Origin: a virus
Taxonomy: Duplodnaviria > Heunggongvirae > Uroviricota > Caudoviricetes
Length of the DNA stretch: 64,000 nucleotides
Direction: 5' to 3' (one strand)
Virus record (IMG/VR): IMGVR_UViG_3300010368_000011
Location: 1 to 64,000 of that record
A program made the translations under genes and the position numbers. Below the pieces are notes generated by a model. It was given only the letters and a program-made list of their open reading frames with translations, had not been told where the DNA came from and ran no database searches. This document shows, in pieces, positions 1-64,000 of the stretch (positions are counted from its first letter, which is position 1; the number at the start of each line of letters is the position of its first letter).

Positions 1-3000
1 CCATGGAATCAGTGCAACCGTTGGGTCATATAATTGATTAGATATTTGATAAGCCGATAGCAACTTACCACTAATGGTGCTTCTTTTGTTTTTAACCCAA
101 AAATAATATCGACGTGACCCGTCGCTTTGGGTGACTTCTGTATATGAGGGGCTAGCCGCATTGAAAATGATCACATCATCTTCATCACCACTGTATTCAG
201 TCGGTGGTACGCGAGATTCAATCCATTCATATATATCAATGCTTCTGTTGGTTATTGTGATTATATTAGACAGTAACAATGCATTCGATAATATAGAAAC
301 AGTCTCAGGACCATTCAACAGAGTATAGGTAACGTCATTACCAGAAACCACATCAACCATACCACTGATACGTTGACCATCTCTGGTTTCTACCGTTATG
401 GATTGATTGACTACTATATTATGACCAGCCTCAACTACAGATTTGATACTGATAGTATTTGCAACTGCACTTGAACTGATTGCGTAACTCTTCAGCTTGC
501 CCCAGTTCTCGGATGATTCTTTTAAAGTGAGAGACTGATTTAAATAATCTTGGTATTCTCTGTTTGATGTGTTCCACCAAATGGTTCCAACTCTACTTGA
601 CGACCATTCATATCCTTCGTCCGTGGTTGCTACACCTTTGTTGTAATATGCTGGATCAAACGAGGTTTCGATATCGATCTGTGAATAGGCTATTGGCTCA
701 TGTAACCCGTTAATAGGATCGTAATGAAACATCTTCTTGTCTAATACTTCGCCTTCCAGTACAACTGCTCTGATATCATAATCGGGTGATGTCGCATTTC
801 CTTTGATTGGGAATTTGAAATTACCTTGGCGTGGTGGAACAATCCATTTGGCATGAGTTTGGGAACGATCATAATCACTGATCGTTACAACACCCGGTTC
901 ATTGGTTGACCCGAATATCACTGATTGGATTCTATTATTGAAATCGGTTTCAAGGATATTAAATCGAACTGGATTATCAAATGAGGTTTTACCAAATTCG
1001 CCCTCTTTCCATGCCCAACATTCGAGAATTTCCAACGGGATATTATTATTCTTAGAGATTGAAAAACCAGATACAGCACGACGAGTGCCTTTCTCTCTAA
1101 TAGAATTCTTGTGAAATTCTAAAGACATAACCTCATTGATATTCATTTCTCTGGCATAATCGCGATAGTACCAACCATAAAGATTGAAGGCTTGATCACG
1201 GAATTTTGGATCAGAAACAGGGTCCAACATATCGTAATAACGAATGAAGTCCTTGGTGCTCTTCTCAAAGTTCGGAACAAGCTTATCACCAGACGCAATA
1301 TATCCGGGTGTATCCAAACGGCCTGCCCACTCTTTTGTTCTTAGTGATTTGATTTCAAGTCTTTTCTGACGCAAACCAGTAAATGGATCATAAACAAGAT
1401 CATTGAATCTAGTTCTATTAGAAATGAACACAGCGTGTTGTATATCTACAATAGTCGCTCTAAGACCGAAAATCAAATGAGGAGATTTAACCGATATGTC
1501 ACCATCAAAACGATACGTGTCAAAATCAGTTATAGGCATTCCAGCAATATCAAGTAGACTGTATCCACCATATACTAACTTCTGAATATTATTCATATGA
1601 CCAAAAGTCGATTGCAGATTCAACGAATTACCAGACGCAACATCCACAAAGATTTGCCCAGTAGTAGCCGTCTGTGACCACACCGCAAATCGTTTGGCAA
1701 CATCTATCCAATCATCATTCTCATAAACCCAACCATTGTCAGTATAATTTCTTCCGTAATCTACAATGAATTCAACAACTTCTTGTGGAGAATTGAATTG
1801 ATGACCATACTGATAGTCGATAATGTTATTCGTTCCAGTCTCATAGTAGAAGTAATCGGTTTCCCCAATTGAGAATTTGCGAGAACGTGTACTAGGATTA
1901 GTATATGTTGTAGTCAATTGAGCAGTTAGTTGTTGACCGGTTGTTATATTTGGATCAATGATCTGGAAACTAGTTGGGCTTAATATATTAATATATTGAT
2001 CTTTGACTTTGAATCCATCAACAAGAACTGAGAATTTTGCTAAATCGTTCGTTCCGCCTAATTTGAATTTGGTCAAGGTGTATGTATCTATACCAGTCTG
2101 AACAGTATAGGTTTCGTTAAACGTAGTTCTTCCAGCAAGAGATGGACGAGCACCATAATTGATTCTAAAGAACGAGTTCGTATAATCATAACCATACACT
2201 TGGTATTTTGAACCACGTTTGAGAATTTGAATACCACTATGGAATTTATTCTCAATCGGTAATCCTTTGTGTAATGTTAACTGCACATCTTCAAAAGGGA
2301 TTTCCACACCGGATGAAGTTTTGATTACTGTTGCAGCTTTATCAATAAAACCATTGGTTTTCCAACCGAGTGATACATTGGATTGTCGAATCGTGTCAGC
2401 AAACTCTTTCGAATTTATTCTCGACATATTTAAATTCTCGGCAACCCATGCGTTAATGCCCGGATTGGAATAATTAATGTCTTCCGAATGAATCTTTAAA
2501 TCATCGATCTTCGGACGGCGAAGAGTTCCATCATCAATCTTAATAGGTCCACCAAACAAATTGGTATCCATACCAATAGTGAATGAATAATCAGACCATA
2601 GGAATTCCACATATCTACCCGGCTTCATCAGATAACCAGCTAGTGCATATGCAAATGGCCCAAGATGTGAATTATGGAATGAGTTCTCAATCGGACTACA
2701 ATCACCATACTTCCAATTTTGTTCAGGGGAAATTAATTGATCAAGACTTACTACACCGGCTGTCACTGGATCAATTAGATCACCATTAACATCAACAGGG
2801 ATGGGTGCTGTGGCGCTCAATAGGAATTTAGTAGGAATGGTGACCCCTTCGGCAGCTATCAACGTGCCGGTCTTCAGATCAGCCCACATGGCATTAGCAG
2901 AACCATATCTCCCGTTGCCATCAGCATCCGTGCTGGTCACCGTATAAGCATCATCCCACCAAGCGGGCTTTATCGTGAAACCTAATATTTCCCATGGGGC

Positions 3001-5742
3001 AACATGTGGACGATCAGTACCATATACGCGTTTGTATATTCCGGTCCAATGACCCTCAAAACCAGCCGAAGTATAATTCCATGTCCACTTGTTAGCCTCG
3101 GAATAACCATCATTGGTTACAGGGTCTAACCCCTGATCGACATACCATCTTTCAAACTCACGACGAATCACTGTGGTATAATCTGAAGACTGGTAATCAA
3201 ATACTCCTGATCTATCAAAAGCCTTTAATTCAAAAATGTCGAAACCATTGAAGGTATGCTTTGTGTCATCGGTAAGATTTTTGACAATATCACTGGCCAC
3301 AGCTTTTTTAGTAACCCATGCGGAATTACTATAAGTCGCATACATCCCATGAGTTTTAGAATACACTCTATCACCTTCAGTTGGTGACAAGGCAGTATAA
3401 TCATTTACAATATTATCAACATCAGGCACATTGGTAATAATGGTTTTATTACCAATGTGATTCTTCAATGAGAATTGATGACCATCCAAAAATGCACTCT
3501 CGGCCACTGATTCTAATTTACGTTTCGCTGGTACAGAAGCAAAGAACCTATTTTCAAGATTAATGATGACATCATCGCGCTCATCATTATATGCTAACAT
3601 CACACTTCCATCATGTTTCAATATATAAGTTATTGAATTTGTTGTGAATTTCCGTGGAGTATAAGCGGGTGCGGCACCAGTTCTGGCGGCTGAAGGGGGA
3701 ATGAGTATTGGTGATACGGCTGCTGTCGTTTCGTTGACATACGTTCCCATCCCGGCATTCCAAAATGGACTCTCTTCAGTAGAGAAGAGAATGTTTTGAG
3801 TTAATACCTTGTCCACCATCTCTGTGGCAGTCAGTCCGTTCAATGTCCCTTGTGGAGTTGAATAACTACCCGCATCCCAAATGGTGCTCAATCGACGAAC
3901 AAACCGTTTCATGAATCGGTTATATTCAAATGACATATTACGAATGGCTTCTGCCAGATCATAATCATCGTTCTGAATTAATGATAAAGGAATCAATAAT
4001 GATCCTTCAGTATCGATAATCGTTGCACCAGAAACCGGATCACGACTGGTCCAACGATAATTATTATTCCCCAATGGAATACCATCAGCATTTGTGTCTA
4101 AAATATTTCTATAATGGTTGATTATATTACTTCTGCTGATACTAGTGATAATATCATGGTTCGGGTTATTACTCAGATTTAGAGGAACACCTTTCTGGGT
4201 TTGATCATACACGAGCGGTGTGGTTGATCGGTTCCATACTGAATGAAGCTGACCGGTCCATGTGTCCTTGAAAAACCTATAACCCAGAACAGATATATTA
4301 TTTTTAGTATAAACAGTACTTTCAAGAGTAAGGTCAAATATAATTTCACCAGTACTATCATATGTCAACGGAAATCCAAGAACAGTATCATCGGAATTAG
4401 TTCTTGTTTGTTTGTATTCAAATAACGAGTTACCGTTATAAGTGTCAACAAATGTTGATGCCTTGCTAATACCACCGTTATCAACCATGTATATTTCATA
4501 TTTCGGTTGAACATTATTCAATCCAAAAATCTTATAAGATGCAAGTGCATCAGAAATATCAGTTGTTTCGATTGAACTCCAATATTCAAGTAATGGTCTT
4601 TTTGATTGCTTACCATTGTATTCTGTTTTATCGATTGCACTTAAATCTTCAAAGTGAACCCACCAGTTTTCTTTCTGCCATGGATCATCATTAACGGTGA
4701 AATCAATTGCAGCATAACGATATACAGGATCATTACCGGTTGGAACACCAATCGCGGTCATGCTAGCTATATCATTATCAGAATCCAGAGTATCAAAATA
4801 TGGAATGGTTGAATAAACCAATGGTGCCCAACCCTCATTTGTATAAAGAAGGAATTTACGGGATGCTGGTGATCGAGAATCTTCCCAGATCATGCCTTCG
4901 ACCGGATTATCAGGTTCACGATTAGAAATAACCGGAACTTTTGATAACCACCGGCCTGCTTCACCACTATAATGATATATCACTGGTCGTTGATAGTTCT
5001 TACCGGTGCGAGCGATGTAAAGATATGTACCAGCCGCAATATCAGATGGAACAGCGTCTTCTGATGCGTATGGCGCGATATTAACCACCTGCCATGCAGT
5101 TCCATCCCATTGGTAAATTGTACGCTGTGCGTCTGTACAATCCTCGCGAAGATCGCCTGTGAGAGTACCGGTCGGTTCATAGCTAGCCAACGGTGCTAAT
5201 CGATCACTGGAATCCAGAATTACTGCTTTCTTGGTGAATGTTCCATTTGCTTCAACATAATGAAGAACCGTCTGCGATGCTGTTGGTTCTTTTACAATGT
5301 ATTCGCCAGTATCGTCCGCTGTTCCATCTCCGGTCCAGAAGTATTTGGAAAAATTAACCCATTTGTCAATATTAATTGGTGGAGTGAAAGAAAAGTAATC
5401 ACATTCAAATAATCTATTTTCATCACTGGTCAATCCACCATTGGCCAAGATGTGACCAATCAAGTCAGCATAAAAAGCACCATTGGCGACTGAACCATCT
5501 TTATTATATGAAACGACACATGGAGATAATTGAAATCGATCATCCAACGGGTTACTATTGGTGATAAATGGTGATCTATCTTTAGTGGATTGGGAGATAT
5601 CGGTGTCGTCACCGATTTGTCCTTCAATGCGTTCAAACGCTTCTGGTTCAAACGCTAAATCATCTGTAGCTCCTAGGAGACGCTTGTTTACATCTGTCTG
5701 GAATACTTTTGGTAGCGACGAAAATACTCTACGATCTTTCAT
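1..5742 (-). CDS. giant virion structural protein (tail-fibre/adhesin-like), >1900 aa, C-terminus runs off window start
   Basis: single uninterrupted minus-strand frame from ATG at 5742-5740 (first ATG after in-frame TAA, AAGG RBS) to position 1; no competing complete ORF >70 aa in 5.7 kb; aromatic YW/WW repeat motifs like those in the sheath gene at 50321. Confidence 0.7.
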   Translation of the reverse strand, partial: MKDRRVFSSLPKVFQTDVNKRLLGATDDLAFEPEAFERIEGQIGDDTDISQSTKDRSPFITNSNPLDDRFQLSPCVVSYNKDGSVANGAFYADLIGHILANGGLTSDENRLFECDYFSFTPPINIDKWVNFSKYFWTGDGTADDTGEYIVKEPTASQTVLHYVEANGTFTKKAVILDSSDRLAPLASYEPTGTLTGDLREDCTDAQRTIYQWDGTAWQVVNIAPYASEDAVPSDIAAGTYLYIARTGKNYQRPVIYHYSGEAGRWLSKVPVISNREPDNPVEGMIWEDSRSPASRKFLLYTNEGWAPLVYSTIPYFDTLDSDNDIASMTAIGVPTGNDPVYRYAAIDFTVNDDPWQKENWWVHFEDLSAIDKTEYNGKQSKRPLLEYWSSIETTDISDALASYKIFGLNNVQPKYEIYMVDNGGISKASTFVDTYNGNSLFEYKQTRTNSDDTVLGFPLTYDSTGEIIFDLTLESTVYTKNNISVLGYRFFKDTWTGQLHSVWNRSTTPLVYDQTQKGVPLNLSNNPNHDIITSISRSNIINHYRNILDTNADGIPLGNNNYRWTSRDPVSGATIIDTEGSLLIPLSLIQNDDYDLAEAIRNMSFEYNRFMKRFVRRLSTIWDAGSYSTPQGTLNGLTATEMVDKVLTQNILFSTEESPFWNAGMGTYVNETTAAVSPILIPPSAARTGAAPAYTPRKFTTNSITYILKHDGSVMLAYNDERDDVIINLENRFFASVPAKRKLESVAESAFLDGHQFSLKNHIGNKTIITNVPDVDNIVNDYTALSPTEGDRVYSKTHGMYATYSNSAWVTKKAVASDIVKNLTDDTKHTFNGFDIFELKAFDRSGVFDYQSSDYTTVIRREFERWYVDQGLDPVTNDGYSEANKWTWNYTSAGFEGHWTGIYKRVYGTDRPHVAPWEILGFTIKPAWWDDAYTVTSTDADGNGRYGSANAMWADLKTGTLIAAEGVTIPTKFLLSATAPIPVDVNGDLIDPVTAGVVSLDQLISPEQNWKYGDCSPIENSFHNSHLGPFAYALAGYLMKPGRYVEFLWSDYSFTIGMDTNLFGGPIKIDDGTLRRPKIDDLKIHSEDINYSNPGINAWVAENLNMSRINSKEFADTIRQSNVSLGWKTNGFIDKAATVIKTSSGVEIPFEDVQLTLHKGLPIENKFHSGIQILKRGSKYQVYGYDYTNSFFRINYGARPSLAGRTTFNETYTVQTGIDTYTLTKFKLGGTNDLAKFSVLVDGFKVKDQYINILSPTSFQIIDPNITTGQQLTAQLTTTYTNPSTRSRKFSIGETDYFYYETGTNNIIDYQYGHQFNSPQEVVEFIVDYGRNYTDNGWVYENDDWIDVAKRFAVWSQTATTGQIFVDVASGNSLNLQSTFGHMNNIQKLVYGGYSLLDIAGMPITDFDTYRFDGDISVKSPHLIFGLRATIVDIQHAVFISNRTRFNDLVYDPFTGLRQKRLEIKSLRTKEWAGRLDTPGYIASGDKLVPNFEKSTKDFIRYYDMLDPVSDPKFRDQAFNLYGWYYRDYAREMNINEVMSLEFHKNSIREKGTRRAVSGFSISKNNNIPLEILECWAWKEGEFGKTSFDNPVRFNILETDFNNRIQSVIFGSTNEPGVVTISDYDRSQTHAKWIVPPRQGNFKFPIKGNATSPDYDIRAVVLEGEVLDKKMFHYDPINGLHEPIAYSQIDIETSFDPAYYNKGVATTDEGYEWSSSRVGTIWWNTSNREYQDYLNQSLTLKESSENWGKLKSYAISSSAVANTISIKSVVEAGHNIVVNQSITVETRDGQRISGMVDVVSGNDVTYTLLNGPETVSILSNALLLSNIITITNRSIDIYEWIESRVPPTEYSGDEDDVIIFNAASPSYTEVTQSDGSRRYYFWVKNKRSTISGKLLSAYQISNQLYDPTVALIPW

Positions 5743-5777
5743 TGGATATGATACAGCCTTTTGATTTATTTATTAGG

Positions 5778-6047
5778 CTAATCGTCTTCAATTAATGAAA
5801 TTCGCTGCCTTATTCTAATCTTAGACGATTTGTCTTCAATATGACCAATATCAAAGAAATATAATCTTTGTTCCACCTGTTGAACAAAGGCTTCTAATTG
5901 AGTCATCATAGTTGAATGTGGCAGAGAAGCCGCCATCGACATCTTTTCGTAAAGAGTGTCCAGCAGCTTCTCTGTTTCTTGTTTGTTGCACTGAGATAAT
6001 GTCTTATACTCAGTGTCAGATATTTTTAAAGATGGTTCCATAGTCAT
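5778..6047 (-). CDS. hypothetical protein (89 aa), upstream of giant fibre gene
   Basis: ORF track; same strand as structural operon. Confidence 0.4.
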   Translation of the reverse strand: MTMEPSLKISDTEYKTLSQCNKQETEKLLDTLYEKMSMAASLPHSTMMTQLEAFVQQVEQRLYFFDIGHIEDKSSKIRIRQRISLIEDD

Positions 6048-6537
6048 AAGTCCTGACTATATTTACATACTCTCTACGGAAATTCTTCCAAATACCTTTA
6101 TAACCAATCATTGGTCTGAAATCCAAAACGTCAACATCTCTGACATCATTGGTGTATTTCTTATCCATGTTCTGCTTTTTTCTGAATTCCACAATGGAAT
6201 CAAAGAAGTCTGGGGCAGATCGAGCATTGTTGGCATATGAGTCAACAAAATCTCTAAATTGAGTATCCTGTTGTCTCACCGAAGCCACCCATGCGCCTGA
6301 AACTCTAATATGGGTTTCAGCAGCTTCTAATGATCGGTGCACTTCATGAGCAAAGGCACGACCCATCAGTGGTTCAAAACCCTTGCTGCTATCTGAAATC
6401 AACGCCTCTTTCATGATTTCAGTCACATCAAACCCAACAACGGTTTGTGCATCTTCTTTCCATGGCTGACATTGAAGAACGAAACGTTCAACCGGCTTGC
6501 GACGATTATACGTGATTAGGTGTAATTTTGAATTCAT
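6016..6537 (-). CDS. hypothetical virion-module protein (173 aa)
   Basis: ORF track; operon context. Confidence 0.5.
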   Translation of the reverse strand: MNSKLHLITYNRRKPVERFVLQCQPWKEDAQTVVGFDVTEIMKEALISDSSKGFEPLMGRAFAHEVHRSLEAAETHIRVSGAWVASVRQQDTQFRDFVDSYANNARSAPDFFDSIVEFRKKQNMDKKYTNDVRDVDVLDFRPMIGYKGIWKNFRREYVNIVRTYDYGTIFKNI

Positions 6538-6559
6538 AATATCCCATTACGGTTATTGG

Positions 6560-7327
6560 TTAAAGTGGAGTACGTGTTGCCGCAGGGAAAACGCTACACG
6601 TTTGCACTCTATGGGTGTCCATATCAACCTGAACCACATAACCGGGATAAGTGACTGTATCATCGCCGTCTACATAACTCGTGTCTTCGGTCCCATATAC
6701 ACTCGTGGTATATTTCCCTACAAACACTATAATAGGATAATTTGCGTTCCTGTTGTAAACTGTTTTTGCGACCCATGTGTTATCTAATGAATATGTTGTT
6801 CTGACATAAGCAGTAGCAATCGTGGCCGGGTCAATCAATACAACATCATTGACGATTGAATTCTGAATTTCTTGTCTTACGGATTGAGATAATGTTCCAC
6901 CGAACCTAGTAGTCGATACTGCGTTATCCCAATCGGCATCAAGGAAATCAACACCACCGGTCAATGCGAATTCAGCTTCAATTCTAGCTTCCATGGCATC
7001 TTTCAGTGCAGCGAGGATTGTAGCTGTCGAAGTACCAGTAGGAAAAGAACCAGTGTGGGTTAATTTAACCGAAACATCTACTGTAGACGTAATAGTTTTA
7101 GTATCTGAAATCTGAGTGGTGTATATTGCAGTGGCAGCAGCGCTTGGTGTATCGCTATTGGTTGGTTCACCTTCGCCGTTTGGTTCACCACCATCGTCTG
7201 GGTTCCATCCACCAGCGGTATTGACCAAATACGTTTCAATTTCTGACAATGCCGAATCATAATCATAATTCGGTGCTTTGGTCATCAACGAAATAGTTGC
7301 GTTGTTTAACCATTCGTTTTTAATCAT
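6560..7327 (-). CDS. hypothetical structural protein (255 aa), Thr/Ser-rich
   Basis: ORF track; ATGA-type overlap with next gene. Confidence 0.55.
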   Translation of the reverse strand: MIKNEWLNNATISLMTKAPNYDYDSALSEIETYLVNTAGGWNPDDGGEPNGEGEPTNSDTPSAAATAIYTTQISDTKTITSTVDVSVKLTHTGSFPTGTSTATILAALKDAMEARIEAEFALTGGVDFLDADWDNAVSTTRFGGTLSQSVRQEIQNSIVNDVVLIDPATIATAYVRTTYSLDNTWVAKTVYNRNANYPIIVFVGKYTTSVYGTEDTSYVDGDDTVTYPGYVVQVDMDTHRVQTCSVFPAATRTPL

Positions 7328-7743
7328 CTCTTATCTCGTTTCAATAAAGTTTTAATAACCGTTTCGAAATTAAGACCAGCTCGGCGACTTCTTTCTTGAT
7401 TAGGTTTTGCTGAAGATTTTGGTTTAGGCTTTTCGTCAATGGTTTCGGGCTTAGCCGAATCATCGCGCTTCCAACCATCGTCCGTATCGAAGGATGCCCG
7501 TTTGGGACTACCAGTACGACTTCTTTTATTGATAACAAAATTTTGTTTTGTATTATTGCGTTTAATAAAAACACGAATAAGAGTTTGTTCGCCTGCAACA
7601 TCTTCATACGAGATTACAAACGGTTCACCATTCGAATCAAGATCGACTTGGCCAGCAGAATTTAGTTCATCAACGTATCGTGTGGCACCTGATGAATGCT
7701 GCTGTAATGAGATATACCGGTTTTCCATGAATGTATTTATCAC
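7324..7743 (-). CDS. hypothetical protein (139 aa) with basic C-terminal tail
   Basis: ORF track; start/stop overlap with 6560..7327. Confidence 0.5.
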   Translation of the reverse strand: MINTFMENRYISLQQHSSGATRYVDELNSAGQVDLDSNGEPFVISYEDVAGEQTLIRVFIKRNNTKQNFVINKRSRTGSPKRASFDTDDGWKRDDSAKPETIDEKPKPKSSAKPNQERSRRAGLNFETVIKTLLKRDKR

Positions 7744-7776
7744 AGAGCACCGGTATATCGCATTCGGTATTGGAAA

Positions 7777-8019
7777 TTATGAAGTCGTCATATCATTCAT
7801 GGCTTCTTCAAGGGCTTGAGCCGCTTGTGTGCACATGGTTTGTGCAGTCGTCAGTTTACTCGACAACGCTTTACCAGTGTCATTATTTTCGAGATAATTT
7901 ACAGGTTCACCATCGGTGCTATCCACACCAAGGCCGATGAAACCCATGTCTTCATGTAATCCACGTAAGTCATCGATGATAACGGTAAGGCTATTGGCGT
8001 CTGCATTGCTAAGCGACAT
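7777..8019 (-). CDS. hypothetical small protein (80 aa)
   Basis: ORF track; sigma70-like promoter just upstream. Confidence 0.4.
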   Translation of the reverse strand: MSLSNADANSLTVIIDDLRGLHEDMGFIGLGVDSTDGEPVNYLENNDTGKALSSKLTTAQTMCTQAAQALEEAMNDMTTS

Positions 8020-8056
8020 GATTAATTAATCTCCATCATGATTTTCGGAAGTGTCC

Positions 8057-8085
8057 ATAATAGCTCTTGAAATCATAATGGTCAA
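8057..8085 (-). promoter_or_regulatory. sigma70-like promoter (TTGACC-17-TATTAT) for minus-strand operon starting at 8019
   Basis: hexamers read on minus strand with 17-nt spacer. Confidence 0.4.
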
Positions 8086-8117
8086 TTCTTTTTTTTTGTA
8101 TACGTGCTGAAAAACTT

Positions 8118-8312
8118 CTATCGAAAGTAAATTCCCGGTATCAATCGATTAGCACCATGTATAACCAATTTATTTCTACGGAGTTCCGCCCGTAATGTCG
8201 TTTTGTCAATATGATTGATGGCCGCGTAACTACTAACCGACATATATGAAGTCAATTGATCGTTAACGTATACCATAATTGTATCGTTGTGCTCTAATGT
8301 ATTATCGGTCAT
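8118..8312 (-). CDS. hypothetical small protein (64 aa)
   Basis: ATG at 8312 overlaps TGA of upstream gene (ATGA). Confidence 0.4.
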   Translation of the reverse strand: MTDNTLEHNDTIMVYVNDQLTSYMSVSSYAAINHIDKTTLRAELRRNKLVIHGANRLIPGIYFR

Positions 8313-8545
8313 TGGCGTCTGATAAGTTTAAAATGATCACCGGGCATAGTGATTCGACGTTCACGAATCAGAACCTTGACCCATTGATGGTGCCCAACTT
8401 TAGGACGCGATTTACGAGGCACAGTAATAACTTCCAATACGAAACCGTATGCACCGGTAAAATCAATCCCATTTTTGCGAACCCTGTGACCGGTCGAGGA
8501 AGGAATAAGCTCAACCGTGTCATCTTCTTCAAATGTTTGTTTCAT
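8309..8545 (-). CDS. hypothetical small protein (78 aa)
   Basis: track ORF starts on TTG at 8569; in-frame ATG at 8545 overlaps upstream stop (ATGA) and is preferred. Confidence 0.45.
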   Translation of the reverse strand: MKQTFEEDDTVELIPSSTGHRVRKNGIDFTGAYGFVLEVITVPRKSRPKVGHHQWVKVLIRERRITMPGDHFKLIRRQ

Positions 8546-8814
8546 TTCGCTTTTTCGAGTTCGAACCAAGAGCCTGAATACATACGAATACCAAATTCAA
8601 ATGGGAAATCAACTACTTCCATGAATTTGTCTTCATTTACCAAGCTAACTTCAAGCCATTGTGGATGTGCGCCAGATGCTGTTAGGCGAGAGTTTCTGGT
8701 AGATTCGACCCTCATCAAAGCGCCATTCATATTAGTACCTTCAACGTACATGTCGCCATGCATATTGTTTGGCACGAATTTAACTAAGTCACCAACATTA
8801 TACAACTGTGTCAT
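8542..8814 (-). CDS. hypothetical protein (90 aa)
   Basis: track ORF 8542..9024 trimmed to internal ATG at 8814 preceded by GGGAGA RBS; upstream part overlaps the HNH gene and is low-complexity. Confidence 0.5.
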   Translation of the reverse strand: MTQLYNVGDLVKFVPNNMHGDMYVEGTNMNGALMRVESTRNSRLTASGAHPQWLEVSLVNEDKFMEVVDFPFEFGIRMYSGSWFELEKAK

Positions 8815-8866
8815 GTTCAATTTCTCCCAATAATAATAATAACAATACAGGGTATACTTCAATATG

Positions 8867-9367
8867 TCAAGTTGAATATTTTCCTTTGTTTCTTCCACAG
8901 TATGATAATGTTTGAGAATGACAATTAGGGCATAATATTTCAAGATTTTCAATACGGTGATCAGAATTATCACCATTCTTATGTTCAAGATGTAATGATA
9001 AAGAAGAACCGTTCCACTTATCACCTATACCACACTTATTACAAACTGGTTTTAATAAGTTCACATCATATAAGCGCTGTTTTAATCTGGATGAAGAACT
9101 GTAAGATGAATTCTCTACTAATATTTCATCTAAAGGTATTTTTGGTGTCCAATCGTGGTTACCACCTAATAGATACCCTTGACCACGAAAATGACTTATA
9201 TCTAATCCAAGTTCGTTTACTGCCCTGTCAAATACTTTATAATTCCCACCAGACGGAACCAAACCAAGCTGTATCAAAGCATTTCGTTTACTGATGGATG
9301 ATTCCACCGCTGAAATAAATTGTTCTTTATTATATCCACGTTTTTCAAATAATTTAGATAATTCCAT
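8867..9367 (-). CDS. HNH homing endonuclease
   Basis: C-terminal LEHKNGDNSDHRIENLEILCPNCHS motif; paralogue of 23063..23671; AAGAAGGTG RBS; immediately downstream of the intron-containing tRNA-Leu. Confidence 0.8.
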   Translation of the reverse strand: MELSKLFEKRGYNKEQFISAVESSISKRNALIQLGLVPSGGNYKVFDRAVNELGLDISHFRGQGYLLGGNHDWTPKIPLDEILVENSSYSSSSRLKQRLYDVNLLKPVCNKCGIGDKWNGSSLSLHLEHKNGDNSDHRIENLEILCPNCHSQTLSYCGRNKGKYST

Positions 9368-9478
9368 AGCACACCTTCTTTAAGTGTACTTATGGGTAAC
9401 CATATACTTATGCGTGCACCAAAATAATTGGTGCGGACGGCGGGAATTGAACCCGCACTCCCGAAGGAACCAGATTTT

Positions 9479-10339
9479 CATACCACTACAGCTTTAACTG
9501 CCCTCGACTGAGGTTTGTGGTCTGGACTATACCTTCATCATATCAGTTCTCACTGACTTAGATGCTGCCCGTACAGTAAGTTACATACATACCTTATATT
9601 GCATGCATGGAATAACAAATGGTTTGACAATATCAATAAATTTTCTCGCCTGTGTAGTACCACACCGGATCGAAAATCTTCCTTTGTTCCGCTTAATAGT
9701 GAATTTCACATCATGTACTTCTTTAAAATAATCAACAATGACGTTGACTTCTTTTTCCGTAGATACACAACACGAAATTACAAGTTCATATGCATGAACC
9801 TTACCATTTCGCTTCTTGGGATATAGCGATCCATCATCCATATACCATATGGCTATAGCATGATGCGTAAACTTATTCAGTAGTTTACGTGTAAATTGCT
9901 TATATCCATCCTTATAACACCATTTCCGCAGTACACGAAAATAACGATGGGTCATAAAGAATCTGTTAAAGGTATTTGTATCATTACGAGACTTAACCCG
10001 ACTGATTGAAACACTTTTATTAAACAGATCACAAAGAATGTTCAGCTTATGGTTTAGATACTCAACTTGGGCATCACAATGACTAATCGCCAATTCAGGT
10101 TTTGCTGGCCGAATATGACCATCACCCATCACCATAGCACAAACAACCGATTTGTCTTTCTTCTCCATTTCTAATTCCCTTCCTCACACTAGGTGAGATA
10201 TATTTTGTAACTTACTCAGTCTCTACACCTTCAACTTTCTTTCGAAAGAAGCTTGGCTCGGGATTGCCATTTAAAAGGTTTCCCCGAATTTGAGCAGTTC
10301 TACTCCGATGGTTTCCCAAAGGGCACTCAATTTTACTAT
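9479..10339 (-). mobile_element. group I intron (tRNA-Leu UAA anticodon-loop type) carrying a LAGLIDADG homing endonuclease ORF
   Basis: 5' splice after U, 3' terminal G; core strings AAUUGAG..CUCAAAUUCGGGGAAACC..GGCAAUCCCGAGCCAAGC..GGUGUAGAGACUG and 3' GGGCAGUUAAAGCUGUAGUGGUAUG closely resemble the Anabaena pre-tRNA-Leu intron. Confidence 0.75.
9581..10168 (-). CDS. LAGLIDADG homing endonuclease (intron-encoded)
   Basis: two LAGLIDADG-type motifs (VMGDGHI and WYMDDGSL); ORF entirely inside the intron, GGAAGGGAAT RBS. Confidence 0.8.
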   Translation of the reverse strand: MEKKDKSVVCAMVMGDGHIRPAKPELAISHCDAQVEYLNHKLNILCDLFNKSVSISRVKSRNDTNTFNRFFMTHRYFRVLRKWCYKDGYKQFTRKLLNKFTHHAIAIWYMDDGSLYPKKRNGKVHAYELVISCCVSTEKEVNVIVDYFKEVHDVKFTIKRNKGRFSIRCGTTQARKFIDIVKPFVIPCMQYKVCM

Positions 10340-10392
10340 AAGTCTGGCGCGTCTACCATTTCCACCACGTCCGCATACTCATACTTATAGAC

Positions 10393-10425
10393 GTGTGATT
10401 CATTCTGTCAATGATTTGAATCACA
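10393..10425 (-). other. 9-bp perfect hairpin (TGTGATTCA/TGAATCACA) directly upstream of tRNA-Leu
   Basis: inverted repeat with 13-nt loop. Confidence 0.4.
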
Positions 10426-10906
10426 TAATTATTGTCATAGAATCTAAGTAGGTCGGCTTGGTTCCTGTCCCTTAATGAGAAACCAACGTGGTCTTCATGC
10501 CACCCTCATGGAAACATGAACATGAAGTTGTAAGATAGGCGATTTGGATAGGTGACTAAAGGATCACTGAACCTCGGTCGGAACTAGTAAGAGATGGTCA
10601 TAGACTAGTTCAGAACTCAGAACTTTAATGAACGGCGAGTATTGTTACAGTTTATACTGTTTCAGTACACAAGGTCTTTGTGCCTATAATCACAAAGGGT
10701 CGGGACGGCTGGCATCCGAAACTGCATTCTGAGGGATATCTAATTTACGTGAAACTGACACCCGGTTGAGTCGCTAAGAGATTCTATTATTATTTCCAAT
10801 TTGTTTTGGTTATTCTAGTGGAGGCCGGGATTTAGCGAGGTATAGCTATGTCCAAATATAGGAATGACCACAGTATATGATCACTCCTATACCCAGATCA
10901 AATTGA

Positions 10907-11449
10907 CTAGCGGGTGAACTGACCGCGCAAACCCTCAACATCAATAAATTCATTACATCCACGACGCAGTGAATCTGCTACCGCTTCTTTCGATGAAACG
11001 ACTGTAACACGAACATTGCGATTACGGAGTTCGGTGAGTAGTGGGGAAAGTTCGCCATCACCGGAAAACAGAACGATATGATCCACAGCCTTGTTACAGA
11101 CCATGGACATGACGTGAACTGAGATATCGGTAGAGACGTTGGATCGCAGACGCTTGGTCATGCCATCTTCATTATCACGGGTCGGTACGAGTTTGGTTTT
11201 AATGCGATACCCATTGTACGACAATAGATCGGTCAATGGCTTCACCGCAGAGAAACCCGAATCTTCAGCGGCTACTGGTGTGAAATAATCCAATTGGACA
11301 TTTTCACAAAGCTCATCAACGTGGTCCCGAAGTTTGAGGAAATCCAGTTGAACATCTTTGTTTTTCAACGTGGCAAACATATTTGCGCCGTCGAATACTA
11401 CCAGTGTCTTCCGATCTTGTACCAAATCGAAAATGTTATCTTGTTTCAT
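10907..11449 (-). CDS. NYN/LabA-like (PIN-fold) ribonuclease domain protein
   Basis: VVFDGANMF and IVLFSGDGELSP motifs typical of NYN/DUF88; ATG with AAGGAA RBS. Confidence 0.7.
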   Translation of the reverse strand: MKQDNIFDLVQDRKTLVVFDGANMFATLKNKDVQLDFLKLRDHVDELCENVQLDYFTPVAAEDSGFSAVKPLTDLLSYNGYRIKTKLVPTRDNEDGMTKRLRSNVSTDISVHVMSMVCNKAVDHIVLFSGDGELSPLLTELRNRNVRVTVVSSKEAVADSLRRGCNEFIDVEGLRGQFTR

Positions 11450-11505
11450 GGCTGTTCCTTAAACATGAATTAAAACTAATCACTAAACAATCAAGTGACA
11501 GCGGA

Positions 11506-11534
11506 ACTATAACGCGCACCAAACAGAATGTCAA
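11506..11534 (-). promoter_or_regulatory. sigma70-like promoter (TTGACA-17-TATAGT) for NYN gene
   Basis: minus-strand hexamers, 17-nt spacer. Confidence 0.5.
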
Positions 11535-11540
11535 CAAGGC

Positions 11541-11569
11541 TTGACAAACTTGTTAACTCCTGTTATACA
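11541..11569 (+). promoter_or_regulatory. sigma70-like promoter (TTGACA-17-TATACA) for 11591 gene; divergent with previous
   Basis: hexamers, 17-nt spacer, 20 nt upstream of GGAG RBS. Confidence 0.5.
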
Positions 11570-11590
11570 TTAAGAAAATCGGAGTAGGTT

Positions 11591-12091
11591 ATGAAATTAG
11601 TGTTTTTAGATATTGACGGTGTTGTTAATACGGCCCGAAACTTATTGTTTCTTCCGAATGAACTTCATCATGGGTCTGGTGCGTTCTTGGAACATATCGA
11701 TCAAGTGTCAGCACACGCTATTCGGTTCCTGTGTGAATACACTGGATGCAAGATCGTGATCAACTCGACGCACGGTGCAAATGGTGAAGATTATATCCGC
11801 GATTTGTTCATGAAGGTTGGATATGATATTTCCGAAGACCTTTATATCCGATGGTGTTCTGGTTTTCCCAACGAGAATATGAATCGTGGGGATGCTATTA
11901 AGCAATTCATGAACACTATGAGAGAATCAGGCGAAGAAGTGACGCATTGGTGTGTTATCGATGATGCATCTTTGCCTGATCTACAAGAACATCATGTTAA
12001 ACCAGATAGTCAAAATGGAATCATGATGCAAGACTTTGAACAAGCTTGTAAAATCTTGGGAAAACCGTTTACCGGATTGATTATCATCTAA
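11591..12091 (+). CDS. HAD-superfamily phosphatase-like protein
   Basis: N-terminal LDIDGVVNTARN (DxDGV motif I). Confidence 0.5.
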   Translation: MKLVFLDIDGVVNTARNLLFLPNELHHGSGAFLEHIDQVSAHAIRFLCEYTGCKIVINSTHGANGEDYIRDLFMKVGYDISEDLYIRWCSGFPNENMNRGDAIKQFMNTMRESGEEVTHWCVIDDASLPDLQEHHVKPDSQNGIMMQDFEQACKILGKPFTGLIII

Positions 12092-12160
12092 CTCTATTGC
12101 CAAGTTGATGATTGACCAGTATACATGAAATTCATTTACAACCCATTTTAGGAGAAATTA

Positions 12161-14143
12161 ATGGGAACGATTATTATCGCATTGCTCGGGGTCGCCAGTC
12201 TTGGTGTAGCGTGGGTAGCAGCAGGTCTTTTCAAGCCTCATGATTGGGCCGTTCGAATCGGCGGCACGATCTTGGGAATTTTGTTTATCGTTGGTTCCGG
12301 GTGGAACAGTTCTATTATCGTTGTTCCTGACGATGCCACTGGTCACTATACCCGAACCTATTTTGGTGAATCGATGCGCGATGGACAAATCATCGCAGTC
12401 GGTGGACAACAAGGCCCGAACGCTCGTATTTGGGGTCCGGGTTTCCATATCGAACCACTGATGGGTTTGTGGGGAACTTTTGAAAATCTGCCAGTCGTTG
12501 AAATTCCGGCAGACCATTATGGTGCTATTGTCGCCATTGACGGTTCACCACTGAGTGAAGATGCTATCGCAGCACGCCCACTTCCCGGTACTGCAATTTC
12601 GGCATCCATCCCTCGGCATTCTGCAACCGAACCAGTTCCGCCATCATCTAATGTGCGCAACGTGTTTGATTCGCAGCAATTCCTGACTTCGGTGGCAGAC
12701 GGTGGTATTGGTGGTCAAAAAGGTCTTCAATCATCAGTGCTTCTTCCCGGTACACATCGTATCAATCTGTATCTGTTCAATGTTCGGATCACGGACTCTC
12801 GTGGTAACCTGATTGGTTATTATGATCGAAACGGCATGCATAATGTCGCAACACAAGTTCGCGGTCTTGATAGCACTCCAACTGTAACCACGGTAATTCC
12901 TACGGGTTATGTTGGTGTCGTTCGTTCGAACATCGATGAAGGCTGGCGCAATGACTGTGATCAAGTCCGTGAAGTCGAACAAGGTGACTTGATTGCAACT
13001 CTTGTTCCTGTCGGCTGTAAAGGTGTTTGGGAACGTCCACTCACGCCGGGTTCATACTTCATCAATCCACTGATCTATGATATCACTCTGATCGATACTC
13101 GTGCACAGCGCTTCGAATATTCCGGTGGATATGAGCGTTGCTCGATTTCACTGGATGTCACTCCTACTGGTGGCATCGAACAAGGTCAGCGTCGGTGCGA
13201 AACAGTTGCTACGTCCTCTTCGTCTGCTGATAATGCGATCACTGTGATTTCTGAAGGCTGGAATATTCCAGTAGAACTTCGGGTGATGGGTCAGGTTACA
13301 GCCGCACAAGCACCAGCCATTGTGGCAGCAGTCGGTGACTTGGGTGCTGTTGAAGATCGAATCATTACACCGATGATTCGTTCACGGGTTCGTAATATTG
13401 GTGGTGGTCGAGTTTATGCCCCTGTTGATGAAGTATGTTCATTCAACGAGAATGGTGGTGAAAACTGTGTGTCCATCGATTTCGAAGTTGATACGCCTCA
13501 TCCATATATGTTCAATCCTGATGGTTCGCCGGTTATTCAATCGGCTGGTACACAAGCGTATCATTATCGTGCCACTCGGGCTTTGGACTTCTCCAATCGT
13601 CGTGCATCACTTGAAGCCGAAATCTCTCATGCAGTTATGAGCGGATCGACTACTTCGGGTATCAACATTCTGGAAGTGACCATGGGTGAACCAGCTGTTC
13701 CACCTGAACTCCTGATCGCACCACAGCGTGATCAGATTGCTTCGCAGCTGGAAGTTACCTTCGTACAGGAAGAACGTGCCCAGCAGGCTCGTATTGCGAC
13801 TGAACAACAACGTGCAACGGCTGATCAACAGGCTGAACTCGTTGCGGCTCAAATCTACGCCCAGACGCAACAGCAACGTGGTAATGCTGACCGTGAATAT
13901 CTTGAAGCCCTTTCGGCTGGTCAGCGTGCACAGGTTCTGGTTCTCGGTGAAGAACGGGTTCAGGAACTGCGCGAACTGGAACTTCAACTGGCATTCCAAA
14001 CTGGTGTAGTCCAGATGCTGGTTGATAATCCTGAAATTCTTGGAAGCATCAATCTACCGGATACGGTTCTGTTCGGTGGTGGTGGTATTGAAAATGCTGC
14101 GGCCATCCTTCAGGGTAGCCTTGGTGGTCGAACACCACAGTAA
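12161..14143 (+). CDS. SPFH/band-7 (flotillin-like) membrane protein, 660 aa
   Basis: N-terminal TM helix, then IIVVPDDATGHYTRTYFG...GPGFHIEPL band-7 pattern; C-terminal Gln/Ala/Glu-rich coiled coil; GC-richer than neighbours; GGAG RBS. Confidence 0.65.
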   Translation: MGTIIIALLGVASLGVAWVAAGLFKPHDWAVRIGGTILGILFIVGSGWNSSIIVVPDDATGHYTRTYFGESMRDGQIIAVGGQQGPNARIWGPGFHIEPLMGLWGTFENLPVVEIPADHYGAIVAIDGSPLSEDAIAARPLPGTAISASIPRHSATEPVPPSSNVRNVFDSQQFLTSVADGGIGGQKGLQSSVLLPGTHRINLYLFNVRITDSRGNLIGYYDRNGMHNVATQVRGLDSTPTVTTVIPTGYVGVVRSNIDEGWRNDCDQVREVEQGDLIATLVPVGCKGVWERPLTPGSYFINPLIYDITLIDTRAQRFEYSGGYERCSISLDVTPTGGIEQGQRRCETVATSSSSADNAITVISEGWNIPVELRVMGQVTAAQAPAIVAAVGDLGAVEDRIITPMIRSRVRNIGGGRVYAPVDEVCSFNENGGENCVSIDFEVDTPHPYMFNPDGSPVIQSAGTQAYHYRATRALDFSNRRASLEAEISHAVMSGSTTSGINILEVTMGEPAVPPELLIAPQRDQIASQLEVTFVQEERAQQARIATEQQRATADQQAELVAAQIYAQTQQQRGNADREYLEALSAGQRAQVLVLGEERVQELRELELQLAFQTGVVQMLVDNPEILGSINLPDTVLFGGGGIENAAAILQGSLGGRTPQ

Positions 14144-14166
14144 CAGTTGATCTGATCTAAACAATG

Positions 14167-14201
14167 AAGGCGGCTCTGGTTAATTCCGGGGCCGCTTTTT
14201 G
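14167..14201. terminator. bidirectional rho-independent terminator between convergent genes
   Basis: GGCGGCTCTGG-TTAATT-CCGGGGCCGC stem-loop followed by TTTTTG. Confidence 0.65.
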
Positions 14202-14618
14202 TTAGTCTTCATCAAAAGTGGTTCGTCTCGATTTCATCAAAATGCGGAATACAGAAAATTCTCGCAATTTAGCTAAACATGATGGTTCAGAACCACCCAT
14301 CATATCGACAACGATTTCACCAGTGCGATTTGGATTATTGAAATGATAAACAGAAAACACGGTTTTGTTTACGTATAATTTCAACACATCTTCATATTCA
14401 TAAAACAGTGGATCATTGCCAATAACTTCTTCATGAAGTGAATTCGCATCCCAGAACGCAATCATGTCATCACCGGGTGAATAGAACCCACGAAGTTCTT
14501 CATGTGCATTTATTCCTACAGCAACACTCTTATATGAAGGATGCATCATGACTTCTGTTGGACCACGTAGACCTTGAACCGTTTCATATTCTGTTTCAAA
14601 TAGATTTTCTATTTTCAT
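14202..14618 (-). CDS. hypothetical protein (138 aa)
   Basis: track ORF trimmed to ATG overlapping TAA of upstream gene with AAGGGAG RBS. Confidence 0.5.
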   Translation of the reverse strand: MKIENLFETEYETVQGLRGPTEVMMHPSYKSVAVGINAHEELRGFYSPGDDMIAFWDANSLHEEVIGNDPLFYEYEDVLKLYVNKTVFSVYHFNNPNRTGEIVVDMMGGSEPSCLAKLREFSVFRILMKSRRTTFDED

Positions 14619-17347
14619 TACCATGCTCCCTTAACGAAGAATTTCATCACGGCAGCAGAACCAGCTGTCATGGTATATTTGAGTTTTCTGAACCCGCCCT
14701 CATAGACAGTTGAGAAAACAACACCAACATCACCAATGTCGTTGTGTTCATGATCCATAGAAATTGCGGTTCCATTATCATTGATGATTATTTCACCCGC
14801 TTCCTGATTAGCACCACGAGTAATAACATAATACAAGACGAAGAAATCATATTCACCAACACCGGTATTCAGGAAGTCTGAAATACTAGTGGCCGCATTA
14901 GTTGGAACCAGTGTGGCACTTCTTTCAACTTCAGCAGCTTCAGCAATCACGTCACTAGGGATTTCGACTTCAATCTTTCGATCCCAGTTGAATATATTGG
15001 CATGAATGATGTCTCTACCCTTTGGAGATGGGTTTGATCGACCCTGAGTAGGTGACAGGACATCGTGAATTGATTTTAGTTCCCATGGTCGCATGTCATC
15101 CTCCAATGATCTGTCAGACGAAAATTCTCTAAGTTTACGCGTCCAGTTATAAGGTTGCCATTCCCGTTTGTTGTCTTTTTCTTTGAGCAACCATTTACCA
15201 GCTTGATAACGATACAATTTATTAGGGTACATATCGATGCGAACAACATAATCGCCTTCTGTTGGACTCGCCGGGAAACTACTCACTTGTGTGACAGGTC
15301 GTCCGTTCGGTGGTTTCCCATCATCAGACCACATATGAGAAATAATAACTCCCTCATCGCTGATATATAATGGGGTTGTATCATAATTGGTTGTATAAGC
15401 TTGCTCATCGGCGGCATCTTGGATTTTTGCCGTTGATGCTTCAATGTGTTTGCGATTAGATGTTTGTTCTCTAAGGGTTTTACCGTATTCATCCTTGCGT
15501 TCCATCAGATCGATGAACTCTTGGCTATCTCTGATTGGTTTCAGAGTTGCAGCAAGAATATGATATTGGTATGATGGATCATAACCAGTAGGTGATCTGG
15601 AAAGTGTATCGACTTCATAATAACGATTTGCGATTGATCCATCTTCACCAATTTCGCGAAGATGAGGCATTTCCAATACATCACCGGGTTTAAGTCTACG
15701 TCCAACTTTATCCACCATGTCTACTTTGTGAAATTCAATTTGAATAATATCACCAAGCAAAGACATTCCGAAGCGAGCATAATCAAGTTCGTTTTCAGAA
15801 ACCGCGTAAGCACCCTTTAATCGAATAGCATTATCGGAATATTTTCTATCTCGGTTCTCACCAAGCACAACATCCTGAATACCATCTAGAACACCATCAT
15901 CCAAAACCCCGAAAGCTTCATCGAGTTGTGTTCCGGGTGTGCCGTCCACGTTGGATTGGTCATGAGTTCCAAGTAATTTCCAAATGTAACAAGTGACACC
16001 ACCAATATCAATAATTTGTTTATTTATTCCTGACAGGAATTGAGAGTCTTTATTATTGGGGTCACCTTCTTTATACAATTCAAATTGGCGTGAAGGTTTA
16101 AATTTCGATGCACCACCGAATATTTGACCAAATTCGACATTGATGTTTGAACTGATAAAGATATTTGCTTCAACACCCAGTAGTGGCGAGGTTATTGTTA
16201 GTGTTGCCGTTGGTGTATCAATAAGAACACCGGTTCCAATTGATGGTGCGAATGTTGTGATTGCTGCACCATACATCGGTGGTTTAATATTGACACCGAC
16301 TGATACGATAGCGACGAAGGTGGTGATTGTGATGTCGCTAGCTGGTGGTGAAACATAGCTACCTGATACTTCTTGTTGGTTTGATACATCATAGAATGTT
16401 ACGGGTGAATACTGGTTTGTATATTGGGCAGCAATGTGATCCGCTGATAATACACCAGTGAAGAAGTGAATTTCATCAACGATGATACCACCGGCTGAAT
16501 TGATTGTATCACCCTTGTCGTTGATTTTTAATGTATCGCCGGAATCAATAGTACCGGTTGCTCCACCAGATGAGATATTTCCGATTGGTGCACCGTTGTG
16601 ATATGATCTATTGAATAGATTATCGATAGTGACTGACAAGAAGTTCCAAGAACTCTGATTGACTGTACCGAATCCATGAGCACCACCACCGTTTTCAGCG
16701 GTTAGAACCCATTGGGATGCTTGTGTATATAAAGTGAAGTCTTCGGCACTGGTCGCGAAGTTACCCATTACATATGGACCCGTAAATGATTCGGGCTTAA
16801 CCCATGCTTGAAATGTTAGTGGATAATCAATAACCTGAAGACCGGTATCATGAATATCGCCAGCATCAGGGAATCTATATGCCTTACCGGTGATACCATC
16901 AACTTCGACTGGTGTTCCGTAGGTAGTAGAGCTTACTGTACCGGTTGAATCGGTTTGACCACCATCGTGTGATACATATTGATATGATGTCCAGACAGAA
17001 GCATCATATGGCTCGGTATGGACTGCATTTCCATAATATACAAAAAGTGTGGTGTCATTTGTGGATGATACGGTTGGGATTCGAACCCATATTTCTAATT
17101 TCTTTGATCCAATATCAAAATTAACAATTTCATGACTTAGTTTGGTGACACCATCGCTTGCAGTAATGATGATATCGGTGCCATCGGCTTTTGCTCTATC
17201 AAACACATCGTTGTTGATTCCGGGCTTAACGAAACCAGTCTCGTCCATATACAGAACGAAATTATTAAGTGTTGATGTTACGTTTTCGCTATGAACTGTA
17301 ACTAATTGTCGGTGCTGCCATAGAGCATTATACCATTGCTGTGCCAT
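14618..17347 (-). CDS. large structural protein (909 aa) with concanavalin/LamG-like domain; baseplate or fibre component
   Basis: ORF track; LamG-like segment (…FQAWVKPESFTG…FLSVTIDN…); C-terminal ~90 aa homologous to small ORF 35978..36304. Confidence 0.6.
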   Translation of the reverse strand: MAQQWYNALWQHRQLVTVHSENVTSTLNNFVLYMDETGFVKPGINNDVFDRAKADGTDIIITASDGVTKLSHEIVNFDIGSKKLEIWVRIPTVSSTNDTTLFVYYGNAVHTEPYDASVWTSYQYVSHDGGQTDSTGTVSSTTYGTPVEVDGITGKAYRFPDAGDIHDTGLQVIDYPLTFQAWVKPESFTGPYVMGNFATSAEDFTLYTQASQWVLTAENGGGAHGFGTVNQSSWNFLSVTIDNLFNRSYHNGAPIGNISSGGATGTIDSGDTLKINDKGDTINSAGGIIVDEIHFFTGVLSADHIAAQYTNQYSPVTFYDVSNQQEVSGSYVSPPASDITITTFVAIVSVGVNIKPPMYGAAITTFAPSIGTGVLIDTPTATLTITSPLLGVEANIFISSNINVEFGQIFGGASKFKPSRQFELYKEGDPNNKDSQFLSGINKQIIDIGGVTCYIWKLLGTHDQSNVDGTPGTQLDEAFGVLDDGVLDGIQDVVLGENRDRKYSDNAIRLKGAYAVSENELDYARFGMSLLGDIIQIEFHKVDMVDKVGRRLKPGDVLEMPHLREIGEDGSIANRYYEVDTLSRSPTGYDPSYQYHILAATLKPIRDSQEFIDLMERKDEYGKTLREQTSNRKHIEASTAKIQDAADEQAYTTNYDTTPLYISDEGVIISHMWSDDGKPPNGRPVTQVSSFPASPTEGDYVVRIDMYPNKLYRYQAGKWLLKEKDNKREWQPYNWTRKLREFSSDRSLEDDMRPWELKSIHDVLSPTQGRSNPSPKGRDIIHANIFNWDRKIEVEIPSDVIAEAAEVERSATLVPTNAATSISDFLNTGVGEYDFFVLYYVITRGANQEAGEIIINDNGTAISMDHEHNDIGDVGVVFSTVYEGGFRKLKYTMTAGSAAVMKFFVKGAW

Positions 17348-17350
17348 ATA

Positions 17351-17602
17351 TTAGCTACTAACAAGTGCGAACACTTCTTGAATACGAGTGATTAACTCGC
17401 CCTCAATATCATCGAGGTCAGCGATATCAGATGCTGAAAAGTTGTCAGTATCATTTCGCATTTGTTCACGAAGTTCACTAAATCTAACTTTTCGTATAAT
17501 GACATCATTGATAATGTTTGAAGCACTTCTAGTAATTTCTTGCTTATGCTTCAACAGTTCTGCACCAACTTGTGATCTAACGCCGTCTCTTATAATGCTC
17601 AT
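17351..17602 (-). CDS. hypothetical protein (83 aa)
   Basis: ORF track, operon context. Confidence 0.45.
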   Translation of the reverse strand: MSIIRDGVRSQVGAELLKHKQEITRSASNIINDVIIRKVRFSELREQMRNDTDNFSASDIADLDDIEGELITRIQEVFALVSS

Positions 17603-18051
17603 GATATTCTAAAAATTCCATTTGCGTTAAAGGTGATGCGGAACTCGGTTCCTTCACCAGCTGATTGTGATCCTTCGAAATCGATAGAACACACCAGTTT
17701 ATCATCAGTTGCCGTATCATCATAAATGACGGCAAAAGCTGCTGGACCAAGAGCACCACCAGTTGCTGTCCATGTGACACTATCTGCATCAAACGTAACA
17801 ACACCACCGGACTCTAACCACGATGTATTGGCGAGAACTACTCCACCACCTGTATAACCATTACCGGCAGAAATCTCATTGGTACTGACTTGTGACCAAT
17901 CTGTATGAGTTGAGACGTATGAATGGTTGCTATCCATGAGAGCAATTTTGAACTGATCGGTATCTAAATCGATGCTGCCATCTCCCATATATAGTTTGAA
18001 TTTATTGTAAACGCTGATTGTTGCCATGACATTTCCTATCGGATGTTTCAC
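17599..18051 (-). CDS. hypothetical virion protein (150 aa)
   Basis: ORF track; first gene of minus-strand structural operon. Confidence 0.5.
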   Translation of the reverse strand: MKHPIGNVMATISVYNKFKLYMGDGSIDLDTDQFKIALMDSNHSYVSTHTDWSQVSTNEISAGNGYTGGGVVLANTSWLESGGVVTFDADSVTWTATGGALGPAAFAVIYDDTATDDKLVCSIDFEGSQSAGEGTEFRITFNANGIFRIS

Positions 18052-18098
18052 ATCTATTTACTGTTAGGATAAATATCCATAAGCAAATAGGTGTGACA

Positions 18099-18845
18099 AT
18101 GGAAAAACGTAACGATCTTGAGAAACTATTCTATTCAATTTACGTAAAATTGGGTGGTACGAGTATTGAGGTAGAAATAGAACAGGATGATTACAATGTT
18201 GCATTCGATGAAGCATTGAGAATATACAGAACCTATTCTCGTAATGCTATTCATGAAGGTTTCTTCTTCATGGAATTAAAAGCAGGACAACAATCTTACT
18301 CACTTCCAGAAGAAGTGGACAATGTAAAAGAAATCAGACGAATGCGAACAGCTCTACTCGCTGGTGGCCAAGGCTTTGAACCATTTTCTGCGGCATTTGT
18401 ACAACACACCCTTCGATATAGAGATACAACTTTCCCCGGACTTGTTAATTTCGAAGCCTTATCACAGTTCCAAGAACAGATTGGTAAAATGTTTGGTGAA
18501 CATATCATGTTTGAATTTGATGAAGGTGAAAGCAAAATTAATCTATGGCGCACAATTCGTGCAGATGAAAAGATTATGTTAGAAGTTTCTGCCGTCAAGA
18601 GTATCAAACGCCTATTAGCTAGTTCGGCAGCTTATAGATGGTTGTCACAATATACTGAAGGTGGCGTTCGTATGATACTTGGTGAAAAATATTCCAAGTT
18701 CGCAACTATTCCGGGTCCACAAGGTGGAACAGTGATGAAGGGTAGCGATCTTATCCAGAGCGGTCATGATATGAAGGAAGCCTTAATTCAAGAATTGGTG
18801 GATTATGCAGATGGGGGTGGCGGTCCAATGCCTTTCTTTGGTTGA
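18099..18845 (+). CDS. hypothetical baseplate-module protein (248 aa)
   Basis: track ORF (GTG 18093) trimmed to ATG 18099 with AGGTG RBS. Confidence 0.5.
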   Translation: MEKRNDLEKLFYSIYVKLGGTSIEVEIEQDDYNVAFDEALRIYRTYSRNAIHEGFFFMELKAGQQSYSLPEEVDNVKEIRRMRTALLAGGQGFEPFSAAFVQHTLRYRDTTFPGLVNFEALSQFQEQIGKMFGEHIMFEFDEGESKINLWRTIRADEKIMLEVSAVKSIKRLLASSAAYRWLSQYTEGGVRMILGEKYSKFATIPGPQGGTVMKGSDLIQSGHDMKEALIQELVDYADGGGGPMPFFG

Positions 18846-19990
18846 TGTTTGTATACGAAGCACACGAACGGGTATCGAGTCCTCATGATTATAGTCATGA
18901 ATATATTTTATATATAAATCCCTCGAAATCAAAATTGAAACACCTTGTTAAGAACAGGATTGCGGTTCGCGGTCTTGTTCTTGATGATTCTAGAACATTC
19001 ATTGTTGCAGATGCTGCTGAGTGTGATCATGATATGATGAGACACAATTTAGTATTTGACTTGGGATACAAAGAAACTATAGTTGATGAATCAACTGAAT
19101 TATTTGTCACGGACATAAATTCTAAAGAAGGATCATATTATACTGATAGTATTAGTATTTCTGATATGAATGTATACTATCGCGGTATTGATATGGGTGG
19201 GAAACCACTATCTGATCTTATTAGAAGTAATACGGGCTTACATGCTGGCCTTGGTCAAATGAACGAAAGCGAAAAGAAAGCTTTTGTTCACCTGATTATG
19301 GAGGAAGAGTTAATGGAAGCATCTTTAGGAAATCGCATTACAGCAATAGCGGCATCGCTAGGACTGTTAATGTCGTCAATGGTGGCACCGTTACGTGTTG
19401 TGACCAGATCGCCATCAGTGGCGGCTGTAGAAGCCGTTGATGCCCCTATTGTGATTGACCCGGCAACCTTCGAACGATGGATGACCACCCAATCACATGA
19501 TGAAAAGGAATATGAATCAATGAATCCAGATGCATATGATGTTGAAGCACTAATACAAACCGATGATTTTATATATTTGTCCCTAACGATTTGGGGTGAG
19601 GCTCGTTCTACTGGTGAAATCGGTATGCGTGCAGTTGGCCATGTTATTGTAAACCGGGCAAATATTGGCGTTCAAATGTATGGTGGTGAAACCATTCGTG
19701 GTGTTGCAACCAAAGATCGACAATTTTCATGCTGGAATGACGATGATCCAAATAGAGACAAGATGCTGAACATTGATTCAATCATTCCAGAATCACCAGA
19801 CGGTGTTGCATGGAAGGTTGCACAAGCAGTTGCCGTACAAATTCTGACTGGCCGTAGTGAAGACCCTACTAATGGAGCGACAATGTATCATACTGCTAGG
19901 ATCAATCCATATTGGGCAGATGATGAGCGAACTGAAGAAGTGTCAAGAATAGCTGGACACGTATTTTATATAGATACCAAGTGGACTTAA
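18845..19990 (+). CDS. virion-associated cell-wall hydrolase, SleB-like C-terminal domain
   Basis: C-terminal TIWGEARSTGEIGMRAVGHVIVNR...QFSCWND pattern of Hydrolase_2/SleB; ATG 18845 overlaps upstream TGA. Confidence 0.65.
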   Translation: MFVYEAHERVSSPHDYSHEYILYINPSKSKLKHLVKNRIAVRGLVLDDSRTFIVADAAECDHDMMRHNLVFDLGYKETIVDESTELFVTDINSKEGSYYTDSISISDMNVYYRGIDMGGKPLSDLIRSNTGLHAGLGQMNESEKKAFVHLIMEEELMEASLGNRITAIAASLGLLMSSMVAPLRVVTRSPSVAAVEAVDAPIVIDPATFERWMTTQSHDEKEYESMNPDAYDVEALIQTDDFIYLSLTIWGEARSTGEIGMRAVGHVIVNRANIGVQMYGGETIRGVATKDRQFSCWNDDDPNRDKMLNIDSIIPESPDGVAWKVAQAVAVQILTGRSEDPTNGATMYHTARINPYWADDERTEEVSRIAGHVFYIDTKWT

Positions 19991-20151
19991 TGGCTAGTTA
20001 AAATACGAATAGCCATTTCATTATATAGACGGATCATAAATTTTTCTATATTGATATCGTCTTCGGCATTATCTTGTAATGCTTTAATATAATGATATAA
20101 GTTCTTATTGGTTACTTGTGATATTAATGCCTCTTGTTCTATAACACTCAT
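19987..20151 (-). CDS. possible small protein (54 aa), not in ORF track
   Basis: ATG..TAA on minus strand in otherwise empty 230-bp gap; weak RBS. Confidence 0.25.
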   Translation of the reverse strand: MSVIEQEALISQVTNKNLYHYIKALQDNAEDDINIEKFMIRLYNEMAIRILTSH

Positions 20152-20217
20152 TGACTTTGCTCTATATATGTGTTATAGTATTTTATAGGCGAGCAACATT
20201 CTGGTGAAAGATATACT

Positions 20218-20799
20218 ATGGAAACCAATATTGCAATAATCTGTAGAATGGCTGATTTGAATAATATGTCGGCTCCATTCCGCGTAGTGATTGAACCAAA
20301 TCCCACCGTAAAAAATCCACCAGTGATGTCACTGTGGCTTAATCGTGGTGATCTTACTGGTAGTTTTCACCATAAAGGTGATGTGTCTACATATTGGACT
20401 GCTCGGGTATCCAGAACCTATCTGTTGAATCAGGGGATTAAGTTGCACCATATTGCCAAACTCAAGACCCGTGCCGAAACCAGTATGGTGAACGAATGGT
20501 TGCATGTTCTGCGTGAAATTTCTTGCAGAGACGCATATCGCAAGTTTATACCAAACACTTGGCATAAAGGGCCACTTCAAAAATTGCTCTATGAAGTTGA
20601 AGATGAAGCCCTGTTGCGTTTCACCAAATCAAATCTGCGTGATATGAAGCGTCGGTTTGAAACTATTGGTAAACAGTTTGCGGCTTATCAAAAGGCGGCG
20701 ACTGATGAGGCCAAGGTGAAACAGCGCGAGGCTGCTCATGCGCAAATGGAAAAACGAAACCAAATCAGAGAGGAATTGAAACAAGGTCGATATTCTTGA
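20218..20799 (+). CDS. hypothetical protein (193 aa)
   Basis: ORF track. Confidence 0.5.
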   Translation: METNIAIICRMADLNNMSAPFRVVIEPNPTVKNPPVMSLWLNRGDLTGSFHHKGDVSTYWTARVSRTYLLNQGIKLHHIAKLKTRAETSMVNEWLHVLREISCRDAYRKFIPNTWHKGPLQKLLYEVEDEALLRFTKSNLRDMKRRFETIGKQFAAYQKAATDEAKVKQREAAHAQMEKRNQIREELKQGRYS

Positions 20800-21436
20800 T
20801 CGGAAAGTCCTTGTCTATCAATTCTTTCAAATCTGTGATCGTCATCGTGTAATCATCATCCGTTTTAAAGCGGAACAATGATGCATTGATATAAGTTTCG
20901 GTAAAACTTCCAGCTTCAACATCGATCAGATCAAACTTCACGGTTATGATCTGATCGTTGTCGTGTTTCATCATGGCATCCAGTAGTGCTTCACTGCATC
21001 CAGATCGAACACTCATCATGATACCTTGAAGATGATCATACTCGTGTTGAAAGATGCGAGCATCCATGTCTCTAAGAGTTTTCTCGACCGGTGACCCGTC
21101 AACGGTTTGATATTTCACATCGATTCGGTTAGGTCGCATGATATCATAAAGCACATTGTCTACGGATAGGCATCCTTCAATGAGTGATACCTTCTTTTTA
21201 CCACATGAAATGATTTCTGGATTACATACAGTATGAAATTCATATTTTGAATCACGATAGATGAAGACTTGTCGCAGTGATCCAATTTGAACAGCTGAAA
21301 TTCCAACCCCGTTTAACTCTGACATGGTTCGTAACAGTTGAGGAATCAAAAATTGTTCAAGCGTCGAGAAGTCAGTAACAGGTGACGACTTCTCGATTAA
21401 AACAGGATTCGGTGCTTTTTTAATTAACTGTTCCAT
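20765..21436 (-). CDS. def: peptide deformylase with ~85-aa C-terminal extension
   Basis: three PDF motifs GVGISAVQIG, EGCLS and QHEYDHLQG; start moved to ATG 21436 because the longer track ORF overlaps the divergent promoter/gene at 21455-21510. Confidence 0.8.
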   Translation of the reverse strand: MEQLIKKAPNPVLIEKSSPVTDFSTLEQFLIPQLLRTMSELNGVGISAVQIGSLRQVFIYRDSKYEFHTVCNPEIISCGKKKVSLIEGCLSVDNVLYDIMRPNRIDVKYQTVDGSPVEKTLRDMDARIFQHEYDHLQGIMMSVRSGCSEALLDAMMKHDNDQIITVKFDLIDVEAGSFTETYINASLFRFKTDDDYTMTITDLKELIDKDFPIKNIDLVSIPL

Positions 21437-21454
21437 GATCACTATATTTAACGG

Positions 21455-21483
21455 TTGACTTATTCTTATAACACGTTTATACA
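21455..21483 (+). promoter_or_regulatory. sigma70-like promoter (TTGACT-17-TATACA) followed by CAACGGGAGAG UTR box
   Basis: hexamers and spacing; member of repeated promoter-UTR cassette. Confidence 0.5.
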
Positions 21484-21509
21484 TAAAGTCAACAACGGGA
21501 GAGAAGATC

Positions 21510-21863
21510 ATGGCTAAGATTAATGCAACCATTTATTTCCTGACACGCGATTCTGATGAAATCAATCAGAACGGTTGGGAATGTGAAGCCGGTAAGAACT
21601 ATTGTGCGGCCCGGTTCGAGGGCGATATCACTCGTGGCGTCTATGAACCTGCGGCACGGATTGTTGCTGATGATCTTGATCCTGAAACCATTTGGGCGAT
21701 GACCCAAAATCTGGATACCCCTTGGTCTGATTTGGACCAGATCACGTGCATCACCGAATGCCCACGGTCCATGGATGTGTCCGATTATATCGTGTTCGAC
21801 CATGAGCCGAACGTTGCTTATGTTGTTGCCCCTGCTGGGTTCACCACCGTTACCTTGTACTAG
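21510..21863 (+). CDS. hypothetical protein (117 aa)
   Basis: ORF track; GGGAGAG RBS. Confidence 0.55.
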   Translation: MAKINATIYFLTRDSDEINQNGWECEAGKNYCAARFEGDITRGVYEPAARIVADDLDPETIWAMTQNLDTPWSDLDQITCITECPRSMDVSDYIVFDHEPNVAYVVAPAGFTTVTLY

Positions 21864-21871
21864 GAATTAAA

Positions 21872-22462
21872 ATGTTCACGCCTGTTTATATTGAAAACTT
21901 CCTGTCGCCGCCTGTGGCTGATGAAGTGTATCAAACTCTGATGACCGATCTGGATTGGGTCCACCGTGAGAATGTTCCTCGTAAGGAATATTGGGCAACC
22001 CTTAATAACCGTTCGTACACCTATGGCCGTGGCGTTGGAGTCAGAACCTATGATTCACAACCATCCCATGTGTACATTGAAGCGGTTCGTGACATGCTGG
22101 TGTCCATGAATGAAAAACATTCGTGGTCCGGTCGTTATGAAGGATGTTTCCTGAATCGTTATGATCATGGTCGCGACCAGCTTGGTTGGCATGCTGATGA
22201 TGATCCGGGTATTGATCATGATAATCCTATTGCTGTTGTTACCCTTGGTAATGCAAGAATGCTGCAATGGAAATTGATCAAGGACGCAGACGGTAATCCG
22301 GTCAAAGGGATGGATGCCATTAATGGTATCTTGCTGAAGCCGGGATCAGTCCTGTTTATGCCACCCGGTATGCAGGACGAATATTATCACAGGATTCCAA
22401 AGGCTGTTAGCCCGGAACCCGATGGTCCGAGAATTTCAATGACGTATCGGAGTTTGAAATGA
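21872..22462 (+). CDS. AlkB-like 2OG-Fe(II) oxygenase
   Basis: GWHADDD (HxD), later His in YYHRIP, C-terminal RISMTYR resembling AlkB RxxxTFR. Confidence 0.7.
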   Translation: MFTPVYIENFLSPPVADEVYQTLMTDLDWVHRENVPRKEYWATLNNRSYTYGRGVGVRTYDSQPSHVYIEAVRDMLVSMNEKHSWSGRYEGCFLNRYDHGRDQLGWHADDDPGIDHDNPIAVVTLGNARMLQWKLIKDADGNPVKGMDAINGILLKPGSVLFMPPGMQDEYYHRIPKAVSPEPDGPRISMTYRSLK

Positions 22463-22719
22463 AATATATATTGATGATTGTAGCTGTTATCGGTCTGATT
22501 GGTTGTTCGGCTGATAGTAATCATGATTACTATTTTCAAGATAGTGGTTTCCGTGTGTTCATTGATAGTGATACAGGGTGTGAATATGTATCGCGCACTC
22601 GATTCATTGGTTCATCTCGTAATATGTCACCGCGTTATGAAGCCGATGGCGTTCATGTTATGGGTTGCCGTGAATCAGATTATGCTCCTATGCCTGTTTA
22701 TGAAGGTGCATCAGAATAA
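22459..22719 (+). CDS. small lipoprotein (86 aa)
   Basis: signal peptide with lipobox LIGC. Confidence 0.5.
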   Translation: MKYILMIVAVIGLIGCSADSNHDYYFQDSGFRVFIDSDTGCEYVSRTRFIGSSRNMSPRYEADGVHVMGCRESDYAPMPVYEGASE

Positions 22720-22728
22720 TTTTTATTG

Positions 22729-22757
22729 TTGACACGGTTCTAGAAATTGGGTATAAG
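22729..22757 (+). promoter_or_regulatory. sigma70-like promoter (TTGACA-17-TATAAG) upstream of tRNA pair
   Basis: hexamers and spacing; followed by 21-codon mini-ORF and hairpin CACGTTTTC/GAAAACGTG. Confidence 0.5.
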
Positions 22758-22868
22758 TAAAACATGATAATGATTCGTGCCCTTCCGTTTGCAATCGCAC
22801 CCAAACACGTTTTCCGAAAACGTGCGTAAGCACAACTTTATCTAATTTCCAAATTTTGAAAAGTTTAT

Positions 22869-22942
22869 AAACCGGTAGCTCAGTCTGGCAGAGCAGTGGA
22901 TTCTTACTCCATGTGCCGTGGGTTCAAATCCCACCCGGTTTA
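22869..22942 (+). tRNA. tRNA-Lys(CUU)
   Basis: cloverleaf: acceptor AAACCGG/CCGGTTT, anticodon stem GTGGA/TCCAT, loop TTCTTAC, T-arm GTGGGTTCAAATCCCAC, A73 + encoded CCA. Confidence 0.75.
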
Positions 22943-22978
22943 CCAACTTTATGAAATAGGAGATGACTTTATAATAAT

Positions 22979-23059
22979 GGACACGTTCCCGAGCGGTCAA
23001 AGGGAATTGGCTTTTAACCAATTGCGCAAGCTTCGTGGGTTCGAATCCCACCGTGTTCA
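22979..23059 (+). tRNA. class-II-shaped (Tyr-like scaffold) tRNA with apparent UUU anticodon
   Basis: acceptor GGACACG/CGTGTTC, D-arm TTCCCGAGCGGTCAAAGGGA as in bacterial tRNA-Tyr, perfect anticodon stem AATTGG/CCAATT with loop CUUUUAA, 12-nt variable region, canonical T-arm, A73-CCA. Confidence 0.5.
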
Positions 23060-23062
23060 CCA

Positions 23063-23671
23063 TTATCTTTCAAAGCGTTCAATTAATATTTGTAATCTAG
23101 CATAATTAGCGCCCTTAGCCGCCATATCTAAAGATTTGAGTGTTTGAAATATATTATCGTTTTTTAAATAAGCTGTATACATTTCTTTGTCGGTGTATCT
23201 ATTTTTATTACTTTGTTTGTTCCGTCCTCGCCACGTTGGGGTTATACTATGACAATTGGGACATATCATTTTAAGATTCGATCTATCGTTGTTATCTCTA
23301 TTACCATCAATGTGTTCTAATTCTAACGAAATAAAATGACCTTTCCATTCATCAATATAACAATCGTGGCATTTGTAATCTTGTTCATATAATAATCTTT
23401 CTCTAAGCATCTCATACTTCAGAGAGTTAAAGTCAAGGGACAATATATATTCTTTTCTTGGTGGCCTGATGCCTTTGGCGGTTTGTAGTCGAGTGATATC
23501 TTCATCTGATAACGTTCTACCTGTTGGTTTACCTTTTAATTTATCGCTAACCTTTTTGTTGATTTCTTCTCGTTTGTCCTTTGTAGAAGAACTTCTAGCG
23601 CAATGGCTGGAACAAAAACGGCCAGAGCCATATGTTCCGTCATGATCATTATTACATTTTTCGCAAGTCAA
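23063..23671 (-). CDS. HNH homing endonuclease (paralogue of 8867..9367)
   Basis: LEHIDGNRDNNDRSNLKMICPNCHS motif; TTG start with AGAGGA RBS. Confidence 0.75.
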   Translation of the reverse strand: MTCEKCNNDHDGTYGSGRFCSSHCARSSSTKDKREEINKKVSDKLKGKPTGRTLSDEDITRLQTAKGIRPPRKEYILSLDFNSLKYEMLRERLLYEQDYKCHDCYIDEWKGHFISLELEHIDGNRDNNDRSNLKMICPNCHSITPTWRGRNKQSNKNRYTDKEMYTAYLKNDNIFQTLKSLDMAAKGANYARLQILIERFER

Positions 23672-23724
23672 TGGGTTTGAATCCTCTATTGACTTTATTT
23701 AGTCGAACACGTATGATCCTTGTA

Positions 23725-23732
23725 TATAAATA
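23725..23732 (+). promoter_or_regulatory. T4-late-like TATAAATA box
   Basis: exact TATAAATA 17 nt upstream of ATG 23749. Confidence 0.4.
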
Positions 23733-23748
23733 TTTTGGAGATAAAAGA

Positions 23749-24189
23749 ATGATTGATATTAATGTAGGCGATCAAGTAAAAACCACGAAGGCACCGAAGT
23801 GTACTGGTATCTTTGGTGGACTAGTTGATCAAGATCAAACCATTGGTGTTATTATTCTTGATAAACCAAAGCGCAATCGTCTTGTGGCGTGTGTGCCCGT
23901 CGAAAATATAAAGAAATCAAAACCCGTTGAGAAAGGCCCAGTGCTGACACCAATCGAAGTGGCGGTCGTGGGTGATTATGTCGAGTCTTGGTGGCTCACG
24001 GGTAAAAAAATTGACGGGAAGAATGCTGCTAAGGTTTTAGGCCGGGAAGAATACACCGGGAAATACCAAAAACTGATGTCACATATTTTGATTCTGACTG
24101 GTCGTGAGGGCGAGGGTCGTGTACGCGTCACGGTTGAACGAACCAAGATAGATACAACGATGCCAAATCTTAGACAATCAACCGGATAG
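23749..24189 (+). CDS. hypothetical protein (146 aa)
   Basis: track ORF trimmed to ATG after GGAGA RBS. Confidence 0.5.
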   Translation: MIDINVGDQVKTTKAPKCTGIFGGLVDQDQTIGVIILDKPKRNRLVACVPVENIKKSKPVEKGPVLTPIEVAVVGDYVESWWLTGKKIDGKNAAKVLGREEYTGKYQKLMSHILILTGREGEGRVRVTVERTKIDTTMPNLRQSTG

Positions 24190-24307
24190 TGGTTCAAGGG
24201 TCAGTAGCTTAACATCAACGCAGAGCACGGTATATCCGTAGGTGCCCCTGCAAGCGGGGTCTGATCCACCAATTATTTCTTCAATACGATCCAAGTATCT
24301 GAAAAAC

Positions 24308-24472
24308 TCAATTCGTGTCCCATTTCGGTAGCAGCAGCTTTAACGCTTTTCGCTTCACCCTGTTGCAACCAGAGAAATCCGGTTCGATTATATTGTTTTG
24401 CAAAAGAATATTCTTTCCAATTACCACTAGGTTCAGTGTTTCTCGTAGCGAAGTGATATCACGGTTTGTCAT
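24308..24472 (-). CDS. possible small protein (54 aa), not in track
   Basis: AGGAA RBS, ATG; preferred over opposite-strand track ORF 24315..24497 which has a junk-like composition. Confidence 0.3.
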   Translation of the reverse strand: MTNRDITSLRETLNLVVIGKNILLQNNIIEPDFSGCNRVKRKALKLLLPKWDTN

Positions 24473-24522
24473 ATTGTGTTCCTGTTATTCTATTTAATCT
24501 AACAGACAAACTAATAGTTTCT

Positions 24523-24530
24523 TATAAATA
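24523..24530 (+). promoter_or_regulatory. T4-late-like TATAAATA box
   Basis: exact TATAAATA 23 nt upstream of ATG 24554. Confidence 0.4.
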
Positions 24531-24553
24531 AAGTATACCATGGGAAATATAAT

Positions 24554-24916
24554 ATGACTAGTCCGTTCCGAAAAAAACTAGAAACGATTCTCAGTGAAGT
24601 CACACCAGATGATTTTGGTGCCGGTGATCACGCCACGAATATGCAAAATCGTGAAGAAGAAGAGATTACTACAGCTGGTGGATCAGGAAGCCGAACCCGT
24701 GCTTCAGCCCGTAGATGGATCAAAGGTAAATTGGCAACTCTTGCCAGCTTTGTTGATGACCCAGAACGTGATGGTGCTTTTGATGTGGAATTTATCAATC
24801 TGTTGAATTGGGTTGATGCCGTTTATCAAGACACCGATGGTTATAAAAGTGTTGTACACACTTATAAATATATTTTAGCGAAAAATGAACCAACTCCAAA
24901 TAAAGGTCCAAGATAA
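24554..24916 (+). CDS. hypothetical protein (120 aa)
   Basis: ORF track. Confidence 0.55.
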   Translation: MTSPFRKKLETILSEVTPDDFGAGDHATNMQNREEEEITTAGGSGSRTRASARRWIKGKLATLASFVDDPERDGAFDVEFINLLNWVDAVYQDTDGYKSVVHTYKYILAKNEPTPNKGPR

Positions 24917-25372
24917 ATGCCCGATATACTTAAAGAAAATCTAAATCGTATTTTCGAATTCAAAGATGATAGCGAATTCGATGCAGTTGGTGCTGCTAGT
25001 GCCGATGTGAAACAATTAGATACGGCAGCTGCTAACGCCTTGATTCAGGGTTTCATCAAACTTCTTGGAAAATATTCGCCTCGTGCTGATGAAACAAGCG
25101 TCAATAAGGATTCCGGTATTGCGAGCGTCCACATTCATTGCGAACTCGATGATACCCGCCAATCAATTGGCAAGATAATTGCCACTATCACTGATCATCT
25201 GTTAAATCAATTATCCGGTAAACCAGCTCCGCAAAAATATCGTCGCAGTGTTTATGGTAAATCCCATTATATAGTTGAGTGTTCATCTGGATCACTAGGA
25301 TTCAATGTTGATATTGCGCCGGTTGGTGGTCCAGACTTCGTTATTCGTGTCTGGAATATTCATTCTCTATAA
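24917..25372 (+). CDS. hypothetical protein (151 aa)
   Basis: ORF track, adjacent start. Confidence 0.55.
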   Translation: MPDILKENLNRIFEFKDDSEFDAVGAASADVKQLDTAAANALIQGFIKLLGKYSPRADETSVNKDSGIASVHIHCELDDTRQSIGKIIATITDHLLNQLSGKPAPQKYRRSVYGKSHYIVECSSGSLGFNVDIAPVGGPDFVIRVWNIHSL

Positions 25373-25677
25373 TGACCGAAGCACCGCCACCAACTGAATA
25401 TCTCGATGGCTGCACCCTGTTTCCTGATACGGTTGCAGATAATGTGATTGTTCAATGTTGTGACGCTCATGACGTTGCATATTGGTATGCACAAACAGCC
25501 GCAGAGAAGTTCAGTGCCGATGCTGAATTATTTGCATGTGTAGCGGCAACGGGTGATTGGTTCATGGTGGTGGTGGCTGCTGCAATGTTTGTCGGTGTTG
25601 CTACTGGTGGAACATATTTCTGGATGACCCGTGACAAAAGATGGAAGAAAAATGAAACTGGCACAACTGATATATGA
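25372..25677 (+). CDS. hypothetical membrane protein (101 aa)
   Basis: hydrophobic segment WFMVVVAAAMFVGVATGG. Confidence 0.5.
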   Translation: MTEAPPPTEYLDGCTLFPDTVADNVIVQCCDAHDVAYWYAQTAAEKFSADAELFACVAATGDWFMVVVAAAMFVGVATGGTYFWMTRDKRWKKNETGTTDI

Positions 25678-26119
25678 ATCTGTTGCTCGTATGCAGGTTG
25701 GCAAACAAATCCATGAGTTTTTGGGTGCTCCTATCTATTGGGCCGATTTTGATGAAGATCAAATCCTTGTTGCGATCAACCGTGGTGATGGAAAAATAAC
25801 TTCCGTGAAAAACACAGAATATAGAATGGAAGGTAATATTGTAGTCGGCGAAGAGCATTACGGGACCGTCACTATAGGCGTTGGTGAAGATCAACTGACT
25901 GTAACCCGTTTGATAAATATTGAATTACTTCGCGGTAAGAAGAAAAATGGAATTGGTACGAAGGTCGTAACATTATTAACCAACTGTACAAGTGATGGTG
26001 AATTAATAATAAACGATATCAAGAAATCGGCTAGACCGTTTTGGAATAAACTTGGTGCTGAATACTTTAAAGACGAAGGTCGTAATGATATGGTCAGTGC
26101 AAAAATTAAATTAGGATAA
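25652..26119 (+). CDS. GNAT-like acetyltransferase (155 aa), tentative
   Basis: trimmed to ATG with GGAAGAAAA RBS; RGKKKNGIGTKVV resembles GNAT motif A. Confidence 0.45.
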   Translation: MKLAQLIYESVARMQVGKQIHEFLGAPIYWADFDEDQILVAINRGDGKITSVKNTEYRMEGNIVVGEEHYGTVTIGVGEDQLTVTRLINIELLRGKKKNGIGTKVVTLLTNCTSDGELIINDIKKSARPFWNKLGAEYFKDEGRNDMVSAKIKLG

Positions 26120-26123
26120 CAAC

Positions 26124-26735
26124 ATGACCCATACATTAAAAGACAAATTAAAGACCATCATGGAAGTCAACGATGTTATGCTTCCTGAAATGAATGAGAC
26201 ATTGGTGCGGAGAATTACCAAAATCATTTCATCATTAGCTGATAGCATAAATGAAAAAAGCAAGATGAATGGTCATAAAACAAAATTTATTACCGCCGTT
26301 CCATTACAATATACAATCGATGGTGATATGGTTGGTGATGATGATGGTGAAAGACACAGAGTCCAGTGGGAAGAAGCTAGCCTTATTCTTAAGGTCGATT
26401 TCAAAAAATATTTCATGAAACGTAAGAATCGTGTTCAAGCGGATCATATCAGAGATGCAACTAAGGATTTTTTGAAGAAATTTGAACAAATAATTATTGC
26501 TAATTTACCAAATAGCACTAAGGTTGATTATTCTCATGCCGTTATTGAGCTGGATGCCGCCACTGATATGATAATTAATTATTCAGATTCAGACATTCCA
26601 CAAAAACTGGATAGGAATCATACCAATCATATAGGAAGCTCAATCATTACAATGACGTTTTCGTTCGTACCAAAGGGCGTAATGCGTGAACGTGAGAATG
26701 GCCTGAAGGCTAAAGAAGAAATCAGGGATTACTAA
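26124..26735 (+). CDS. hypothetical protein (203 aa)
   Basis: ORF track. Confidence 0.55.
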   Translation: MTHTLKDKLKTIMEVNDVMLPEMNETLVRRITKIISSLADSINEKSKMNGHKTKFITAVPLQYTIDGDMVGDDDGERHRVQWEEASLILKVDFKKYFMKRKNRVQADHIRDATKDFLKKFEQIIIANLPNSTKVDYSHAVIELDAATDMIINYSDSDIPQKLDRNHTNHIGSSIITMTFSFVPKGVMRERENGLKAKEEIRDY

Positions 26736-26752
26736 TCAATAGGGAAACAGAA

Positions 26753-27001
26753 ATGGTTGAACTAACAATTTGTTTAATTTCGGGTAAAGAAATTACGTTT
26801 TCGTTTGATGAAGACGGCATGGCACGCGATGCACTCGGTAGTATCGCTATGGTTGGCTTCTGTGCGAAGCACGAAAACGGTGAAAATCAGTTCGTTGCAG
26901 CGAATATGATTAAAAATATTCGCATGGGAAACCTAACGTTTCCAAAGACTTTGCTACCAACGACCGAAGAAATTATCACTCAAGCTGAATTAATTTCATA
27001 A
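26753..27001 (+). CDS. hypothetical protein (82 aa)
   Basis: ORF track. Confidence 0.5.
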   Translation: MVELTICLISGKEITFSFDEDGMARDALGSIAMVGFCAKHENGENQFVAANMIKNIRMGNLTFPKTLLPTTEEIITQAELIS

Positions 27002-27143
27002 TAGGGGTTGCAAACATTATCTGGAACCCCTAAGTATCTGTGTATGGGAGCTGCCAAGCTGTTCTGCCTCATGCGGGAGTTGTCCGAATAGGATAGTTCC
27101 CGCACCAATGCTCCGGTGATCTTAATAGGATTATCGGGGCACC

Positions 27144-27177
27144 AATGAAAGCCCTCGGTTAATAGCCGGGGGCTTTC
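27144..27177. repeat. 34-nt hairpin element AATGAAAGCCCTCGGTTAATAGCCGGGGGCTTTC (copy 1 of 2; copy 2 at 44703..44736)
   Basis: exact 34-nt identity between the two loci; 12-bp stem with 7-nt loop. Confidence 0.6.
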
Positions 27178-27192
27178 TCCATTTATGCTGTA

Positions 27193-27221
27193 TTGACAAC
27201 TGTTTTCGAATACAGTATACA
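27193..27221 (+). promoter_or_regulatory. sigma70-like promoter (TTGACA-17-TATACA) for Thg1-like gene
   Basis: hexamers and spacing. Confidence 0.5.
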
Positions 27222-27249
27222 TTGGTTTGGTTTTGAATGAGGGAATGAT

Positions 27250-28044
27250 ATGTCACCGGACCTTGGCAATCGTATGAAGAATTACGAAGCGTTTGAAACG
27301 TGTCGTAGAGTTGATGGTTCTCGTCCGGTGTATGTTCGGCTTGATGGTCGCTCCTTCTCCACCTTCACCAGTGGCATGACGAAGCCGTTCGATCAACGGA
27401 TGACCGAAGCCATGAATGAAACCACCAAGTACATGGTGCAAAAAACCAATTCCGTTATCGGTTATGTTCAATCAGATGAAATCAGTTTGATGATCACACC
27501 GACAACCGATACATCTCAATTGATGTTTGGTGGCAAAGTTCATAAAATGGTTAGCGTTTTTGCATCCATGGCCACGGCGAAACTCAACGCGTGTATTCGT
27601 GGGTGGGATGGGTATGAAGATCGCCTGCCCTGCTTTGACGCCCGTGTGATGAACCTGCCTGACCGTATGGAAGCGGTGAACATGCTTCGTTGGCGTTATA
27701 TGGATTGCACTCGTAATGCTATTCAATCAATCGCCCAGTCTATGTTCGATCATGGTGAACTACAGGGCATACAAACGGTTGATCTTATTGAGAAAATCCG
27801 AATGGCGGGTGTTGATCCATATTCATTCCCAAGTCGCAGCATGTATGGATCGTTCGTGCGTAGTGAAAAAGAATATAAATCATTAACGCCAGCTGAGTTG
27901 GCCCATATTCCAGAACACAAGCGCCCAACTGGTCCGTTTTTGCGTAGCGTGCTTAAGGTATACTCGACTGATATGTTTATACAACTGGTCAATCCGGTTG
28001 AAGTGATTTTTGATAATGCGGTTCCTATAATCAATAAAAGTTGA
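27250..28044 (+). CDS. Thg1-like protein (tRNA-His guanylyltransferase / 3'-5' nucleotidyltransferase family)
   Basis: N-terminal NYEAFE...VYVRLDGRSFSTF, GYVQSDEIS, FGGKVHKMVSVFASMATAKLN, CFDARV...LRWRYMDCTRNA track the conserved Thg1/TLP blocks; GAGGGA RBS. Confidence 0.7.
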   Translation: MSPDLGNRMKNYEAFETCRRVDGSRPVYVRLDGRSFSTFTSGMTKPFDQRMTEAMNETTKYMVQKTNSVIGYVQSDEISLMITPTTDTSQLMFGGKVHKMVSVFASMATAKLNACIRGWDGYEDRLPCFDARVMNLPDRMEAVNMLRWRYMDCTRNAIQSIAQSMFDHGELQGIQTVDLIEKIRMAGVDPYSFPSRSMYGSFVRSEKEYKSLTPAELAHIPEHKRPTGPFLRSVLKVYSTDMFIQLVNPVEVIFDNAVPIINKS

Positions 28045-28095
28045 CAAGTACTTTGTAACCTGATAGTCTGTACAAGAATTGAAAAGGGTGATGTT

Positions 28096-28419
28096 ATGAC
28101 TGATACGTTTTGGACTGGTCGTCGTGCAGAAGACGTTGCTGTTGCTAATAGCTTCGTTCCGATTACTGGTGCGACCCCTGTTACCGTGGTTGAAGAGTTT
28201 CGGACTTTCCAAAATGCGTATTACCGTTTCTATAATGATGGTGATCTTCCCAACTATCGCGCGATGACCCGTTTGGGCAAGGTTGTTTCTGTGGAATATG
28301 ACACCAGCCGCCGCGAACAATCTCTTGAGAATATTGGTGATGCCCTTCTTACGCGTGTCCTGACCGCCAAGAAGAACGGCACCATTGATCAAATTCCAAC
28401 CACACCGTTGGCACAATGA
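28096..28419 (+). CDS. hypothetical protein (107 aa)
   Basis: ORF track; promoter-like TTGACA at 28041. Confidence 0.5.
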   Translation: MTDTFWTGRRAEDVAVANSFVPITGATPVTVVEEFRTFQNAYYRFYNDGDLPNYRAMTRLGKVVSVEYDTSRREQSLENIGDALLTRVLTAKKNGTIDQIPTTPLAQ

Positions 28420-28934
28420 AACCTGTTCCACAACTTTCGGCAGAAGATCAAGTACGGGTAATGCCGGAACCGTTTTATGTTGGTTCGCCTCATAGCACGA
28501 TGGTGATGTTCGTTCTTTCGACAGAAGGTGAATTCGCACCAATTTTGCGTGATGGTTGTCGTCGCTTGGGTCGGTTCATCTTGCCACCGTTTCAACGGCC
28601 ACCAGTATGGACACAGGCACAACAAATCGCGTTGCTTGAAAGTATTTGGTTGGAGTTGCCTATTGGTTCGTTTGTTTATAACGCAAGCAACGATATGGAT
28701 GACGAATGTGATCAGTGGCTTATCGATGGCCAGCAACGAATCACAGCACTTCTTGCTTATGTCGCTGATGCGTTTCCGGTGTTTGGTTATCGGTATTCTG
28801 AACTCAGTGTTGTTGAGAAGCGTGGATTTTCTATGAAATCATTTCCATGCATCGAAACAAAAGACCAAAATCGTTGCGATCTGGAAAACATCTATAACCG
28901 GTTGGCATATGGCGGAACCCCGCATTCTCAATGA
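28416..28934 (+). CDS. DUF262 / ParB-like nuclease-domain protein
   Basis: LPPFQRPPVW...IDGQQRITAL pattern; GC-richer block. Confidence 0.55.
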   Translation: MKPVPQLSAEDQVRVMPEPFYVGSPHSTMVMFVLSTEGEFAPILRDGCRRLGRFILPPFQRPPVWTQAQQIALLESIWLELPIGSFVYNASNDMDDECDQWLIDGQQRITALLAYVADAFPVFGYRYSELSVVEKRGFSMKSFPCIETKDQNRCDLENIYNRLAYGGTPHSQ

Positions 28935-28942
28935 GGTTTAAT

Positions 28943-29155
28943 ATGAGTCGAATTACAATGATCATCGGAGCCGTCGCGGCTGTTCTGATCGTGGCCTTGG
29001 CTGCTTTTGTAGGCACATGGCTTTCGTTAGCTATGGGTGAATGGATTTCATCTATCGCAGACAAGACGACCATAGCGCTTTGGGTTGCACTCTTTATGGG
29101 TGTTATAACTGCTATCGCGGCGGTGTTCCATTTGACTGTTTGGCGTCGATACTGA
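28943..29155 (+). CDS. small membrane protein (70 aa, two TM helices)
   Basis: trimmed to ATG after GAGGT RBS. Confidence 0.45.
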   Translation: MSRITMIIGAVAAVLIVALAAFVGTWLSLAMGEWISSIADKTTIALWVALFMGVITAIAAVFHLTVWRRY

Positions 29156-29164
29156 ATTATAAGA

Positions 29165-29353
29165 ATGGCGGAACCGATCAGACCAAATATTTCGATAGTA
29201 TTTCGGGGCGATATACGGCACATTCCTCAATGGCGGCAATTCATTCGTACCAAAGACGCCATATATGAACTTGAAAGTGTTGCCCGAGAGGGTAAGCGTC
29301 AGGATAAAATGGTTCGGGCAATATATGTATTCAACACGGAGATTGTGTTATGA
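29165..29353 (+). CDS. hypothetical small protein (62 aa)
   Basis: ORF track. Confidence 0.35.
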   Translation: MAEPIRPNISIVFRGDIRHIPQWRQFIRTKDAIYELESVAREGKRQDKMVRAIYVFNTEIVL

Positions 29354-29835
29354 AAAATGTGATTATACAGGAACAAGAATGTAATTGGCAGGATGATGGT
29401 GGTATGCACGATGCATATTGCCGAGTTATTTCGGATGACGAGTTCGATAAGCTTGTTGCGATTGAACAAGCTTATCAAGGTAAACACTGGTCAGATGATC
29501 ATGAAGTGACTGCTGATGAATATCGCTTTATCAATAGTCTGTCTAATCATCCAGAATTTAAATTTCCGGCGCAAGTCGATGGTCTTTTTCTGTTCTATTG
29601 GAATGAAGATACCGTTGGTGATGATGAAGAAGATGAAGAAGATGAAGATGCTTCTCCTAAAACCGTAGTATCTGTTTCTCAAGCACTTGGTGGTCATGAA
29701 ACACCAGAGGATTGGCTTCGGTCGCTTCCTCGGGTGGCAAAACTCCCACCGTATCTTCAGGAGAAAATGGATCGAGATGCTGAAATCGTCGCCAAACTCA
29801 ATGCAAACAGAAGTAAGAATTTCGGTTTTGAATAA
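29350..29835 (+). CDS. hypothetical acidic protein (161 aa)
   Basis: ORF track; DDEEDEEDED tract. Confidence 0.5.
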   Translation: MKNVIIQEQECNWQDDGGMHDAYCRVISDDEFDKLVAIEQAYQGKHWSDDHEVTADEYRFINSLSNHPEFKFPAQVDGLFLFYWNEDTVGDDEEDEEDEDASPKTVVSVSQALGGHETPEDWLRSLPRVAKLPPYLQEKMDRDAEIVAKLNANRSKNFGFE

Positions 29836-29881
29836 TTAATCGTATGGCTTTGTCATATTGTGTATTAAAAGGATTCATTGT

Positions 29882-30229
29882 ATGACAAAACCACCCTATG
29901 TTCATAAAACTCCGACAAGACCAGTTACACGAGCCATGGCGGCTGATTACATTATTGATTTAGAACCCAAATCGTTTTGGTATCGTCTACGTGATCGTTT
30001 TGGTAAATGGTCTGACAATACATCACATATGGTTGATGAGGGATGTGTCAGTTATCCCGAATATAAGTCATGGTTTCATAAGACTCTTAATAAATTAATT
30101 CTTTCGCCTATTCTCAAATTTGCTGAAAGACGATCTGCAACAAGATTTGAAACACAGATTTTAGAAGTATTAGCAACAGAAATAGCAAAAGAGATGGATG
30201 CAGAGATGATGCGCATCCTCGAAAAATGA
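29882..30229 (+). CDS. hypothetical protein (115 aa)
   Basis: trimmed to ATG after AAGGA RBS. Confidence 0.45.
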   Translation: MTKPPYVHKTPTRPVTRAMAADYIIDLEPKSFWYRLRDRFGKWSDNTSHMVDEGCVSYPEYKSWFHKTLNKLILSPILKFAERRSATRFETQILEVLATEIAKEMDAEMMRILEK

Positions 30230-30256
30230 TATTTCGCTTCGGTTTGGTTCGTTTTG

Positions 30257-30264
30257 TATAAATA
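30257..30264 (+). promoter_or_regulatory. T4-late-like TATAAATA box
   Basis: exact TATAAATA 27 nt upstream of ATG 30292. Confidence 0.4.
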
Positions 30265-30291
30265 AGAACGAATATAAATTCGGAGCGAACC

Positions 30292-30963
30292 ATGTCATCT
30301 TATATTACCCCTCAGATATTAAACTCAATCCTTCGTGAAGGTGCTGATGAGCCGGAAGTTGACATCGCCAAATGGGCTGAAAATTGGTGCAGAGATTTTG
30401 AGAGCGCTGTTCCCGATGTTGTTCGTGCAGCGCCAAGAAATAAAGGTATAGTTCGTAGAGCTATGGATTGGTGCAAAAAACATTTGGGCCTCTTAAATGA
30501 AGGATTGTTAACTGAAGAATCCTTCATGGATAAAGCAAGATCATTCTTGGTTGGTGTATTAAAGTTCCCAGAGATGGTATTAAAACTGTTTGATATTGCT
30601 TTTAACCTTGCTACCTTCTTATTCCGTCACATGGCTGGTTATAAAGAAGGTAAGAAGGCGCAAGAGCTTAAAACTGTTCTCACATTCTTCACCGGCCTTG
30701 GCGGCGCGCGTGGCACCCTTACGCAAGGGTTGGGCACCGCCACCTTGACCGTGTTTGCAAAAACATTAGGAGTACTTATGTTGCTTGGTGCGTGCCAAGC
30801 TATTCTTGGTGGTAAACTAGATACAGCTGGTCCGGTTAGAAAACTTCGCCAATGGTTAAACGCGGGGCGTGAAAACCCGAATGATATTGAAGTTACTAGC
30901 GCTGGTGCTAAAGTTGATGAATCTGCTGCGGCTCGTAAAACCCCTATTAATAGAAAAATCTAG
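30292..30963 (+). CDS. hypothetical protein (223 aa)
   Basis: ORF track. Confidence 0.55.
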   Translation: MSSYITPQILNSILREGADEPEVDIAKWAENWCRDFESAVPDVVRAAPRNKGIVRRAMDWCKKHLGLLNEGLLTEESFMDKARSFLVGVLKFPEMVLKLFDIAFNLATFLFRHMAGYKEGKKAQELKTVLTFFTGLGGARGTLTQGLGTATLTVFAKTLGVLMLLGACQAILGGKLDTAGPVRKLRQWLNAGRENPNDIEVTSAGAKVDESAAARKTPINRKI

Positions 30964-31035
30964 AATAAAACCAGTTGACCGCTTCATATAATTGATTTAT
31001 GATCTTGTTGAATTAGTTTTCAGGAAGATCATATA

Positions 31036-31467
31036 ATGTCATTGCAACATCTTAAAGACGAAGCTCTAAAGGCTCGTAAAGAAAAGAACAAAGCCCGTGC
31101 TGATGTGCTGGTAACCATGTTGTCTGATGTCAATATGGCTGGCAAGAATGAGCAACGTGAAGCAACTGATGCCGATGTAGCTATTATTGCTAAACGCTTC
31201 ATGAAGAACCTTGAGAAGACCAAGGCGCTACGTTCGTCACCAGAACTTCTTGAAGAAATCAGTGTTGTTCAGGAATTCATGCCAAAGGTGGCGTCGGCAC
31301 TAAGTCTTGATGATGCTATCGTTAAGGTCTTGACAGAACATTCTGACAAGATTAAAAAAGAAAATATCGGTTTCCTTGTTGGCCAAGTTATGAGAGCCTG
31401 TCAGGGAAAAGCCAACCCGAAAACCGCGAATGAAATGATTACTGCAAAAATTTCAGAAGCCGGTTGA
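31036..31467 (+). CDS. GatB/YqeY-domain protein (YqeY-like, 143 aa)
   Basis: architecture and C-terminal IGFLVGQVMRACQGKANPKTANEMI match the YqeY signature G.vMk...GkAd...v..lv; N-terminal MSLQHLKDEALKARK resembles B. subtilis YqeY start. Confidence 0.65.
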   Translation: MSLQHLKDEALKARKEKNKARADVLVTMLSDVNMAGKNEQREATDADVAIIAKRFMKNLEKTKALRSSPELLEEISVVQEFMPKVASALSLDDAIVKVLTEHSDKIKKENIGFLVGQVMRACQGKANPKTANEMITAKISEAG

Positions 31468-31492
31468 CAACAAGTTGGTTTTATCCTATAAG
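31464..31492 (+). promoter_or_regulatory. strong sigma70-like promoter (TTGACA-17-TATAAG) ahead of tRNA cluster
   Basis: hexamers and spacing. Confidence 0.55.
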
Positions 31493-31536
31493 TAATAATG
31501 TTGGGTGAATGATTCGCCCTCAAAGGAATTAGAATT

Positions 31537-31602
31537 ATGACTATGCGTTTTGAACATCGCGAATTTGATATTATCGAAAAGCCCGGAGGCTTGCGCGACT
31601 AG
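31537..31602 (+). CDS. 21-codon mini-ORF (MTMRFEHREFDIIEKPGGLRD) between promoter and terminator; may instead be a small RNA
   Basis: AAAGGAATT RBS, ATG, TAG; followed by terminator. Confidence 0.25.
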   Translation: MTMRFEHREFDIIEKPGGLRD

Positions 31603-31629
31603 ATACGTATGTGTCATATGTCAAACAAA

Positions 31630-31660
31630 CCCTCCCGGTGAAAATCGTGGAGGGTTTTTT
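31630..31660 (+). terminator. rho-independent terminator
   Basis: CCCTCC-loop-GGAGGG followed by TTTTTTG. Confidence 0.65.
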
Positions 31661-31690
31661 GTATTTGGAAGAAGGAAATAAAACAGAATT

Positions 31691-31762
31691 TGGACGTGTA
31701 ACTCAGTGGTAGAGTGGTTGTTTGAAGCACAGCAGGTCGGGAGTTCGATTCTCTCTGCGTCC
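31691..31762 (+). tRNA. tRNA-Phe(GAA)
   Basis: acceptor GGACGTG/TGCGTCC, anticodon stem GTTGT/ACAGC loop TTGAAGC, T-arm GGGAGTTCGATTCTCTC, A73, encoded CCA. Confidence 0.8.
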
Positions 31763-31901
31763 ACCAAATTTAGACGGCCCAAGAGGTAGCGACAAACCAT
31801 GCTATCGGAAGTTCTGGGTGTACATCAGGTTCGGATTGTCCGATTAAGTCCGAAATAATGGTCTGAACATCAAAGGTGTCGTGGCCGTCTAAAACATTAT
31901 T

Positions 31902-31975
31902 GGTTCCGTAGCTCAATTGGCTAGAGCAATGCGTTGTCTGCGCGAAGGTTGAGGGTTCGAGTCCCTTCGGAATCG
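31902..31975 (+). tRNA. tRNA-Asp(GUC) (anticodon-arm pairing imperfect)
   Basis: acceptor GGTTCCG/CGGAATC, D-arm GCTCAATTGGCTAGAGC, loop TTGTCTG, T-arm GAGGGTTCGAGTCCCTT, G73-CCA. Confidence 0.6.
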
Positions 31976-31983
31976 CCAATAAT

Positions 31984-32055
31984 AGTAGCATAACTCAGTG
32001 GAAGAGTTCTGACCTGATAAGTCAGCGGTCGTTGGTTCGAATCCAACTGCTACTA
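31984..32055 (+). tRNA. tRNA-Ile(GAU)
   Basis: acceptor AGTAGCA/TGCTACT, anticodon stem CTGAC/GTCAG loop CTGATAA, T-arm GTTGGTTCGAATCCAAC, A73-CCA. Confidence 0.8.
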
Positions 32056-32088
32056 CCAAAATAATCTCTAACGAGATTTACATAGCAT

Positions 32089-32161
32089 GATCCAGTCGTC
32101 TAATGGCTTAGGACGTTACCTTTTCACGGTGAAAATGCCAGTTCGATTCTGGTCTGGATTG
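32089..32161 (+). tRNA. tRNA-Glu(UUC)
   Basis: acceptor GATCCAG/CTGGATT, D-arm GTCTAATGGCTTAGGAC (Glu-like), anticodon stem TTACC/GGTGA loop TTTTCAC, T-arm GCCAGTTCGATTCTGGT, G73-CCA. Confidence 0.75.
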
Positions 32162-32188
32162 CCAAAAATAAAAAGAAGAGATAAGAAA

Positions 32189-32416
32189 ATGAAAACTTTT
32201 AATCAATGTAGACTAAGAAAAGAAAATAGTATTGTAGTTTCGTGGATTCCTTCGACGTTCGCCAAGGTCGGTAAGATCGTTGGACTGAAAGAAGGTGATA
32301 CATGGAATGAAGGATGGAAAGTTCTATCTGTTGGTGGTGCTATGACTGAACAACGTCTAAAGGAACAAGAACATCGTATTAGAAGTGGTGCACATCGCGC
32401 CGGGTCTGATATCTAA
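32189..32416 (+). CDS. hypothetical small protein (75 aa) inside tRNA array
   Basis: track ORF trimmed to ATG after AAGAAGAGATAAG; upstream part overlapped tRNA-Glu. Confidence 0.45.
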   Translation: MKTFNQCRLRKENSIVVSWIPSTFAKVGKIVGLKEGDTWNEGWKVLSVGGAMTEQRLKEQEHRIRSGAHRAGSDI

Positions 32417-32423
32417 ACGGTTT

Positions 32424-32496
32424 GCTCCGTTAGCTCAGCGGAAGAGCACCGGTTTACGAAACCGGGTTGTCGGGAGTTCGATTCTCTCACGGAGTA
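32424..32496 (+). tRNA. tRNA-Arg(ACG)
   Basis: acceptor GCTCCGT/ACGGAGT, anticodon stem CCGGT/ACCGG loop TTACGAA, T-arm GGGAGTTCGATTCTCTC, A73-CCA. Confidence 0.75.
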
Positions 32497-32651
32497 CCAA
32501 GTTTGAGGCGGAAGTGTAAAAGAATCTTAATCGTGTCGATTGTACAAAGCACACGAGGTCCGGTTCCCAAGACATGATCATGTTGTTGGTATGATTGACC
32601 GTAACGAAGTCGGGTGAAAATCCCACCGTCTCAGCCAAAACGGAGTACCAT

Positions 32652-32722
32652 TCTAGCGAAGTGTTGTGGCTGCACGCTTGATTGTGGATCAAGAAGATCG
32701 GGTTCGAGTCCCGGCGTTAGGA
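32652..32722 (+). tRNA. tRNA-His(GUG), no genomically encoded G-1 (position -1 is T), A73
   Basis: acceptor TCTAGCG/CGTTAGG, D-arm GTGTTGTGGCTGCAC, anticodon stem CTTGA/TCAAG loop TTGTGGA, T-arm TCGGGTTCGAGTCCCGG, A then CCA. Confidence 0.65.
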
Positions 32723-32731
32723 CCAAATAAA

Positions 32732-32804
32732 GTCTTCGTAGCTTAATGGATAGAGCGGTTGAATTCGAATCAATCAGGTGGGAGTTCGAGTCTCTCCGAG
32801 GACA
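32732..32804 (+). tRNA. tRNA-Arg(UCG)
   Basis: acceptor GTCTTCG/CGAGGAC, D-arm GCTTAATGGATAGAGC, anticodon stem GTTGA/TCAAT loop ATTCGAA, T-arm GGGAGTTCGAGTCTCTC, A73-CCA. Confidence 0.7.
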
Positions 32805-32807
32805 CCA

Positions 32808-33344
32808 TTACGGCGCGATTGTTTCTAATCTAGAATATTCAAGATTATAACAGTCGCACCCGACTTTCCAATTATTTGAAGGATCAATGCTACCCTTTTT
32901 TAAAAAGGTGGCATCCCTCATATAATCTTCCTTCATATACAAACCCATTATATATGCTTTCTCAAATAAATTGTTTTTTGATTTATTACGCAATACTGAT
33001 ACAAACATATAAACATCACATTTTTGTGTAATGTTGTAGTTTGATATGGAAGCTTCATAATTCAAACGCGGTGGAACAGTTCTATCTTTCGTTTTGATAT
33101 CAATTTTGATGCCATCATATTCAAAATCATAATCAAACGTATTACTATGGTTCCAGTATGGATACACTTGTTTTATTGCAAGTTCGCCTATTGAACCTAT
33201 CAGTGTTCCCTCGCCTTTTCTTAAAGAATGCCTGTCATTGCTCTTGATGCTGGCCACTTCTTCTGAATGTACATTAGCTTGGGTAATCATTTCGGGCGTT
33301 ATATCAACCTCAATGATTCCATTATCGTGTAACTTATGTGCCAT
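32808..33344 (-). CDS. hypothetical protein (178 aa), possible PD-(D/E)XK-type nuclease
   Basis: ORF track; E...D...IDIKTK arrangement is only suggestive. Confidence 0.45.
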   Translation of the reverse strand: MAHKLHDNGIIEVDITPEMITQANVHSEEVASIKSNDRHSLRKGEGTLIGSIGELAIKQVYPYWNHSNTFDYDFEYDGIKIDIKTKDRTVPPRLNYEASISNYNITQKCDVYMFVSVLRNKSKNNLFEKAYIMGLYMKEDYMRDATFLKKGSIDPSNNWKVGCDCYNLEYSRLETIAP

Positions 33345-33360
33345 GTATTAATAATATGAC

Positions 33361-33497
33361 ATCTATTGACAAATCATAACATCCGTATATGATAAATATC
33401 AACAATGGGAGAGAATACTATGCGTTTATCTATTGACAAATCATAACATCCGTATATGATAAATATCAACAATGGGAGAGAATACTATGCGTTTATC
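33361..33497 (+). repeat. tandem direct duplication (2 x ~67 bp) of promoter-UTR-start-codon cassette
   Basis: CTATTGACAAATCATAACATCCGTATATGATAAATATCAACAATGGGAGAGAATACTATGCGTTTAT occurs twice back to back; copy 1 gives an 8-codon ORF, copy 2 starts gene 33487. Confidence 0.7.
33433..33461 (+). promoter_or_regulatory. sigma70-like promoter in second repeat copy (TTGACA...ATGATA) with GGGAGAG UTR box
   Basis: hexamers; identical copy at 33366. Confidence 0.4.
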
Positions 33498-33699
33498 AAT
33501 TGGCAATGTTTATAATCATCCAACCGATGGCCCAGTTTATATTAATGGCGGATCATTCTTTGGTGATCATGGTATTTCAAATTGGTGGTATTGGAACAAG
33601 ATCAACTCCGATGGCACTCTTGGTGAAAGCGGTAGTGGTTATGGTGGCCAGTGGCAAAAACTGGATGCCAAGGTAACGGTCACGGTGAAGTTGGCGTGA
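33487..33699 (+). CDS. hypothetical Gly/Trp-rich small protein (70 aa)
   Basis: trimmed to ATG after GGGAGAG RBS. Confidence 0.5.
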   Translation: MRLSIGNVYNHPTDGPVYINGGSFFGDHGISNWWYWNKINSDGTLGESGSGYGGQWQKLDAKVTVTVKLA

Positions 33700-33712
33700 T
33701 CATTCCACATTA

Positions 33713-34459
33713 TTGATAAATATCTATATGAAAATTCAACATCTATTCGAACGGATTGGTAAAGAACCAAAAAACATCGCAAAGCGGTTGAAGAAGCTGC
33801 CTGATTATTCCGGGCTTTCTGATTATCGCAGGATGTCGAAACTGGATGAATGGATTCAATCAGCATTATCAGATGCCGTTTTGATTTCAGATGAAAGCAA
33901 GTTTGCGATGGTGTACCGGTCAAACGGTTATATCATCCGTGTTACACATCGAATTGATCCGGGTTATGAACAATGGGTGAAATATTCGAACACCATTAAA
34001 TCCCCACATGTCCCAGAATATTATTTGTCATTTCGATATGCTAAGACCAAGAACACTGTGACCATCATGGAAGAACTAACTCCACTGGACAAGAAAACAT
34101 ATAAAACCGTTGAGAACTTATGGGAACAAAACTTTACTCCCGCTGTTAATAAGTTCATTCAAAGCAATGCTTCATTCATGGCTGTTTATGAAATGGTTGA
34201 AGAATGGTCAAAGAGTGTTAGACTAGGCAGACACGTTAATGTGTTCGGTGTGAAGGCCGGTGGAGTAAGAGTGGGTTTTGATGCCCATGGAGATAATATA
34301 ATGAAGCGTGGCAACACACTGGTCATCACTGATCCTATATCATATGATTTGAATGACCTTCATAAACTGAACGAAGGTATTGATGATGATCTATCAGATA
34401 TCGAAATCATTTATATGAACCCTGAATTAGAACAAGGGTTAGACGATGAAAGTCAATGA
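33713..34459 (+). CDS. hypothetical protein (248 aa)
   Basis: ORF track. Confidence 0.55.
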   Translation: MINIYMKIQHLFERIGKEPKNIAKRLKKLPDYSGLSDYRRMSKLDEWIQSALSDAVLISDESKFAMVYRSNGYIIRVTHRIDPGYEQWVKYSNTIKSPHVPEYYLSFRYAKTKNTVTIMEELTPLDKKTYKTVENLWEQNFTPAVNKFIQSNASFMAVYEMVEEWSKSVRLGRHVNVFGVKAGGVRVGFDAHGDNIMKRGNTLVITDPISYDLNDLHKLNEGIDDDLSDIEIIYMNPELEQGLDDESQ

Positions 34460-34760
34460 TCTATACGAAGGCGAACAATATCGCCTTAAGGATTTGTGTC
34501 AGGTAGCCACAGAATTTCCTGAAGCGAATTTCTGGATCACTCGCCGTGGATCAGAACAATCTGTTGGTTCCGTCTCGAAAGAATATAATCCAGAATCATT
34601 CGGAATAGGTATCAATCGTCCTGATATCATCGTTGGTGACTATTTGTATTATGCGTTGATGAACCTACACGCACAAGGCTACTGGCGTGGAAAAGCCAAG
34701 GGCGTATTGAAGTTGGTTCACATCAAAAAGAGTGATATTGAAGATATTGTAATTGGTTAA
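34446..34760 (+). CDS. hypothetical protein (104 aa)
   Basis: ORF track. Confidence 0.5.
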   Translation: MKVNDLYEGEQYRLKDLCQVATEFPEANFWITRRGSEQSVGSVSKEYNPESFGIGINRPDIIVGDYLYYALMNLHAQGYWRGKAKGVLKLVHIKKSDIEDIVIG

Positions 34761-35299
34761 TTCAATATTTTGATATCAATATCGCCTTTGTTCATATTGT
34801 GCTGTAAAAACATTCTAGCATTCAAGCAATGAGCCGATGTTTCAAACATATAAGTCCATGTTTTCGAATCTTTGATACCGGTTATCAATGGTGCGTGTAA
34901 AATCATGAACGTGTTTTTACCAAACAGTTTCCTCAATTGAAACAATGTATCGTGTACCTGTTTGCTTCCTTGAGAGAAAAGCGACGGTATCGTTAACTCC
35001 AACATCCTTTCAACGGGTGGGTTCTTAACGAAGGACACGTTTGAATTTTCACCCAGTGGGTTATGTGTATGCGAGATGCCAACACCAAACATGGGAATCA
35101 GATTGTTGAAATTAACAATATTCGATTGACTGTCGTTTGCTATAGTAACTGAACCGTTTTCCAATATCTTAGTGATGAAGAATAGTTCAGGCTTTCTAAT
35201 ACCAGATGGAGTATAAGAATAAAATTCAACTCGCCGGTCACTTTTTTTATAAGCGGTAAGTAACTCAATGGCGTTTATAACGAGGGGTTCATTCGACAT
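34757..35299 (-). CDS. hypothetical protein (180 aa)
   Basis: ORF track. Confidence 0.5.
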   Translation of the reverse strand: MSNEPLVINAIELLTAYKKSDRRVEFYSYTPSGIRKPELFFITKILENGSVTIANDSQSNIVNFNNLIPMFGVGISHTHNPLGENSNVSFVKNPPVERMLELTIPSLFSQGSKQVHDTLFQLRKLFGKNTFMILHAPLITGIKDSKTWTYMFETSAHCLNARMFLQHNMNKGDIDIKILN

Positions 35300-35604
35300 G
35301 TTCTAGCTCTCACGTGTATTGATCCACCTTCTGTAACATCGGTTACCGATTGAAGGTTCGAACGTTCAATACATTCTCTCAAACTCATATTCTCGCTTGA
35401 AATTGTGTACATCCCATTACGATTGGTTTCGAAATAATTGAACGTAACCATTACAACTGGTTGTTCCATATATTCTTCATGTGCATTTATGGTCGCCATT
35501 GGAAACCATAGCGTTGCCATGATACCGATAAAAAGCCACACCACCGATGTAACTATCATTGAATATATGATATTGCCGGGGCGAATACGATAAAAAGTTT
35601 TCAT
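35275..35604 (-). CDS. hypothetical membrane protein (109 aa)
   Basis: track ORF trimmed to internal ATG (MKTFYRI...); TM helix. Confidence 0.45.
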   Translation of the reverse strand: MKTFYRIRPGNIIYSMIVTSVVWLFIGIMATLWFPMATINAHEEYMEQPVVMVTFNYFETNRNGMYTISSENMSLRECIERSNLQSVTDVTEGGSIHVRARTCRMNPSL

Positions 35605-35626
35605 ATTGCATCGTATCAATATTATT

Positions 35627-35944
35627 CTAACTGGTCAATATCTTTAATACACCGGTTGATACATTTTCGTGTGTGATTCTAGTATGTTCGATGAAGTCTA
35701 TGGCTTCCTCTGGTGTTATATTGAACCATTCCCCTTTTTTCTTTTTGTATGACAGGGATTGATGGATTGATTTTTCAACCAGTCTTATTTTGTCTGTCTC
35801 GAACGCCACCATCTTATGAATAACAAGCGGGGATGGGTGAGCCGTCTGTAGTGTTTTGATTCGTTGGATAGGATTTTTTGAAAACCCTATTTTTATAGGA
35901 CCATTGTCATTCGGTCCAATTGCATAAAGATAACTAAAGCTCAT
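35627..35944 (-). CDS. T5orf172 / GIY-YIG-superfamily domain protein
   Basis: YLYAIGP...IKIGFSKNPIQRIKTLQT...EWF pattern of T5orf172 domain. Confidence 0.6.
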   Translation of the reverse strand: MSFSYLYAIGPNDNGPIKIGFSKNPIQRIKTLQTAHPSPLVIHKMVAFETDKIRLVEKSIHQSLSYKKKKGEWFNITPEEAIDFIEHTRITHENVSTGVLKILTS

Positions 35945-35977
35945 AAATACTATTAATCCAGTTCAGGTATTTATAAT

Positions 35978-36304
35978 ATGACAACATCCGTGACACTTAC
36001 ACCCTCAACTGAATGGGCAACAGTTCATCCTCTTCTCGATAGTGATCTTGGTGGGTATAAGAAATTTATGTTCTATTATACTGCTACTCGCGGAACCGTT
36101 CAGCAGATTGGTGAAATAGACATCAATGATAATGGCGTTGCTGTTCAGAACGATCATGAGTGGACCATTGTTCCAAGCGGTAGCTCTTTGAATGTGTCTT
36201 TCGATATTTCACACTTCAACGGTAAGCGCGTATTCAGATATAAAACGACTGCTGGTGTTGAGAATATACTTTTCAAATTCAATATCGATCACAGAATTTC
36301 ATAG
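35978..36304 (+). CDS. small protein (108 aa) homologous to C-terminal domain of the 909-aa structural protein
   Basis: KFMFYYTATRGTVQQIGEIDINDNGVAVQNDHEW aligns with DFFVLYYVITRGANQEAGEIIINDNGTAISMDHEH at end of 14618..17347. Confidence 0.5.
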   Translation: MTTSVTLTPSTEWATVHPLLDSDLGGYKKFMFYYTATRGTVQQIGEIDINDNGVAVQNDHEWTIVPSGSSLNVSFDISHFNGKRVFRYKTTAGVENILFKFNIDHRIS

Positions 36305-36312
36305 GATAGATC

Positions 36313-37125
36313 ATGAAAGAATTCATCATCAAGAGAAAACCATTCTTTTACGATGCTCAACTAAAACGATACCTTGTGCAAATCGGTGCTTGCTTTGCCG
36401 GTTACCAAGTTATGTCCGGTAAACAGAAAGATGGTTTGCCTAGATTTAGAGATATCCCGTTGGTGATGGCTTCACAGGATCGAGTTGTCAGCCATTATCT
36501 ATCCGGTGGTCAGATGAATACAGTTTTATCCGTGCCGGTTTTCTCATTGGAAGTAACAGGTTTGAAACAAAAGCCTGAATCCAGACGAGCACCAAGCCAT
36601 AGTGAAGTTGTTACATATAGAGAAAGATTACCACAGGGCGTCTCTGAGGGCGATATGAGTACAAATACATCAGGGGCCGGTGGAACTCATGATATCAAGC
36701 AGGTGGAACGCTACATGCCTGTACCATACGATCTTAACATTAGATTATCATTATGGGCATCTAATATGGATGAAGTGTTTCAAGTCACCGAACAGTTAGG
36801 ACAACAGTTCAATGATGAGTTGGATATTCAATTATCCAATTCGCCCCTTGATTGGACCTATTTGACCACCCTGAAATTCGCTGGTTCGTTTGATTTCACC
36901 AAGAGTGTCAAAGACATTGGTGGTGGTGGTGGCAATGATGACTATCATATTGTTAATATGGAATTCTCTACAGTGGTGAACATCAGTCCACCAGCCAAAG
37001 TTTACAATGCTCAAATAATTGAGGAAATCCATTTCAATATTCGTGAACAAGACAAAGCTTTAGAAACATCAGATTGGTCTTCACAAGATTTGATTGATGG
37101 TTTTATTATTAGGACTGCTGATTAA
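36313..37125 (+). CDS. hypothetical protein (270 aa)
   Basis: ORF track. Confidence 0.55.
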   Translation: MKEFIIKRKPFFYDAQLKRYLVQIGACFAGYQVMSGKQKDGLPRFRDIPLVMASQDRVVSHYLSGGQMNTVLSVPVFSLEVTGLKQKPESRRAPSHSEVVTYRERLPQGVSEGDMSTNTSGAGGTHDIKQVERYMPVPYDLNIRLSLWASNMDEVFQVTEQLGQQFNDELDIQLSNSPLDWTYLTTLKFAGSFDFTKSVKDIGGGGGNDDYHIVNMEFSTVVNISPPAKVYNAQIIEEIHFNIREQDKALETSDWSSQDLIDGFIIRTAD

Positions 37126-39134
37126 TGTCATTTTTAAATCAACTCTTTGAAAAAGCAGATGTGAAGCAGATGTCACAGGGGATGGATGTTCAATCCATTC
37201 GTGCATCTACTCAGAGAATAATTGAAGCATCTGGTGCTATGAAAAGAGTACCGGAACAAGATGTTCAACGGCTTCTAGCTGAAGTTGACACTGTTATTCA
37301 GAAATCCTGTACGGAGTATGCCGCTACTGTGCCGTTATTTAGAAAAGTTTTAAATGATAAAGAAGACAGAGTTACGTGGGCTGTTCGAATTTGTAAACTT
37401 ACAAATGTTATAATGCCACTTAAAGTCATTCACGGTAGTATATCTCATTCCGTACCCGATGGTGCACAGCTTCCGTCTGGTGTTGATGAAACAATTGATT
37501 GGTATTCGCTTATTATCAAAGAATACAAATTCGTAAGCAAGCTGAATGGTCGAAGCCGTGTCGATTTGGTAGATACTCTTGGTGAATTATGGGTTGCAGG
37601 TTGGTCACGTACTAAAAGGTTAGTGACTGAATTTGAACACTATTTCAGTCAAGGTATTCACTCTATTGACCGTATGGTGTTTCATAATCAATCGTTGTAT
37701 ACGATAATACAAGAGCTTGATACATTAGAGAAAGAATATCGGGATAGATTCAGTAGATATATTGAACACGATGAAGATGATACGGAAGTCATTGCGTGGT
37801 ATGATAAGAAAACCAAAGCGTGGGTTCGCCTAGATAGAGCATCGTGTAGTGATGAGGCTGATGCCATGGGCCATTGTGGTAATTCCCCTAGATCACACAC
37901 CGATGATAATATTCTAAGCTTTAGAACGCTTCATGTTGCTGGTGGTCAAAAATATTGGGAACCACATTTGACCTTTATTTTAAAAAGTGACGGCTACATT
38001 ACGGAGATGAAGGGTCGTGGTAATGAAAAACCAGCTGAACGATATCATCCATACATTATTGATTTATTAAAGAAAGATATAATCCACGGTATTCAGGGTG
38101 GTGGATATATGCCCGAAAATAATTTCAGTCTAAATGATCTTGATTATAATGATAAGAAAAAATTACTTGATGCTAAACCCACCTTAATGAGTCCACTTGA
38201 AGCGTGGATGGAGAATGTTCCGGGTAGTCCTCAAGCTCTATTAAATCACATCCATAGTATGGGTATCTATAATGTCCATGAAATCAATGAACACTTCATG
38301 CTTATTGATACTGGTAACACAGTACGTGATATACAATATTTGATGACTGATATGGACAACTTTGTAAAAAATGGTATTAACAAAGGTTTTAAAAAACCTC
38401 ATCTTGAATGGTTATACGAATTTATCAAACGTATCTTCAATGAGAACTATGATATAGATGAAGTTATTGAAGAACTAGAAGAAATCCAGCTTTTTTCCAA
38501 GAAAGAATACTTGACCACTGTTCTTAGTGAAATTTTTAAGAGTAATGATGTAAGAATTAAAAAAGCAATTTTTGATAAGATTAGAACTAGTGATATAAAT
38601 CCAGATCAAATGGAATTCGATTTCATTAATAAATCAAAGACATTCTTAAATAATATTGCAACCATTGCTGATATACTTGTTGTAGAGGGATTTGATCTAT
38701 CAAAAGATTCATTCGATAAATTTACTGTTAACATGTTGGAAGAAGTCATTAATAGTATTTTATACAACTATTATTACGGTGATTCTATGCCCTTTGTTAC
38801 CTTAACACGCCGCACCTTGCCTATTGGTGATGAACTCGTTCTGGGGGAAAATTCCGGTGATAGTGAATTGCCCGAAGAGTGGAGTGAAGATGATTGGTTA
38901 CGTCATGCGCTTGATTCTTCCTTAGAACACTCTGGTGAAGCTCCAAATCACTTTGGTGTCGAAGATTGGCCCGAAGCTGATACTCATTATCTTACGGCAT
39001 ATACCAAATACATATTCTCTGGTGAATTTGATTTATCAAAGATGGGCAAAGACTGGTTGGAACACACGATATATGATTTGCACCAAACGCTGGAAGGTAA
39101 ACCACACCCGAAAGACAAGCGTGATAAGAAATAA
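37125..39134 (+). CDS. hypothetical large protein (669 aa)
   Basis: ORF track. Confidence 0.55.
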   Translation: MSFLNQLFEKADVKQMSQGMDVQSIRASTQRIIEASGAMKRVPEQDVQRLLAEVDTVIQKSCTEYAATVPLFRKVLNDKEDRVTWAVRICKLTNVIMPLKVIHGSISHSVPDGAQLPSGVDETIDWYSLIIKEYKFVSKLNGRSRVDLVDTLGELWVAGWSRTKRLVTEFEHYFSQGIHSIDRMVFHNQSLYTIIQELDTLEKEYRDRFSRYIEHDEDDTEVIAWYDKKTKAWVRLDRASCSDEADAMGHCGNSPRSHTDDNILSFRTLHVAGGQKYWEPHLTFILKSDGYITEMKGRGNEKPAERYHPYIIDLLKKDIIHGIQGGGYMPENNFSLNDLDYNDKKKLLDAKPTLMSPLEAWMENVPGSPQALLNHIHSMGIYNVHEINEHFMLIDTGNTVRDIQYLMTDMDNFVKNGINKGFKKPHLEWLYEFIKRIFNENYDIDEVIEELEEIQLFSKKEYLTTVLSEIFKSNDVRIKKAIFDKIRTSDINPDQMEFDFINKSKTFLNNIATIADILVVEGFDLSKDSFDKFTVNMLEEVINSILYNYYYGDSMPFVTLTRRTLPIGDELVLGENSGDSELPEEWSEDDWLRHALDSSLEHSGEAPNHFGVEDWPEADTHYLTAYTKYIFSGEFDLSKMGKDWLEHTIYDLHQTLEGKPHPKDKRDKK

Positions 39135-40019
39135 TTACATCACGAGAATTTTACCAATTGCAGAACTTAATAATCCCTCAATCGCGTAATCACTAATATC
39201 ACGTGCATACATTTCCGATAATTGTCTGAAATCATCAAGGTCGCTATCTGATATATTCATTTTCGGATTGTATATAGTGTTACCAACTTTGAATGGTTCT
39301 GGAACCGTTTTGATCGGTGTGCTATCAGTAATCATCTTTTGGGCAATGAGTTCATTGAATATTTCAAAATAATCTCTGACCTTTCTGTCACGTGCTGACT
39401 TAAATGTCATGTGCTGCTGACAGAATCCTTTGAATATAAGTTGATGTCGTCTTTTTGATCTATCAAATGATTTTATTGATGATGGATCAAAATCAATATC
39501 GTAACCAGCATCAAGAAGGTCAACAGCCATTCTTCCTATCATTTCTACCAATTCTGTATATTCTAGAAATTGATATTGTAAACCAGCACCATTTCGATAT
39601 CTGGATAAAGCATGTCCAACTCGGTGTGCCATGATCCATGGTGTCATTGGTCGCCATTCGGAACCCTTGTTATTAGTGAACACAATGAATAACCCGTTTG
39701 AGTCGGCCCATTCCTTATTCATGTCTGCTGATAATTTATCATACAGTTCTTCGTCTAGGTTTTTCTGAACCCATTCAAGCGACACTTCGCCCACTTCTGT
39801 ATGTTGATTAGCCTTGGGTGAATTCACAAAATAGAAATATACGTCTTGGTTCACAGCCTTGAACGCATTAGCAACTCGTTTGACCATCGCTGGATCAGAA
39901 ACAAGTTTGCGATCTATGGGCTTTCTGAAACTGGATGACTTATCGAAATCGCCGATGTTTTCGTGTCCAGCAACTGGTGCTTCTAGAATGGTTTGAATGG
40001 TGATCTTGGTCTTATCCAT
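39135..40019 (-). CDS. hypothetical protein (294 aa)
   Basis: ORF track. Confidence 0.55.
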   Translation of the reverse strand: MDKTKITIQTILEAPVAGHENIGDFDKSSSFRKPIDRKLVSDPAMVKRVANAFKAVNQDVYFYFVNSPKANQHTEVGEVSLEWVQKNLDEELYDKLSADMNKEWADSNGLFIVFTNNKGSEWRPMTPWIMAHRVGHALSRYRNGAGLQYQFLEYTELVEMIGRMAVDLLDAGYDIDFDPSSIKSFDRSKRRHQLIFKGFCQQHMTFKSARDRKVRDYFEIFNELIAQKMITDSTPIKTVPEPFKVGNTIYNPKMNISDSDLDDFRQLSEMYARDISDYAIEGLLSSAIGKILVM

Positions 40020-40060
40020 GTGATGGTTTCCAGTTGTTGAAATTATTTATCAGTTAACGG

Positions 40061-40089
40061 TTGACAAGGGTGATTTTCCCGTGTAAATA
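40061..40089 (+). promoter_or_regulatory. sigma70-like promoter (TTGACA-17-TAAATA)
   Basis: hexamers and spacing. Confidence 0.35.
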
Positions 40090-40140
40090 TGTTCGTACAG
40101 TCACAAAGCCGGTTAGCGGTCTTGTATAAGGAACGTAGAG

Positions 40141-40302
40141 ATGTTCATTTTTGGTTTTATCGATGAAGCAGCAATGATGGCTGTAGCCTTCGCTGCCGGT
40201 ATGAATCCGACTTCTCGCGCTGTTGTGACCGGTACTGCCAAGAACGTATGGGCTGGTATCAAATCAGCCGCAGCATATGTCACCGGGCGATATAACCCGT
40301 AA
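40141..40302 (+). CDS. possible small hydrophobic protein (53 aa), not in track
   Basis: AAGGAA RBS + ATG downstream of promoter; preferred over antisense track ORF 40113..40331. Confidence 0.35.
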   Translation: MFIFGFIDEAAMMAVAFAAGMNPTSRAVVTGTAKNVWAGIKSAAAYVTGRYNP

Positions 40303-40350
40303 GGGTTTATATAGAATTTCTCACATAACATTTTAATATATCAATCCTAT

Positions 40351-40432
40351 CCGTGGGTAAAGCCGGTGGTTCTGGCAAGAGGTCTGTAAAACCTCGCTCT
40401 TCGGGGGAGTAGTTCAATTCTACACCCACGGA
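40351..40432 (+). tRNA. tRNA-Tyr(GUA), class II
   Basis: acceptor CCGTGGG/CCCACGG, anticodon stem GAGGT/ACCTC loop CTGTAAA, long variable arm, T-arm GTAGTTCAATTCTAC, A73-CCA; D-arm fit imperfect. Confidence 0.65.
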
Positions 40433-40444
40433 CCATTGATTTAT

Positions 40445-40518
40445 TCCTCGCGGTCCAGAAAGGCACTGGAGTCAGGCTGTTAACCTGAATGCTGTAGGTT
40501 CGAATCCTACGCGGGGAG
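40445..40518 (+). tRNA. tRNA-Asn(GUU)
   Basis: acceptor TCCTCGC/GCGGGGA, D-arm TCCAGAAAGGCACTGGA, anticodon stem TCAGG/CCTGA loop CTGTTAA, T-arm GTAGGTTCGAATCCTAC, G73-CCA. Confidence 0.75.
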
Positions 40519-40529
40519 CCAATCATTGT

Positions 40530-40602
40530 TTGGGTGTAGCTCAGTTGGTAGAGCGCTTCGCTGTTAACGAAGATGTCGGGGGATCGTGACCCTCCACCCA
40601 AG
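40530..40602 (+). tRNA. second tRNA with GUU anticodon (Asn-like) carrying a swapped T-loop (A54/U58: ATCGTGA)
   Basis: acceptor TTGGGTG/CACCCAA, D-arm GCTCAGTTGGTAGAGC, anticodon stem CTTCG/CGAAG loop CTGTTAA, T-arm GGGGGATCGTGACCCTC, G73-CCA. Confidence 0.6.
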
Positions 40603-40629
40603 CCACTTCTTTCATTTGAGGAAAACATC

Positions 40630-40851
40630 ATGAAAAATATAGTTATAACCATTGATGATAGCCTTGGTGAACATCCAGCAGTAGCCATCACCGTTGATGA
40701 TTCGGATTATAATTTCTTGCATACCTTGCACCAAATCAACACGGTATTAACCGAATCCGAATATGATAGATTGAATTCCATTGTGGCTACAGCAAGCACT
40801 CCTATGATACCAATGGAACTCCATGGTTTATTCAATTTCTACTACGAATAA
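40630..40851 (+). CDS. hypothetical small protein (73 aa)
   Basis: track ORF trimmed to ATG after GAGGAAAA RBS; upstream part overlapped tRNA. Confidence 0.45.
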   Translation: MKNIVITIDDSLGEHPAVAITVDDSDYNFLHTLHQINTVLTESEYDRLNSIVATASTPMIPMELHGLFNFYYE

Positions 40852-41092
40852 CCAATTTACTCCGTATACGGACGATCAAATAAATTTCGATTATCCCTAA
40901 ATACCTATATAGGTAAGGTAAAAAGGTATGGAATTATTTTTTGTAACAGTGTTTTTGATTGGGCTTCTAGCATTCCCATCCACGCTTCTTGTAGACAATA
41001 CAAAGCGTGTTATTCCGCATATTAATAAGTATATGATAATAGATATGACGGTTATGATACTGTCATTATATGCAATGAGTCTCATTTAATAG

Positions 41093-41121
41093 TTGACTTC
41101 TATTGATCACCCGTTTATACA
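41093..41121 (+). promoter_or_regulatory. sigma70-like promoter (TTGACT-17-TATACA) with CAACGGGAGAG UTR box
   Basis: hexamers and spacing. Confidence 0.5.
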
Positions 41122-41145
41122 AAGTATCAACAACGGGAGAGCACA

Positions 41146-41877
41146 ATGACCAACACGATCAACATTAAACAGCGTGCCAAGATCGCCACCCAAATTAGTG
41201 GCTTGATGGCTAAGACTGAAAGTCGTGGTGCCACCGAAGCTGAAGCCCTTGCTGCCATGCGCAAGATTGGCGAATTGCTTGCCAAATATAATCTGACCAT
41301 GGACGAAGTTTCGCTTCGTGGAACTGTGTGTGAAACTCTTGTTATTCATACTGGTCGCGGCGCATCAGACTCAATGCAGTGGGTTATTTCGGCTCTTTCT
41401 CTCTATACTGATACAAAGTATTGGAAGGGTCGTGCCCGGTCGAACGGTAAAAAGGTTTTGACTTACTGTTTTTATGGTCACAAGTCCGATTTGGAAATCG
41501 TTGAATACTTTTATCACCTGATCAATAATACGATGGAAACGGAAACCAATATTTTCAAAAACACCCGTGCATACCATATGGCCGATCAATTTCAGGGTGG
41601 GCGTCGTCGGGCTTCGACCAGCTTTCAGCGCGGCTTTATTGATCGCATCATTGAACGGTTGGAAGAAATGAAACCAGTGGCACCACAAGAAACAACTGGT
41701 ACTTCTCTGGTTGTTTTGAAAAAGCAGATCGTTAATGCGGAATTTTCCAAAACGGCGGTGGCTTCAAGACTTAAACATACGACCGTTAACTTGACTGGGA
41801 ATAATAATAACTCTTATGTAGCCGGTCATAATGCTGGTGGCCGTGCCAATCTTAACACGTCAATTTCTGGGAGCTAA
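41146..41877 (+). CDS. hypothetical protein (243 aa), DUF2786-like N-terminus
   Basis: ORF track; TEAEALAAMRKIGELLAKYNL helix motif. Confidence 0.5.
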   Translation: MTNTINIKQRAKIATQISGLMAKTESRGATEAEALAAMRKIGELLAKYNLTMDEVSLRGTVCETLVIHTGRGASDSMQWVISALSLYTDTKYWKGRARSNGKKVLTYCFYGHKSDLEIVEYFYHLINNTMETETNIFKNTRAYHMADQFQGGRRRASTSFQRGFIDRIIERLEEMKPVAPQETTGTSLVVLKKQIVNAEFSKTAVASRLKHTTVNLTGNNNNSYVAGHNAGGRANLNTSISGS

Positions 41878-41881
41878 GATT

Positions 41882-42250
41882 GTGACTTATTTTTACAATC
41901 CACGAATTTATGCTTGTCGCGGTAACAAGTGGTGCACGATTGAAGAACTATTGAGTCGTGATGACTATAAAGATTATATTATCAAAAAGTCAAAAACCAC
42001 GGGCGAATTGGTTCTGGAATATTTTCGTTCTGCCGAATTCGTCAATGATGCTGATACTTGTGGTTATAGGAAGTATTTCATGGTGACCACCGAGAATTTT
42101 GAAACTTTCGAATATCATAAAGTTTCACACGGGTGGGAAATTGATTATGATCCTGAATGGGAAATTCATAACAACTTCGAATATGAAGTAACAGATTCAG
42201 TTCCATTCGAATATCCATCAGCTATTCGTGACTGGATTATTATTCGATAA
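41882..42250 (+). CDS. hypothetical protein (122 aa)
   Basis: track ORF trimmed to GTG after GGGAG RBS. Confidence 0.4.
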   Translation: MTYFYNPRIYACRGNKWCTIEELLSRDDYKDYIIKKSKTTGELVLEYFRSAEFVNDADTCGYRKYFMVTTENFETFEYHKVSHGWEIDYDPEWEIHNNFEYEVTDSVPFEYPSAIRDWIIIR

Positions 42251-42264
42251 TATAAAATTGATAG

Positions 42265-42293
42265 TTGACATAATGATATCTTCCGTCTATATT
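42265..42293 (+). promoter_or_regulatory. sigma70-like promoter (TTGACA-17-TATATT) with GCGGGAGAG UTR box
   Basis: hexamers and spacing. Confidence 0.5.
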
Positions 42294-42321
42294 CAATAAT
42301 AGAGAAGCGGGAGAGAACATT

Positions 42322-43248
42322 ATGATCACTGTTGAACAACGTATCGAAAAAGCGGCTGCTGCGTCTGTTGATAACCAATTTTCTACGGCTGTGGCCAAGA
42401 AGGATGCGCTTGATCATTTGAATCGCGCATATGAAATTGTCCGTCGCGCCGCACGTGATGAACAAACTGACCGCCTTCGTGCTGCTTCTGCTGGCGATGA
42501 TGAACTTTATTTTGCCGGTCTTCGCAAGTTGATCGAACTGCCATTCAATCTGAACCAGTACCGTGATGCCAAACATGCTGGTTGTTTCATGGGTAATGTT
42601 GAACCACGTTCGCAGGTTCTTGCCCTTTCTGCTCTTCGTGATAAGATCAAGGCGATGCCGGTTGTCAAGGTCGAAACCAAGGCACAACGCGAACAAGCTA
42701 TTTTGGCTCGCAGCGAAATTCCAAACATCGCCGCTGAATTCAATCTTCTGAAGCCCGGTATCATCGAAGATTATAAGAAGCAGGTTGAAGCTAGTTTCGC
42801 TTTGTTTTTGGGCAAATATGAAAACGATTGGGTGGTCATTGCTAATCGTCGCGGCTTCTCGACCTATGATTATCAACTCTGGGATTTCCTGCGCCAGCAT
42901 CTGGTCAATGAGGATGTTGACAACACGAACCGTTATGCACCAAAGAAGATTGATGAAGATCGTCTGAACAAGCTCGCAATTCAGTATGCCGATGATCAGG
43001 TCGCCGGTTTCGTTCACAAGCTTTCTCTGAAGCTGGTTGATCTGAAGAATGTGAAACTTTCCAAGGTTCAAGGATACAGCTTCGTCATTCGCGGCAACCT
43101 GCCAAATGGTGATACGGTTGGTGTTGTTCAAAACTTGAAATATAATACTTCCAAATATGGTGTTCCGTTTATTCAATGGCCAGCTCTGATTTCGGTCAAT
43201 GGTGCCAGTATCTCGGAACTTGATTTTCAGAATCTGGTTGGCAACTAG
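42322..43248 (+). CDS. hypothetical protein (308 aa), GC-richer
   Basis: ORF track; promoter+RBS; antisense track ORF 42166..43263 judged shadow. Confidence 0.55.
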   Translation: MITVEQRIEKAAAASVDNQFSTAVAKKDALDHLNRAYEIVRRAARDEQTDRLRAASAGDDELYFAGLRKLIELPFNLNQYRDAKHAGCFMGNVEPRSQVLALSALRDKIKAMPVVKVETKAQREQAILARSEIPNIAAEFNLLKPGIIEDYKKQVEASFALFLGKYENDWVVIANRRGFSTYDYQLWDFLRQHLVNEDVDNTNRYAPKKIDEDRLNKLAIQYADDQVAGFVHKLSLKLVDLKNVKLSKVQGYSFVIRGNLPNGDTVGVVQNLKYNTSKYGVPFIQWPALISVNGASISELDFQNLVGN

Positions 43249-43256
43249 ATAACAGC

Positions 43257-43292
43257 CTCTCAAGACTGTTTTCGCACAAACAGTCTTGAGAG
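43257..43292. other. 15-bp perfect hairpin (CTCTCAAGACTGTTT/AAACAGTCTTGAGAG), terminator-like without U tract
   Basis: inverted repeat with 6-nt loop between genes. Confidence 0.45.
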
Positions 43293-43310
43293 AATGTAAG
43301 GATTGTACAG

Positions 43311-43673
43311 ATGCTGTTGTACCACATCACTCATCAAAACAGTTTGGACTCCATTCTTAAGCGCGGTATTGTACCTAAGTATGAATGTCTGCGCCGTGGT
43401 CTTACGTGTTATAGAAGCCGTGATCGTTTTGTGTGGTTGACTGATAATCCTCAATATATAATTGAAACACAAGCTGCATCCGGTTGGCCTACCTGTATTC
43501 TTCAGATCGCATTAACAGAAAATAGCCATTGCGTGGTCCCGGCACTATCACCATCGCCATATGATAAAGGGTCAGCTTGGATCACCCGAACGCATGAATT
43601 CATAACGGAACGAGTGCACCCCGATCAGATCACCGATATGTGGAAAATGAAAAATATTAAAAAACGCAGTTAG
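43311..43673 (+). CDS. hypothetical protein (120 aa)
   Basis: ORF track. Confidence 0.5.
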   Translation: MLLYHITHQNSLDSILKRGIVPKYECLRRGLTCYRSRDRFVWLTDNPQYIIETQAASGWPTCILQIALTENSHCVVPALSPSPYDKGSAWITRTHEFITERVHPDQITDMWKMKNIKKRS

Positions 43674-43679
43674 GGGGTT

Positions 43680-44700
43680 TACATATCCGCGAAGCCTGCT
43701 AAATATGTTCTCAACGAATGAGTGCTCTCGGTTTTACCGCCGCTGAGAAAAATAAAAAAAAGTGCAGTGACAGGGTTTACAGATCGAAAAAACCTGTTAT
43801 ATATACATCTTCATGACGCGGGGCCGCAAGCCGCCACGTTGTTACTAGAGGCCACGATGCTTCTAGATATATGTTATAATGAATGGGCGGTATAGCGTCC
43901 ATTAAGAATAAGTCGAGTAATCGACCCAAAGCAGGGGTTACATCTCTGCACCACCGTAAGGATGGCTCATCTATACAAGTCCAAGTCTGCCGGTAACGGT
44001 GTGTCTTCACAAAGGCACGAAGCAGTAAAAACAGGTTAATGAGATTCGAGGCCAACTGGTTAGAATCGTTCAAGGGTAGCTCCTTTGAGTAATTAACACA
44101 GCAACTGTTTGAATGTGAAGACTAATGGATAGTGATCTAGTATCTTCTTCGGGAGATATTATAGTCCGAACCTTAGCGGGACAGGGCGGGTCGCAATGTT
44201 AAAGGCATGGAGTTGGTGATGTAATAGTCATCAAATACGTGTTCTTGAAACATGGTTTAGTAGTCTTAGCGGGCGAAAAACAGGAGGCGTGTTGTATTTT
44301 GACTCTAACAAGGGTCGAAGCAACTGGATTAGCACGTCTTAGTAATTGCAAAGAAACCACTCCAAGGTAACAAAAAGCAAAGTCTAATCCATCGTTGTAT
44401 GAAAGGTGCTTAAAGCCTTACCCCTCGGGGAATAAGGTGCGCCGGAGGTCGCAAGCCGAAGGTGTTTGTTGGAGAAAGTTTCATAGCCATTTAGCGATGG
44501 TTAACTGTTGTAAAAGGCAGATGGGACAGAAACCAATGAGTAGTACAGCGTGATAGATGAAACGCCACATCTTAAAAAAGGCAGCACTGGTGGATACAGG
44601 AAGACCTTAACCGGCTCCTGTGGATGTGAAATTAACAAGCGGGTGCAACTGCTTGGTACGATTTGAAGGCCACTATTTTTGCCGCTAGTCTCACGGCGAA
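43680..44700. ncRNA. candidate large structured RNA (about 1 kb, ORF-free, GC-enriched, many GNRA/UUCG-type hairpins); strand undetermined
   Basis: no plausible ORF on either strand over ~1 kb in an otherwise gene-dense phage; local GC visibly higher than flanks; ends at repeated 34-nt hairpin 44703..44736. Confidence 0.4.
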
Positions 44701-44702
44701 CT

Positions 44703-44736
44703 AATGAAAGCCCTCGGTTAATAGCCGGGGGCTTTC
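44703..44736. repeat. 34-nt hairpin element, copy 2 (identical to 27144..27177); abuts the stop codon of 44735..45634
   Basis: exact repeat; 12-bp stem. Confidence 0.6.
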
Positions 44737-45634
44737 ACTGTTTGGGTTCATCATATTTCTTTCTGATGTATTCAATTATGTCAGCGGATTTTCGCAACCC
44801 TAATTTCTTACACAACACCGTGAACTCGTTGGACTTCATGTTCTTCTTGCGAGAATTATGAATGGTGGAATCAAGTGATCTAACATGATCACCAACGTGC
44901 CACGGATGATCTAGTATATTATTCTTAATTCGGCGCGCATCTTTCGATAGGGTGACATGTAATGGCGCTGATAATAATTCCACATATGGCTTCAGATAAT
45001 TCACAGTGATGCCATGATACCTATCACTCGTGTCTACCGATGAATCACTCTTAAGCCGTGATAGATCAGTCAGCGCTTTAGCTTTATTGCGACTATTATA
45101 TGCATCAGCATTATCATAAACCGACACGGGTATATTATTCTTCTTCGCGGCGATGATGATCTTACGTATTTTGGATTTCTGTTTTTCGGAACCGGTGTCC
45201 TGATTCTTGTCCATCTTGTCCAAGTTTGCGTACAGGTGAATTTCGGTTATATATTTTACGGCGTTAGGAATAGCAGGCTTGTCTGAGAAGATACGATCTT
45301 CTGATTCGAACTTATCAGGCCGCGTTGTGCGAAATGATGGACCCCAATAATCAATAGGCTTTCCGGTAAAACCGTCTGCCATCAGTTTTTGTCCATCCAG
45401 CACAACATATCCAGCACTACTGGCATGGCGAATATCACGCTCATAAAAGCCGGATAGGGTTCTGGTAGTTGATAGATAAAAGGGTTCACCGCCAGAAAAA
45501 TCATTTTCCGAACTGGTTCCCATATCACTGGTGAGAATGAATTGATTATCATCAAGGATCGATAGCATACTGAACACATCGGTTCGGTGGAACAATATAG
45601 AACTGATGCCTTCTAATAGTTGGTTAATTTTCAT
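44735..45634 (-). CDS. hypothetical protein (299 aa), member of MKI(N/Q)QL(L/F)E tandem paralogue family
   Basis: ORF track; N-terminus shared with 45631..46017 and 46022..46501. Confidence 0.55.
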   Translation of the reverse strand: MKINQLLEGISSILFHRTDVFSMLSILDDNQFILTSDMGTSSENDFSGGEPFYLSTTRTLSGFYERDIRHASSAGYVVLDGQKLMADGFTGKPIDYWGPSFRTTRPDKFESEDRIFSDKPAIPNAVKYITEIHLYANLDKMDKNQDTGSEKQKSKIRKIIIAAKKNNIPVSVYDNADAYNSRNKAKALTDLSRLKSDSSVDTSDRYHGITVNYLKPYVELLSAPLHVTLSKDARRIKNNILDHPWHVGDHVRSLDSTIHNSRKKNMKSNEFTVLCKKLGLRKSADIIEYIRKKYDEPKQ

Positions 45635-46017
45635 GGATCACCATGAATATCAATACAGGTGACGCCCGGACCATAAGCACGAACAATGGTTGGTGTATGT
45701 CGGGCAAGATCGGTCATTGTTTCGTGAACTTCACCATCATCAACATCCTGTTGTCTACAGGCTAAGCAATCTGTATATGCATACAGTGAATATCCACATA
45801 ATGGTATGCTACGAGAATATGTGATGCCTTGTTCTTGTTTGAATTCATCGTGAATATAGATGTATGGATTGAAAACGTAGAAATTACCTTCTTGATCAAC
45901 CACGGCTCTGGCAAAGTGTTCAACTCGTTTACTGAGAAATGATTGAAGCCGCCTTGAAGAAGGGTTCTTCATGAATGCGTCATTTTCAAATAATTCGAAG
46001 AGTTGTTGGATTTTCAT
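45631..46017 (-). CDS. hypothetical protein (128 aa), MKIQQLFE family
   Basis: ORF track. Confidence 0.5.
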   Translation of the reverse strand: MKIQQLFELFENDAFMKNPSSRRLQSFLSKRVEHFARAVVDQEGNFYVFNPYIYIHDEFKQEQGITYSRSIPLCGYSLYAYTDCLACRQQDVDDGEVHETMTDLARHTPTIVRAYGPGVTCIDIHGDP

Positions 46018-46021
46018 AATT

Positions 46022-46501
46022 CTAATCTTTGATATTTAGTTTAGAGTAAGATAATATTTTATCCATCTGATCAATGATATCAAATGATTCATCTTCTTCT
46101 AATGCAATGATGCCTTCTGAAATCCGTTTCCGTTCCAAATCGATCCTTATTATGTATTGGTCTATATTTTCTATTACTTCCGTTGCGATAACTTCTTCAG
46201 CTTCATCGTAACTCGCGTGGCCGTTAATTCTATCATTGTATTGAATTATCTTATATCTATTTCTTAATTTATTGGTGTCAAATACAAAGATACCACCCAA
46301 CCCGTATTCTTCATGATTATGAGTGAACCTTTCTGCTACCTTATAGTCTCTGGTTGTCCTAATACCGTGTGGCTCGCCCGGAAGGCCGAAATATTCCCCT
46401 TCGCTCATCGTGTTTGTTAATATAATATTGCAGGTAGAATAAAAATCAGTACCATGGAACAATGGTTGTCTGTTATTTTCGAAGAGTTGCTGGATTTTCA
46501 T
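46022..46501 (-). CDS. hypothetical protein (159 aa), MKIQQLFE family
   Basis: ORF track. Confidence 0.5.
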   Translation of the reverse strand: MKIQQLFENNRQPLFHGTDFYSTCNIILTNTMSEGEYFGLPGEPHGIRTTRDYKVAERFTHNHEEYGLGGIFVFDTNKLRNRYKIIQYNDRINGHASYDEAEEVIATEVIENIDQYIIRIDLERKRISEGIIALEEDESFDIIDQMDKILSYSKLNIKD

Positions 46502-46878
46502 ACAGTGAATTGACTTTTATCAAATGGTATAACAAAAACAAAGCTGCCTATATACTCTCCATCTTCTTGTGCCATGCTAGTCATTCTAACATATATACCG
46601 GTTTTGTTTTTGTTGACGAAGTATACATTACCGATTGGAATATCTTTGTCTTCCAGTTCCGACACAGCATCATAGAACCGGACATCTTTCTTAGCTACAA
46701 ACGTTTTATTATCTTTATGAAGGATAACTATCCCTAATTCCATTTTGATCTTTTGTACAATATTCAGCGGGACTGCTTTGTTGTTTTCAATAAAAACAAA
46801 AGGCCGCTCTGTGCTTTCCTTGATCAAATCTAAGAGTTTCATGATAATATCCTGTTGTACCGTTTTATTTATCTCCAA
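46498..46878 (-). CDS. hypothetical protein (126 aa)
   Basis: ORF track. Confidence 0.5.
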   Translation of the reverse strand: MEINKTVQQDIIMKLLDLIKESTERPFVFIENNKAVPLNIVQKIKMELGIVILHKDNKTFVAKKDVRFYDAVSELEDKDIPIGNVYFVNKNKTGIYVRMTSMAQEDGEYIGSFVFVIPFDKSQFTV

Positions 46879-47537
46879 AGCTCATCAAACATACCACGCA
46901 TGATTCGTTTACAACTGGTGGACTTGTTAGACTGATGATCGTTAACCTGATCGTCTTGAAAACGATACGTGCGAATCTTATCGGCTCTCATACCAGAACC
47001 AATCTTTTCGCGCCGATCCTGATTCGTACCGTCCATTGAATCGCTATGAGACAACTGATCCAATTTTTCACACAATTCTTTCATGGCGGTGGTTTCGTTG
47101 GATGTTCGACTCTTACCTTGAATGGTTTGAACGATGCCGGTTGGAAGATGATAAAGCCGTAAGCAATTTTGATGCTTGTTGCGATTCTGTCCACCATTCC
47201 CTGTACCGCTGAACCATTCCTTATAGAAGTGCTCTGTATCGCGTAAGGCGTACCGTGGGTCAGCTTCGGCCTTATCAATGACGGCAACGGTCACGGTAGA
47301 CGTATGAACGCGTCCACGCTTCTCTGTGGGAGGAACACGTTGAATACGATGGCCACCTGATTCTTGATTTAATTTTTTGTGTTTGTCGGGTAGTACGAAA
47401 CTGATCTGATTATCAGACACATGTTTCTCGAAACTTCAACCGAACCGATTGAAAAGCTTAACGTATGCGGATGCCATGTCTGTCATGAATAGGCGGGCAT
47501 CTTCGCCACCTTCACCGGGTCTAATTTCTAGTTTCAT
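46869..47537 (-). CDS. class I peptide-chain release-factor homologue lacking domain 1 (PrfH/RF1-like: PxT-type PPT motif, GGQ motif), interrupted by in-frame TGA at 47438..47436
   Basis: AAGGAGG RBS + ATG 47537; N-part MKLEIRPGEGGEDARLFMTDMASAYVKLFNRFG, TGA, then same frame SFEKHV..SGGHRIQRVPPTEKRGRVHTSTVTVAV...FSGTGNGGQNRNKHQNCLRLYHLPTGIV...DKIRTYRF; colinear with RF1 domains 2-4; the TGA aligns with the conserved Trp of RF1 (YSRYAEARRW). Confidence 0.7.
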
Positions 47538-47565
47538 TGAAACCTCCTTGATAGTATTTAGGGTA

Positions 47566-47594
47566 TTGACATACATATTATAGGTGTTTATATT
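47566..47594 (+). promoter_or_regulatory. sigma70-like promoter (TTGACA-17-TATATT)
   Basis: hexamers and spacing; divergent from RF-like gene. Confidence 0.45.
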
Positions 47595-47635
47595 CATCAA
47601 GTCACACCAATCTATCTATCTATCGGAGATACCTC

Positions 47636-48139
47636 ATGTCAGCCGTAGTAATTCGTACCAATAATCAAGCCCTGCTTAACCGCCTTGCCAAAGAATATGA
47701 CGGGCGCATTGTTAAAGATGATGTATCACTTGGATACCAAGTGCCGGGTAAAGGTGGCAGTCGAATGCACATCTCTTTGTTCGCGGAATCCTATGAAGCC
47801 AACGTTTTGGCCAACGAGCCAACACTTGAACAATCGCGCACCTTGTTGAATTCTCTAACCCCCACGATGAAAAATATTCTGAAAACGCTTATTTCTTATC
47901 CGAAGCCGGTATCAATTAATAAATTTGATCGTGAAATCGTTACACGCGATATCGAAAATGTTATCCGTACTTTTAACGGACGTGCCAGTAAATTTGGCTT
48001 CGTGAATGAAAAGGGTGCTCCCGTTGAAGTCATTTCCGCTAACGAATCAAACGTTCGTGGTGGCGGAACTGGTGTTCGTTATCGGGTAGCTCAGACTGCA
48101 CGGCTTGCGATTCGGGTATTTGATAAATCGCTTGATTAA
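47636..48139 (+). CDS. hypothetical protein (167 aa)
   Basis: ORF track. Confidence 0.55.
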   Translation: MSAVVIRTNNQALLNRLAKEYDGRIVKDDVSLGYQVPGKGGSRMHISLFAESYEANVLANEPTLEQSRTLLNSLTPTMKNILKTLISYPKPVSINKFDREIVTRDIENVIRTFNGRASKFGFVNEKGAPVEVISANESNVRGGGTGVRYRVAQTARLAIRVFDKSLD

Positions 48140-48182
48140 TAACAATCATTAACCCCTATTAACCGATACGGGAGTAACTTCC

Positions 48183-48458
48183 ATGCATTCAGTCATACTA
48201 ACGTATGATGGACCTTCTGAACGGGCGGCGGTTGATCATATCATCGCTGGTCTACAGGAAGGTAATGCGGATTTCGTAGTTCTATCAGATTCAGCTCAAC
48301 CCATTAAACCTAAACGCACAAAACGTGCTAAGCCGATTGTTGACCCCGTTCAATCACCGGTCGAATCAGTGGTTGAACTTCCGGTAGAAGAAATCGTGCA
48401 ATCAACCAAGATCAAGAAGACCGGATGGTTTTCGACTCTCACTAACCTTTTCAACTAA
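48183..48458 (+). CDS. hypothetical protein (91 aa)
   Basis: ORF track. Confidence 0.5.
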   Translation: MHSVILTYDGPSERAAVDHIIAGLQEGNADFVVLSDSAQPIKPKRTKRAKPIVDPVQSPVESVVELPVEEIVQSTKIKKTGWFSTLTNLFN

Positions 48459-48469
48459 CGGAAAAACCA

Positions 48470-49105
48470 ATGACTGATAATATGAAAGCGATCATTCTTG
48501 AAAGCGATCAATCCGATGATATCGTTCGCGCAATCCTCGGATATATCAATGCCTCACACGCAAATGTGTCGTTACCAGTGGTGAAAGCTGAACCAGTTGC
48601 TGTCGCACCTGTTGCAGTTGAACCGAAAAAGGTTATTCGAAACGAAAACCTTCCAGCATATTCCGTTCCCCTGACCGTTGCCGATTATAAAGACACCAAA
48701 CTTGGTCATGGTTTCAAAATGGTGACACGCCTGACTAATGAGCGTCCAGCCACAATTGATGAGATTAAACATTTCATCACGGGTTCCCATCCACAAAACC
48801 ACATCACTCGTAACGATGCCATCATGCGTGTTATTCGCTCGCTGATTCAACACAAGGGTCGTCTTCCCGTACTTTCATGTATTGCTGCGATGGATGATAT
48901 TTCCGCATCCCATGTGGACTATAAGGCTGAAGCAGTATTCAGCCGGTTGATGCGTGATATGAAATGTCGTCGTGGGCAAAAGCTTGTAGGCACGAAGCCG
49001 TCTACTATTGCTTTTTACAAGAACATGAATGACGGTGCTCCATATGTTGTGTTGCATCCAGAATTCATGACGGCGCTATCAGAACTTGGCATCGAAACTT
49101 TCTAA
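48470..49105 (+). CDS. hypothetical protein (211 aa); N-terminus paralogous to next gene
   Basis: KAIILESDQSDDIVRAI vs RAIILDGGTNDVITAI. Confidence 0.55.
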   Translation: MTDNMKAIILESDQSDDIVRAILGYINASHANVSLPVVKAEPVAVAPVAVEPKKVIRNENLPAYSVPLTVADYKDTKLGHGFKMVTRLTNERPATIDEIKHFITGSHPQNHITRNDAIMRVIRSLIQHKGRLPVLSCIAAMDDISASHVDYKAEAVFSRLMRDMKCRRGQKLVGTKPSTIAFYKNMNDGAPYVVLHPEFMTALSELGIETF

Positions 49106-49115
49106 GGGGAAGATA

Positions 49116-49643
49116 ATGCGAGCGATTATTCTCGATGGTGGAACGAATGACGTTATCACCGCAATCAATCGGATTACCAGTAATGGTGATTCTAAAACGA
49201 CGCGACCAAAACCTACTTCCGTTGCGGCAAAACCACCTGTGCCAGAATTACCGTTCGAACCTGCATTGCTTCGAACGGTAAAGGTCAAGAAATCCAAATC
49301 CAAACCCGGTCCTCGCGATCATCACTGGTTGGGTATGGATTATGAATGGTGCACCCAAGTGGAAGCCACTCGTTTTCGGACCTTTACTAAATCCCGAAAC
49401 ACGATTGATATTCTGAATACATTAGGAAATTCAACCAAGGGTATGTCGTCGATTGAATTGGGTCAACGTCTCAATCTACCAACAGCGACAGCCAATTCGC
49501 GTTGTAAATCGATGATCAACGCGTTTACAATGTGTCAGAAGAAGTATTCGGCTGATACTCGTAAACCACATCGCATCATTTCTTATAATAAAGACGTGCA
49601 GCGATGGTTCGTATCACCGGGTGTCAGTCTCAAAGTCCGGTGA
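49116..49643 (+). CDS. hypothetical protein (175 aa), possible wHTH C-terminus
   Basis: trimmed to ATG after AAGGGGAAG RBS. Confidence 0.5.
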   Translation: MRAIILDGGTNDVITAINRITSNGDSKTTRPKPTSVAAKPPVPELPFEPALLRTVKVKKSKSKPGPRDHHWLGMDYEWCTQVEATRFRTFTKSRNTIDILNTLGNSTKGMSSIELGQRLNLPTATANSRCKSMINAFTMCQKKYSADTRKPHRIISYNKDVQRWFVSPGVSLKVR

Positions 49644-50244
49644 TATCAACGCTTATCTCTTCGACTTTGGTCACCTTGATACGGTCAAAGTCGAAGAGGC
49701 GAGCGTAATAAAACTTTTCTTTATCAGTATGGAAACTGGCAGGCGGATGAAATTTCCCGTAATAGCCATCATATCCAATATTGACCATCTCAGAACAAAA
49801 CTCAATATTATGTGATTCGTAAAAGGTGGTTCGAATAAGATCGACAATTGCACCAGTACGACTTTTTGATAACATAATCTTTGCGGCAATCTTTTCGCTG
49901 CCACTGAAACCTGATTTCAAAACCTGTTGGTAATTTGGACTTGCTCTCATCAATTCGAGCATCTTCATTTCGTTAGGTTCACCATCTTCTTTCAATCTTC
50001 GTGCTCGTGGTATCATGTCAATCTGACAATGATAGATGTATCCGCTTGGCCAAACATAAGATTGAACGGCTTCTTTCAATGATGTGAAAAATAAACTTCC
50101 ATTATTAAATTTCAGAGTATCGGGATTATTGAAATCAACTTCACGACCCTTCGAACCATAATAGAATATGACATTAGTCATCGGATAATCCTTCTGTTCG
50201 GGCCAAGTAACCCGTTCCTGAGTATATTTAATAAATACATGCAT
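49630..50244 (-). CDS. hypothetical protein (204 aa)
   Basis: ORF track. Confidence 0.5.
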   Translation of the reverse strand: MHVFIKYTQERVTWPEQKDYPMTNVIFYYGSKGREVDFNNPDTLKFNNGSLFFTSLKEAVQSYVWPSGYIYHCQIDMIPRARRLKEDGEPNEMKMLELMRASPNYQQVLKSGFSGSEKIAAKIMLSKSRTGAIVDLIRTTFYESHNIEFCSEMVNIGYDGYYGKFHPPASFHTDKEKFYYARLFDFDRIKVTKVEEISVDITGL

Positions 50245-50320
50245 AACAGATACATTATGTAATTCACACGGAAACGAGGGATGGCCATAAATATATCGAA
50301 GGTTTTAGGAGCAATATATA

Positions 50321-52678
50321 ATGGCTACACTAAGTTCGCCTAACGTTCAAGTTAGCATCAATAACCAATCGCAATATTCGGAAACGTATCCAACTACGGT
50401 TCCGCTCATTGTTTTAGCATCACGGGCTGGTAAAACCAACCCTTCTGGAACAGGTATTGCGGCTGGAACGACTGAAAGTAATGTGGTCCGTTCGGTCACA
50501 TCGCAAAGAGAAGTGTTACAGCTTCTTGGAAATCCCACGTTTGTCACATCGGGTGGAAATCCCGTTCATGGACATGAATGTAATGAGTATGGTGTCTTTG
50601 CCCTCTGGAATTTGATGGCAACCTCATCGTTGGCTTATTATGTTCGTGCGGATATCGATCTAGATCAACTGCTCCCATCAACTACGGAACCAGTAAATCC
50701 ACCCGTGGATGGAACTTATTGGATTGATAGTGATGCAGTAGTCGGTGGTTTCTATCGTCGAAATGCTGCTAACTCTGCGTGGGAAGCTCTTACGTCAGCA
50801 GTATACACAACCACACCGGGTTCTGGTGACGGAGTTGAAGGTAATATTGCTCTCGATTATTCGACTGCTAACGGAACCGTCAAAGTTAAAACAACTGCAA
50901 CAGTTTGGGCTGATATCGGTGCAACTGATCTATCTTCAACTGCAATCGACTCTCGTACTGGTACGACTGCTGATATTTGGTTGTCCGAAACAGCTCCATT
51001 AGGTGCTGGTGCGAATGATTACTGGTGGAAAACAAATGCTGCATCTGGTGGTTATAACCTGAAGCTTTCGAAATATCGTGCAAGCGATGCTACATGGGTT
51101 GAAGTTATTCCTACTCGTTCAACAATTGAACCAACCGATAAAAGCACAACTTCAATTTGGGAAGACCTGTCTTCTCTAACTGATGATGGTTATCATCCGT
51201 TGAAGGTTGGTAACGGTAGTGCCTTTGTTGCACTAACAACTGTTATCCAAGCAGCTGCACCAACAACTGCGGCGACTGATGGTGATTATTGGTACTCTGA
51301 TGACATCACGGATTTCGGATTGTACAAAGAAGTATCTGATGAGTGGATTCCTATCACTACTGTAGGAACAGAAACCCCAACAGCAGTTCAAAAGGTTATT
51401 AGTGCTTCTGCACCGACAACTCCATCAACTGGTGCATTCTGGGTTGATGTTTCTGGTGATAATCTTGATAATTTCCCAGTAATCAAGCGTTATTCTGGCG
51501 CTGTATGGGAAGACATCACGTCTTCGGTTGATATGTCGGGTTCTTATACAGCACCAACATTGGTTGCTAATGGATCGTTGTGGTTAAACCTTGATGATGT
51601 AAGCACCAAGTGTACGGTCAAAGTCTATGACTCAACCTATCTTCCGGTAACTATTGCTTCCGGTGTTAAAGATACATGGGTTTCGGCTGATGGTCACTGG
51701 AAACCAATTGCAGGTTCACGCTTCTTGCGTAAGGCTCAACGTTATATGGTTTCTTCGAAGCTTCAGGCTGCATTAGCTAATGTTGATGAACTGAAATCAG
51801 AAGCTATCTTGTATCAGCTTATGGCTGCACCGGGATATCCTGAACTATATGACGAGATGGTGAATGTTTCAACTGCGATCAATGAGCGTGCTCATGTTAT
51901 TGCTGATGTTCCATTCAATATGATCCCGTCTGGTGTCGCTGCTGGCAAAGAAGTTACTGTAGCAGATTGGAAATCAAATACTGTTGGTGCTTCTGCAACT
52001 GGTGAAGAAGGTTTTGCTTCCTCGTCTAATGCAATCGCTTCGATGTATTATCCACATGCCTTGATGTCAAATGTCGATGGGGTCGATATCCTTGCACCTG
52101 CTTCTGCATATGTCATTCCGATGCTTGTTAGAACAGATAATAATTCTGGTCCATGGCAAGCGGCTATCGGTTATTCAAACGGTGTTATCAATAAGGTTTC
52201 ATCTGTTGGATACTTGACTGATGCCGGTGCTTACAAATTATTGAACATCACTGATGGTCATGCTGATATTCTATATAATAACCAAGTCAATATGGTTAAG
52301 AATATCTATCGTGTTGGTCTTCGTAATATGGGTAACAAAACAGTTTACGGTGGTTCTGAATTGACCAATCGTGTTAACGTTTCTCGCCTTGTTTCGAAAA
52401 TCCGTTACGAAATCCGTCAACTACTGATGCCTTATCTCGGTCAACCCAATCTGTCCGGTACATGGTCATCTGTTCGTAATACGGCCAATCGTTACCTAGC
52501 GGGTCTTTCTGCTGCAAATGCCTTAGAAGATTATGGTGTTCGCTGTGATGAAGAGATAAATACCGCAGAAAGAAGAGCAAGAAATGAACTATGGGTTGAG
52601 GTCGCTATTATTCCGGTAACAGCAACTGAATTCGTTTATGTTGAACTTCGTATTGATGAACCGGGTACAACTATTTAA
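50321..52678 (+). CDS. tail sheath protein (785 aa) with inserted YW-repeat domains
   Basis: C-terminal region (…YNNQVNMVKNIYRVGLRNMGNKTVYGGSELTNRVNVSRLV…RNELWVEVAIIPVTATEFVYVELRI) matches conserved sheath C-terminal domain; strong terminator follows. Confidence 0.75.
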   Translation: MATLSSPNVQVSINNQSQYSETYPTTVPLIVLASRAGKTNPSGTGIAAGTTESNVVRSVTSQREVLQLLGNPTFVTSGGNPVHGHECNEYGVFALWNLMATSSLAYYVRADIDLDQLLPSTTEPVNPPVDGTYWIDSDAVVGGFYRRNAANSAWEALTSAVYTTTPGSGDGVEGNIALDYSTANGTVKVKTTATVWADIGATDLSSTAIDSRTGTTADIWLSETAPLGAGANDYWWKTNAASGGYNLKLSKYRASDATWVEVIPTRSTIEPTDKSTTSIWEDLSSLTDDGYHPLKVGNGSAFVALTTVIQAAAPTTAATDGDYWYSDDITDFGLYKEVSDEWIPITTVGTETPTAVQKVISASAPTTPSTGAFWVDVSGDNLDNFPVIKRYSGAVWEDITSSVDMSGSYTAPTLVANGSLWLNLDDVSTKCTVKVYDSTYLPVTIASGVKDTWVSADGHWKPIAGSRFLRKAQRYMVSSKLQAALANVDELKSEAILYQLMAAPGYPELYDEMVNVSTAINERAHVIADVPFNMIPSGVAAGKEVTVADWKSNTVGASATGEEGFASSSNAIASMYYPHALMSNVDGVDILAPASAYVIPMLVRTDNNSGPWQAAIGYSNGVINKVSSVGYLTDAGAYKLLNITDGHADILYNNQVNMVKNIYRVGLRNMGNKTVYGGSELTNRVNVSRLVSKIRYEIRQLLMPYLGQPNLSGTWSSVRNTANRYLAGLSAANALEDYGVRCDEEINTAERRARNELWVEVAIIPVTATEFVYVELRIDEPGTTI

Positions 52679-52688
52679 CTGTACTCAT

Positions 52689-52740
52689 ATCGGGTGCTAG
52701 ATTAAATCTAGCACCCGATCATTGACTGCCTTTCTTTTTT
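52689..52740 (+). terminator. rho-independent terminator after sheath gene
   Basis: 13-15-bp perfect stem ATCGGGTGCTAGA/TCTAGCACCCGAT then CTTTCTTTTTTAT. Confidence 0.7.
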
Positions 52741-52756
52741 ATGTCAAAGGTGGGTC

Positions 52757-54499
52757 ATGAACGAACTTAAAGAAAAAATCGAAAAAACCTTTAAGGTCAA
52801 TGGTCGTATCGTTTCTCGACGCCTGAATGATACATATATACAGACCAATAATCTTGAAGATTTGGTTAATACAATACACTCGACAACTTCATTTGTAAGT
52901 GAATGTACATTAGGCACACGTGTCAATATTATACTTAATGATATCAAACAAATTCCCGCCTGCAAGTTATCGGGTTGTGACAACTGTGTTCCTATAGCAG
53001 AAGCGGGTAACAATCTATTTCAAACATATTGTAGTAAAGAATGTTCTATGAAGAGTGCTTCTGAAGCTGCTCGTCTTGCCCTTAAAACTAAATATGGGGT
53101 TGATAATCCAATATATATTCCCGGTGTTAGGGAAAAAATCATGGAAACGAATAAAGCCAACAACGGTGGGGTGCATTTGTTTCAAACGGACGAGTATAAG
53201 AAACATATAAAAGCCCATTATCAACACGTCTACGGGGTGGATTTTCATACACAGGCCGAACAAATCAAAGATAAAATAAAGGTAACTGTTAGACAAAGCT
53301 ATGGTGTGGATAATCCATCACAGTCAGAAGCGGTAAAGGCATTAAAAATACAAACATCTATTGGTAATTACGGAATACCGAATCCGTCCTCCGATGAAGG
53401 TGTTAAAGCAAAACGCCAAGAAACCATGTTGTCCCGGTACAGTGTCCCATATTATTCACAATCGGATGATTACAAAAAACGTAATATAAAACCCGGAACC
53501 TATCTAGGATGGCATGATAAAGAGGACGAGATTAGACAACTGATAGATGAAGGTATTACTGGTGAACAGCTTAGTGCATACTTGGGTTTCGCTAATACCA
53601 GTAATTTATACAATACTGTTCTGAAGGAATTCAACATAAGTCCAGAAATGCTAAACCGAAACACAACAGGTCGATCTGTTCTGGAAGACAAAATAACTAC
53701 CATGATTTCCGAAATGTATGATGGTGAAATTATTCAATCATATAAATTACCTAATAACAAAGAGATAGATATATTTCTTCCCGCGTTACAAATAGGTATT
53801 GAAATAAATGGTTCCTATTGGCATTCCCATTTATTCGCTCCTAAGTCACAACATTTAGATAAAACGGAATATTGCGAGAGCATTGGTATTCAACTTATAC
53901 AGATATATGAACATGAAATTAATAATAAATCATCAAAGGTGATTCAATTAATAACTGGTTTGGTTAATGATAGAAAAACTATAGGTGCCAGACAAACAAC
54001 TTTTATGCGAATTGATAACTCAATGGCTGCAACCTTCTTTGATACCTATCATTTCGACGGGAAGCGTGGCGCATCGGAATGTTATGGGTTATTTCATAAC
54101 GATGAGTTGGTTATGTGTGCATCGTTTACAAAACATAAACAAGGAATGGAACTTATTAGATTAGCATCTAGTATAAGAGTGGTTGGTGGATTGTCCAAAA
54201 TATTAAAAAGAACTGGTTATACTAGTGTAGTATCATTTGCTAATCGATCTAGAACAAATAGAAATAATAATATATACTTAAAGTCCGGGTTTGTAGAAAC
54301 AAGAACTACTGCGCCTAATTATGTCTATATCTATGGAAAATATGTTAAATCTAGATACCAAGCCATGAAACATAAGTTGCCTGAATTGTTGGGTGATATG
54401 TTTGATAGTATGAAAAGCGAGAAACAGAATATGCTAGATAACAAATGGTTACAAGTATATGATTCTGGACAGATTTTCTATTCATGGAATAATGCTTGA
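52757..54499 (+). CDS. homing-endonuclease-like protein (580 aa): Zn-ribbon, tandem YGVDNP repeats, C-terminal Vsr/PD-(D/E)XK-like nuclease motif
   Basis: repeats KYGVDNP / SYGVDNP / NYGIPNP / RYSVPYY; C-terminal DIFLPALQIGIEINGSYWHS resembles Vsr/DUF559-type nucleases; inserted between sheath and downstream genes. Confidence 0.5.
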   Translation: MNELKEKIEKTFKVNGRIVSRRLNDTYIQTNNLEDLVNTIHSTTSFVSECTLGTRVNIILNDIKQIPACKLSGCDNCVPIAEAGNNLFQTYCSKECSMKSASEAARLALKTKYGVDNPIYIPGVREKIMETNKANNGGVHLFQTDEYKKHIKAHYQHVYGVDFHTQAEQIKDKIKVTVRQSYGVDNPSQSEAVKALKIQTSIGNYGIPNPSSDEGVKAKRQETMLSRYSVPYYSQSDDYKKRNIKPGTYLGWHDKEDEIRQLIDEGITGEQLSAYLGFANTSNLYNTVLKEFNISPEMLNRNTTGRSVLEDKITTMISEMYDGEIIQSYKLPNNKEIDIFLPALQIGIEINGSYWHSHLFAPKSQHLDKTEYCESIGIQLIQIYEHEINNKSSKVIQLITGLVNDRKTIGARQTTFMRIDNSMAATFFDTYHFDGKRGASECYGLFHNDELVMCASFTKHKQGMELIRLASSIRVVGGLSKILKRTGYTSVVSFANRSRTNRNNNIYLKSGFVETRTTAPNYVYIYGKYVKSRYQAMKHKLPELLGDMFDSMKSEKQNMLDNKWLQVYDSGQIFYSWNNA

Positions 54500-54524
54500 C
54501 AATAGTGTACAAATCATGTACAGT
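54496..54524 (+). promoter_or_regulatory. sigma70-like promoter (TTGACA-17-TACAGT)
   Basis: hexamers and spacing. Confidence 0.4.
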
Positions 54525-54545
54525 GTATATCCGAGGGAGATTGCT

Positions 54546-54953
54546 ATGAACCAAACCTGTGAAACTTATATCGATGTGCCTAATGGTCTTTGGGTTACCG
54601 CCCAAGGTATCGTCAAGGATATGATTACTCGTGCCCGTGATTCTGGCGAAGCGGTATGTGATGTCCGGGTTATTTCCGAACGACCATACCGGGAAGCGAT
54701 TGTCGTTGCATGGCCGGATGGTCGAGCCGTTTTGATGTGTTCCGCTATCATGATGATCCGTGATTGCAATCTTTCGCCAGATTATAAGATTGCCAAGTAT
54801 TACAAGAACCCTGTGTTCTGTACATCATGGATGAACAATACGGTCATTGATGCAAGTGGAAGTCGCAATGCCTTCATCTCGGAAGCGGAAACGTTGGTTT
54901 TTGATTATCCGGTTGTAACGTCACGCCGGTTCATGAATTCAGAATCCGCTTAA
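54546..54953 (+). CDS. hypothetical protein (135 aa)
   Basis: track ORF trimmed to ATG after GAGGGAGA RBS. Confidence 0.5.
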   Translation: MNQTCETYIDVPNGLWVTAQGIVKDMITRARDSGEAVCDVRVISERPYREAIVVAWPDGRAVLMCSAIMMIRDCNLSPDYKIAKYYKNPVFCTSWMNNTVIDASGSRNAFISEAETLVFDYPVVTSRRFMNSESA

Positions 54954-54964
54954 TAGGGAATGCC

Positions 54965-54994
54965 GGTTGGTCAGGCGATTAAAGCCTGACCAAC
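54965..54994. other. 11-bp perfect hairpin (GGTTGGTCAGGC/GCCTGACCAAC)
   Basis: inverted repeat between convergent small genes. Confidence 0.45.
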
Positions 54995-55075
54995 TGCAAA
55001 CACTGTGCCAGCTACCATTGAGCCGTATAATAGAACCATAATCAGTCCGTTGATATTCTGTTTTAAGAAACTCAT
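54971..55075 (-). CDS. possible 34-aa single-TM peptide, not in track
   Basis: GGAGAAAAGAAA RBS + ATG; hydrophobic MSFLKQNINGLIMVLLYGSMVAGTVFAVGQALIA. Confidence 0.3.
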   Translation of the reverse strand: MSFLKQNINGLIMVLLYGSMVAGTVFAVGQALIA

Positions 55076-55199
55076 TTTCTTTTCTCCGTTTTCCATACAT
55101 ACTTACTTAGTCTATCTTTATCGATAATCAATAAGCAAATCCGCAATTCCCCTATGCGTTTATGCGGGAACCTTCATGTGATAATCCCCTCTTAATGGG

Positions 55200-55228
55200 T
55201 TGACCCGGTTTATCCATACTGGTACAAT
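55200..55228 (+). promoter_or_regulatory. sigma70-like promoter (TTGACC-17-TACAAT)
   Basis: hexamers and spacing. Confidence 0.45.
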
Positions 55229-55249
55229 TATTAGGAAGTGGGATATATC

Positions 55250-55576
55250 ATGAGTGATAAAGATTATTTTTACTGGGTTCGAAACCCTTACGAATACGTT
55301 ACAGACAAGATGTGTCTTCCCGTTTCACAAGATAAATTCAGTAATTTGTTCAGCATGGGATCAAACTTTAATGGGTTTGATGCATGGGATCATTTGAGTT
55401 TTATCATGTGTCTTCCACAATGGGCGGATGAATATGTTAATTTCTCATTAGGACCGCTTGCTGTGGCTCTTAAAGAGAAAGACCTTATTCTCGTGTCTTA
55501 CACATGGAGTCGTTGGTCACGTTGTATGAACGAATTGATGCAGGTATCATTGATAGATCACTTCATCGTAAAATAG
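55250..55576 (+). CDS. hypothetical protein (108 aa), overlaps next gene by 73 nt in another frame
   Basis: trimmed to ATG after AGGAAGTGGG. Confidence 0.45.
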   Translation: MSDKDYFYWVRNPYEYVTDKMCLPVSQDKFSNLFSMGSNFNGFDAWDHLSFIMCLPQWADEYVNFSLGPLAVALKEKDLILVSYTWSRWSRCMNELMQVSLIDHFIVK

Positions 55577-55929
55577 AGTTTGATCTTCTTGAAAATTTTA
55601 ATGAACGTTGGGCAGCTTTAATACAAGCCGAAGAAATTCAATTAATAGAAGATGGGAATTTCCATAGTCCTACTCCATCATTCGAAATGGCATTTTGGGA
55701 ATCAGTCACCACGGTATGTCGTGAAGAGATGTCCGCATCAAGTGGTGATGAAATGGATGATATGATTGCTTCTCTTATCGAGAATAACATTGACCAGTGG
55801 AATGCCGCCAAACAAAAACCCAAATTGGCTAACTGGTTTGTTGGACAGGTAATGAAGGAATCTCAGGGCAAGGCTGATGCTGCCACGGTTCGCGAAAAAA
55901 TATCCACACTATTAAATCAAGATGGTTGA
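55504..55929 (+). CDS. GatB/YqeY-domain protein (second YqeY-like paralogue)
   Basis: C-terminal LANWFVGQVMKESQGKADAATVREKISTLL matches YqeY signature and the C-terminus of 31036..31467. Confidence 0.55.
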   Translation: MESLVTLYERIDAGIIDRSLHRKIEFDLLENFNERWAALIQAEEIQLIEDGNFHSPTPSFEMAFWESVTTVCREEMSASSGDEMDDMIASLIENNIDQWNAAKQKPKLANWFVGQVMKESQGKADAATVREKISTLLNQDG

Positions 55930-55965
55930 CAAGACTATCAGTGATAGGTATAAGTAAATCACTGC

Positions 55966-56040
55966 ATGGGTGTAGCTCAGTCTGGCTAGAGCATCGGCCT
56001 CCAAACCCGAGTGTCGGGGGTTCGAATCCCTCCACCCATG
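55966..56040 (+). tRNA. tRNA-Trp(CCA) (one C:C mismatch closing the anticodon stem)
   Basis: acceptor ATGGGTG/CACCCAT, D-arm GCTCAGTCTGGCTAGAGC, loop CTCCAAA, T-arm GGGGGTTCGAATCCCTC, G73-CCA. Confidence 0.7.
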
Positions 56041-56063
56041 CCAATTCCTTCAAGGAAAACATT

Positions 56064-56360
56064 ATGTTAAGCTTTTCGTTATTTGTATCCAATCCGTTTG
56101 TTGAAATGAAGAATAATATTCTTTTCGTTAAAGACTGGAAGGTTACAAAAAATTCTTCAATTGAAATTCAAGTAGATAGCTTCAGTTGGAATTTATCTAC
56201 CGGTGCATCATTACGTATTACTGGTCGAAAAACCATGCATCGTGGTGTTGATTTTGGAATATCTTTTCTTGGTGGCTCTATTTCATTTTGTCATTATGAT
56301 AACCGTCATCGCTATGATGGTGTCGAAGATGATTATGATGATTATGATAAAGTCGATTGA
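56064..56360 (+). CDS. hypothetical protein (98 aa)
   Basis: track ORF trimmed past the embedded tRNA to ATG after AAGGAAAA. Confidence 0.45.
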   Translation: MLSFSLFVSNPFVEMKNNILFVKDWKVTKNSSIEIQVDSFSWNLSTGASLRITGRKTMHRGVDFGISFLGGSISFCHYDNRHRYDGVEDDYDDYDKVD

Positions 56361-56533
56361 TGTTCAAACCAACCAATAGAGAAAAATCACGAGAACCTAG
56401 AGGCCAGAAATATTGGTGCTCGTGTTGTGATCATGATAAAATATCTGCTGGTTCTAAGTGTGACCATTGTGGTATTAGGAACGGTGGTAAGATACGCGGT
56501 AAAGCTGGCAAGCCAACCCCGATGGGAGATTAA
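56360..56533 (+). CDS. possible small zinc-ribbon protein (57 aa, CxxC...CxxC), not in track
   Basis: ATG overlapping upstream TGA. Confidence 0.3.
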   Translation: MFKPTNREKSREPRGQKYWCSCCDHDKISAGSKCDHCGIRNGGKIRGKAGKPTPMGD

Positions 56534-56535
56534 GA

Positions 56536-56802
56536 ATGCCTAGTTTAATGAAAGTTGGCAGTCCACACGTTGGTGACTCTGGCGCTTCTTCAGATCAGGT
56601 ATGGGTTGAAGACGGTAAAATGAAAATTGAACCCGGTCGTCCTGTTGTCGGTCGTGCTATTAGAGTCGGTTCACTATCGGCTCGTTCATACTCCGCACAA
56701 GATTGGTGGCAGACAAGTCTGGTAACAGAAATTCTAGAAGAAACAGACGAGTATGTGAAGTTCAAAACTCTTTCCGGTTCCACCTACGAATGGAGAGCAT
56801 GA
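56536..56802 (+). CDS. hypothetical protein (88 aa)
   Basis: ORF track; GGGAGA RBS. Confidence 0.5.
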   Translation: MPSLMKVGSPHVGDSGASSDQVWVEDGKMKIEPGRPVVGRAIRVGSLSARSYSAQDWWQTSLVTEILEETDEYVKFKTLSGSTYEWRA

Positions 56803-56829
56803 AGTCCTAAATAGTATTAGGAGCAAATC

Positions 56830-57135
56830 ATGTTATCTTCATTTATATTATCTGTTACATTATTAATACAACCATCTCTTATAACCAATAGTTTCGGTGC
56901 TGATGAAGGCTATCTTCATATTTGTTCTGCGAGCGCGACACCACTTGTTATGGTGGTCACCAGTGTAAATGATATAGAACACGACGAAGATTATAATATA
57001 ATTATTAGAGATGCATACACCACCGAAGGGAATAGAGTTGAAATTATTACTCTCCGTGGTGAAAATTGGAACTGTAGTTCTACTAAAGCTACCCTTGATT
57101 CTTTTTTAGATAATACTATTCGCCCGTTCGAATAG
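56830..57135 (+). CDS. hypothetical secreted protein (101 aa)
   Basis: N-terminal signal-peptide-like hydrophobic segment. Confidence 0.45.
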   Translation: MLSSFILSVTLLIQPSLITNSFGADEGYLHICSASATPLVMVVTSVNDIEHDEDYNIIIRDAYTTEGNRVEIITLRGENWNCSSTKATLDSFLDNTIRPFE

Positions 57136-57395
57136 GCGAGAATGCTCTATGAAGTCTAATGTTAGATTTTATTGTATCCTTTAGCACCGAGAATACCGAA
57201 TCTGTTTTAGGCACAGGTTTCACGGGTGCATACTCATTGGTTCCATCATCGTATATCCAAATGATGCCGGATAGTTGTTTGGTTGAATCAGCCACAGTGT
57301 TCTCCGTTTTGTATGGATATAATAGCTGAATTAAAATTCATGTCAACGGTTGACGTGGATGATTTATTGCTGTAAGTAATGTGTACAGTTTATTT

Positions 57396-57468
57396 GGGGG
57401 CGTAGCTCAGTTGGGAGAGCGCAACACTTGCAATGTTGAGGTCGTCGGTTCGATCCCGTCCGCTTCCA
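57396..57468 (+). tRNA. tRNA-Ala(UGC)
   Basis: acceptor GGGGGCG/CGCTTCC with G3:U70, anticodon stem CAACA/TGTTG loop CTTGCAA, T-loop TTCGATC, A73-CCA. Confidence 0.75.
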
Positions 57469-57493
57469 CCAAACTTTATGATGGAATATAAAA

Positions 57494-57691
57494 ATGCTTA
57501 TCGTCGGTTTGCTTTTGGAGGATGGAACAGTTCAACCGCTTGCTCGTTCTTCGGAACCAGTATCGAACCGTGAATTGCGTTCCATTTATAATAAGTTCCG
57601 TACTGATAGTAATGTAGTTGAAGCAATTGCTTGGTCGTGGCAAAGACTTTATAGTGATAAACGTGAAGCTACCCAACTTCCGGTTTTTTAA
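57494..57691 (+). CDS. hypothetical small protein (65 aa)
   Basis: ORF track. Confidence 0.35.
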   Translation: MLIVGLLLEDGTVQPLARSSEPVSNRELRSIYNKFRTDSNVVEAIAWSWQRLYSDKREATQLPVF

Positions 57692-57704
57692 TATAATATA
57701 GATG

Positions 57705-57733
57705 TTGACATATAGTGTTTATCCGTTTATAAC
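57705..57733 (+). promoter_or_regulatory. sigma70-like promoter (TTGACA-17-TATAAC) with CCGGGAGAACA UTR box
   Basis: hexamers and spacing. Confidence 0.5.
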
Positions 57734-57756
57734 ATTATGAACACCGGGAGAACACA

Positions 57757-58161
57757 ATGACCAACACTGTCACACAGCATCCAATCGGCACTCCACTCTG
57801 GTTCAGCCCGATTCGTTATTGGGAAGACACTACACCCGAAACTGGTATTGTTGCACTGCACACAAATTTCTCTGGTGATAAGGTTTTGGATAGCTTCAGC
57901 GAGGGCAGCGTGTACGCCTTCCATGATGATTATGGTCATACCGTATACATGCCAGCAGACCGTACCTTTCTCTCAGAGGCTGATGCAATCGCTGATGCAG
58001 AAGCCAGATCGGTTGTATATTTCGCCGAAGAGAAGGTACAGATGGATGCACTCATGGAAAAGATTTATGCCCGCATCGAAGCTGAAAAGGTTGACGACCC
58101 GGATCAGGCCATGGGTATCATCCTCGCCGAGATTCTGAAGGATGCAGAGGCAGAGGACTGA
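57757..58161 (+). CDS. hypothetical acidic protein (134 aa)
   Basis: ORF track. Confidence 0.55.
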   Translation: MTNTVTQHPIGTPLWFSPIRYWEDTTPETGIVALHTNFSGDKVLDSFSEGSVYAFHDDYGHTVYMPADRTFLSEADAIADAEARSVVYFAEEKVQMDALMEKIYARIEAEKVDDPDQAMGIILAEILKDAEAED

Positions 58162-58163
58162 TT

Positions 58164-58328
58164 ATGAAAAACGGTTATCAGAGTATTTCTCATTATGGTC
58201 CGGGTGGTCGCAATTGTACGTGTTGTGGCCCTGCTCCGGCAAAGCGCCGTGTGTTTGATCGCCATATCCGTAAGCGTGATCGCCAAGTCGCTAGTCGTGA
58301 AATCATTGCTTCTCTTTCAAACCAATGA
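58164..58328 (+). CDS. possible small Cys-containing protein (54 aa), not in track
   Basis: GAGGA RBS; fills gap between 58161 and 58325. Confidence 0.35.
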   Translation: MKNGYQSISHYGPGGRNCTCCGPAPAKRRVFDRHIRKRDRQVASREIIASLSNQ

Positions 58329-58666
58329 GTTCTCATACATATTTGTTTGATCTTGACTCTATGGAGTGTTTTGATCTTGGTAACTACGCCAGTTTTGCAC
58401 TCGGTCGCGCCGGAATAGATTTAGGTAACACTTATCAATTCGATACTGTGTTTGATAAAGCACTGCTTGAAAGCATCTATTATGAATTCACGGTTTCTTG
58501 GGCGGGCGATGAACAAGAGCGCCTTGATTGGATTGATGAACTGACAGACAAAATCATGAAATGGGGCACAGGTCGCCAAGTAGAAATTCATAGTGAATAC
58601 TACGAAACCGACAAGTTGACGCTGGCATCATTCCATGAAGTTGGCACAATCTACCGCGATAATTAA
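58325..58666 (+). CDS. hypothetical protein (113 aa)
   Basis: ORF track. Confidence 0.5.
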   Translation: MSSHTYLFDLDSMECFDLGNYASFALGRAGIDLGNTYQFDTVFDKALLESIYYEFTVSWAGDEQERLDWIDELTDKIMKWGTGRQVEIHSEYYETDKLTLASFHEVGTIYRDN

Positions 58667-58678
58667 CGGATAAACAAA

Positions 58679-58951
58679 TTAACCCCGTTTGTACGGGGTT
58701 AATTTTAATCGGTCCATTCCTTCTACAAGCACTTCGATTTCGGTTGAGAATTTAATTGTCTCTTCCTCTTTGATCTTTTGTTGAATAGGTTTCATCCGTT
58801 CATTAACAAGCTGATCAATCTCGTTGCGGATAGATTTTAATCTCGCATCCATGCGGAAGTATTCGGGCGGTGTGCACTCATTGCAACTACCAAAACCAAT
58901 ACCCATGGATGCGCCGCAGTTATTGCATTCATAATGTGCCATTGTATTCAT
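58679..58951 (-). CDS. small zinc-ribbon protein (about 90 aa)
   Basis: CNNC...CNEC motifs; start trimmed to avoid overlap with 58929..59402. Confidence 0.4.
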   Translation of the reverse strand: MNTMAHYECNNCGASMGIGFGSCNECTPPEYFRMDARLKSIRNEIDQLVNERMKPIQQKIKEEETIKFSTEIEVLVEGMDRLKLTPYKRG

Positions 58952-59402
58952 ACCAATCGTTAGCAAACATATCGACTTGAGATGGTGACCATACCATGAT
59001 CGATCCATTGGATAAAGTCATATCGATATGAGCATTATAATCAACACTGACGCCATCACCAAGGATGGACAGAAGCGGTTCACGGTTCACCGTAAAGGTT
59101 GATCCATCCACCTTGAAAATGAATGGTGATCGTTCTTCATCTAACCAAGCGCGACGAGAAACCCGCTTGCCTTCTTTAACAGCAGCGAGTGCCCATTCCA
59201 TCGTGTTGCTATAGCGCTTTGCAGTTTCAATCGTCACACCATGTAATTCCTTGCGATCAATCACGAAAAGATCGAAACTATCAGGACACGCGAACTGAAC
59301 ATAGTTCACATTCTTTTCATCATATCGATCCAGCATATAGAAAATTTCATATTCATCCGTTAGGATGGTTATGTTATCTGATGATATATATTCATTTAAC
59401 AT
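58929..59402 (-). CDS. hypothetical protein (157 aa)
   Basis: ORF track. Confidence 0.5.
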   Translation of the reverse strand: MLNEYISSDNITILTDEYEIFYMLDRYDEKNVNYVQFACPDSFDLFVIDRKELHGVTIETAKRYSNTMEWALAAVKEGKRVSRRAWLDEERSPFIFKVDGSTFTVNREPLLSILGDGVSVDYNAHIDMTLSNGSIMVWSPSQVDMFANDWYEYNGTL

Positions 59403-59809
59403 TTTTTGCCACCATCTTTCATTCTGTTTTCAACTTTATGATCGGCGCGGTTCTGATTGTACCGCAACTTGTCTACCATGGCTTGACCAACCGGTAATCC
59501 AAATCCACCGGCATAATCAAAAAGACGAATCAACACATCCGCCAGTTCAACAGTTTCCATTGAATACTGTGGTAAATGATCGTCCGGTAATCCTTTACGA
59601 ACACCTTCCATAGCTTCAGCCACTTCAGTGACCATCAGCATAAGCATTTCGCCTTTGTTGCGTTCCAATGGTTCACCCGTCTCTAGGTTCGTCCACCAGC
59701 CACCACGGGCCGATAATCCATAACACAATTCACTTAATGAATTAATCCATTCACCCTGCCCGTCTGTAATTTCAAGATCGGTGGATGCTGGTTTAGCTGC
59801 TATTGTCAT
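59396..59809 (-). CDS. mazG: MazG-like nucleoside triphosphate pyrophosphohydrolase
   Basis: EVAEAMEGVRK...ELADVLIRLFDYAGGFG...KLRYNQNR pattern of MazG/NTP-PPase fold. Confidence 0.7.
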   Translation of the reverse strand: MTIAAKPASTDLEITDGQGEWINSLSELCYGLSARGGWWTNLETGEPLERNKGEMLMLMVTEVAEAMEGVRKGLPDDHLPQYSMETVELADVLIRLFDYAGGFGLPVGQAMVDKLRYNQNRADHKVENRMKDGGKKC

Positions 59810-59862
59810 ATTAATCTCCTTCGACCAGTATCATAGGATAAATAGGTCAAAGGGTTCATGTG

Positions 59863-60516
59863 ATGCATCTAATTAATTTGTTTGAAGATAGCGGTTTGAA
59901 ATTATACCGTGGAGATTCAGAACATTATACAAAGTTTGATACATCACATAGTTGGGGAAGCTTATACGGAAAACTGATATATCTAACCAGTGATCAAACA
60001 ATAGCGATGGATTATGGTAATTGGATCACAACCATTACACTTGATAGAACATATATATCAAAAACCATTAATACCGAAGTCCCAATGAATGAACATCTTC
60101 TTGGGGTCATTAATGAATATCTTGGTGATAGACATTGTGATCTTCGTTACTGGGTGAACGGTTCGGACCAACGGGCTAGGAATTTTGCCGATTGGGTTGA
60201 AGGTTTCAAAACCCGTGGATCGAGATATGCATGGATGGGCCATGATATTGGTGGCAAAGGTCTTGCACCAACTCTTGATGAATTATTAGTAGGTAGCCAT
60301 TTTGGATATTATTTGAGAGATGGCGGTATAGATGGACTCCCGCCGCTTTATGAAGTGCTTGCTTCAGCCGGGTATACCGGTTTGAATTATGTTGGCGGTG
60401 TCAATCAATCAGGTGGTGAGGCCAAGCGTGGTGGTGGCAATCATAGACATTTTGTATATGCAATGTTTGATTTCGATTATTGTAACAAGCATATAACATC
60501 ACAAGATCAAATTTAA
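59863..60516 (+). CDS. hypothetical protein (217 aa); weak ADP-ribosyltransferase-like motifs (LYRG, YLTSD)
   Basis: ORF track trimmed to ATG; motif resemblance only. Confidence 0.45.
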   Translation: MHLINLFEDSGLKLYRGDSEHYTKFDTSHSWGSLYGKLIYLTSDQTIAMDYGNWITTITLDRTYISKTINTEVPMNEHLLGVINEYLGDRHCDLRYWVNGSDQRARNFADWVEGFKTRGSRYAWMGHDIGGKGLAPTLDELLVGSHFGYYLRDGGIDGLPPLYEVLASAGYTGLNYVGGVNQSGGEAKRGGGNHRHFVYAMFDFDYCNKHITSQDQI

Positions 60517-60517
60517 G

Positions 60518-60853
60518 TTAATCGTTAACTGGATCGTTAATCACATCAACCGTGTGTGGTCTACAGGAAACGCCGTCCATCTCTCTGAACGTCACTTGCT
60601 TGACTATTACGTCATTATAAAACCACCGATATCCAGATATGGCTCTAGTATTATCCAATGGATGTATGGTATCTGATCTATCTGCAATCCAACCACGTTG
60701 GGCGGCTTGATGACACTCTATCAAATCGGTTAGTTCTTGTGGATGCTGCGGTTTATTAGCGAGTATGTGAACGATTACCACAATACATGTAGTGATCCAA
60801 ATGAATCCCACTAGTTTACCAAATGCGGTAATTCGATTATTTTCGGTTAGCAT
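60518..60853 (-). CDS. hypothetical membrane protein (111 aa)
   Basis: ORF track; TM segment. Confidence 0.45.
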   Translation of the reverse strand: MLTENNRITAFGKLVGFIWITTCIVVIVHILANKPQHPQELTDLIECHQAAQRGWIADRSDTIHPLDNTRAISGYRWFYNDVIVKQVTFREMDGVSCRPHTVDVINDPVND

Positions 60854-60875
60854 TTGGTTATCTTTCTGAAAGTGG

Positions 60876-60947
60876 TTGGCGATACTGGGTTCGAACCAGT
60901 GACCTCTTCGATGTCAACGAAGCATTCTCCCACTGAACTAATCGCCA
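60876..60947 (-). tRNA. tRNA-Val(GAC)
   Basis: acceptor TGGCGAT/ATCGCCA, anticodon stem CTTCG/CGAAG loop TTGACAT, T-arm ACTGGTTCGAACCCAGT, A73, CCA encoded. Confidence 0.75.
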
Positions 60948-60957
60948 TTAAGATTGG

Positions 60958-61029
60958 TAGTCGGTGAGAGATTCGAACTCCCGACATCCTCGGTGTAAAC
61001 GAGGCGCTCTCCCGCTGAGCTAACCGACC
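60958..61029 (-). tRNA. tRNA-Val(UAC)
   Basis: acceptor GGTCGGT/ACCGACT, anticodon stem CCTCG/CGAGG loop TTTACAC, T-arm GGGAGTTCGAATCTCTC, A73, CCA encoded. Confidence 0.75.
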
Positions 61030-61142
61030 ATATTAATCAATACGAATTACTTATACCATAAAATCAAACGAACACAACCCTCTTTTTACACCCTCGTTGT
61101 ATTTCATCCCTAAATATATGATGAAAGCAGAGGTATTCTGAA

Positions 61143-61808
61143 ATGAGCGTAAATTCACTACAAAATTTTGGCGTACCGGGAATGAATGGCGAGCGTAGTC
61201 CTGTCCTTCAACCGGTACTATCACACAAGTTCCGGGCATTGTTTTATAACTTTGGTGATCCGGGCGACACAGCACCATATGATATGACCCGTGCTGTCAA
61301 AGCAATTACTCGCCCAACGGCCAGTTTTGATACAGCACCTATGTACAGCTATAATTCAATTGTATATGTACAGAAGCGTCCAGAGTGGAATGATATTTCA
61401 GTCCGTTTCTATGAAGACATTGATAATACGGCTCTTCGTCGTATTCAAAAGCAGCGTTCGAAGCAATTCAACTTCTTCGATCAAACATCATCCCGTGCTG
61501 GTGAGAACTATAAGTTCGAACTTGATGTTGATGTTCTTGCTGGTGGTGCTGGTGCAACTCAGTCTGCACAAGACCCTAACATTATTCAGAAATGGTGCCT
61601 TGTTGGTTGTCAGATCACCAATGAAGAAGTAGGCGAACTCGCTTATGAAAACAGTGATCCAACTGAATTGTCTTTGACGATTCGTTTCGATAACTGCACC
61701 ATCTTCGATGAAAACGGTAACATGCTTGGTGATTACGATCATGCACCAGAAATTGAAGGCATGTTCGGTAACAGTTCTACTGGTATTGGCGGAAACGGGA
61801 ACCTCTAA
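61143..61808 (+). CDS. tail tube protein family (gp19/gp54-like), 221 aa
   Basis: C-terminal LVGCQITNEEVGELAYENSDPTELSLTIRFDNC resembles T4 gp19 GLWPTNVGELQLDWDSNNEIQTFEVTLALDY. Confidence 0.45.
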   Translation: MSVNSLQNFGVPGMNGERSPVLQPVLSHKFRALFYNFGDPGDTAPYDMTRAVKAITRPTASFDTAPMYSYNSIVYVQKRPEWNDISVRFYEDIDNTALRRIQKQRSKQFNFFDQTSSRAGENYKFELDVDVLAGGAGATQSAQDPNIIQKWCLVGCQITNEEVGELAYENSDPTELSLTIRFDNCTIFDENGNMLGDYDHAPEIEGMFGNSSTGIGGNGNL

Positions 61809-61826
61809 ACCGTTTAGGGGTTATTT

Positions 61827-63035
61827 ATGCCTACTAGTAAACATCTGTTTCAAAATTACGCTTATGAATTGCGGGGATTTGATGGTAGTGGCCAAAAGCT
61901 ACCATCAGTTCCCCGTCCTAATTTTACGTTCTTTGTTGAATTCGGTTTCAATCCAGAAGGTTCAGAGTCAGCAAGCAATCTGAACAACCTATTAAACAAA
62001 GGTAATTCAATACTGGTGAAATCATTCACCAAACCCGGCTTCTCGTTTGATACTGAAAAGCTTCGATCATACAACAAACCATACATCCTGAAAAAGAAAA
62101 TAGAATACTCCGATGTCAGTCTTACTTTGTATGATGATAGTCGATCATCTGTACGATATATGATTGAAGAGTATAGACGCCATTATAATAATCATGGTGG
62201 ACCTTCTACCAATACCGGTAACGAAGTTGATTTTTCGCGTACTACAGGAACTTTTAATAATGAAACCCCATTGGTGCGATCACACGATGCTACCGATGAT
62301 GCCACCCAATCAATGGGTTTGAGACTTCACGATAATTCCAAATCTCGTTTCTTTGATTATATCAAACTATATGACATGGGTACTGATGCGAATGCAGTAC
62401 AGGTTCATACAATATATAACCCAATATTCAAGAGTATTGAAAATGTATCTCTTGATTATACTGATGATGGTGTTCAAGAAGTCGGTATAACAATTGAATA
62501 TACTTATTTCGATAGTTCTGTATTCAATGATTCTGGTGAATTACATAAGAATGATGGATTGTTCCAGAACCAATTAAACAAGTCGGTCATCGAAGATCAT
62601 CGATTAGTGAATTACAATCCCGATAAGATCAGCGGTCTAGATGATTTACTCCCTAGCAGTGTTAGTGATTTCCTAAATGGTATTGGTGTTACTCCGGGTG
62701 AATTGATCCAAGCTGTTCAAAATTCTATTCAGGGTGGAGAATTAAATCTATCTGATCTACGTAGAAACCTGTTTGAAACTGTTGCAGCAGGTACACCTAT
62801 TCAGAACATCAGACTGGTCATTCAAAATATTAGATTGGTTGAGCAAGCATTATCTCAAGGTAGGTTCACTGATATATTACCATTGATTGGTGAAGCCGGT
62901 GCACAATTCAAAAACTTGAAGAACTTTGATCCGTTTGGTTCGGGTGAAGTCATCAAGGATGTACAAAAAACAATCACATCAGATGTAGGCAATGTTGGAA
63001 CGTGGTTATCCCGTCATTCTAACCCGACTGTGTGA
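61827..63035 (+). CDS. tube-associated/baseplate tube protein (gp48/gp54-like?), 402 aa
   Basis: N-terminus LRGFDGSGQKLPSVPRPNFTFFVEFGFN has tube-family flavour; adjacent to gp19-like gene. Confidence 0.3.
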   Translation: MPTSKHLFQNYAYELRGFDGSGQKLPSVPRPNFTFFVEFGFNPEGSESASNLNNLLNKGNSILVKSFTKPGFSFDTEKLRSYNKPYILKKKIEYSDVSLTLYDDSRSSVRYMIEEYRRHYNNHGGPSTNTGNEVDFSRTTGTFNNETPLVRSHDATDDATQSMGLRLHDNSKSRFFDYIKLYDMGTDANAVQVHTIYNPIFKSIENVSLDYTDDGVQEVGITIEYTYFDSSVFNDSGELHKNDGLFQNQLNKSVIEDHRLVNYNPDKISGLDDLLPSSVSDFLNGIGVTPGELIQAVQNSIQGGELNLSDLRRNLFETVAAGTPIQNIRLVIQNIRLVEQALSQGRFTDILPLIGEAGAQFKNLKNFDPFGSGEVIKDVQKTITSDVGNVGTWLSRHSNPTV

Positions 63036-63634
63036 CCATGGCCGGTCGTCCAAAAAGAACAAACTATACACCACGAAACCCTAGCAAATATAGAGGGACA
63101 TATCCCATCACGCTTAGATCAAGTTGGGAAGTCTCTTTTGCGCAAAAGTGTGACCTTACTCCTACTATTCTGGAATGGGCATCAGAACCAATCGAAATAC
63201 CATATAGAAATCCGCTGAAACAAAAGCAGTCGATTTATATACCGGACTTCATGATCAAGGCGGTGAACACTCAGGGTATTGTTGAAACAAAGCTAATTGA
63301 AATTAAACCAGCAAAAGAAGCATTAGCCGAAAAGGCTGTTAGTGAATATGACAAAATGAGCCTAATGGTTAATCAAGCCAAATGGTTAGCTGCTTCTGCA
63401 TGGTGTGCCAGACGCGGTATCAAATTTGTTGTGCTTACTAATGAGGGTATGTTCGTTAATACTGCGCCGTCTAAGATGAGTAAACCGAAGAAGCCGGGCA
63501 AAATTGGTACTATCAAAAAGAAGAAACCGATCAAAGCCAAAAAGGGCGGTGCCGGTCACAAACATGTGGCAAACGGCATGCGTGTTAGAAAATCACCCAA
63601 AACACGAGCAATAGCTAAAGCGAAAAAAGCTTAA
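63032..63634 (+). CDS. hypothetical protein (200 aa), possible PD-(D/E)XK nuclease core with Lys-rich DNA-binding tail
   Basis: IPDF...ETKLIEIKP arrangement; KKPGKIGTIKKKKPIKAKK tail. Confidence 0.4.
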   Translation: MTMAGRPKRTNYTPRNPSKYRGTYPITLRSSWEVSFAQKCDLTPTILEWASEPIEIPYRNPLKQKQSIYIPDFMIKAVNTQGIVETKLIEIKPAKEALAEKAVSEYDKMSLMVNQAKWLAASAWCARRGIKFVVLTNEGMFVNTAPSKMSKPKKPGKIGTIKKKKPIKAKKGGAGHKHVANGMRVRKSPKTRAIAKAKKA

Positions 63635-64000
63635 TCGTCTATCTGGAACCAATGACCTAAATTGTCATACTTCATATAACGAAGCCAATTGTATGGAATA
63701 CGTTTCCAATCACGAATGCGTTCTTCGTTGTTATCAAATACCCAAGTCTTGTCAGCTTCAACATCATCAACTGTACATACCAAATGATATCCAAGGTCTG
63801 GTATCTCACAAAAAACCAAACGAATTGAAGAAGTACTGATGCCATAATGAACACATAGTTCAGCAGCGGTTAGTGCGAACCCATCGCAATCATCGAGGGT
63901 TTTATAATTCTCATCAGCTAATATTTGTGGAGCGTGGGATTGCCAGTGTTCAATTAATCCAACAGTATCTTTATCATCTTCCCATGTAATGGCTCTATCA
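63631..64000 (-). CDS. hypothetical protein, N-terminus beyond window end (partial)
   Basis: open minus-strand frame from position 64000 to stop at 63631. Confidence 0.45.
   Translation of the reverse strand, partial: DRAITWEDDKDTVGLIEHWQSHAPQILADENYKTLDDCDGFALTAAELCVHYGISTSSIRLVFCEIPDLGYHLVCTVDDVEADKTWVFDNNEERIRDWKRIPYNWLRYMKYDNLGHWFQIDD

Follow-up and report, generated by a model that had tools for sequence, protein, structure and literature searches.

The stretch of DNA analyzed here, referred to as the window, comprises 64,000 nucleotides (positions 1 to 64,000 of IMG/VR record IMGVR_UViG_3300010368_000011) from the 317 kb contig of a tRNA-rich T4-like myovirus, for which no close relative was found among GenBank phages. 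ARAGORN and Rfam identify 15 tRNA genes within it, none of them called at 27000-27200, and a Pfam scan of 30 window proteins recovers a tail sheath, a gp15-like protein, a cell-wall hydrolase, a peptide deformylase and a GmrSD_N domain; neither a CCA-adding enzyme nor an RNase was found among these 30 proteins. The intergenic block of interest lies between two + strand transcription units: upstream is ORF 26753..27001, encoding 82 amino acids, and downstream is a gene at 27250..28044 (+ strand) whose product is a Thg1-like protein (PF04446; tRNA-His guanylyltransferase / 3'-5' polymerase family) that matches the CcrColossus tRNA-His guanylyltransferase.

Organization of the hairpin array

The block contains an array of three hairpin units, at 27073-27107, 27110-27144 and 27147-27181, found on the + strand only and repeated with a period of exactly 37 nt; a structure reading of the intergenic block places the stem-loops without their tails at 27073-27103, 27110-27140 and 27147-27177. 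In all three units the 12 stem positions are fully paired (12/12, with G-U pairs allowed) and close a 7-nt loop of the form NNAATAG, and the stems are followed by ACCA, ACCA and TCCA, respectively, and then by two A/T bases. Unit 1 (27073..27107, + strand) reads GCGGGAGTTGTC-CGAATAG-GATAGTTCCCGC and then ACCA, with the spacer AT at 27108-27109; it includes four G-U pairs, which tie it to the + strand, folds alone at -21.1 kcal/mol with its ACCA unpaired, and scores 39.1 bits against CM R1, a covariance model of the unit. Unit 2 (27110..27144, + strand) reads GCTCCGGTGATC-TTAATAG-GATTATCGGGGC and then ACCA, with the spacer AT at 27145-27146, and folds alone at -19.9 kcal/mol with its ACCA single-stranded (38.3 bits against CM R1). 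Unit 3, which with its tail extends over 27147..27187 (+ strand), reads GAAAGCCCTCGG-TTAATAG-CCGGGGGCTTTC, then TCCA and TTTATG, and folds alone at -24.0 kcal/mol with the TCCA unpaired; it is built from an 8-bp G+C core followed by TTTCTCCATTT, with an A-tract upstream and a U-rich tail. CM R1 finds no copies in the window beyond the array.

The initial annotation had described two tandem 35-nt units with a conserved trailer, CACCAATG, followed by a 34-nt hairpin that recurs at 44703. All of the sequences it quoted are present, including both units, the 34-nt string, and the inverted repeat AGGGGTT (27003-27009) / AACCCCT (27025-27031) after the ORF stop, and the exact recurrence holds. The units number three rather than two, however, at a 37-nt period, the 34-nt hairpin being the third and belonging to the same class, and the true trailer is N-CCA, the relative described below keeping only the ACCA. 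The exact 12-bp stem, the N-CCA tail, the tRNA-gene-like flanks and the class of the third hairpin had gone unremarked.

Structure prediction, which had been proposed as a check on the block, gives a + strand RNA fold of -75.1 kcal/mol (z = -7.1) that forms the three hairpins. The - strand folds less well (-51.2, z = -3.2) because units 1 and 2 hold several G-U pairs, and these two units have fewer than 11 of 12 pairs on that strand. About a dozen perfect 12-bp hairpins with loops of 6-9 nt occur on the + strand of the 64-kb window, and with both strands counted the three array units are the only ones that carry an NCCA tail. The frequency of the CCA trinucleotide in the window is 0.0166, and N-CCA follows seven of the eight hairpin copies across two genomes, with a chance of about 0.0166 per site. 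The array sequence is identical in three further independent assemblies, and hence is not an assembly artifact; short-read contigs break within unit 3, as a true two-copy repeat predicts. The exact proteins likewise recur on several independent assemblies, and the phage occurs in SRR5216425, SRR5216637 and ERZ27275018. An 80-aa ORF that spans the block on the - strand is not conserved and has no counterpart in the relative. A mini-ORF over unit 3 (MKALG) was also considered; it lacks a ribosome-binding site and was judged coincidental.

A promoter-like element on the + strand occupies 27003..27036, with a -35 hexamer TTGCAA at 27008-27013, a 17-nt spacer, and a -10 hexamer TAAGTA at 27031-27036. 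It lies inside the 7-bp AGGGGTT/AACCCCT inverted repeat, the first hairpin of the initial annotation; the proposed -10 is weak, and the element is not called by a consensus promoter scan. A sequence of the form TTGNNA-N17-19-TAtAtA directly follows the 81/82-aa ORF's stop in all three related lineages, and we infer that the element serves as the promoter of the array. The spacing would put the transcription start at about 27042, and the 5' leader of the proposed small RNA, 27040..27072 (+ strand), starts with GTGTATG, as does the RNA of the L101/L116 lineage; the corresponding leader of the relative L104 starts with GTGATCC. Beyond the array, a second promoter-like site at 27193..27221 (+ strand; TTGACA-N17-TATACA) is contained within an inverted repeat, CTGTATT/AATACAG, and appears to belong to the downstream gene; in the relative, TTGACA-N17-TATACT occupies the corresponding position before Thg1. 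The suggestion in the initial annotation that the block might be a small RNA gene gains from this promoter-like site, from the terminator-like last hairpin and the + strand structure, and further from compensatory changes in a distant relative and the absence of a conserved ORF.

Conservation of the array in related phages

The covariation in relatives that had been sought is provided by a 335-kb phage contig (L104 and L125, the same as IMGVR_UViG_3300031957_002643), which we call lineage C. Its Thg1 is 52% identical and its 81/82-aa ORF 40% identical to those of the window, and the slot between them holds, in order, a promoter TTGAAT-N17-TATATA, a three-unit array, TTGACA-N17-TATACT, and Thg1. 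Unit 1 of this array is GCTTGTGGTGAG-TGAAACAC-CTTGCCACAAGC followed by ACCA, unit 2 is CAACGGGATGAG-TGAGATAT-CTTGTCCCGTTG followed by ACCA, and unit 3 is GAAGCCCTCCGG-TTAATCG-CCGGGGGGCTTC followed by ACCA-TTTTT. In its units 1 and 2 the stems defy alignment with their counterparts in the window and are still exactly 12 bp, with ACCA tails and loops of 7-8 nt. When the six units of the two phages are aligned, with both 8-nt loops trimmed by one base to keep the stems in register, 72 of 72 cells are paired, all 12 pairs have changed on both sides, and there are 32 double-sided changes; none of 500 shuffles equals this, and slid registers are 43-53% paired. As the units were picked as hairpins, the independent evidence resides in the constancy of the length, the presence of N-CCA and the synteny.

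The 82-aa ORF family is small, a profile search of 5.8 billion proteins yielding three clusters only; an alignment of the ORF found a single relative in viral contigs and none in metagenomes, and a single-protein Thg1 search of the viral collection gave no match. The third lineage, lineage B (L101-L103 and L116-L117), has a Thg1 that is 56-57% identical and carries a different structured RNA in the same slot, about 260 nt long and with its own promoter and terminator. The slot is thus conserved for a noncoding RNA gene, and the array is not universal within it. The array is present in two lineages only: CM R1 finds no copies in lineage B, in 15 other Thg1-bearing IMG/VR contigs, in L118-L122 (which include CcrColossus), or in two roseophages. 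In the viral collection, a loop-tail-loop pattern returned four chance matches without hairpins, and the exact hairpin returned none.

A third hairpin shared with other noncoding RNAs

The 34-nt string AATGAAAGCCCTCGGTTAATAGCCGGGGGCTTTC, which covers the third hairpin, occurs at 27144-27177 and again at 44703-44736, with no other copy in the window at up to three mismatches and no match in 100 shuffles. The 1-kb noncoding RNA candidate that the initial annotation placed at this second site is a GOLLD RNA, the conserved 3' domain of which matches Rfam RF02032 at 44284..44697 on the + strand (168.6 bits, above the gathering score of 150, over the full model, positions 1-416), and its likely promoter, as read from the sequence, is TTTACA-N16-TATATA at about 43776-43803. 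The second copy (44703..44736, + strand) begins 6 nt after the end of the GOLLD model and its hairpin (44706-44736) 9 nt after; the Rfam model does not include this hairpin, and the array itself, 27073-27181, is without similarity to GOLLD. This copy is followed by ACTG and not NCCA, a loss that we attribute to the overlap of the tail with the stop codon of a convergent ORF on the - strand, 44735..45634, which encodes 299 aa.

Lineage C has a parallel arrangement. Its whole 335-kb genome contains exactly two copies of the hairpin core, in the same orientation and both at the 3' ends of noncoding RNA genes. One belongs to the array; the other, at L115 2156-2186, has an ATG prefix and an ACCA tail and ends a promoter-bearing RNA of about 250 nt that resembles manA RNA (RF01745; E = 1e-11, its 48.7 bits falling short of the gathering score, 55.2). 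Within each genome the copies of the third hairpin are identical, and across the two genomes their identity is about 86%; in both phages this hairpin is reused as the end-piece of another structured noncoding RNA gene.

Two apparent homologies did not hold. A likeness between the GOLLD 3' end of the window and the manA-like RNA of lineage C stops at the hairpin. The GOLLD RNAs of the roseophages MD18 and DSS3_MAL1 have GCCUC-ACCA-UGAAAGC behind them; this sequence initially seemed homologous and was ruled out when folding buried the ACCA in a long helix upstream of an annotated permuted tmRNA.

Unit 3 and the GOLLD copy have an 8-bp G+C core and then U-rich tails (TTTCTCCATTT or TTTCACTGTTT); a terminator scan called a sub-hairpin only. 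The sole alignments of unit 3 to Thr and His leader models are with their terminator hairpins, and they are non-significant (E 0.6-3). The hairpin core with clean T-runs forms ordinary terminators in unrelated contigs, at about chance frequency, which makes it likely that the third hairpin acts as an intrinsic terminator. Across 596 Gb of genomes, and in metagenomes and viral contigs as well, the core has only chance-level matches besides the two copies of the relative. We note a peculiarity of this hairpin: the CCA interrupts the U-tract, and the A- and U-tracts complete the 12-bp stem.

tRNA likeness and possible functions

Each of the 15 tRNA genes in the window encodes ACCA or GCCA with an A/T-rich trailer behind it, and T stands at -1 in 12 of them; the ten tRNA genes checked in relatives likewise all encode N-CCA with an A/T trailer. 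The array units of the two phages have the same flanks: T at -1 in 5/6, G1-C72 in 5/6, an A/T spacer, and N73-CCA, as ACCA in five units and TCCA in one, which is unpaired in single-unit folds. A continuous 12-bp helix divisible as 7 + 5, the measure of a minihelix, is present in 6/6 units. The likeness has limits. In four of the six units U-1 could pair with A73, giving 13 bp directly before the CCA. The array lies outside the cloverleaf tRNA family (RF00005), tRNA models giving no match to it even at E <= 10, and its units match no tRNA of this phage. The loops, CGAAUAG and UUAAUAG in the window and UGAAACAC, UGAGAUAU and UUAAUCG in the relative, are 7-8 nt long and lack the T-loop consensus UUCRANY, whereas the T-loops of the phage's own tRNAs are of the TTCGAAT type; unit 3 of the window has U73 and not a purine. 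The acceptor-stem sequences of units 1 and 2 are not shared by the two phages, which speaks against the imitation of any single tRNA. We class the array as a candidate tRNA-like small RNA of the RNase P hairpin-substrate kind, outside the tRNA family.

The explanation that we favor, if only by a modest balance of probability, is that the block forms a small-RNA gene with a transcript of its own, about 140 nt long and at roughly 27042-27185 on the + strand, which encodes mimics of the tRNA acceptor/T-arm minihelix and is probably processed in the manner of tRNAs. Each unit would combine a 12-bp helix, as long as a 7-bp acceptor stem stacked on a 5-bp T stem, with a loop of 7 nt and a discriminator base plus CCA; two A/T bases would separate it from the G+1 of the next unit, such that the whole would resemble a polycistronic pre-tRNA with each tRNA cut down to its acceptor/T arm. 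Because the flanks (mostly U at -1, G1-C72, N-CCA, A/T trailer) equal those of the phage tRNA genes, tRNA-type maturation seems most likely, and the unpaired N-CCA, the G+1:C+72 pair and the U at -1 are consistent with RNase P substrates of the minihelix type. RNase P is predicted to cut at 27072|27073, 27109|27110 and 27146|27147, and 3' exonucleases to trim the 2-nt trailers to CCA, which would release three hairpins, each about 35 nt long and with ends like those of a tRNA. Unit 3 may double as the terminator and, since its A-tract and U-tract belong to the 12-bp stem, termination would end near the CCA; the same hairpin would supply a 3' end module for GOLLD here and for the manA-like RNA in the relative.

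Several other explanations deserve consideration. The block could be a plain stack of terminators or insulators that ends the operon of the 82-aa ORF and shields the 3' end of its mRNA, with the CCA and the 12 bp being meaningless. Its location between two + strand transcription units is compatible with this, as are the G+C core and U-rich tail of unit 3, the use of the core with T-runs as a terminator in unrelated contigs, the weak alignment with the Thr and His leader terminators, and the presence of long hairpins among the other terminators of the window. Units 1 and 2, however, lack a U-tract, having ACCAAUG after the stem; the helix is 12 bp in six of six units, N-CCA is kept on seven of eight copies despite the wholly replaced stems of units 1 and 2, and in all three lineages a promoter-like site separates the ORF from the array, and we regard this account as rather unlikely. 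The units might also be decayed tRNA genes or leftovers of duplication that keep acceptor and T arms and are now functionless, as the tRNA-rich genome and the tRNA-gene flanks could suggest, but neutral remnants would lose the 12-bp pairing over 32 double-sided changes, and the N-CCA with it; the pairing is perfect even though the phage proteins are only 40-52% identical, and no residual tRNA similarity is detectable, which leaves decay very improbable.

We attach an equally low probability to regulation of the Thg1-like gene in cis, with the block as its leader or attenuator, perhaps acting through the mini-ORF that overlaps unit 3. In both phages Thg1 comes directly after the block, the mini-ORF (ATG AAA GCC CTC GGT TAA, encoding MKALG; MKPSG in the relative) is in frame in both, and the Thr and His leader models match weakly; yet a good promoter (TTGACA-N17-TATACA or TATACT) separates unit 3 from Thg1 in both phages, no Shine-Dalgarno sequence precedes the mini-ORF ATG, the hairpin is also found behind GOLLD and behind the manA-like RNA, with no gene coming next on that strand, and the Rfam matches are limited to the terminator stem. 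The initial annotation had raised a REP-like element shared by two RNAs, or a set of protein or RNase III processing sites, and the exact reuse of 34 nt at two loci and the palindromic shape would suit a mobile dispersed palindrome or sites for a dsDNA-binding protein or RNase III. The sharing is real, the second RNA being GOLLD, but the scan for further copies proposed there found only two in the 64-kb window and exactly two in the 335-kb contig of the relative, and the hairpin core is at chance level in 596 Gb of genomes and in metagenomes, so that a dispersed repeat is not indicated. Stem sequences vary among the units with loop and tail retained, and the G-U pairs work only in the + strand RNA, the opposite of what an operator predicts. 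RNase III substrates need roughly two helical turns (about 20 bp) of double-stranded RNA, and the stems of the array, 12-14 bp in folds, are shorter than known substrates. We consider this group of explanations the least probable of all.

A minihelix gene can be compared with several known systems. The CCA-ended minihelix is the classic laboratory reduction of tRNA and a favorite model of the ancestral tRNA, and minihelices are laboratory substrates for RNase P, the CCA-adding enzyme, some aminoacyl-tRNA synthetases and CCA-end toxins. The array shares with them the 12-bp helix, the loop of about 7 nt, the discriminator and CCA, G1-C72 (5/6) and U-1 (5/6); the laboratory forms are synthetic and have true T-loops, whereas the array is genome-encoded, tandem and conserved, and has other loops. 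Species 1 and 2 of T4 are stable RNAs encoded in its tRNA cluster. RNase P efficiently cleaves hairpins composed of an acceptor stem, T stem and T loop, with the 12-bp length serving as a ruler and the 3' RCCA pairing with the P15 loop, and its natural non-tRNA substrates include phage phi80 M3 RNA and the P1/P7 C4 antisense RNA (PMC11143913). M3, C4 and the T4 species resemble the array in being small stable phage non-tRNA RNAs tied to the tRNA-processing machinery, but none has been described as tandem CCA-tailed 12-bp hairpins. Intrinsic terminators are similar to unit 3 and its copy in their G+C-rich stem, A-tract, U-rich tail and position at a gene 3' end; they differ in that the CCA interrupts the U-tract of unit 3 (UUUCUCCAUUU) and that units 1 and 2 share the architecture with no U-tract. 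Genes of tandem CCA-tailed tRNA-arm mimics do not seem to have been described; a full-text literature search on phage minihelices and tRNA-like acceptor mimics found nothing comparable, and a natural, conserved, tandem minihelix gene would be the first of its kind to come out of such a search.

The recurrence of the third hairpin on GOLLD, a giant cage-forming RNA, invites a further comparison. Plant mitochondrial t-elements are tRNA-like 3'-end processing elements, and the mascRNA of MALAT1 is another such element (PMC8457004). GOLLD is reported from the tRNA islands of phages, in some cases with tRNAs inside it (PMC12286853), and the GOLLD of the window similarly belongs to a phage in which it accompanies tRNA genes. 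As with mascRNA and the t-elements, where a tRNA-like fold directly follows a long noncoding RNA, an array-type hairpin stands 9 nt past the GOLLD model, and the same RNase P cut after GOLLD would create its 3' end in the manner of MALAT1/mascRNA; mascRNA, however, is a eukaryotic cloverleaf, whereas the hairpin here is bare and terminator-like, the GOLLD copy is without CCA, and cleavage is a prediction. At the 3' ends of noncoding RNAs, the hairpin could also form an exonuclease-resistant, tRNA-like cap.

As to what the mimics might do, they could be competitors, decoys or substrates for proteins that read only the acceptor end of tRNA. FaRel2, a CCA-targeting toxSAS toxin, pyrophosphorylates a synthetic tRNA-Gly minihelix, which serves it well as a substrate, through G1-C72, C2-G71, G4-C69 and R5-Y68, and the class has been linked to antiphage immunity by the authors of that study (PMC11559606). 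Unit 1 (GCGGGAG/UUCCCGC) carries all four of these acceptor-stem determinants and, since acceptor-end proteins accept minihelices, a decoy or competitor role is possible. The targets in view would be CapRel/FaRel2-type toxSAS pyrophosphokinases, MenT/AbiEii nucleotidyltransferases, acetyltransferase toxins and acceptor-end nucleases, and decoys would spare the real tRNAs, alongside 5'-end repair by the neighboring Thg1-like enzyme. The full version of this scenario, in which abundant 35-nt CCA-ended hairpins soak up host defense enzymes as acceptor-end decoys and RNase P sets the 3' ends of GOLLD and the manA-like RNA, is speculative, and we think it quite unlikely to be correct in its entirety. 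If the array is expressed, it raises the questions of whether phages counter acceptor-end defenses with RNA decoys, not replacement tRNAs, and of how GOLLD 3' ends arise, and what it predicts is specific: RNase P should cut at the three positions given above, and the 35-nt products should end in CCA. The array lies in a region of the phage genome devoted to tRNAs and tRNA repair; the window's region contains the Thg1-like gene, and RNA ligases occur in that of the relative.

Copies of the shared hairpin outside the arrays

The hairpin that forms the third unit of the array, and that recurs in the window after the GOLLD RNA, also has a copy outside the array in the relative, the phage with a 335-kb contig. 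There, with a following ACCA, it makes up the 3' end of an ncRNA (L115 1945-2155) that has its own promoter, is followed by tRNA genes, and resembles manA RNA (RF01745) with 48.7 bits and an E value of 1e-11, narrowly missing the gathering score of 55.2. Directly 5' of both non-array copies is AC-T-A(A)TG (window 44698-44705; L115 2145-2155), whereas the corresponding position in the arrays reads ACCAATG; it looks as if the duplication of the hairpin once took in the ACCA tail of the preceding unit.

Promoter-like sites and the surroundings of the array

Three promoter-like sites in the window each lie within their own 7-bp inverted repeat, reaching from -35 to just short of -10: AGGGGTT/AACCCCT at 27003-27031, CTGTATT/AATACAG at 27188-27215, and ACAGGgTT/AAcCTGT at 43771-43797. 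The ncRNA promoters of the window have GGGTT(T/G)(A/C)CA, or GGGTTGCAA, in common around -35; this is not conserved in the relative. In the sister lineage, the slot that has the 82-aa ORF on one side and the Thg1-like gene on the other is occupied by a structured RNA of ∼260 nt (L101 5678-5945; L116 906-1170) that differs from the window's array, has its own terminator and matches no Rfam family. Identity between its two versions is 78%, and some of the changes that separate them are compensatory. Two genes downstream of the Thg1-like gene, a protein with a GmrSD_N (DUF262) domain (28416-28934) is kept in relatives.

tRNA genes, their spacers, and the host

The tRNA-His gene (32652-32725) has A73 and a T at -1, and thus does not encode G-1, which fits a need of the phage for its own Thg1-like enzyme (27250-28044) to add that nucleotide. 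Between tRNA-Arg and tRNA-His is a stretch of ∼135 nt (32503-32640) whose ends base-pair with each other (UUGAGGCGG / CCGUCUCAG), with CCA after them, and which contains a T-arm-like GGG-UGAAAAU-CCC and a long hairpin insert. It may be a further tRNA-like RNA; it received no ARAGORN or Rfam call, and it folds with a z-score of only -1.2. A long-range 11-bp stem (UUAGACGGCC / GGCCGUCUAA) closes the spacer that separates tRNA-Phe from tRNA-Asp (31767-31901); this spacer has a fold z-score of -3.0 and matches no Rfam family.

The features of the tRNA-His gene may in addition hint at a host among the alphaproteobacteria, since the closest GOLLD sequences are those of roseophages. The GOLLD regions of the roseophages Phaeobacter phage MD18 (L145 2335-3428) and phage DSS3_MAL1 (L146 2501-3438) have a tRNA-Arg embedded within them, and are directly followed by a permuted tmRNA gene of the alphaproteobacterial type.

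Follow-up and report, generated by a model that had tools for sequence, protein, structure and literature searches.

A Thg1-like gene and a histidine tRNA gene in a jumbo myovirus

The window, by which we mean the whole 64-kb stretch of DNA analysed here, has a GC content of ~41% and encodes a T4-type tail sheath, a tail tube, homologues of gp13 and gp15, and 15 tRNA genes. It also encodes a Thg1-like protein (TLP), and an identical TLP is found on a 317-kb metagenomic contig; the tail genes, the tRNA content and that contig together place the window in a jumbo myovirus. Proteins of the phage are ~32–36% identical to those of the RaK2, PA5oct, Atu_ph07, Phosso and GAP32 supergroup, making these phages distant kin. 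The nearest structural relatives are Phosso, Atu_ph07 and PA5oct for the sheath and GAP32 and CBB for the neck, with no consistent host signal, and megablast of positions 26000-33000 against GenBank phages revealed no close relative. A sister phage, represented by a 335-kb contig (L004), is syntenic with the window and carries a TLP 52% identical to the one described here.

Table 1. Positions of the TLP gene and of the translation-related features around it in the 64-kb window
Feature	Position	Strand	Support and remarks
Two tRNA-Lys genes (CUU, UUU)	22869..23062	+	5' of the TLP gene; further possible TLP substrates
Thg1-like protein (TLP, bacterial type) ORF	27250..28044	+	264 aa; Pfam, PHROG, BtTLP, AlphaFold/Foldseek
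YqeY/GatB-domain protein	31036..31467	+	Directly 5' of the tRNA cluster; PF09424/PF02637, E 1e-9; PHROG 1460
tRNA cluster: Phe, Asp, Ile, Glu, Arg-ACG, His, Arg-UCG	31692..32807	+	ARAGORN, Rfam; syntenic in L004
tRNA-His(GUG), including encoded CCA	32652..32725	+	ARAGORN; Infernal/Rfam; sequence; cloverleaf MFE

Within a conserved block, the TLP gene has a tRNA cluster on either side (Table 1), and its direct neighbours are uncharacterised ORFs and the gene for a DUF262/GmrSD_N protein. A Shine–Dalgarno-like sequence, GAGGGA, is located 7 nt 5' of its ATG; a TTGACA-17-TATACA promoter 5' of the gene, picked by eye, failed the rule of the promoter scanner and was dropped. The YqeY/GatB-domain protein is 45% identical to its L004 homologue. 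A peptide deformylase gene is also encoded by the phage. Within the 64-kb window, Pfam searches and comparison with L004 identified no genes for RNA ligase, PNK or CCA-adding enzyme. L004 carries genes for Rnl1-type and Rnl2-type RNA ligases flanking its TLP gene, a tRNA-repair context; neither ligase has a homologue in the window. Nor does the window contain a HisRS-like ORF of the kind expected if the phage carried its own HisRS, as adjoins the tRNA-His gene of Phosso.

The product of the ORF at 27250..28044 is a member of the Thg1/TLP superfamily. The conserved blocks that the original prediction had read in the translation are present (VRLDGRSF, GYVQSDEIS, KMVSVFAS, FDARV and WRYMDC), and the Thg1-family identity it assigned was borne out by PF04446, by PHROG 4717 and by a structural model closest to BtTLP, the Thg1-like protein of Bacillus thuringiensis. 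Of the two Pfam families proposed for the check, PF04446 (Thg1) matched residues 7–137 at E = 7.2e-29 (100.8 bits, cutoff 29.2), and PF14413 gave no match in the Pfam search; NCBIfam offered no model for the 264-aa protein. The match to PHROG 4717 ('tRNA-His guanylyltransferase') spans residues 3–241 at E = 9.9e-72. D32 (in VRLDGRSF) and D76–E77 (in QSDEIS) align with the metal-binding carboxylates of human Thg1 (D29, D76 and E77) and of BtTLP, and all three residues are invariant among 27 homologues.

Within this superfamily, the phage enzyme is a bacterial-type TLP and not a eukaryotic Thg1, because it is closer to BtTLP in sequence and modelled fold and has no HINNLYN motif. Of the solved structures, BtTLP (4KGK) gave by far the strongest sequence match (E = 1.3e-33, residues 4–184), compared with E = 3.5e-9 for human Thg1 and a range of 1e-8 to 1e-9 for the human, yeast and Candida Thg1 and archaeal TLP structures. 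An AlphaFold model built from 27 homologues reached a mean pLDDT of 90.3. Its best Foldseek matches were the BtTLP chains 4kgm/4kgk (target-normalised TM 0.82–0.88, rmsd 1.4–2.8 Å), with eukaryotic Thg1 structures ranking after them (TM ~0.7, rmsd 5–7 Å), and each of the top 32 PDB matches was a Thg1 or TLP structure. At the position of HINNLYN in the human enzyme, BtTLP reads ASKNSIS and the phage protein CTRNAIQ, which shares only one N with the human segment; the eukaryote-type motif with H154 is absent from the phage TLP. In eukaryotic Thg1, H154 stacks on anticodon base G36, and the motif reads the His GUG anticodon (PMC6471195).

Thg1-like proteins across phages

The original prediction was aware of no earlier description in phages, and this part did not hold: the family has its own PHROG (4717), tblastn detected TLP homologues in 164 GenBank phage records, relatives are present on at least 587 IMG/VR contigs, and papers have reported phage TLPs since 2013. 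Most of the GenBank phage proteins among the matches listed are annotated as tRNA-His guanylyltransferase, and 904 clusters of a large protein database match the TLP at E < 1e-10. Hosts of the GenBank phages include Bacillus (46 records), Prevotella (15), Caulobacter (13) and Mycobacterium (11), as well as Brevundimonas, Erwinia, Vibrio and Xanthomonas. Bc431v3 gp143 was reported as a TLP gene in a 2013 paper, the TLP of Atu_ph07 is gp227 (PMC6102473), two copies were noted in the XacN1 paper (ORF126/585), and a 2021 comparative review of jumbo phages counted Thg1 among the tRNA-repair functions that restore 5' nucleotides. Our literature search found no paper on the biochemistry of any phage TLP. 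The TLP of the window is a divergent addition to an already catalogued phage gene family.

Its closest GenBank phage homologues come from the Caulobacter phages CcrPW and CcrColossus (47% identity), from Brevundimonas phages (45%) and from Ruegeria and Phaeobacter phages; other near homologues lie in Bradyrhizobium, Mesorhizobium, Enterovirga and Hyphomonadaceae records. Most of the genera concerned fall in orders listed as G-1-less (PMC3064791). The Mesorhizobium homologue (48% identity) sits among phage-like and recombination genes and adjoins a phage integrase, apparently within a prophage, and, judged by its annotation alone, this 12.8-kb locus contains no tRNA array. Together with three metagenomic proteins (P0002–P0004, 52–57% identity), the phage TLP forms a small lineage. 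A scan of IMG/VR with a single protein found no more members, and a search of metagenome contigs with the lineage alignment (A2) gave no relative above 49% identity among the matches listed, its patterns being non-specific. A search with a tRNA-Arg DNA pattern recovered only the L004 phage.

Histidine tRNAs without G-1

Both ARAGORN (32652-32725) and Infernal with Rfam RF00005 (32652-32722; 44.4 bits, gathering score 29) identified the tRNA-His(GUG) gene, and its MFE fold is a cloverleaf, which supports the identification made in the original prediction. The further claim that the gene lacks an encoded G-1 and has A73 as its discriminator also held: position -1 (32651) is T and N73 (32722) is A, in place of the encoded G-1:C73 of canonical bacterial tRNA-His. 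CCA is encoded at 32723-32725. The acceptor stem begins with U1·G72, C2-G71 and U3-A70, and other features are G37, a swap to A8/U14 and a 7-nt D loop. Among the tRNA genes of the window, T at -1 (12 of 15) and A73 (9 of 15) are generic, as is an encoded CCA (15 of 15), so the potential U-1:A73 pair is not special to tRNA-His, and a special 8-bp acceptor stem formed through it was ruled out. RNase P is expected to cut this tRNA at +1, like the other phage tRNAs. Editing of mismatched 5' ends by the TLP, in the style of amoebozoan mitochondria, was likewise rejected: the 1:72 pair is standard or wobble in all 15 tRNAs of the window, and in the seven tRNAs at 31692-32807, the set in which pairs 2-3 were examined, Rfam alignments show pairs 1-3 to be free of mismatches, with only G·U wobbles.

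Blastn with the window tRNA-His as query returned only short, chance-level matches, and the L004 and OC tRNA-His as queries led to OC, MD18 and Phosso. An alignment of eight phage tRNA-His genes (A3) divides them into two classes. Class I is canonical (G-1, G1-C72, C73 and A37) and comprises the genes of Sinorhizobium phage Phosso and of two TLP loci, L053 and L062. Class II has no G-1, a wobble pair at 1:72, a discriminator other than C73 and mostly G37. The window and Ochrobactrum phage OC belong here, both with U1·G72 and A73 and with the same first three pairs, as do Agrobacterium phage Atu_ph07 (T(-1), G1·U72, A73) and Phaeobacter phage MD18 (G1·U72, U73), whose tRNA-His is unannotated in its record. 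The remaining member is L004, with G1·U72, C2-G71, C3-G70, G73 and CCA; its tRNA-His can be read with an 8-bp acceptor stem and a 4-bp T stem or, just as well, in a 7/5 arrangement that contains one mismatch.

Atu_ph07, MD18 and OC infect Rhizobiales and Rhodobacterales, within the G-1-less alphaproteobacterial clade. The tRNA-His of this clade has no G-1 but has G1-U72 and A73, and is recognised through its anticodon and U72 by a divergent HisRS; adding G-1 in this system lowers the kcat/KM of charging 5-fold, and in Caulobacter the penalty for U72C is 91-fold (PMC3064791). The G-1-less class of phage tRNA-His appears to track the type of HisRS in the host. Because the window tRNA-His falls in a class seen in phages of alphaproteobacteria, whose HisRS reads the anticodon and position 72 in preference to G-1, it probably needs no G-1 or other nucleotide at -1. 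Atu_ph07 and MD18 each encode a TLP together with a G-1-less, non-C73 tRNA-His. The pairing therefore already exists in published phage genomes, and host biology explains the missing G-1; as hosts of this type make no use of G-1, the TLP there cannot be needed for G-1 identity.

Our linkage survey took in 79 TLP loci, drawn from IMG/VR and metagenomes and each 15 kb or longer, and counted tRNAs within 10 kb. Any tRNA was present in 21 of the 79 loci and a tRNA-His in 3; local linkage between TLP and tRNA-His is weak. Two of the three linked tRNA-His genes (L053 and L062) are canonical, with an encoded G-1 and C73, and the third is that of L004. For CcrColossus, the 84 kb of sequence surrounding and following its TLP yielded no tRNA-His. 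The occurrence of TLPs beside canonical tRNA-His, together with the G-1-less pairs of Atu_ph07 and MD18, indicates that TLP and tRNA-His need not form a maturation module. Both the window phage and L004 have retained a TLP and a non-canonical tRNA-His, ~5–7 kb apart, which could reflect a functional link.

Possible tasks of the phage enzyme and comparison with known systems

Our preferred reading, which we consider fairly probable though by no means assured, is that the TLP serves in general templated repair of tRNA 5' ends, within the translation toolkit of a jumbo phage whose tRNA-His is of the G-1-independent type. Nucleotide addition by BtTLP is templated by Watson–Crick pairing, 5'-truncated tRNAs are preferred 5–160-fold over -1 addition, and the enzyme is not specific for tRNA-His, repairing tRNA-Phe as well as tRNA-His (PMC3061083). 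From BtTLP and MaTLP we infer that the phage TLP has templated 5'-repair activity. It would activate the 5'-monophosphate of a tRNA with ATP or GTP and then add Watson–Crick-templated nucleotides in the 3'-5' direction, the 3' strand of the acceptor stem serving as template, so that 5'-truncated tRNAs of any specificity would be restored. The tRNAs of the 31692..32807 cluster and those of the host are candidate substrates. Working alongside the 15 tRNA genes, the peptide deformylase and the YqeY-like protein, the TLP most likely contributes to translation maintenance, and its role would be to preserve the tRNAs of phage and host over the course of infection. In this scheme we infer the substrates, the type of host and the timing of action. 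A point against this reading is that we know of no naturally occurring 5' truncation of tRNAs in phage-infected cells.

The original prediction envisaged a self-contained module of a G-1-less tRNA-His and an enzyme able to add G-1 or repair tRNA 5' ends. Spelled out as a mechanism, RNase P would leave a tRNA-His that starts at U1 and the TLP would then add the -1 nucleotide, either an untemplated G or a U templated by A73, providing the additional 5' phosphate or nucleotide required by a canonical host HisRS. Both genes are real and 5'-end repair is the most likely activity, but a dedicated supply of G-1 was not borne out, in view of the TLP type, A73, G-1-independent hosts and canonical pairings elsewhere; the enzyme is probably not a dedicated G-1-adding one. 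We regard the module as unlikely, even though position -1 does not encode G and the discriminator is A, L004 also keeps, in synteny, a TLP and a tRNA-His without G-1:C73, and BtTLP can add U-1, and weakly G-1, to A73-tRNA-His and weakly complements a yeast thg1 deletion (PMC3061083). N-1 addition on A73 is the poorest of the BtTLP reactions, with a kcat/KM of ~100–230 compared with 5500 M-1s-1 on C73; G-1 addition is ~50-fold more efficient (kcat/KM) opposite C73 than opposite A73, U-1 is favoured ~40-fold over G-1 on an A73 substrate, and untemplated addition of G-1 opposite A73 is so far known only from eukaryotes (PMC3061083). The phage enzyme is moreover of TLP type, without the HINNLYN motif that reads the anticodon, and Atu_ph07 and MD18 show the same pairing although G-1 plays no part in their hosts. 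Canonical G-1/C73 tRNA-His genes are also found beside TLPs (L053 and L062), and one TLP occurs in the apparent Mesorhizobium prophage without an annotated tRNA array. It is highly improbable that the U1·G72/A73 tRNA-His of the window and OC is a phage-specific variant that can be charged only after the TLP adds the -1 nucleotide (A73-templated U or untemplated G). If true, the phage would have a histidine tRNA of its own, gated by its enzyme, and no earlier case would be known in which a bacterial-type TLP adds a -1 nucleotide physiologically.

It also seems quite unlikely that the TLP acts in quality control of the host's canonical tRNA-His, restoring G-1 opposite C73 after its loss to RNase P or an exonuclease, with the phage tRNA-His being unrelated. 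BtTLP does add G-1 opposite C73 efficiently, equalling yeast Thg1 (PMC3061083), and TLPs are found in phages of Bacillus, Erwinia, Vibrio and Xanthomonas, hosts outside the G-1-less clade that are expected to be canonical. However, the closest relatives occur in phages and prophages of hosts without G-1 or C73, and BtTLP still favours +1 repair over -1 addition (PMC3061083); with a canonical host, HisRS would use the phage A73 tRNA-His poorly, and it would be odd for the phage to retain this tRNA. We consider it very unlikely that the TLP acts beyond tRNA acceptor ends, by 5' extension or capping of other phage or host RNAs or in a tRNA-independent anti-defence role. No in vivo substrate has been identified for bacterial TLPs, a non-tRNA role has been proposed for DdiTLP4 (PMC6471195), and the genes adjoining the phage TLP are uncharacterised ORFs and the one for the DUF262/GmrSD_N protein; against this, tRNA shape is recognised by all characterised TLPs (PMC6471195), the TLP gene lies between two tRNA clusters in its conserved block, and relatives adjoin genes for RNA ligase and CCA-adding enzyme. 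Barely credible, finally, is the notion that the tRNA-His is decaying or non-functional and its odd acceptor end meaningless. Its Rfam score of 44.4 bits is the lowest in the cluster, A8, U14 and U21 are unusual, the acceptor stem has two G·U pairs and the folding z-score is not significant, but it forms a full cloverleaf with canonical T and anticodon loops and an encoded CCA, A8 and U14 swap the two bases of the U8-A14 tertiary pair and so compensate for each other, and an unrelated phage of Ochrobactrum has the identical U1·G72/C2-G71/U3-A70/A73 end.

As the family is already catalogued, the finding changes little as it stands, and the U1·G72 tRNA-His variant is the curious point that remains. 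The label 'tRNA-His guanylyltransferase' is probably misleading for TLPs of phages whose hosts do not use G-1, and the class of phage tRNA-His could serve as a host-prediction marker. A well-conserved jumbo-phage TLP offers a reasonable test case for the biochemistry of phage TLPs and for possible tRNA 5' damage during infection, for example by host defence.

Among known enzymes, BtTLP (PDB 4KGK/4KGM) shares with the phage TLP the catalytic carboxylates and a variant sequence in place of HINNLYN. Identity between the two is ~35% (Foldseek 31–38%), the C-terminal third of the phage protein (residues 185–264) is unaligned by sequence, and the TLP described here, unlike BtTLP, is phage-encoded and known from its sequence and predicted structure. 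Eukaryotic Thg1 (yeast, human and C. albicans) has in common with it the superfamily, the palm fold and the two-metal active site, but possesses HINNLYN with H154 and is more distant in sequence and fold. The PHROG 4717 phage family (Atu_ph07 gp227, CcrColossus gp300, Bc431v3 gp143 and XacN1 ORF126/585) likewise belongs to jumbo phages with many tRNA genes, although the TLP of the window is at most 47% identical to any GenBank phage protein.

For the tRNA, the closest known system is that of Caulobacter crescentus (Yuan et al. 2011; PMC3064791), whose G-1-less tRNA-His resembles that of the window in lacking G-1 and in having A73, G37 and a wobble 1:72 pair; it is also in phages and prophages of the same clade that the nearest TLP homologues lie. 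The C. crescentus tRNA-His has G1·U72, C3-G70 and a 9-nt D loop with U20a, whereas that of the window has U1·G72, U3-A70 and a 7-nt D loop without U20a. The window tRNA-His therefore resembles the alphaproteobacterial class without being a strict member of it. In Atu_ph07 and MD18 the wobble is G1·U72, and in the window it is reversed. The tRNA-His of Ochrobactrum phage vB_OspM_OC (MT028491.1, 141575-141649) comes from an unrelated phage of the Kyanoviridae and has C rather than T at -1, but matches that of the window in U1·G72, C2-G71, U3-A70, A73 and the encoded CCA, in its GUGU/GCAC D stem and in its UUGUGGA anticodon loop. Finding this acceptor end again in a phage of Ochrobactrum speaks for a functional variant that serves in hosts of this kind.

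An apparently prophage-borne TLP and the surroundings of the window gene

The closest named 'bacterial' relative of the window TLP, at 48% identity, comes from Mesorhizobium sp. CAU 1741 (JBDOQP010000003.1; locus L255). A phage integrase gene lies 0.5 kb 3' of this TLP gene, and PDDEXK, AAA_24 and DUF968 genes lie 5' of it. The Mesorhizobium TLP is apparently prophage-borne, and many 'cellular' TLPs in its clade may really be phage genes.

In the window, the small protein two genes 3' of TLP consists only of a DUF262/GmrSD_N domain. It is conserved in L001, another compared locus, and in the sister phage contig L004. Its identity to CcrColossus gp265 is 48%; the gp265 gene lies 19 kb upstream of the CcrColossus TLP. 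On the other side of TLP, the position of the peptide deformylase gene is likewise kept in L001 and L004. The variable region of the nearby tRNA-Lys(UUU) is unusual for tRNA-Lys; the adjacent tRNA-Lys(CUU) is normal.

Elsewhere in the window, a predicted ribonuclease carries an NYN domain (PF01936, E 1e-20), the same nuclease fold as in protein-only RNase P. The window also carries several mobile-endonuclease genes (LAGLIDADG, HNH/homing and TnsA-like), listed below.

Coordinates of features in the window and in compared loci (L-numbered coordinates are locus-internal)
Locus	Feature	Position	Strand	Remark
Window	LAGLIDADG endonuclease	9581-10168	-	
Window	NYN-domain protein	10907-11449	-	
Window	Peptide deformylase	20765-21532	-	just 5' of tRNA-Lys pair
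Window	AlkB-like 2OG-Fe(II) oxygenase	21872-22462	+	just 5' of tRNA-Lys pair
Window	tRNA-Lys(UUU)	22979-23062		84 nt, variable region ~12 nt
Window	HNH-like ORF	23063-23671		opposite to abutting tRNA-Lys(UUU)
Window	DUF262/GmrSD_N protein	28416-28934	+	
Window	HNH/homing endonuclease, 580 aa	52757-54499	+	directly 3' of tail sheath gene
Window	TnsA-like endonuclease	63032-63634	+	after tail tube gene
L004	tRNA-His	17515-17590		
L249 (MD18)	tRNA gene, example	3696-3771		
L250 (OC)	tRNA-His	2994-3068		
L251 (Phosso)	tRNA-His	3693-3771		
L251 (Phosso)	CDS annotated 'histidyl-tRNA synthetase', 196 aa	4044-4634		~275 nt downstream of tRNA-His
L255 (Mesorhizobium)	TLP	6001-6804		

Diversity of phage tRNA-His

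Phosso (Sinorhizobium phage, PV764938.1) encodes a canonical tRNA-His, with encoded G-1, C73 and CCA, despite a host from the alphaproteobacterial clade whose HisRS does not use G-1. Together with the annotated HisRS CDS, this tRNA may form a phage-borne orthogonal HisRS-fragment/tRNA-His pair. The L004 tRNA-His has G1·U72 and discriminator G73 followed by encoded CCA; it folds with an acceptor stem of 8 bp and a T stem of 4 bp, or as 7/5 with a U·C mismatch, and Rfam and ARAGORN disagree by 1 base on its 5' end. In MD18 (Phaeobacter phage, MT270409.1), ARAGORN called 26 tRNA genes in a 10-kb stretch, compared with ~20 annotated in the GenBank record; those absent from the annotation include His, Ala, Asn, two Ser and two Arg.

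Likeness of the window tRNA-His to those of other phages

At 32659-32672, the window tRNA-His carries A8, U14 and U21 in place of the near-universal U8, A14 and A21. With A8 and U14, the two bases of the 8-14 tertiary pair appear to have changed places in a compensatory way, and the MD18 tRNA-His also has A8. The unusual acceptor end of the window tRNA-His (U1·G72, C2-G71, U3-A70, A73 and CCA) recurs in the tRNA-His of Ochrobactrum phage vB_OspM_OC (MT028491.1), although the two phages are unrelated; common to OC, the window and L004 is a YqeY/'Glu-tRNA amidotransferase'-like gene immediately 5' of the tRNA cluster.

Follow-up and report, generated by a model that had tools for sequence, protein, structure and literature searches.

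A probable GOLLD RNA gene, somewhat stripped down, in an ORF-free gap of an uncultivated jumbo phage

GOLLD RNAs, on which Weinberg et al. reportedly worked in 2009, are among the largest non-coding RNAs of bacteria and phages, and since 2025 they have been known as RNA-only cages exceeding the ribosome in size. The env-38 GOLLD has been solved as a homo-14-mer nanocage (Kretsch et al. 2025, PMC12286853; PDB 9MEE according to PMC12990946). A GOLLD is expected to form a homo-oligomer of 10-14 subunits and to be expressed as a discrete RNA that increases in lysis. A 2026 review (PMC12990946) describes the GOLLD of S. agalactiae as a homo-12-mer (PDB 9L0R) with some peripheral helices missing, a case showing that reductions of this kind are tolerated and alter the subunit number, and cites a Mycobacterium tRNA-array GOLLD with tRNA-Phe in the linker J13/15 (Morgado et al. 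2020). The Rfam model of GOLLD covers the 3' domain alone because the 5' domain is variable (PMC12286853). ROOL, the other phage-associated nanocage RNA, resembles GOLLD in its niche (phages, near tRNAs) and presumably in its cage-forming mode of action, but its halves are intertwined rather than forming separate domains (PMC12286853). Here, we report a fresh GOLLD example from an uncultivated jumbo phage, a somewhat stripped-down copy of a kind of element already known.

The RNA lies in the longest stretch without an ORF of at least 100 aa (43674..44734, 1061 nt) in the 64 kb of viral DNA analyzed in this study, hereafter the window. In the ORF list, this gap is bounded on the left by an ORF on the + strand (43311..43673) and on the right by a convergent ORF on the - strand (44735..45634) encoding a 299-aa product. 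It ranked first because a seemingly ORF-free region of 6 kb at 1..6015 was rejected, being explained by a giant ORF of at least 1923 aa on the - strand that crosses the left window edge. A six-frame scan of the gap found nothing over 98 aa, and searches against Pfam and PHROG gave zero matches. An earlier sequence-only reading of this DNA had claimed a region of about 1 kb without a plausible ORF, which agrees with the largest true ORF-free gap of the window. The antisense ORF at 43777..44073 (98 aa), which that reading called atypical, is present but spurious, since its counterpart in the closest relative, the 335-kb IMG/VR jumbo phage L013, is unrelated (BLASTP E 2.4). The reading of the gap as a hidden gene was dropped, with this ORF unconserved and no family match; neither the six frames nor the comparison with L013 revealed a hidden or frameshifted ORF. 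The GC content had been described as clearly above the flanks, and a modest enrichment was indeed found (0.450, the 92nd percentile among 1061-nt windows, vs 0.417 in the right 1 kb and 0.409 in the whole window), but with the left 1 kb at 0.439, "clearly" overstates the difference from the flanks. At 0.56 (98th percentile), the purine content of the + strand, with a GC skew reaching +0.27, is a stronger compositional signal than GC.

The genomic setting resembles that of other GOLLDs in being phage-borne and tRNA-rich, and the proposed location near tRNA genes held: the 64 kb of the window encode 15 tRNA genes, of which the nearest (40445..40605) lies 3.1 kb upstream of the gap. Phage genes in the window include those for a tail sheath and a cell-wall hydrolase, among others, together with translation-related genes of a jumbo myovirus, namely a Thg1-family gene and, 2 kb away, an RF-1-domain gene.

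Rfam cmscan identified GOLLD (RF02032) at 44284..44697 (+) with 168.6 bits and E 1.4e-45, spanning model positions 1-416 of 416. The match exceeds the gathering score of 150 bits by only 19 bits, a margin typical of the subclass to which the element belongs. In contrast, ROOL, HEARO, OLE, group I/II introns, RNase P, and tmRNA gave no match in 43500..44800 at gathering thresholds and nothing at E <= 1 in 43500..44320. The sequence-only reading had named GOLLD first among its candidate RNAs and had suggested an Rfam model search and a covariation analysis with homologous regions as checks; both were run, the full-length match above the curated cut-off supports its first guess, its other candidates (ROOL, HEARO, group I/II intron, RNase P, tmRNA) found no match in the region, and compensatory changes proved abundant in both the 5' and 3' domains. 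A conserved two-domain structured RNA fills 43885..44697 (about 813 nt). Taken together, the gap very probably holds a + strand GOLLD RNA gene, encoding a two-domain structured RNA with its own predicted promoter and terminator that would form a cage by homology.

A promoter-like sequence, TTTACA-N16-18-TATATATA, at 43776..43805 (+) is sigma-70-like, and we infer it to be the GOLLD promoter, with a start at about 43812. This site fails the rule of the consensus promoter scanner. The GOLLD of L013 is preceded by the same arrangement (TTTACA-N17-TATATA, L013 5843..5872), and TTGACA/TTTACA...TATAnT lies directly upstream of P1 in many subclass members. The A-rich tract GAGAAAAATAAAAAAAAG (43745..43762, +) just upstream of the -35 could be an UP element, and L013 is likewise A-rich there; an alternative extended -10, TGTTATAAT, lies at 43872..43880 (+), 4 nt before P1. 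The predicted 5' leader (43812..43884, +) carries two small hairpins in the fold of 43806..43884, at 43815..43841, which holds the motif GCCGCAAGCCGCC pointed out in the sequence-only reading, and at 43845..43866. The leader is outside the conserved GOLLD core and is mostly missing or different in L013, where alignment A1 shows a gap. At the other end, the 34-nt repeat AATGAAAGCCCTCGGTTAATAGCCGGGGGCTTTC (44703..44736) forms a 14-bp GC-rich hairpin of -26.5 kcal/mol; as had been noted from the sequence, it recurs at 27144, and the second copy (27144..27177) is exact, with 0 expected by chance. Rfam at E <= 1 returned only a chance-level match in the region of that second copy. The stop codon of the convergent 299-aa gene (44735..44737) overlaps the foot of the hairpin, which is likely a bidirectional terminator for GOLLD (+) and this gene (-), judging from its sequence. 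The terminator scanner made no call at 44703..44736 because the U tract is weak (UUUCACUGUUU). Transcription would thus run rightward from the sigma-70-like promoter, starting near 43812 and ending at this hairpin (44703..44736), with a primary transcript of about 930 nt whose ends are predicted from sequence. L013 and the window share their layout from promoter through terminator.

The 3' domain (44284..44697, +), the ring domain of the solved structures, is supported by covariation. Alignment A4 contains 116 consensus pairs, 89 of them with double-sided compensatory changes; 96.0% of the cells are paired vs 37-43% when partners were slid, and none of 500 shuffles did as well. In the window, 98 of 102 of these pairs are standard. 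As in RF02032 and env-38, the match to the 3' domain is full-length, the RNA has two domains (5' about 400 nt, 3' about 414 nt), and the linker has the same position.

Bridge residues were taken from Supplementary file 1 of PMC12286853 and mapped through sequence alignment to env-38; numbering used local offsets (12/12 residues validated, the env-38 sequence being from a PDF with 17 nt lost), and the mapping covered contacts of the 3' domain and linker. The L14-equivalent loop CUAACAAG (44305..44312, +) has adenosines matching A447/A448 of env-38, which form the A-minor bridge B6. The interaction of L20 with J13/15, predicted as a pseudoknot in 2009 and shown to be the intermolecular bridge B7 in env-38 (PMC12286853), has its counterpart in the L20 hairpin GGUCGCAAGCC (44447..44457, +; GTCGCAAGCCGA in the sequence-only reading), whose loop GC (44450..44451) complements GC at 44377..44378 (+) in J13/15 of the neighbouring chain. 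These sites covary: UC x GA in env-38, GA x UC in the relative L139, GG x CC in the relative L155, and GC x GC in the window. As in env-38, both L21 loops are self-complementary. The L21a hairpin CCAUUUAGCGAUGG (44487..44500, +), with the loop UUUAGCGA, keeps the self-complementary GC of bridge B8 between half-shells (env-38 G656-C657'). The L21b hairpin CUGUUGUAAAAGGCAG (44505..44520, +), with the loop GUAAAA, corresponds to bridge B9 (env-38 G675-C676') and has UA where env-38 and most others have GC, still self-complementary; the variants across relatives (GC, CG, UA, AU, GU) are all self-pairing. This self-kissing loop thereby gains covariation, by which the structure paper could not test the contact (PMC12286853). 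A UA-UA contact between half-shells at L21b would be a weaker one. On sequence grounds, the window thus retains base complementarity at the mapped contacts: L20 x J13/15, the L21a GC, the L21b UA, and A-rich A-minor loops.

The linker J13/15 of the window (44338..44385, +; alignments A1 and A4) is 48 nt long; ARAGORN found no tRNA in it, and it holds no recognisable tRNA remnant. This sets the window apart from the GOLLDs with a tRNA in the linker (MD18 and the IMG/VR members compared), with which it shares the same 400-nt 5' domain, similar Rfam scores (159-198 bits), and a 3' domain that opens with the same GUGUUGUAUUYUG...CYAACA signature. Among unique subclass members, about 40 of 53 carry a tRNA at +62..+140 of the 3' domain (ARAGORN); the L013 linker is one such case, with a tRNA insert of anticodon tca. 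Such frequent tRNA or tRNA-like inserts fit the idea that GOLLD chiefly serves to scaffold the processing of an embedded tRNA, or to store it, rather than acting as a cage with its own function, and the 2026 review indeed proposes "inhibited storage" of GOLLD-embedded tRNA (PMC12990946). However, the tRNA-free and remnant-free linker of the window coexists with a fully maintained structure, and several inserts elsewhere in the subclass bear "anticodons" of 2 or 4 nt and are therefore unfit as ordinary decoding tRNAs. This explanation is thus improbable, and the window copy demonstrates that a GOLLD can do without a tRNA embedded in its linker.

The 5' domain (43885..44283, +), a cap domain in the solved structures, starts with P1 (GGGCGGUAUAGCGUCC) and was delimited by alignments with homologues (A2/A3, 20-22 homologous elements from phage contigs). 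In the 21-element alignment, 74 of the 92 consensus pairs show compensatory changes, and 96.2% of the cells are paired vs 34-42% when partners were slid (0/500 shuffles). The window itself pairs 67 of 79 alignable consensus pairs; the other 12 are non-standard, and a further 13 pairs belong to elements absent from the window. An nhmmer profile of this domain scores the window at 178 bits (E 5e-53) and matches at full length in more than 60 subclass loci, where this 5' part runs directly into the GOLLD 3' domain and is inherited along with it, but matches canonical GOLLDs at positions 4-53 only.

Several features of the 5' domain are peculiar to this lineage, and the window is unusual in its subclass in lacking both the linker tRNA and a GAAA-capped hairpin and in having two GCAA loops changed to UUAGCG. 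In A3 (columns 223-236), the GAAA-capped hairpin GUCCGAAAGGAU is near-invariant across the subclass, but the window has lost it and L013 has an altered form; judged by sequence, this hairpin is the apparent equivalent of L11a, a conserved non-interacting GAAA loop, in env-38, from which the window differs in this respect. Such a loss is not disqualifying, since the S. agalactiae GOLLD, like the window copy, is naturally reduced, lacking P9 and P11a-c (PMC12990946), and is still a GOLLD. P21b, retained in the window, is likewise missing from the S. agalactiae RNA, which is chromosomal or prophage-borne in Firmicutes, unlike the present copy in an uncultivated jumbo myovirus. The first CUUAGCGGG loop (44171..44180, +; A3 columns 367-378) stands in place of a C-GCAA-G hairpin, and the second (44264..44273, +; A3 columns 462-473) replaces the last C-GCAA-G hairpin of the domain; both replacements are common to the window, L013, and L155 only. 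A hairpin with a cUUCGg tetraloop (TCTTCTTCGGGAGA, 44139..44162, +, -9.6 kcal/mol) is inserted in the window and missing in 20/20 other aligned sequences (gap columns 334-360, A3); this hairpin and the structured leader of 70 nt are additions relative to env-38 and canonical GOLLDs.

Searches for relatives indicate a widespread subclass, found on 64 IMG/VR contigs with a subclass-specific DNA pattern. Among 50,697 GenBank phages, a search for near-identical copies of the region gave no match, and in distant mode the sole match was a 74-nt core in Phaeobacter phage MD18. Searching IMG/VR with the flanking proteins (299 aa, 120 aa) recovered no relatives, and the tail sheath protein yielded one. 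A single metagenome scan with a loop motif of the window lineage added only one sequence, L155. A DNA pattern of canonical motifs retrieved only canonical GOLLDs (~300 bits), whose 5' domains are unalignable to the window. A 120-aa "LYHIT" ORF adjoins GOLLD in the window and L013 and is absent beside GOLLD in all other loci; it was rejected as a GOLLD-associated protein, reflecting lineage synteny rather than a general partner.

The copy could be a decaying, non-functional GOLLD remnant no longer selected in this phage, as might be suggested by its low Rfam score (168.6 vs about 300 bits for canonical GOLLDs, or ~130 bits lower), by the lost linker tRNA and GAAA hairpin, and by 12 unpaired positions in the 5' domain. 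Nevertheless, low scores are common to the whole subclass: 15/15 sampled elements score 159-198 bits with RF02032, and the same model gives 177 bits for the syntenic RNA of L013 and 170 bits for MD18. Moreover, 96% of the 3'-domain pairs are intact, the comparison with L013 reveals 40 double-sided compensatory changes, the nucleotides of the inter-subunit contacts remain complementary, including the double change from GC to UA, and the promoter-like and terminator elements are kept. Decay is therefore marginally less credible again than tRNA storage.

Another large RNA (ROOL, HEARO, OLE, group I/II intron, RNase P, or tmRNA), or a new class superficially like GOLLD, might be suspected from the first 600 nt, across which Rfam has no match, and from the 5' half, for which BLAST found similarity to only one other sequence. 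Yet none of these families matched on either strand, and ROOL is unrelated in sequence and fold, with no Rfam match in the window. The 5' part is inherited together with the GOLLD 3' domain at the more than 60 loci mentioned, its first ~50 positions resemble those of canonical GOLLDs, and Rfam models only the 3' domain, the 5' domain being variable (PMC12286853). Such a misassignment is highly improbable, and GOLLD remains the preferred identity.

The fold is specific to the + strand. The whole element folds at -254.5 kcal/mol (z = -4.37, 0/20 shuffles) and the - strand at z = +0.78; conserved G-U pairs are numerous, where the opposite strand would have A-C. With this strand specificity and its use of G-U pairs, the structure appears to be selected at the level of RNA rather than of duplex DNA. 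The many GNRA- or UUCG-capped stems claimed from the sequence are only partly upheld: all four named motifs occur (43823, 44421, 44143, 44448) and the whole-element fold is significant, but the plain hairpin count is not, with five GNRA/UNCG-capped 3-bp hairpins vs 2.5 +/- 1.5 expected and at least as many in 106/1000 shuffles. Large phage intergenic gaps sometimes house origins and the 98-aa antisense ORF is present, but a DNA element (replication origin, packaging site) or a frameshift-hidden or unusual-code protein gene has a next to negligible probability given the lack of longer ORFs, conservation, and family matches noted above, pairwise compensatory substitutions without codon periodicity, and this strand-specific structure.

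By homology to the 14-mer of env-38 and the 12-mer of S. agalactiae, copies of the GOLLD RNA of the window would build a closed, protein-free cage from two half-shells, in which 5' domains would form the caps, 3' domains the rings, and the linker would face the cavity. The formation of this cage is itself predicted by homology, and its subunit number may be other than 14, because the GAAA hairpin is lost and loops of the 5' domain are altered. In the lytic phase, the GOLLD cage might contain or scaffold cargo related to translation, for instance tRNAs or ribosomes, although we regard this as unlikely. Still more doubtful is the fuller proposal that the cage of the window has a different subunit number or opens more easily than that of env-38, and may act with the translation-related genes of the phage on ribosomes or tRNAs in infection. 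If this were true, the window and its tRNA-bearing sister L013 would form a natural experiment on the roles of linker cargo and L11a.

For annotation, Rfam flags only 414 of ~930 nt; the gene also comprises the 5' domain, leader, promoter, and terminator. The window carries a naturally minimised jumbo-phage GOLLD with a close sister that retains the linker tRNA, and this pair reveals which parts of the RNA are dispensable and which, the inter-subunit contacts, are fixed.

An Rfam 15 scan of the whole window at curated thresholds yielded a single non-tRNA match, GOLLD (RF02032), at 44284..44697 on the plus strand (168.6 bits against a gathering threshold of 150; E 1.4e-45; model positions 1-416 of 416), and the ROOL, HEARO, OLE, intron, RNase P, and tmRNA models gave no match in the region. 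This full-length match supports GOLLD, the leading interpretation of the sequence-only reading. The match lies in a 1061-nt stretch (43674..44734) without a credible ORF on either strand, as had been claimed; on its left a plus-strand ORF ends at 43673, and on its right lies a convergent minus-strand ORF with its stop codon at 44735..44737. This is the longest true ORF-free gap of the window, since the sole longer apparent gap (1..6015) reflects a minus-strand ORF of at least 1923 aa (1..about 5770) that leaves the left edge and is omitted by the ORF lister. The four hairpin motifs named earlier were all found. The GC content of the gap (0.450) was raised, although the rise over the flanks (0.439 and 0.417) and the window (0.409; 92nd percentile) was modest rather than clear, as had been stated. 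The plus strand of the gap was distinctly purine-rich (0.56, 98th percentile). The predicted fold of 43885..44700 reached -254.5 kcal/mol on the plus strand (z = -4.37, 0 of 20 shuffles), versus z = +0.78 on the minus strand.

The best tail-sheath identity among GenBank phages was 34%, and the source is a large myovirus without a close cultured relative. One real relative was found in IMG/VR, a 335-kb jumbo phage contig (L013/L130) with 82% sheath identity, whose GOLLD (177 bits) occupies the same neighborhood. The two elements can be aligned from a common promoter-like TTTACA-N17-TATATA to the terminators with a mean column identity of 76% and visible compensatory changes. The 3' domains of these two elements and of the Phaeobacter phage MD18 element (170 bits) begin with sequence that deviates from the Rfam consensus, and a search pattern built on this divergent start (GTGTTGTATTYTGNNNCYAACA) retrieved 64 IMG/VR loci and 12 contigs of bacterial genomes or MAGs from several phyla. 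Fifteen sampled loci scored 159-198 bits on RF02032, compared with about 300 bits for canonical GOLLDs retrieved with the consensus motif, indicating that the modest score of the window is normal for a widespread subclass. The MD18 GOLLD (3464..4302) is unannotated, with only a tRNA-Arg given there in the record. A permuted alpha-type tmRNA (4513..4928) comes immediately after it, and in a further GOLLD locus (L118) a beta-type tmRNA lies close by (7158..7524).

The RF02032 model has the length of the GOLLD 3' region, so the 600 nt preceding the match had to be examined as a possible part of this RNA. The 5' part gave no Rfam match even at E <= 1, and by BLAST the 5' half of the window element resembled L013 alone. 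The first conserved 5' block was common to 23 subclass loci at the same spacing of 390-400 nt to the 3' domain, and the 5' regions of the subclass were alignable over their entire length. RNAalifold predicted 92 pairs in this alignment, 74 with at least one double-sided change; standard pairs occupied 96.2% of cells, versus 34-42% with partners slid by 1-3 columns, and none of 500 shuffles attained any observed measure. In nearly all subclass loci, a sequence profile of the alignment gave a full-length match; it scored 178 bits on the window and 97 bits on MD18, and its match to canonical GOLLDs was confined to the first ~50 positions. Judged by the alignment, pairing controls, and profile matches, 43885..44283 is the GOLLD 5' domain. 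The 3' domain had 116 pairs, 89 of them compensatory (96.0% paired versus 37-43% slid; 0 of 500 shuffles), so that covariation among related phages is evident in both domains. The window itself retains standard pairs at 98 of 102 positions in the 3' domain and 67 of 79 alignable positions in the 5' domain, with 27 and 13 double-sided compensatory changes, respectively, relative to L013. A hidden coding sequence is rejected by this pairing and by the antisense ORF, already described as atypical, which showed no conservation. Likewise, the maintained pairs and compensatory changes exclude a decaying GOLLD remnant.

The promoter and transcript ends of the GOLLD are predicted, and the consensus scanner called neither a promoter nor a terminator for it. 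Upstream of the GOLLD core (43885..44697) lies a 70-nt leader containing two hairpins, and ahead of this leader are a promoter-like TTTACA-N16-18-TATATATA (43776..43805) and an A-rich tract (43745..43762). A perfect extended -10 TGTTATAAT (43872..43880) lies 4 nt ahead of P1, the first helix of the 5' domain, and is probably too near to serve; the distance between the -10 and P1 is 14-35 nt in other members. A 14-bp hairpin (44703..44736; -26.5 kcal/mol) lies directly against the convergent gene's stop codon and is probably the terminator for both transcripts. Its 34-nt sequence recurs exactly at 27144, as previously noticed.

The GOLLD RNA env-38 forms a 14-mer cage with caps from the 5' domains, rings from the 3' domains, and the linker toward the cavity (Kretsch et al., PMC12286853), and the S. 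agalactiae GOLLD, in which several peripheral helices are missing, assembles as a 12-mer (PMC12990946). Inter-subunit residues were taken from the supplementary table of the env-38 paper (PMC12286853), with local numbering validated on 12 of 12 residues, and homologous positions were read from an alignment of 66 unique GOLLDs. Bridge B7 (loop L20 with J13/15) is GC x GC in the window and covaries elsewhere (env-38, UC x GA; L139, GA x UC; L155, GG x CC). The self-pairing B8 (L21a) is GC in the window and AU, UCGA, or GGCC in others. B9 (L21b, 44510..44515; env-38 G675-C676) is mostly GC; five lineages have CG, UA, AU, or GU, the window has UA, and the dinucleotide is self-complementary in every case. 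This loop was invariant in the alignment of the structure paper (PMC12286853) and therefore could not be tested there by covariation. The window also has the A-rich loops that serve A-minor bridges B6 and B10. By these alignments, the window RNA retains the requirements of the mapped ring contacts, which suggests that its copies would form a cage as in env-38 and that cage formation is most likely its mode of action.

The window copy also has peculiarities. In about 40 of 53 unique subclass members, the linker holds a tRNA or tRNA-like insert at a fixed position; L013 (anticodon tca) and MD18 (tRNA-Arg) are among them. The window linker is 48 nt long and contains no tRNA. The anticodons of the inserts in L091..L154 (about +62..+140 of each 3' domain) varied widely, with suppressor-like tca (L013/L130) and cta (L098) among them, and several inserts cannot be ordinary decoding tRNAs because ARAGORN assigned 2-nt or 4-nt "anticodons" (L099, L105, L111, L117, L141, L151, and L153). 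The near-invariant GUCCGAAAGGAU hairpin of the subclass, which appears to correspond to the conserved L11a GAAA loop of env-38, is missing in the window, and a UUCG hairpin (44139..44162) is private to it. Two hairpins carry CUUAGCGGG in the window, L013, and the metagenomic L155, and C-GCAA-G in others. The subunit number of solved GOLLDs is set by peripheral helices (PMC12990946), and the stoichiometry of the window RNA may therefore, by analogy, differ from 14.

Several other genes and elements were observed in the window. On the minus strand, three tandem genes (44735..46501; 299, 128, and 159 aa) encode proteins with the N-terminus MKI[NQ]QL[LF]E, none of which belongs to a Pfam or PHROG family; the 159-aa protein shows weak similarity to the 299-aa one (E 3e-4), and the 128-aa protein has 59% identity in L013. 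At 46869..47420 (-), 2 kb from the GOLLD, lies a gene for a 183-aa protein with an RF-1/GGQ release-factor domain (PHROG 19918, E 1e-31; RF-1 domain PHROG 3122, E 1e-5) and 70% identity to its L013 counterpart. The 120-aa protein encoded at 43311..43673 (+), starting MLLYHITHQNSLDSIL, shares 40% identity with an L013 protein (6838..7188), but the two genes lie on opposite sides of the GOLLD, upstream in the window versus downstream in L013. The 120-aa protein had no family match and was found in no other GOLLD locus examined. At 27003..27182 (+), 140 nt of non-coding sequence follow a promoter-like GGGGTTGCAA-N17-TAAGTAT and fold into three perfect, long hairpins (-73.6 kcal/mol, z = -7.7); the third of these is the other copy of the 34-nt terminator hairpin. 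This element, without an Rfam family, could be a small RNA or leader, and lies directly upstream of a phage gene for a Thg1-family protein (tRNA-His guanylyltransferase family; 27250..28044, +; PF04446, E 7e-29). The genome has at least 15 tRNA genes. One of the calls, tRNA-Lys(ttt) at 22979..23062 (+), spans 84 nt, a large size for a class I tRNA, and may contain an intron or an insertion.

Embedded tRNAs and variable 5' domains have been described previously for the GOLLD family, so the peculiarities of the window copy represent variations within a known kind. Taken together, these results show that the ORF-free gap of this uncultivated jumbo phage holds a new GOLLD family member of somewhat reduced form.

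Follow-up and report, generated by a model that had tools for sequence, protein, structure and literature searches.

A phage RF1-type release factor gene with a conserved early in-frame UGA that may sense host termination capacity

A release factor gene interrupted by an in-frame UGA

The window (the whole stretch of 64 kb that was analysed) carries on its minus strand a gene for an RF1-type release factor without domain 1, and the reading frame of this gene is interrupted by a UGA at codon 34. We consider it probable, without being settled, that read-through of this UGA, presumably with insertion of Trp, gates the phage factor inversely to host RF2 activity. The early stop may be a deliberate switch that senses the termination capacity of the host. 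The window stems from a novel jumbo myovirus; it contains a tail sheath gene (50321..52678) and a structural protein with distant relatives in Atu_ph07 and PA5oct, and no close relative of it was found among GenBank phages. No notable repeats were seen in its first 6 kb, which are poor in ORFs.

The recoded gene (46869..47537, minus strand) runs in a single frame from an ATG at 47537..47535 through the TGA at 47438..47436 to a TAA at 46871..46869, and consists of 33 codons, the UGA and 188 further codons, giving 222 positions before the TAA. Sequence and translation confirm that the two minus-strand ORFs are, as the initial annotation had proposed, one frame split by the TGA. The sense codons ahead of the stop (codons 1–33, 47439..47537) encode MKLEIRPGEGGEDARLFMTDMASAYVKLFNRFG and correspond to positions 104–131 of the Pfam PCRF profile, which is strand beta1 and helix alpha5 of domain 2, including the EGGxD helix tip. 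In RF1 this helix tip is a stop-codon contact. The recoding site itself (47436..47438) comes directly after GGT (Gly), and the next base is an A at 47435. Codons 35–222 (46872..47435) encode the remainder of domain 2, with the PPT motif at 47333..47325, then domain 3, with the GGQ motif at 47195..47187 (residues 115–117), and domain 4. Gene callers annotate a 183-aa ORF from the GTG at 47420 (P0001).

A Shine-Dalgarno sequence AAGGAGG can be read at 47543..47549, 5 nt upstream of the ATG, and as it is strong, initiation should be efficient and expression limited at the UGA instead, which is an inference. The 98-nt divergent intergenic region upstream holds a sigma-70-like promoter candidate, GTGACT-17 nt-TATAAT (47577..47605, minus strand), with 10 of 12 matches. 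The total of promoter-like sites in that region is no higher than in shuffled controls, so it remains a candidate only.

The predicted product

For the searches a joined product of 222 aa was used, with W placed at codon 34. It matches Pfam PCRF (E 1.6e-19), residues 3–84 aligning with profile positions 104–194 of 194, and Pfam RF-1 (E 1.4e-17). The NCBIfam prfA model is matched with E 7e-53, restricted to positions 108–334 of 347, and domain 1 (about 105 residues) is therefore absent; the protein begins at the first strand of domain 2. The prfA score of 179.9 bits lies below the curated equivalog cut-off of 400, and prfB reaches 91 bits. The best solved relative is RF1 of Thermotoga maritima (PDB 1rq0, residues 90–316, E 4e-40), in which the Trp of RKGWNLEV aligns with the codon-34 stop. 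The motifs EIRPGEGGEDARLF, GGHRIQRVPPTE, GGQ and DKIRTYRF are all found in the joined product. These matches bear out what had been claimed from the sequence alone: colinearity with RF1 domains 2–4 without domain 1, a PxT-type tripeptide together with GGQ and DKIRTYRF, and a UGA exactly at a conserved Trp position. They also satisfy the HMM check suggested for the read-through product, in which the prfH model stayed below its cut-off.

The segment IQRVPPTEKRGRVHTS aligns with RF1 VQRVPVTE..GRIHTS, and the criterion of a PxT tripeptide with Gln and His-Thr is met. In RF1 the Gln and the His-Thr read bases 2 and 3, giving UAA/UAG specificity. At the tip of alpha5 the window protein has Asp where RF1 and RF2 have Glu, and another family-specific change is GGQ-H-R-N. 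Judged from these residues the phage factor should be specific for UAA and UAG, but the Asp-for-Glu exchange and GGQ-H-R-N leave its true codon specificity undetermined. An AlphaFold2 model was made of the family member P0007, not of the window protein itself; it has a pLDDT of 89.9 and resembles ribosome-bound RF1 with a Foldseek TM of 0.85–0.89. Domain 1 is needed for the interaction with RF3 and is dispensable for codon reading and peptide release, and truncated release factors show slow recycling (PMC1586002). As domain 1 is absent while the codon-reading elements and GGQ are kept, we infer that the product should be a working, RF3-independent factor of the RF1 type.

Conservation of the stop codon

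Three independent assemblies (SRR5216425, ERZ27275010 and SRR14874072) contain the sequence unchanged, with the TGA. An alignment-based scan of IMG/VR gave 289 viral contigs with relatives, from which 80 loci were retrieved and 57 unique sequences parsed, and every one of the 57 has exactly one in-frame stop, which is always TGA. In a codon alignment of 70 unique genes (46–69% protein identity) the TGA stands at the Trp column in 68. Whether relatives carry TGG at this codon had been raised as a check, and two do; both then have a TGA shortly downstream, 2 codons away in L034 and 4 codons away in L087. Median dN/dS in 216 family pairs is 0.115 before and 0.118 after the stop, with synonymous sites often saturated, and the low value of the segment ahead of the stop indicates that it is translated and constrained.

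Proteins of 219–233 aa with W at this position are present in public databases and were considered as TGG-bearing members of the family. This was rejected, as the underlying DNA of all five of these seemingly intact proteins that were checked reads TGA, and the translations come from gene calls made with genetic code 4. The in-frame TGA leads gene callers either to truncate the gene or to assign code 4 to short contigs, and protein databases are contaminated in this way. The same TGA-A is found in the isolates Thalassospira xianhensis MCCC 1A02616, Pararhizobium sp. BT-229 and Jiella sp. LLJ827. Pfam scans of neighbouring genes left it unsettled whether the Thalassospira copy, and that of Minicystis described below, lie in prophages. 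Searches for near matches and at the protein level gave no cultured GenBank phage with the family, the best matches being uncultured megaphages with about 40% identity. There is no model of the family in NCBIfam, and PHROGs has a full-length RF1 family only.

Genetic code, tRNAs and stop context

In the window, 26 of the 70 ORFs of at least 100 codons end with TGA, and no long gene is broken when read with the standard code. In the flanks of the relatives TGA terminates 238 of 756 ORFs (31%); the code of these phages is the standard one. Genome-wide recoding was ruled out by this stop usage and the intact long ORFs, and no other gene has in-frame TGAs. The link to stop-codon-recoded phages that the initial annotation had drawn does not hold for the window, as TGA is an ordinary stop there and in the flanks and the window has no suppressor tRNA. 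The search it had suggested for in-frame TGA in other genes revealed none in the 64-kb window or the flanks of the relatives.

RNAalifold found no conserved pairing (0 pairs) from -30 to +100 in 27 diverse members, indicating neither a SECIS element nor a stimulatory hairpin. Nor is there in the family a conserved restart codon after the TGA, the first possible start being located 4 to 150 codons downstream. The immediate context of the stop is kept: Gly (GGY) precedes it in 55 of 57 sequences, and the following base in 95 genes of the read-through type is A in 65, C in 16, G in 14 and never T, whereas T follows 25% of the ordinary terminal TGAs in the same loci. A U at +4 is the strong-termination context in bacteria (PMC5289835). 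UGA is a leaky stop, read as Trp at low frequency, typically a few percent, and in prfB mutants UGA read-through rises from 6% to 19–54% (PMC7918605). With a standard code, no RNA structure or restart and a kept local context, the simplest mechanism is a competition between near-cognate tRNA-Trp and RF2.

The window has 15 tRNA genes, none with a stop anticodon. They include a tRNA-Trp with anticodon CCA (55966..56043, plus strand), a candidate for the near-cognate decoder of UGA, a role that is inferred only. The host tRNA-Trp would serve as well. That the phage tRNA-Trp is an unusual, dedicated UGA reader was considered because of a C31xC39 mismatch in the window tRNA and was rejected, the mismatch being absent from seven other phage tRNA-Trp genes and hence no feature of the family. 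A search of the 64 kb with ARAGORN and Rfam revealed no tRNA with anticodon UCA. In L001, the closest relative (69% identity), such a tRNA (Rfam tRNA 55 bits) lies 1.6 kb from the gene, inside a GOLLD RNA, and the GOLLD RNA of the window has no tRNA insert. The contig of L001/L002 is alone in having a UCA tRNA among about 84 loci searched, and tRNA arrays of 22–30 genes in L035, L044, L057 and L068 have only Trp-CCA. A dedicated suppressor elsewhere in the genome of roughly 317 kb cannot be excluded, since the window covers 64 kb.

Relatives with a +1 frameshift at the same site

A scan of one genome per species gave 60 loci, and in 45 of these, mostly from Myxococcota, the N-terminal segment ends with Leu-stop and the remainder continues in the +1 frame. 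Such loci are found in Minicystis rosea DSM 24000 (a complete genome, CP016211, with the locus at about 5.21 Mb) and Pyxidicoccus fallax DSM 14698, among others. A second IMG/VR scan with the frameshift-type sequences added 182 further viral contigs, many of 100–600 kb, most of which share this arrangement. All 85 unique frameshift-type genes have CTT as the slippery codon. It is followed by TGA in 65, TAG in 18 and TAA in 2, and the next base is C in 64, G in 15, A in 6 and never T; GGAGG is positioned exactly 3 nt upstream of the CTT in 52 of the 85. The cassette GGAGG-N3-CTT-TGA-C lies one codon from the TGA site of the window, with the Leu codon at the Trp position, and by its sequence it is the prfB cassette (PMC12421855, PMC3711429). 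No start codon is present near the junction in the downstream frame of these relatives. The window gene itself has no prfB cassette: frame 0 is kept, GGT precedes the TGA and there is no SD-like element.

Taken together, an early stop has to be recoded in 185 of the 188 unique genes, 100 of them having it in frame and 85 requiring a +1 frameshift, and only 3 are uninterrupted. The gene had at first been regarded as unusual, but it is one of many in a family whose members are nearly all recoded. A neighbour-joining tree, which is crude and makes the count approximate, implies at least nine switches among the mechanism states. What is under selection is evidently the presence of an early stop-codon checkpoint, whichever mechanism serves to pass it. 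The gene is usually found within phage tRNA arrays and sometimes beside a phage tmRNA (L003, L037, L043, L048), and this neighbourhood fits a translation-support module.

Proposed regulation and alternative explanations

The observations established here are the structure of the gene, the conservation of its stop, purifying selection on both halves, the standard code and the prfB-type cassette of the relatives; from them we infer that Trp is inserted by read-through, that the outcome depends on RF2 and that the product is specific for UAA and UAG, and its physiological purpose is an inference as well. The strong Shine-Dalgarno sequence would give an efficient start, and the ribosome would meet the UGA at codon 34 in the weak context Gly-UGA-A. 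Should host RF2 bind first, only a 33-residue peptide would be made; should near-cognate Trp-tRNA with anticodon CCA, from host or phage, win, Trp would be inserted, restoring the residue found there in many RF1s, and the full factor would be made. Scarcity of free RF2 would then lead to more of the phage RF1-type factor. Since UAA is read by both factors, the added RF1 activity might relieve RF2 when phage translation saturates termination, and the net effect would be a feedback loop on the termination capacity of the infected cell. As the product is predicted to be of the RF1 type and not to read UGA, this would be cross-regulation and not autoregulation, and its benefit is conjectural. With TAG in 18 and TAA in 2 of the frameshift-type relatives, the factor sensed is therefore not always RF2. 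A wider proposal, that hundreds of phage lineages carry a private RF3-independent RF1 licensed by failure of host termination at an early test stop, is tentative, and we would put it forward as a possibility only. Many carriers, in that reading, are jumbo phages that have tRNA arrays and encode a tmRNA of their own. All functional statements on the phage factor are inferred from sequence and await experiments.

The initial annotation had left three readings open, namely a TGG-to-TGA pseudogene, UGA read-through or suppressor-dependent expression, and an RF2-sensing switch like that of prfB, and had named a sequencing or assembly error as a refutation. A pseudogene, an error, selenocysteine or a genome-wide use of TGA for Trp can practically be dismissed. 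One transition would suffice to make the stop, and gene callers did pick code 4 on short contigs; the TGA is nevertheless the same in three assemblies, which contradicts an error, and it is kept in 68 of 70 relatives even where synonymous sites are saturated, dN/dS being about 0.11 for either half, which contradicts a pseudogene. The lack of a SECIS-like hairpin argues against selenocysteine, and TGA ends about a third of nearby ORFs while long structural genes are intact under code 11. On the sequence evidence, read-through is the best supported of the three readings, and the RF2-sensing switch gains strong backing from the prfB-type cassette found within one codon in relatives. A split gene, in which the 33-residue peptide and a C-terminal protein initiated separately by reinitiation assemble non-covalently, would suit the annotated ORF starting at GTG 47420. 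It is nonetheless very improbable, because no start after the TGA is conserved in relatives, where the first one lies 4 to 150 codons further on, conserved strands of the release factor fold lie between the TGA and those starts, and the frameshift-type relatives offer no start near the junction in the downstream frame.

A fixed throttle would leave the same sequence pattern as sensing: a low and constant UGA read-through, which is typically a few percent (PMC7918605), could keep a potentially toxic RF3-independent factor scarce, and truncated release factors recycle slowly (PMC1586002). We regard it as unlikely, since a weak ribosome-binding site would do the same and the gene has a strong AAGGAGG, since the stop is retained or re-created nearby in 185 of 188 genes, and since it has changed places at least nine times with a cassette of the prfB type, which is known to be responsive to the release factor level (PMC12421855). 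It is quite unlikely, too, that the stop acts as a timer with which the full-length factor is made only once a phage UCA tRNA is expressed, as in recoded phages. The UCA tRNA in the GOLLD RNA of L001, 1.6 kb from the gene, would allow this, and recoded Jade phages do pair RF1 with a suppressor tRNA (10.1101/2021.08.26.457843), but the 64-kb window has no UCA tRNA and no insert in its GOLLD RNA, the L001/L002 contig is the only such relative among about 84 loci, the large arrays of L035, L044, L057 and L068 have Trp-CCA and no UCA tRNA, and TGA terminates many ORFs, with no other gene containing it in frame. Read-through in competition with RF2 thus remains our preferred explanation.

If this is true, the logic of prfB is widespread in phages and applied to a factor of the RF1 type, and two interchangeable natural read-outs of termination efficiency exist at one homologous site. 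The relatives would have the first prfB cassette outside RF2, and with this gene a virus would carry a sensor of the host's capacity for termination. Large phages would then tune termination and not tRNA supply alone, monitoring and re-balancing RF1:RF2 activity during infection, and the principle would recur up to the giant viruses. Versions of the gene in sequenced isolates (Thalassospira, Pararhizobium, Jiella, Pyxidicoccus and Minicystis) make experiments feasible.

Comparison with known systems

Recoding-regulated release factor genes have so far been a textbook peculiarity of prfB, with isolated parallels of the eukaryotic type. By its logic the window gene comes nearest to prfB, which encodes RF2: both code for a class I release factor, have a UGA in frame early in the gene and involve a competition with a release factor, which is presumed for the window gene, and the window gene meets the prfB criterion of an early bypassed stop that is conserved among homologues. 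It differs from prfB in that the stop would be read through in frame and not bypassed by a frameshift, in that the stop is located in domain 2 and not in domain 1, and in that the product is of the RF1 type (PPT) and should not read UGA; the relatives differ further in using TAG (18 genes) and TAA (2 genes) as well. The closest counterpart for the decoding step is the coat/A1 gene of Qbeta, where UGA-A is decoded at a few percent by ordinary tRNA-Trp without any need for downstream RNA structure, and read-through yields, at a fixed ratio, a minor capsid protein with a C-terminal extension. In the window gene, unlike Qbeta, the stop interrupts a single folded domain, and the read-through product alone can therefore be functional.

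The lack of domain 1 recalls PrfH (RF-H), a bacterial class I release factor paralogue with domains 2–4 only (PMC1586002). Identity with PrfH was rejected, as the product scores 30.1 bits against a prfH cut-off of 166.65 and 180 bits with prfA, and the PDB match to PrfH (E 3.5e-6) covers the GGQ domain only. The window protein keeps the PxT-type motif of RF1, in contrast to PrfH, and PrfH genes are not recoded. No RtcB-like partner gene was found near the window gene, the neighbouring ORFs having no Pfam match. Jade phages share with the window phage a phage-encoded RF1 associated with phage tRNA genes. In the TGA-recoded Jade phages the RF1 gene itself is in the standard code (10.1101/2021.08.26.457843), whereas in the window phage no gene other than the RF1-like one contains an in-frame TGA, and TGA serves as a regular stop. 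Surveys of huge phages record RF1 and RF2 with no mention of the early-stop feature (PMC7162821), and no description of this recoded RF1 family was found in the full-text literature searched.

Nearest in theme are the class I release factor gene of Mimivirus and Megavirus, expression of which needs stop read-through, plus a frameshift in Mimivirus (PMC3521657), and plant eRF1-1, for which stop-codon read-through is likewise needed (PMC5397192). In these cases the recoding has been interpreted as autoregulation. The Mimivirus and plant factors are, however, of the eRF1/aRF1 type, read all three stops and sense themselves, whereas the phage factor, which has no domain 1, is of the bacterial RF1 type.

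Motifs of the release factor and associated RNA genes

In the family alignment against RF1, three substitutions are invariant and specific to the family of the release-factor (RF) gene: an Asp that replaces Glu at the alpha5 helix tip (EGGxD), GGQ-H-R-N in place of GGQ-x-V-N, and GSGMRGDKIRTYRFQD in place of GTGDRSE(K/R)IRTYNFPQ. All of them fall in otherwise universal RF motifs, and they might change how codons are recognised or how the ribosome is contacted.

The RF gene is directly adjoined in four relatives by a phage-encoded permuted tmRNA gene (L003, 3591..3965; L037, 1495..1814; L043, 5153..5564; L048, 4679..5070), in each case of the two-piece, alpha/beta-proteobacterial type, which hints at a module for termination and rescue, and at proteobacterial hosts. 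A full-length GOLLD RNA (Rfam RF02032, 168.6 bits with a gathering score of 150) is located 2.2 kb from the RF gene of the window, on the plus strand at 44284..44697. The copy in the syntenic closest relative, L001 (7988..8447, minus strand), carries a 72-nt tRNA insert with the anticodon UCA, and that of another relative, L070, a tRNA-like insert with the anticodon AUU, whereas the window copy has no insert.

Relatives in public records

Five seemingly intact family members of 219-233 aa (P0009, P0011, P0012, P0045 and P0048, from loci L084, L087 and L148-L150) have been called publicly under genetic code 4, and TGA is present in the DNA behind these gene calls. It appears that the RF gene alone has triggered a false alternative-code assignment on short contigs. 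Domain-1-less RF genes with about 40% identity are also found in two published uncultured megaphages of about 635 kb (L082, LR745206.1 45079..51744; L083, LR756504.1 565646..572299), and both records lack annotation. Their in-frame TGA lies about 10 codons downstream of the window TGA position, with a second stop about 20 downstream in L082, and the TGA contexts are CAC-TGA-A, ATA-TGA-C and GAG-TGA-A.

Neighbouring CDSs and tRNA genes

Downstream of the RF gene three successive minus-strand ORFs (46022..46501, 45631..46017 and 44735..45634) occupy 44735..46501. All begin with MKI(Q/N)QL(F/L)E, and an LFH.TD motif is common to the first and the third. Without a match in Pfam or PHROG for any of the three, they resemble, judged by sequence, a small family of paralogues. 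An ORF of 580 aa resembling homing/HNH endonucleases (52757..54499, plus strand; phrog_3339, E 2e-101) follows directly after the tail sheath gene. The first 6 kb or so (1..6000) contain no ORF above 70 codons on either strand, and neither an Rfam match at the gathering threshold nor notable repeats were found there.

The only near-identical DNA common to the window and any GenBank phage is a tRNA-Val gene segment (60963..61024), with 95% identity to positions 336162..336223 of Agrobacterium phage Atu_ph07. The anticodon stem of the phage tRNA-Trp (CCA; 55966..56043, plus strand) is closed by a C31xC39 mismatch, whereas the 31-39 pair is Watson-Crick in the tRNA-Trp of E. coli and in seven other phage tRNA-Trp genes.
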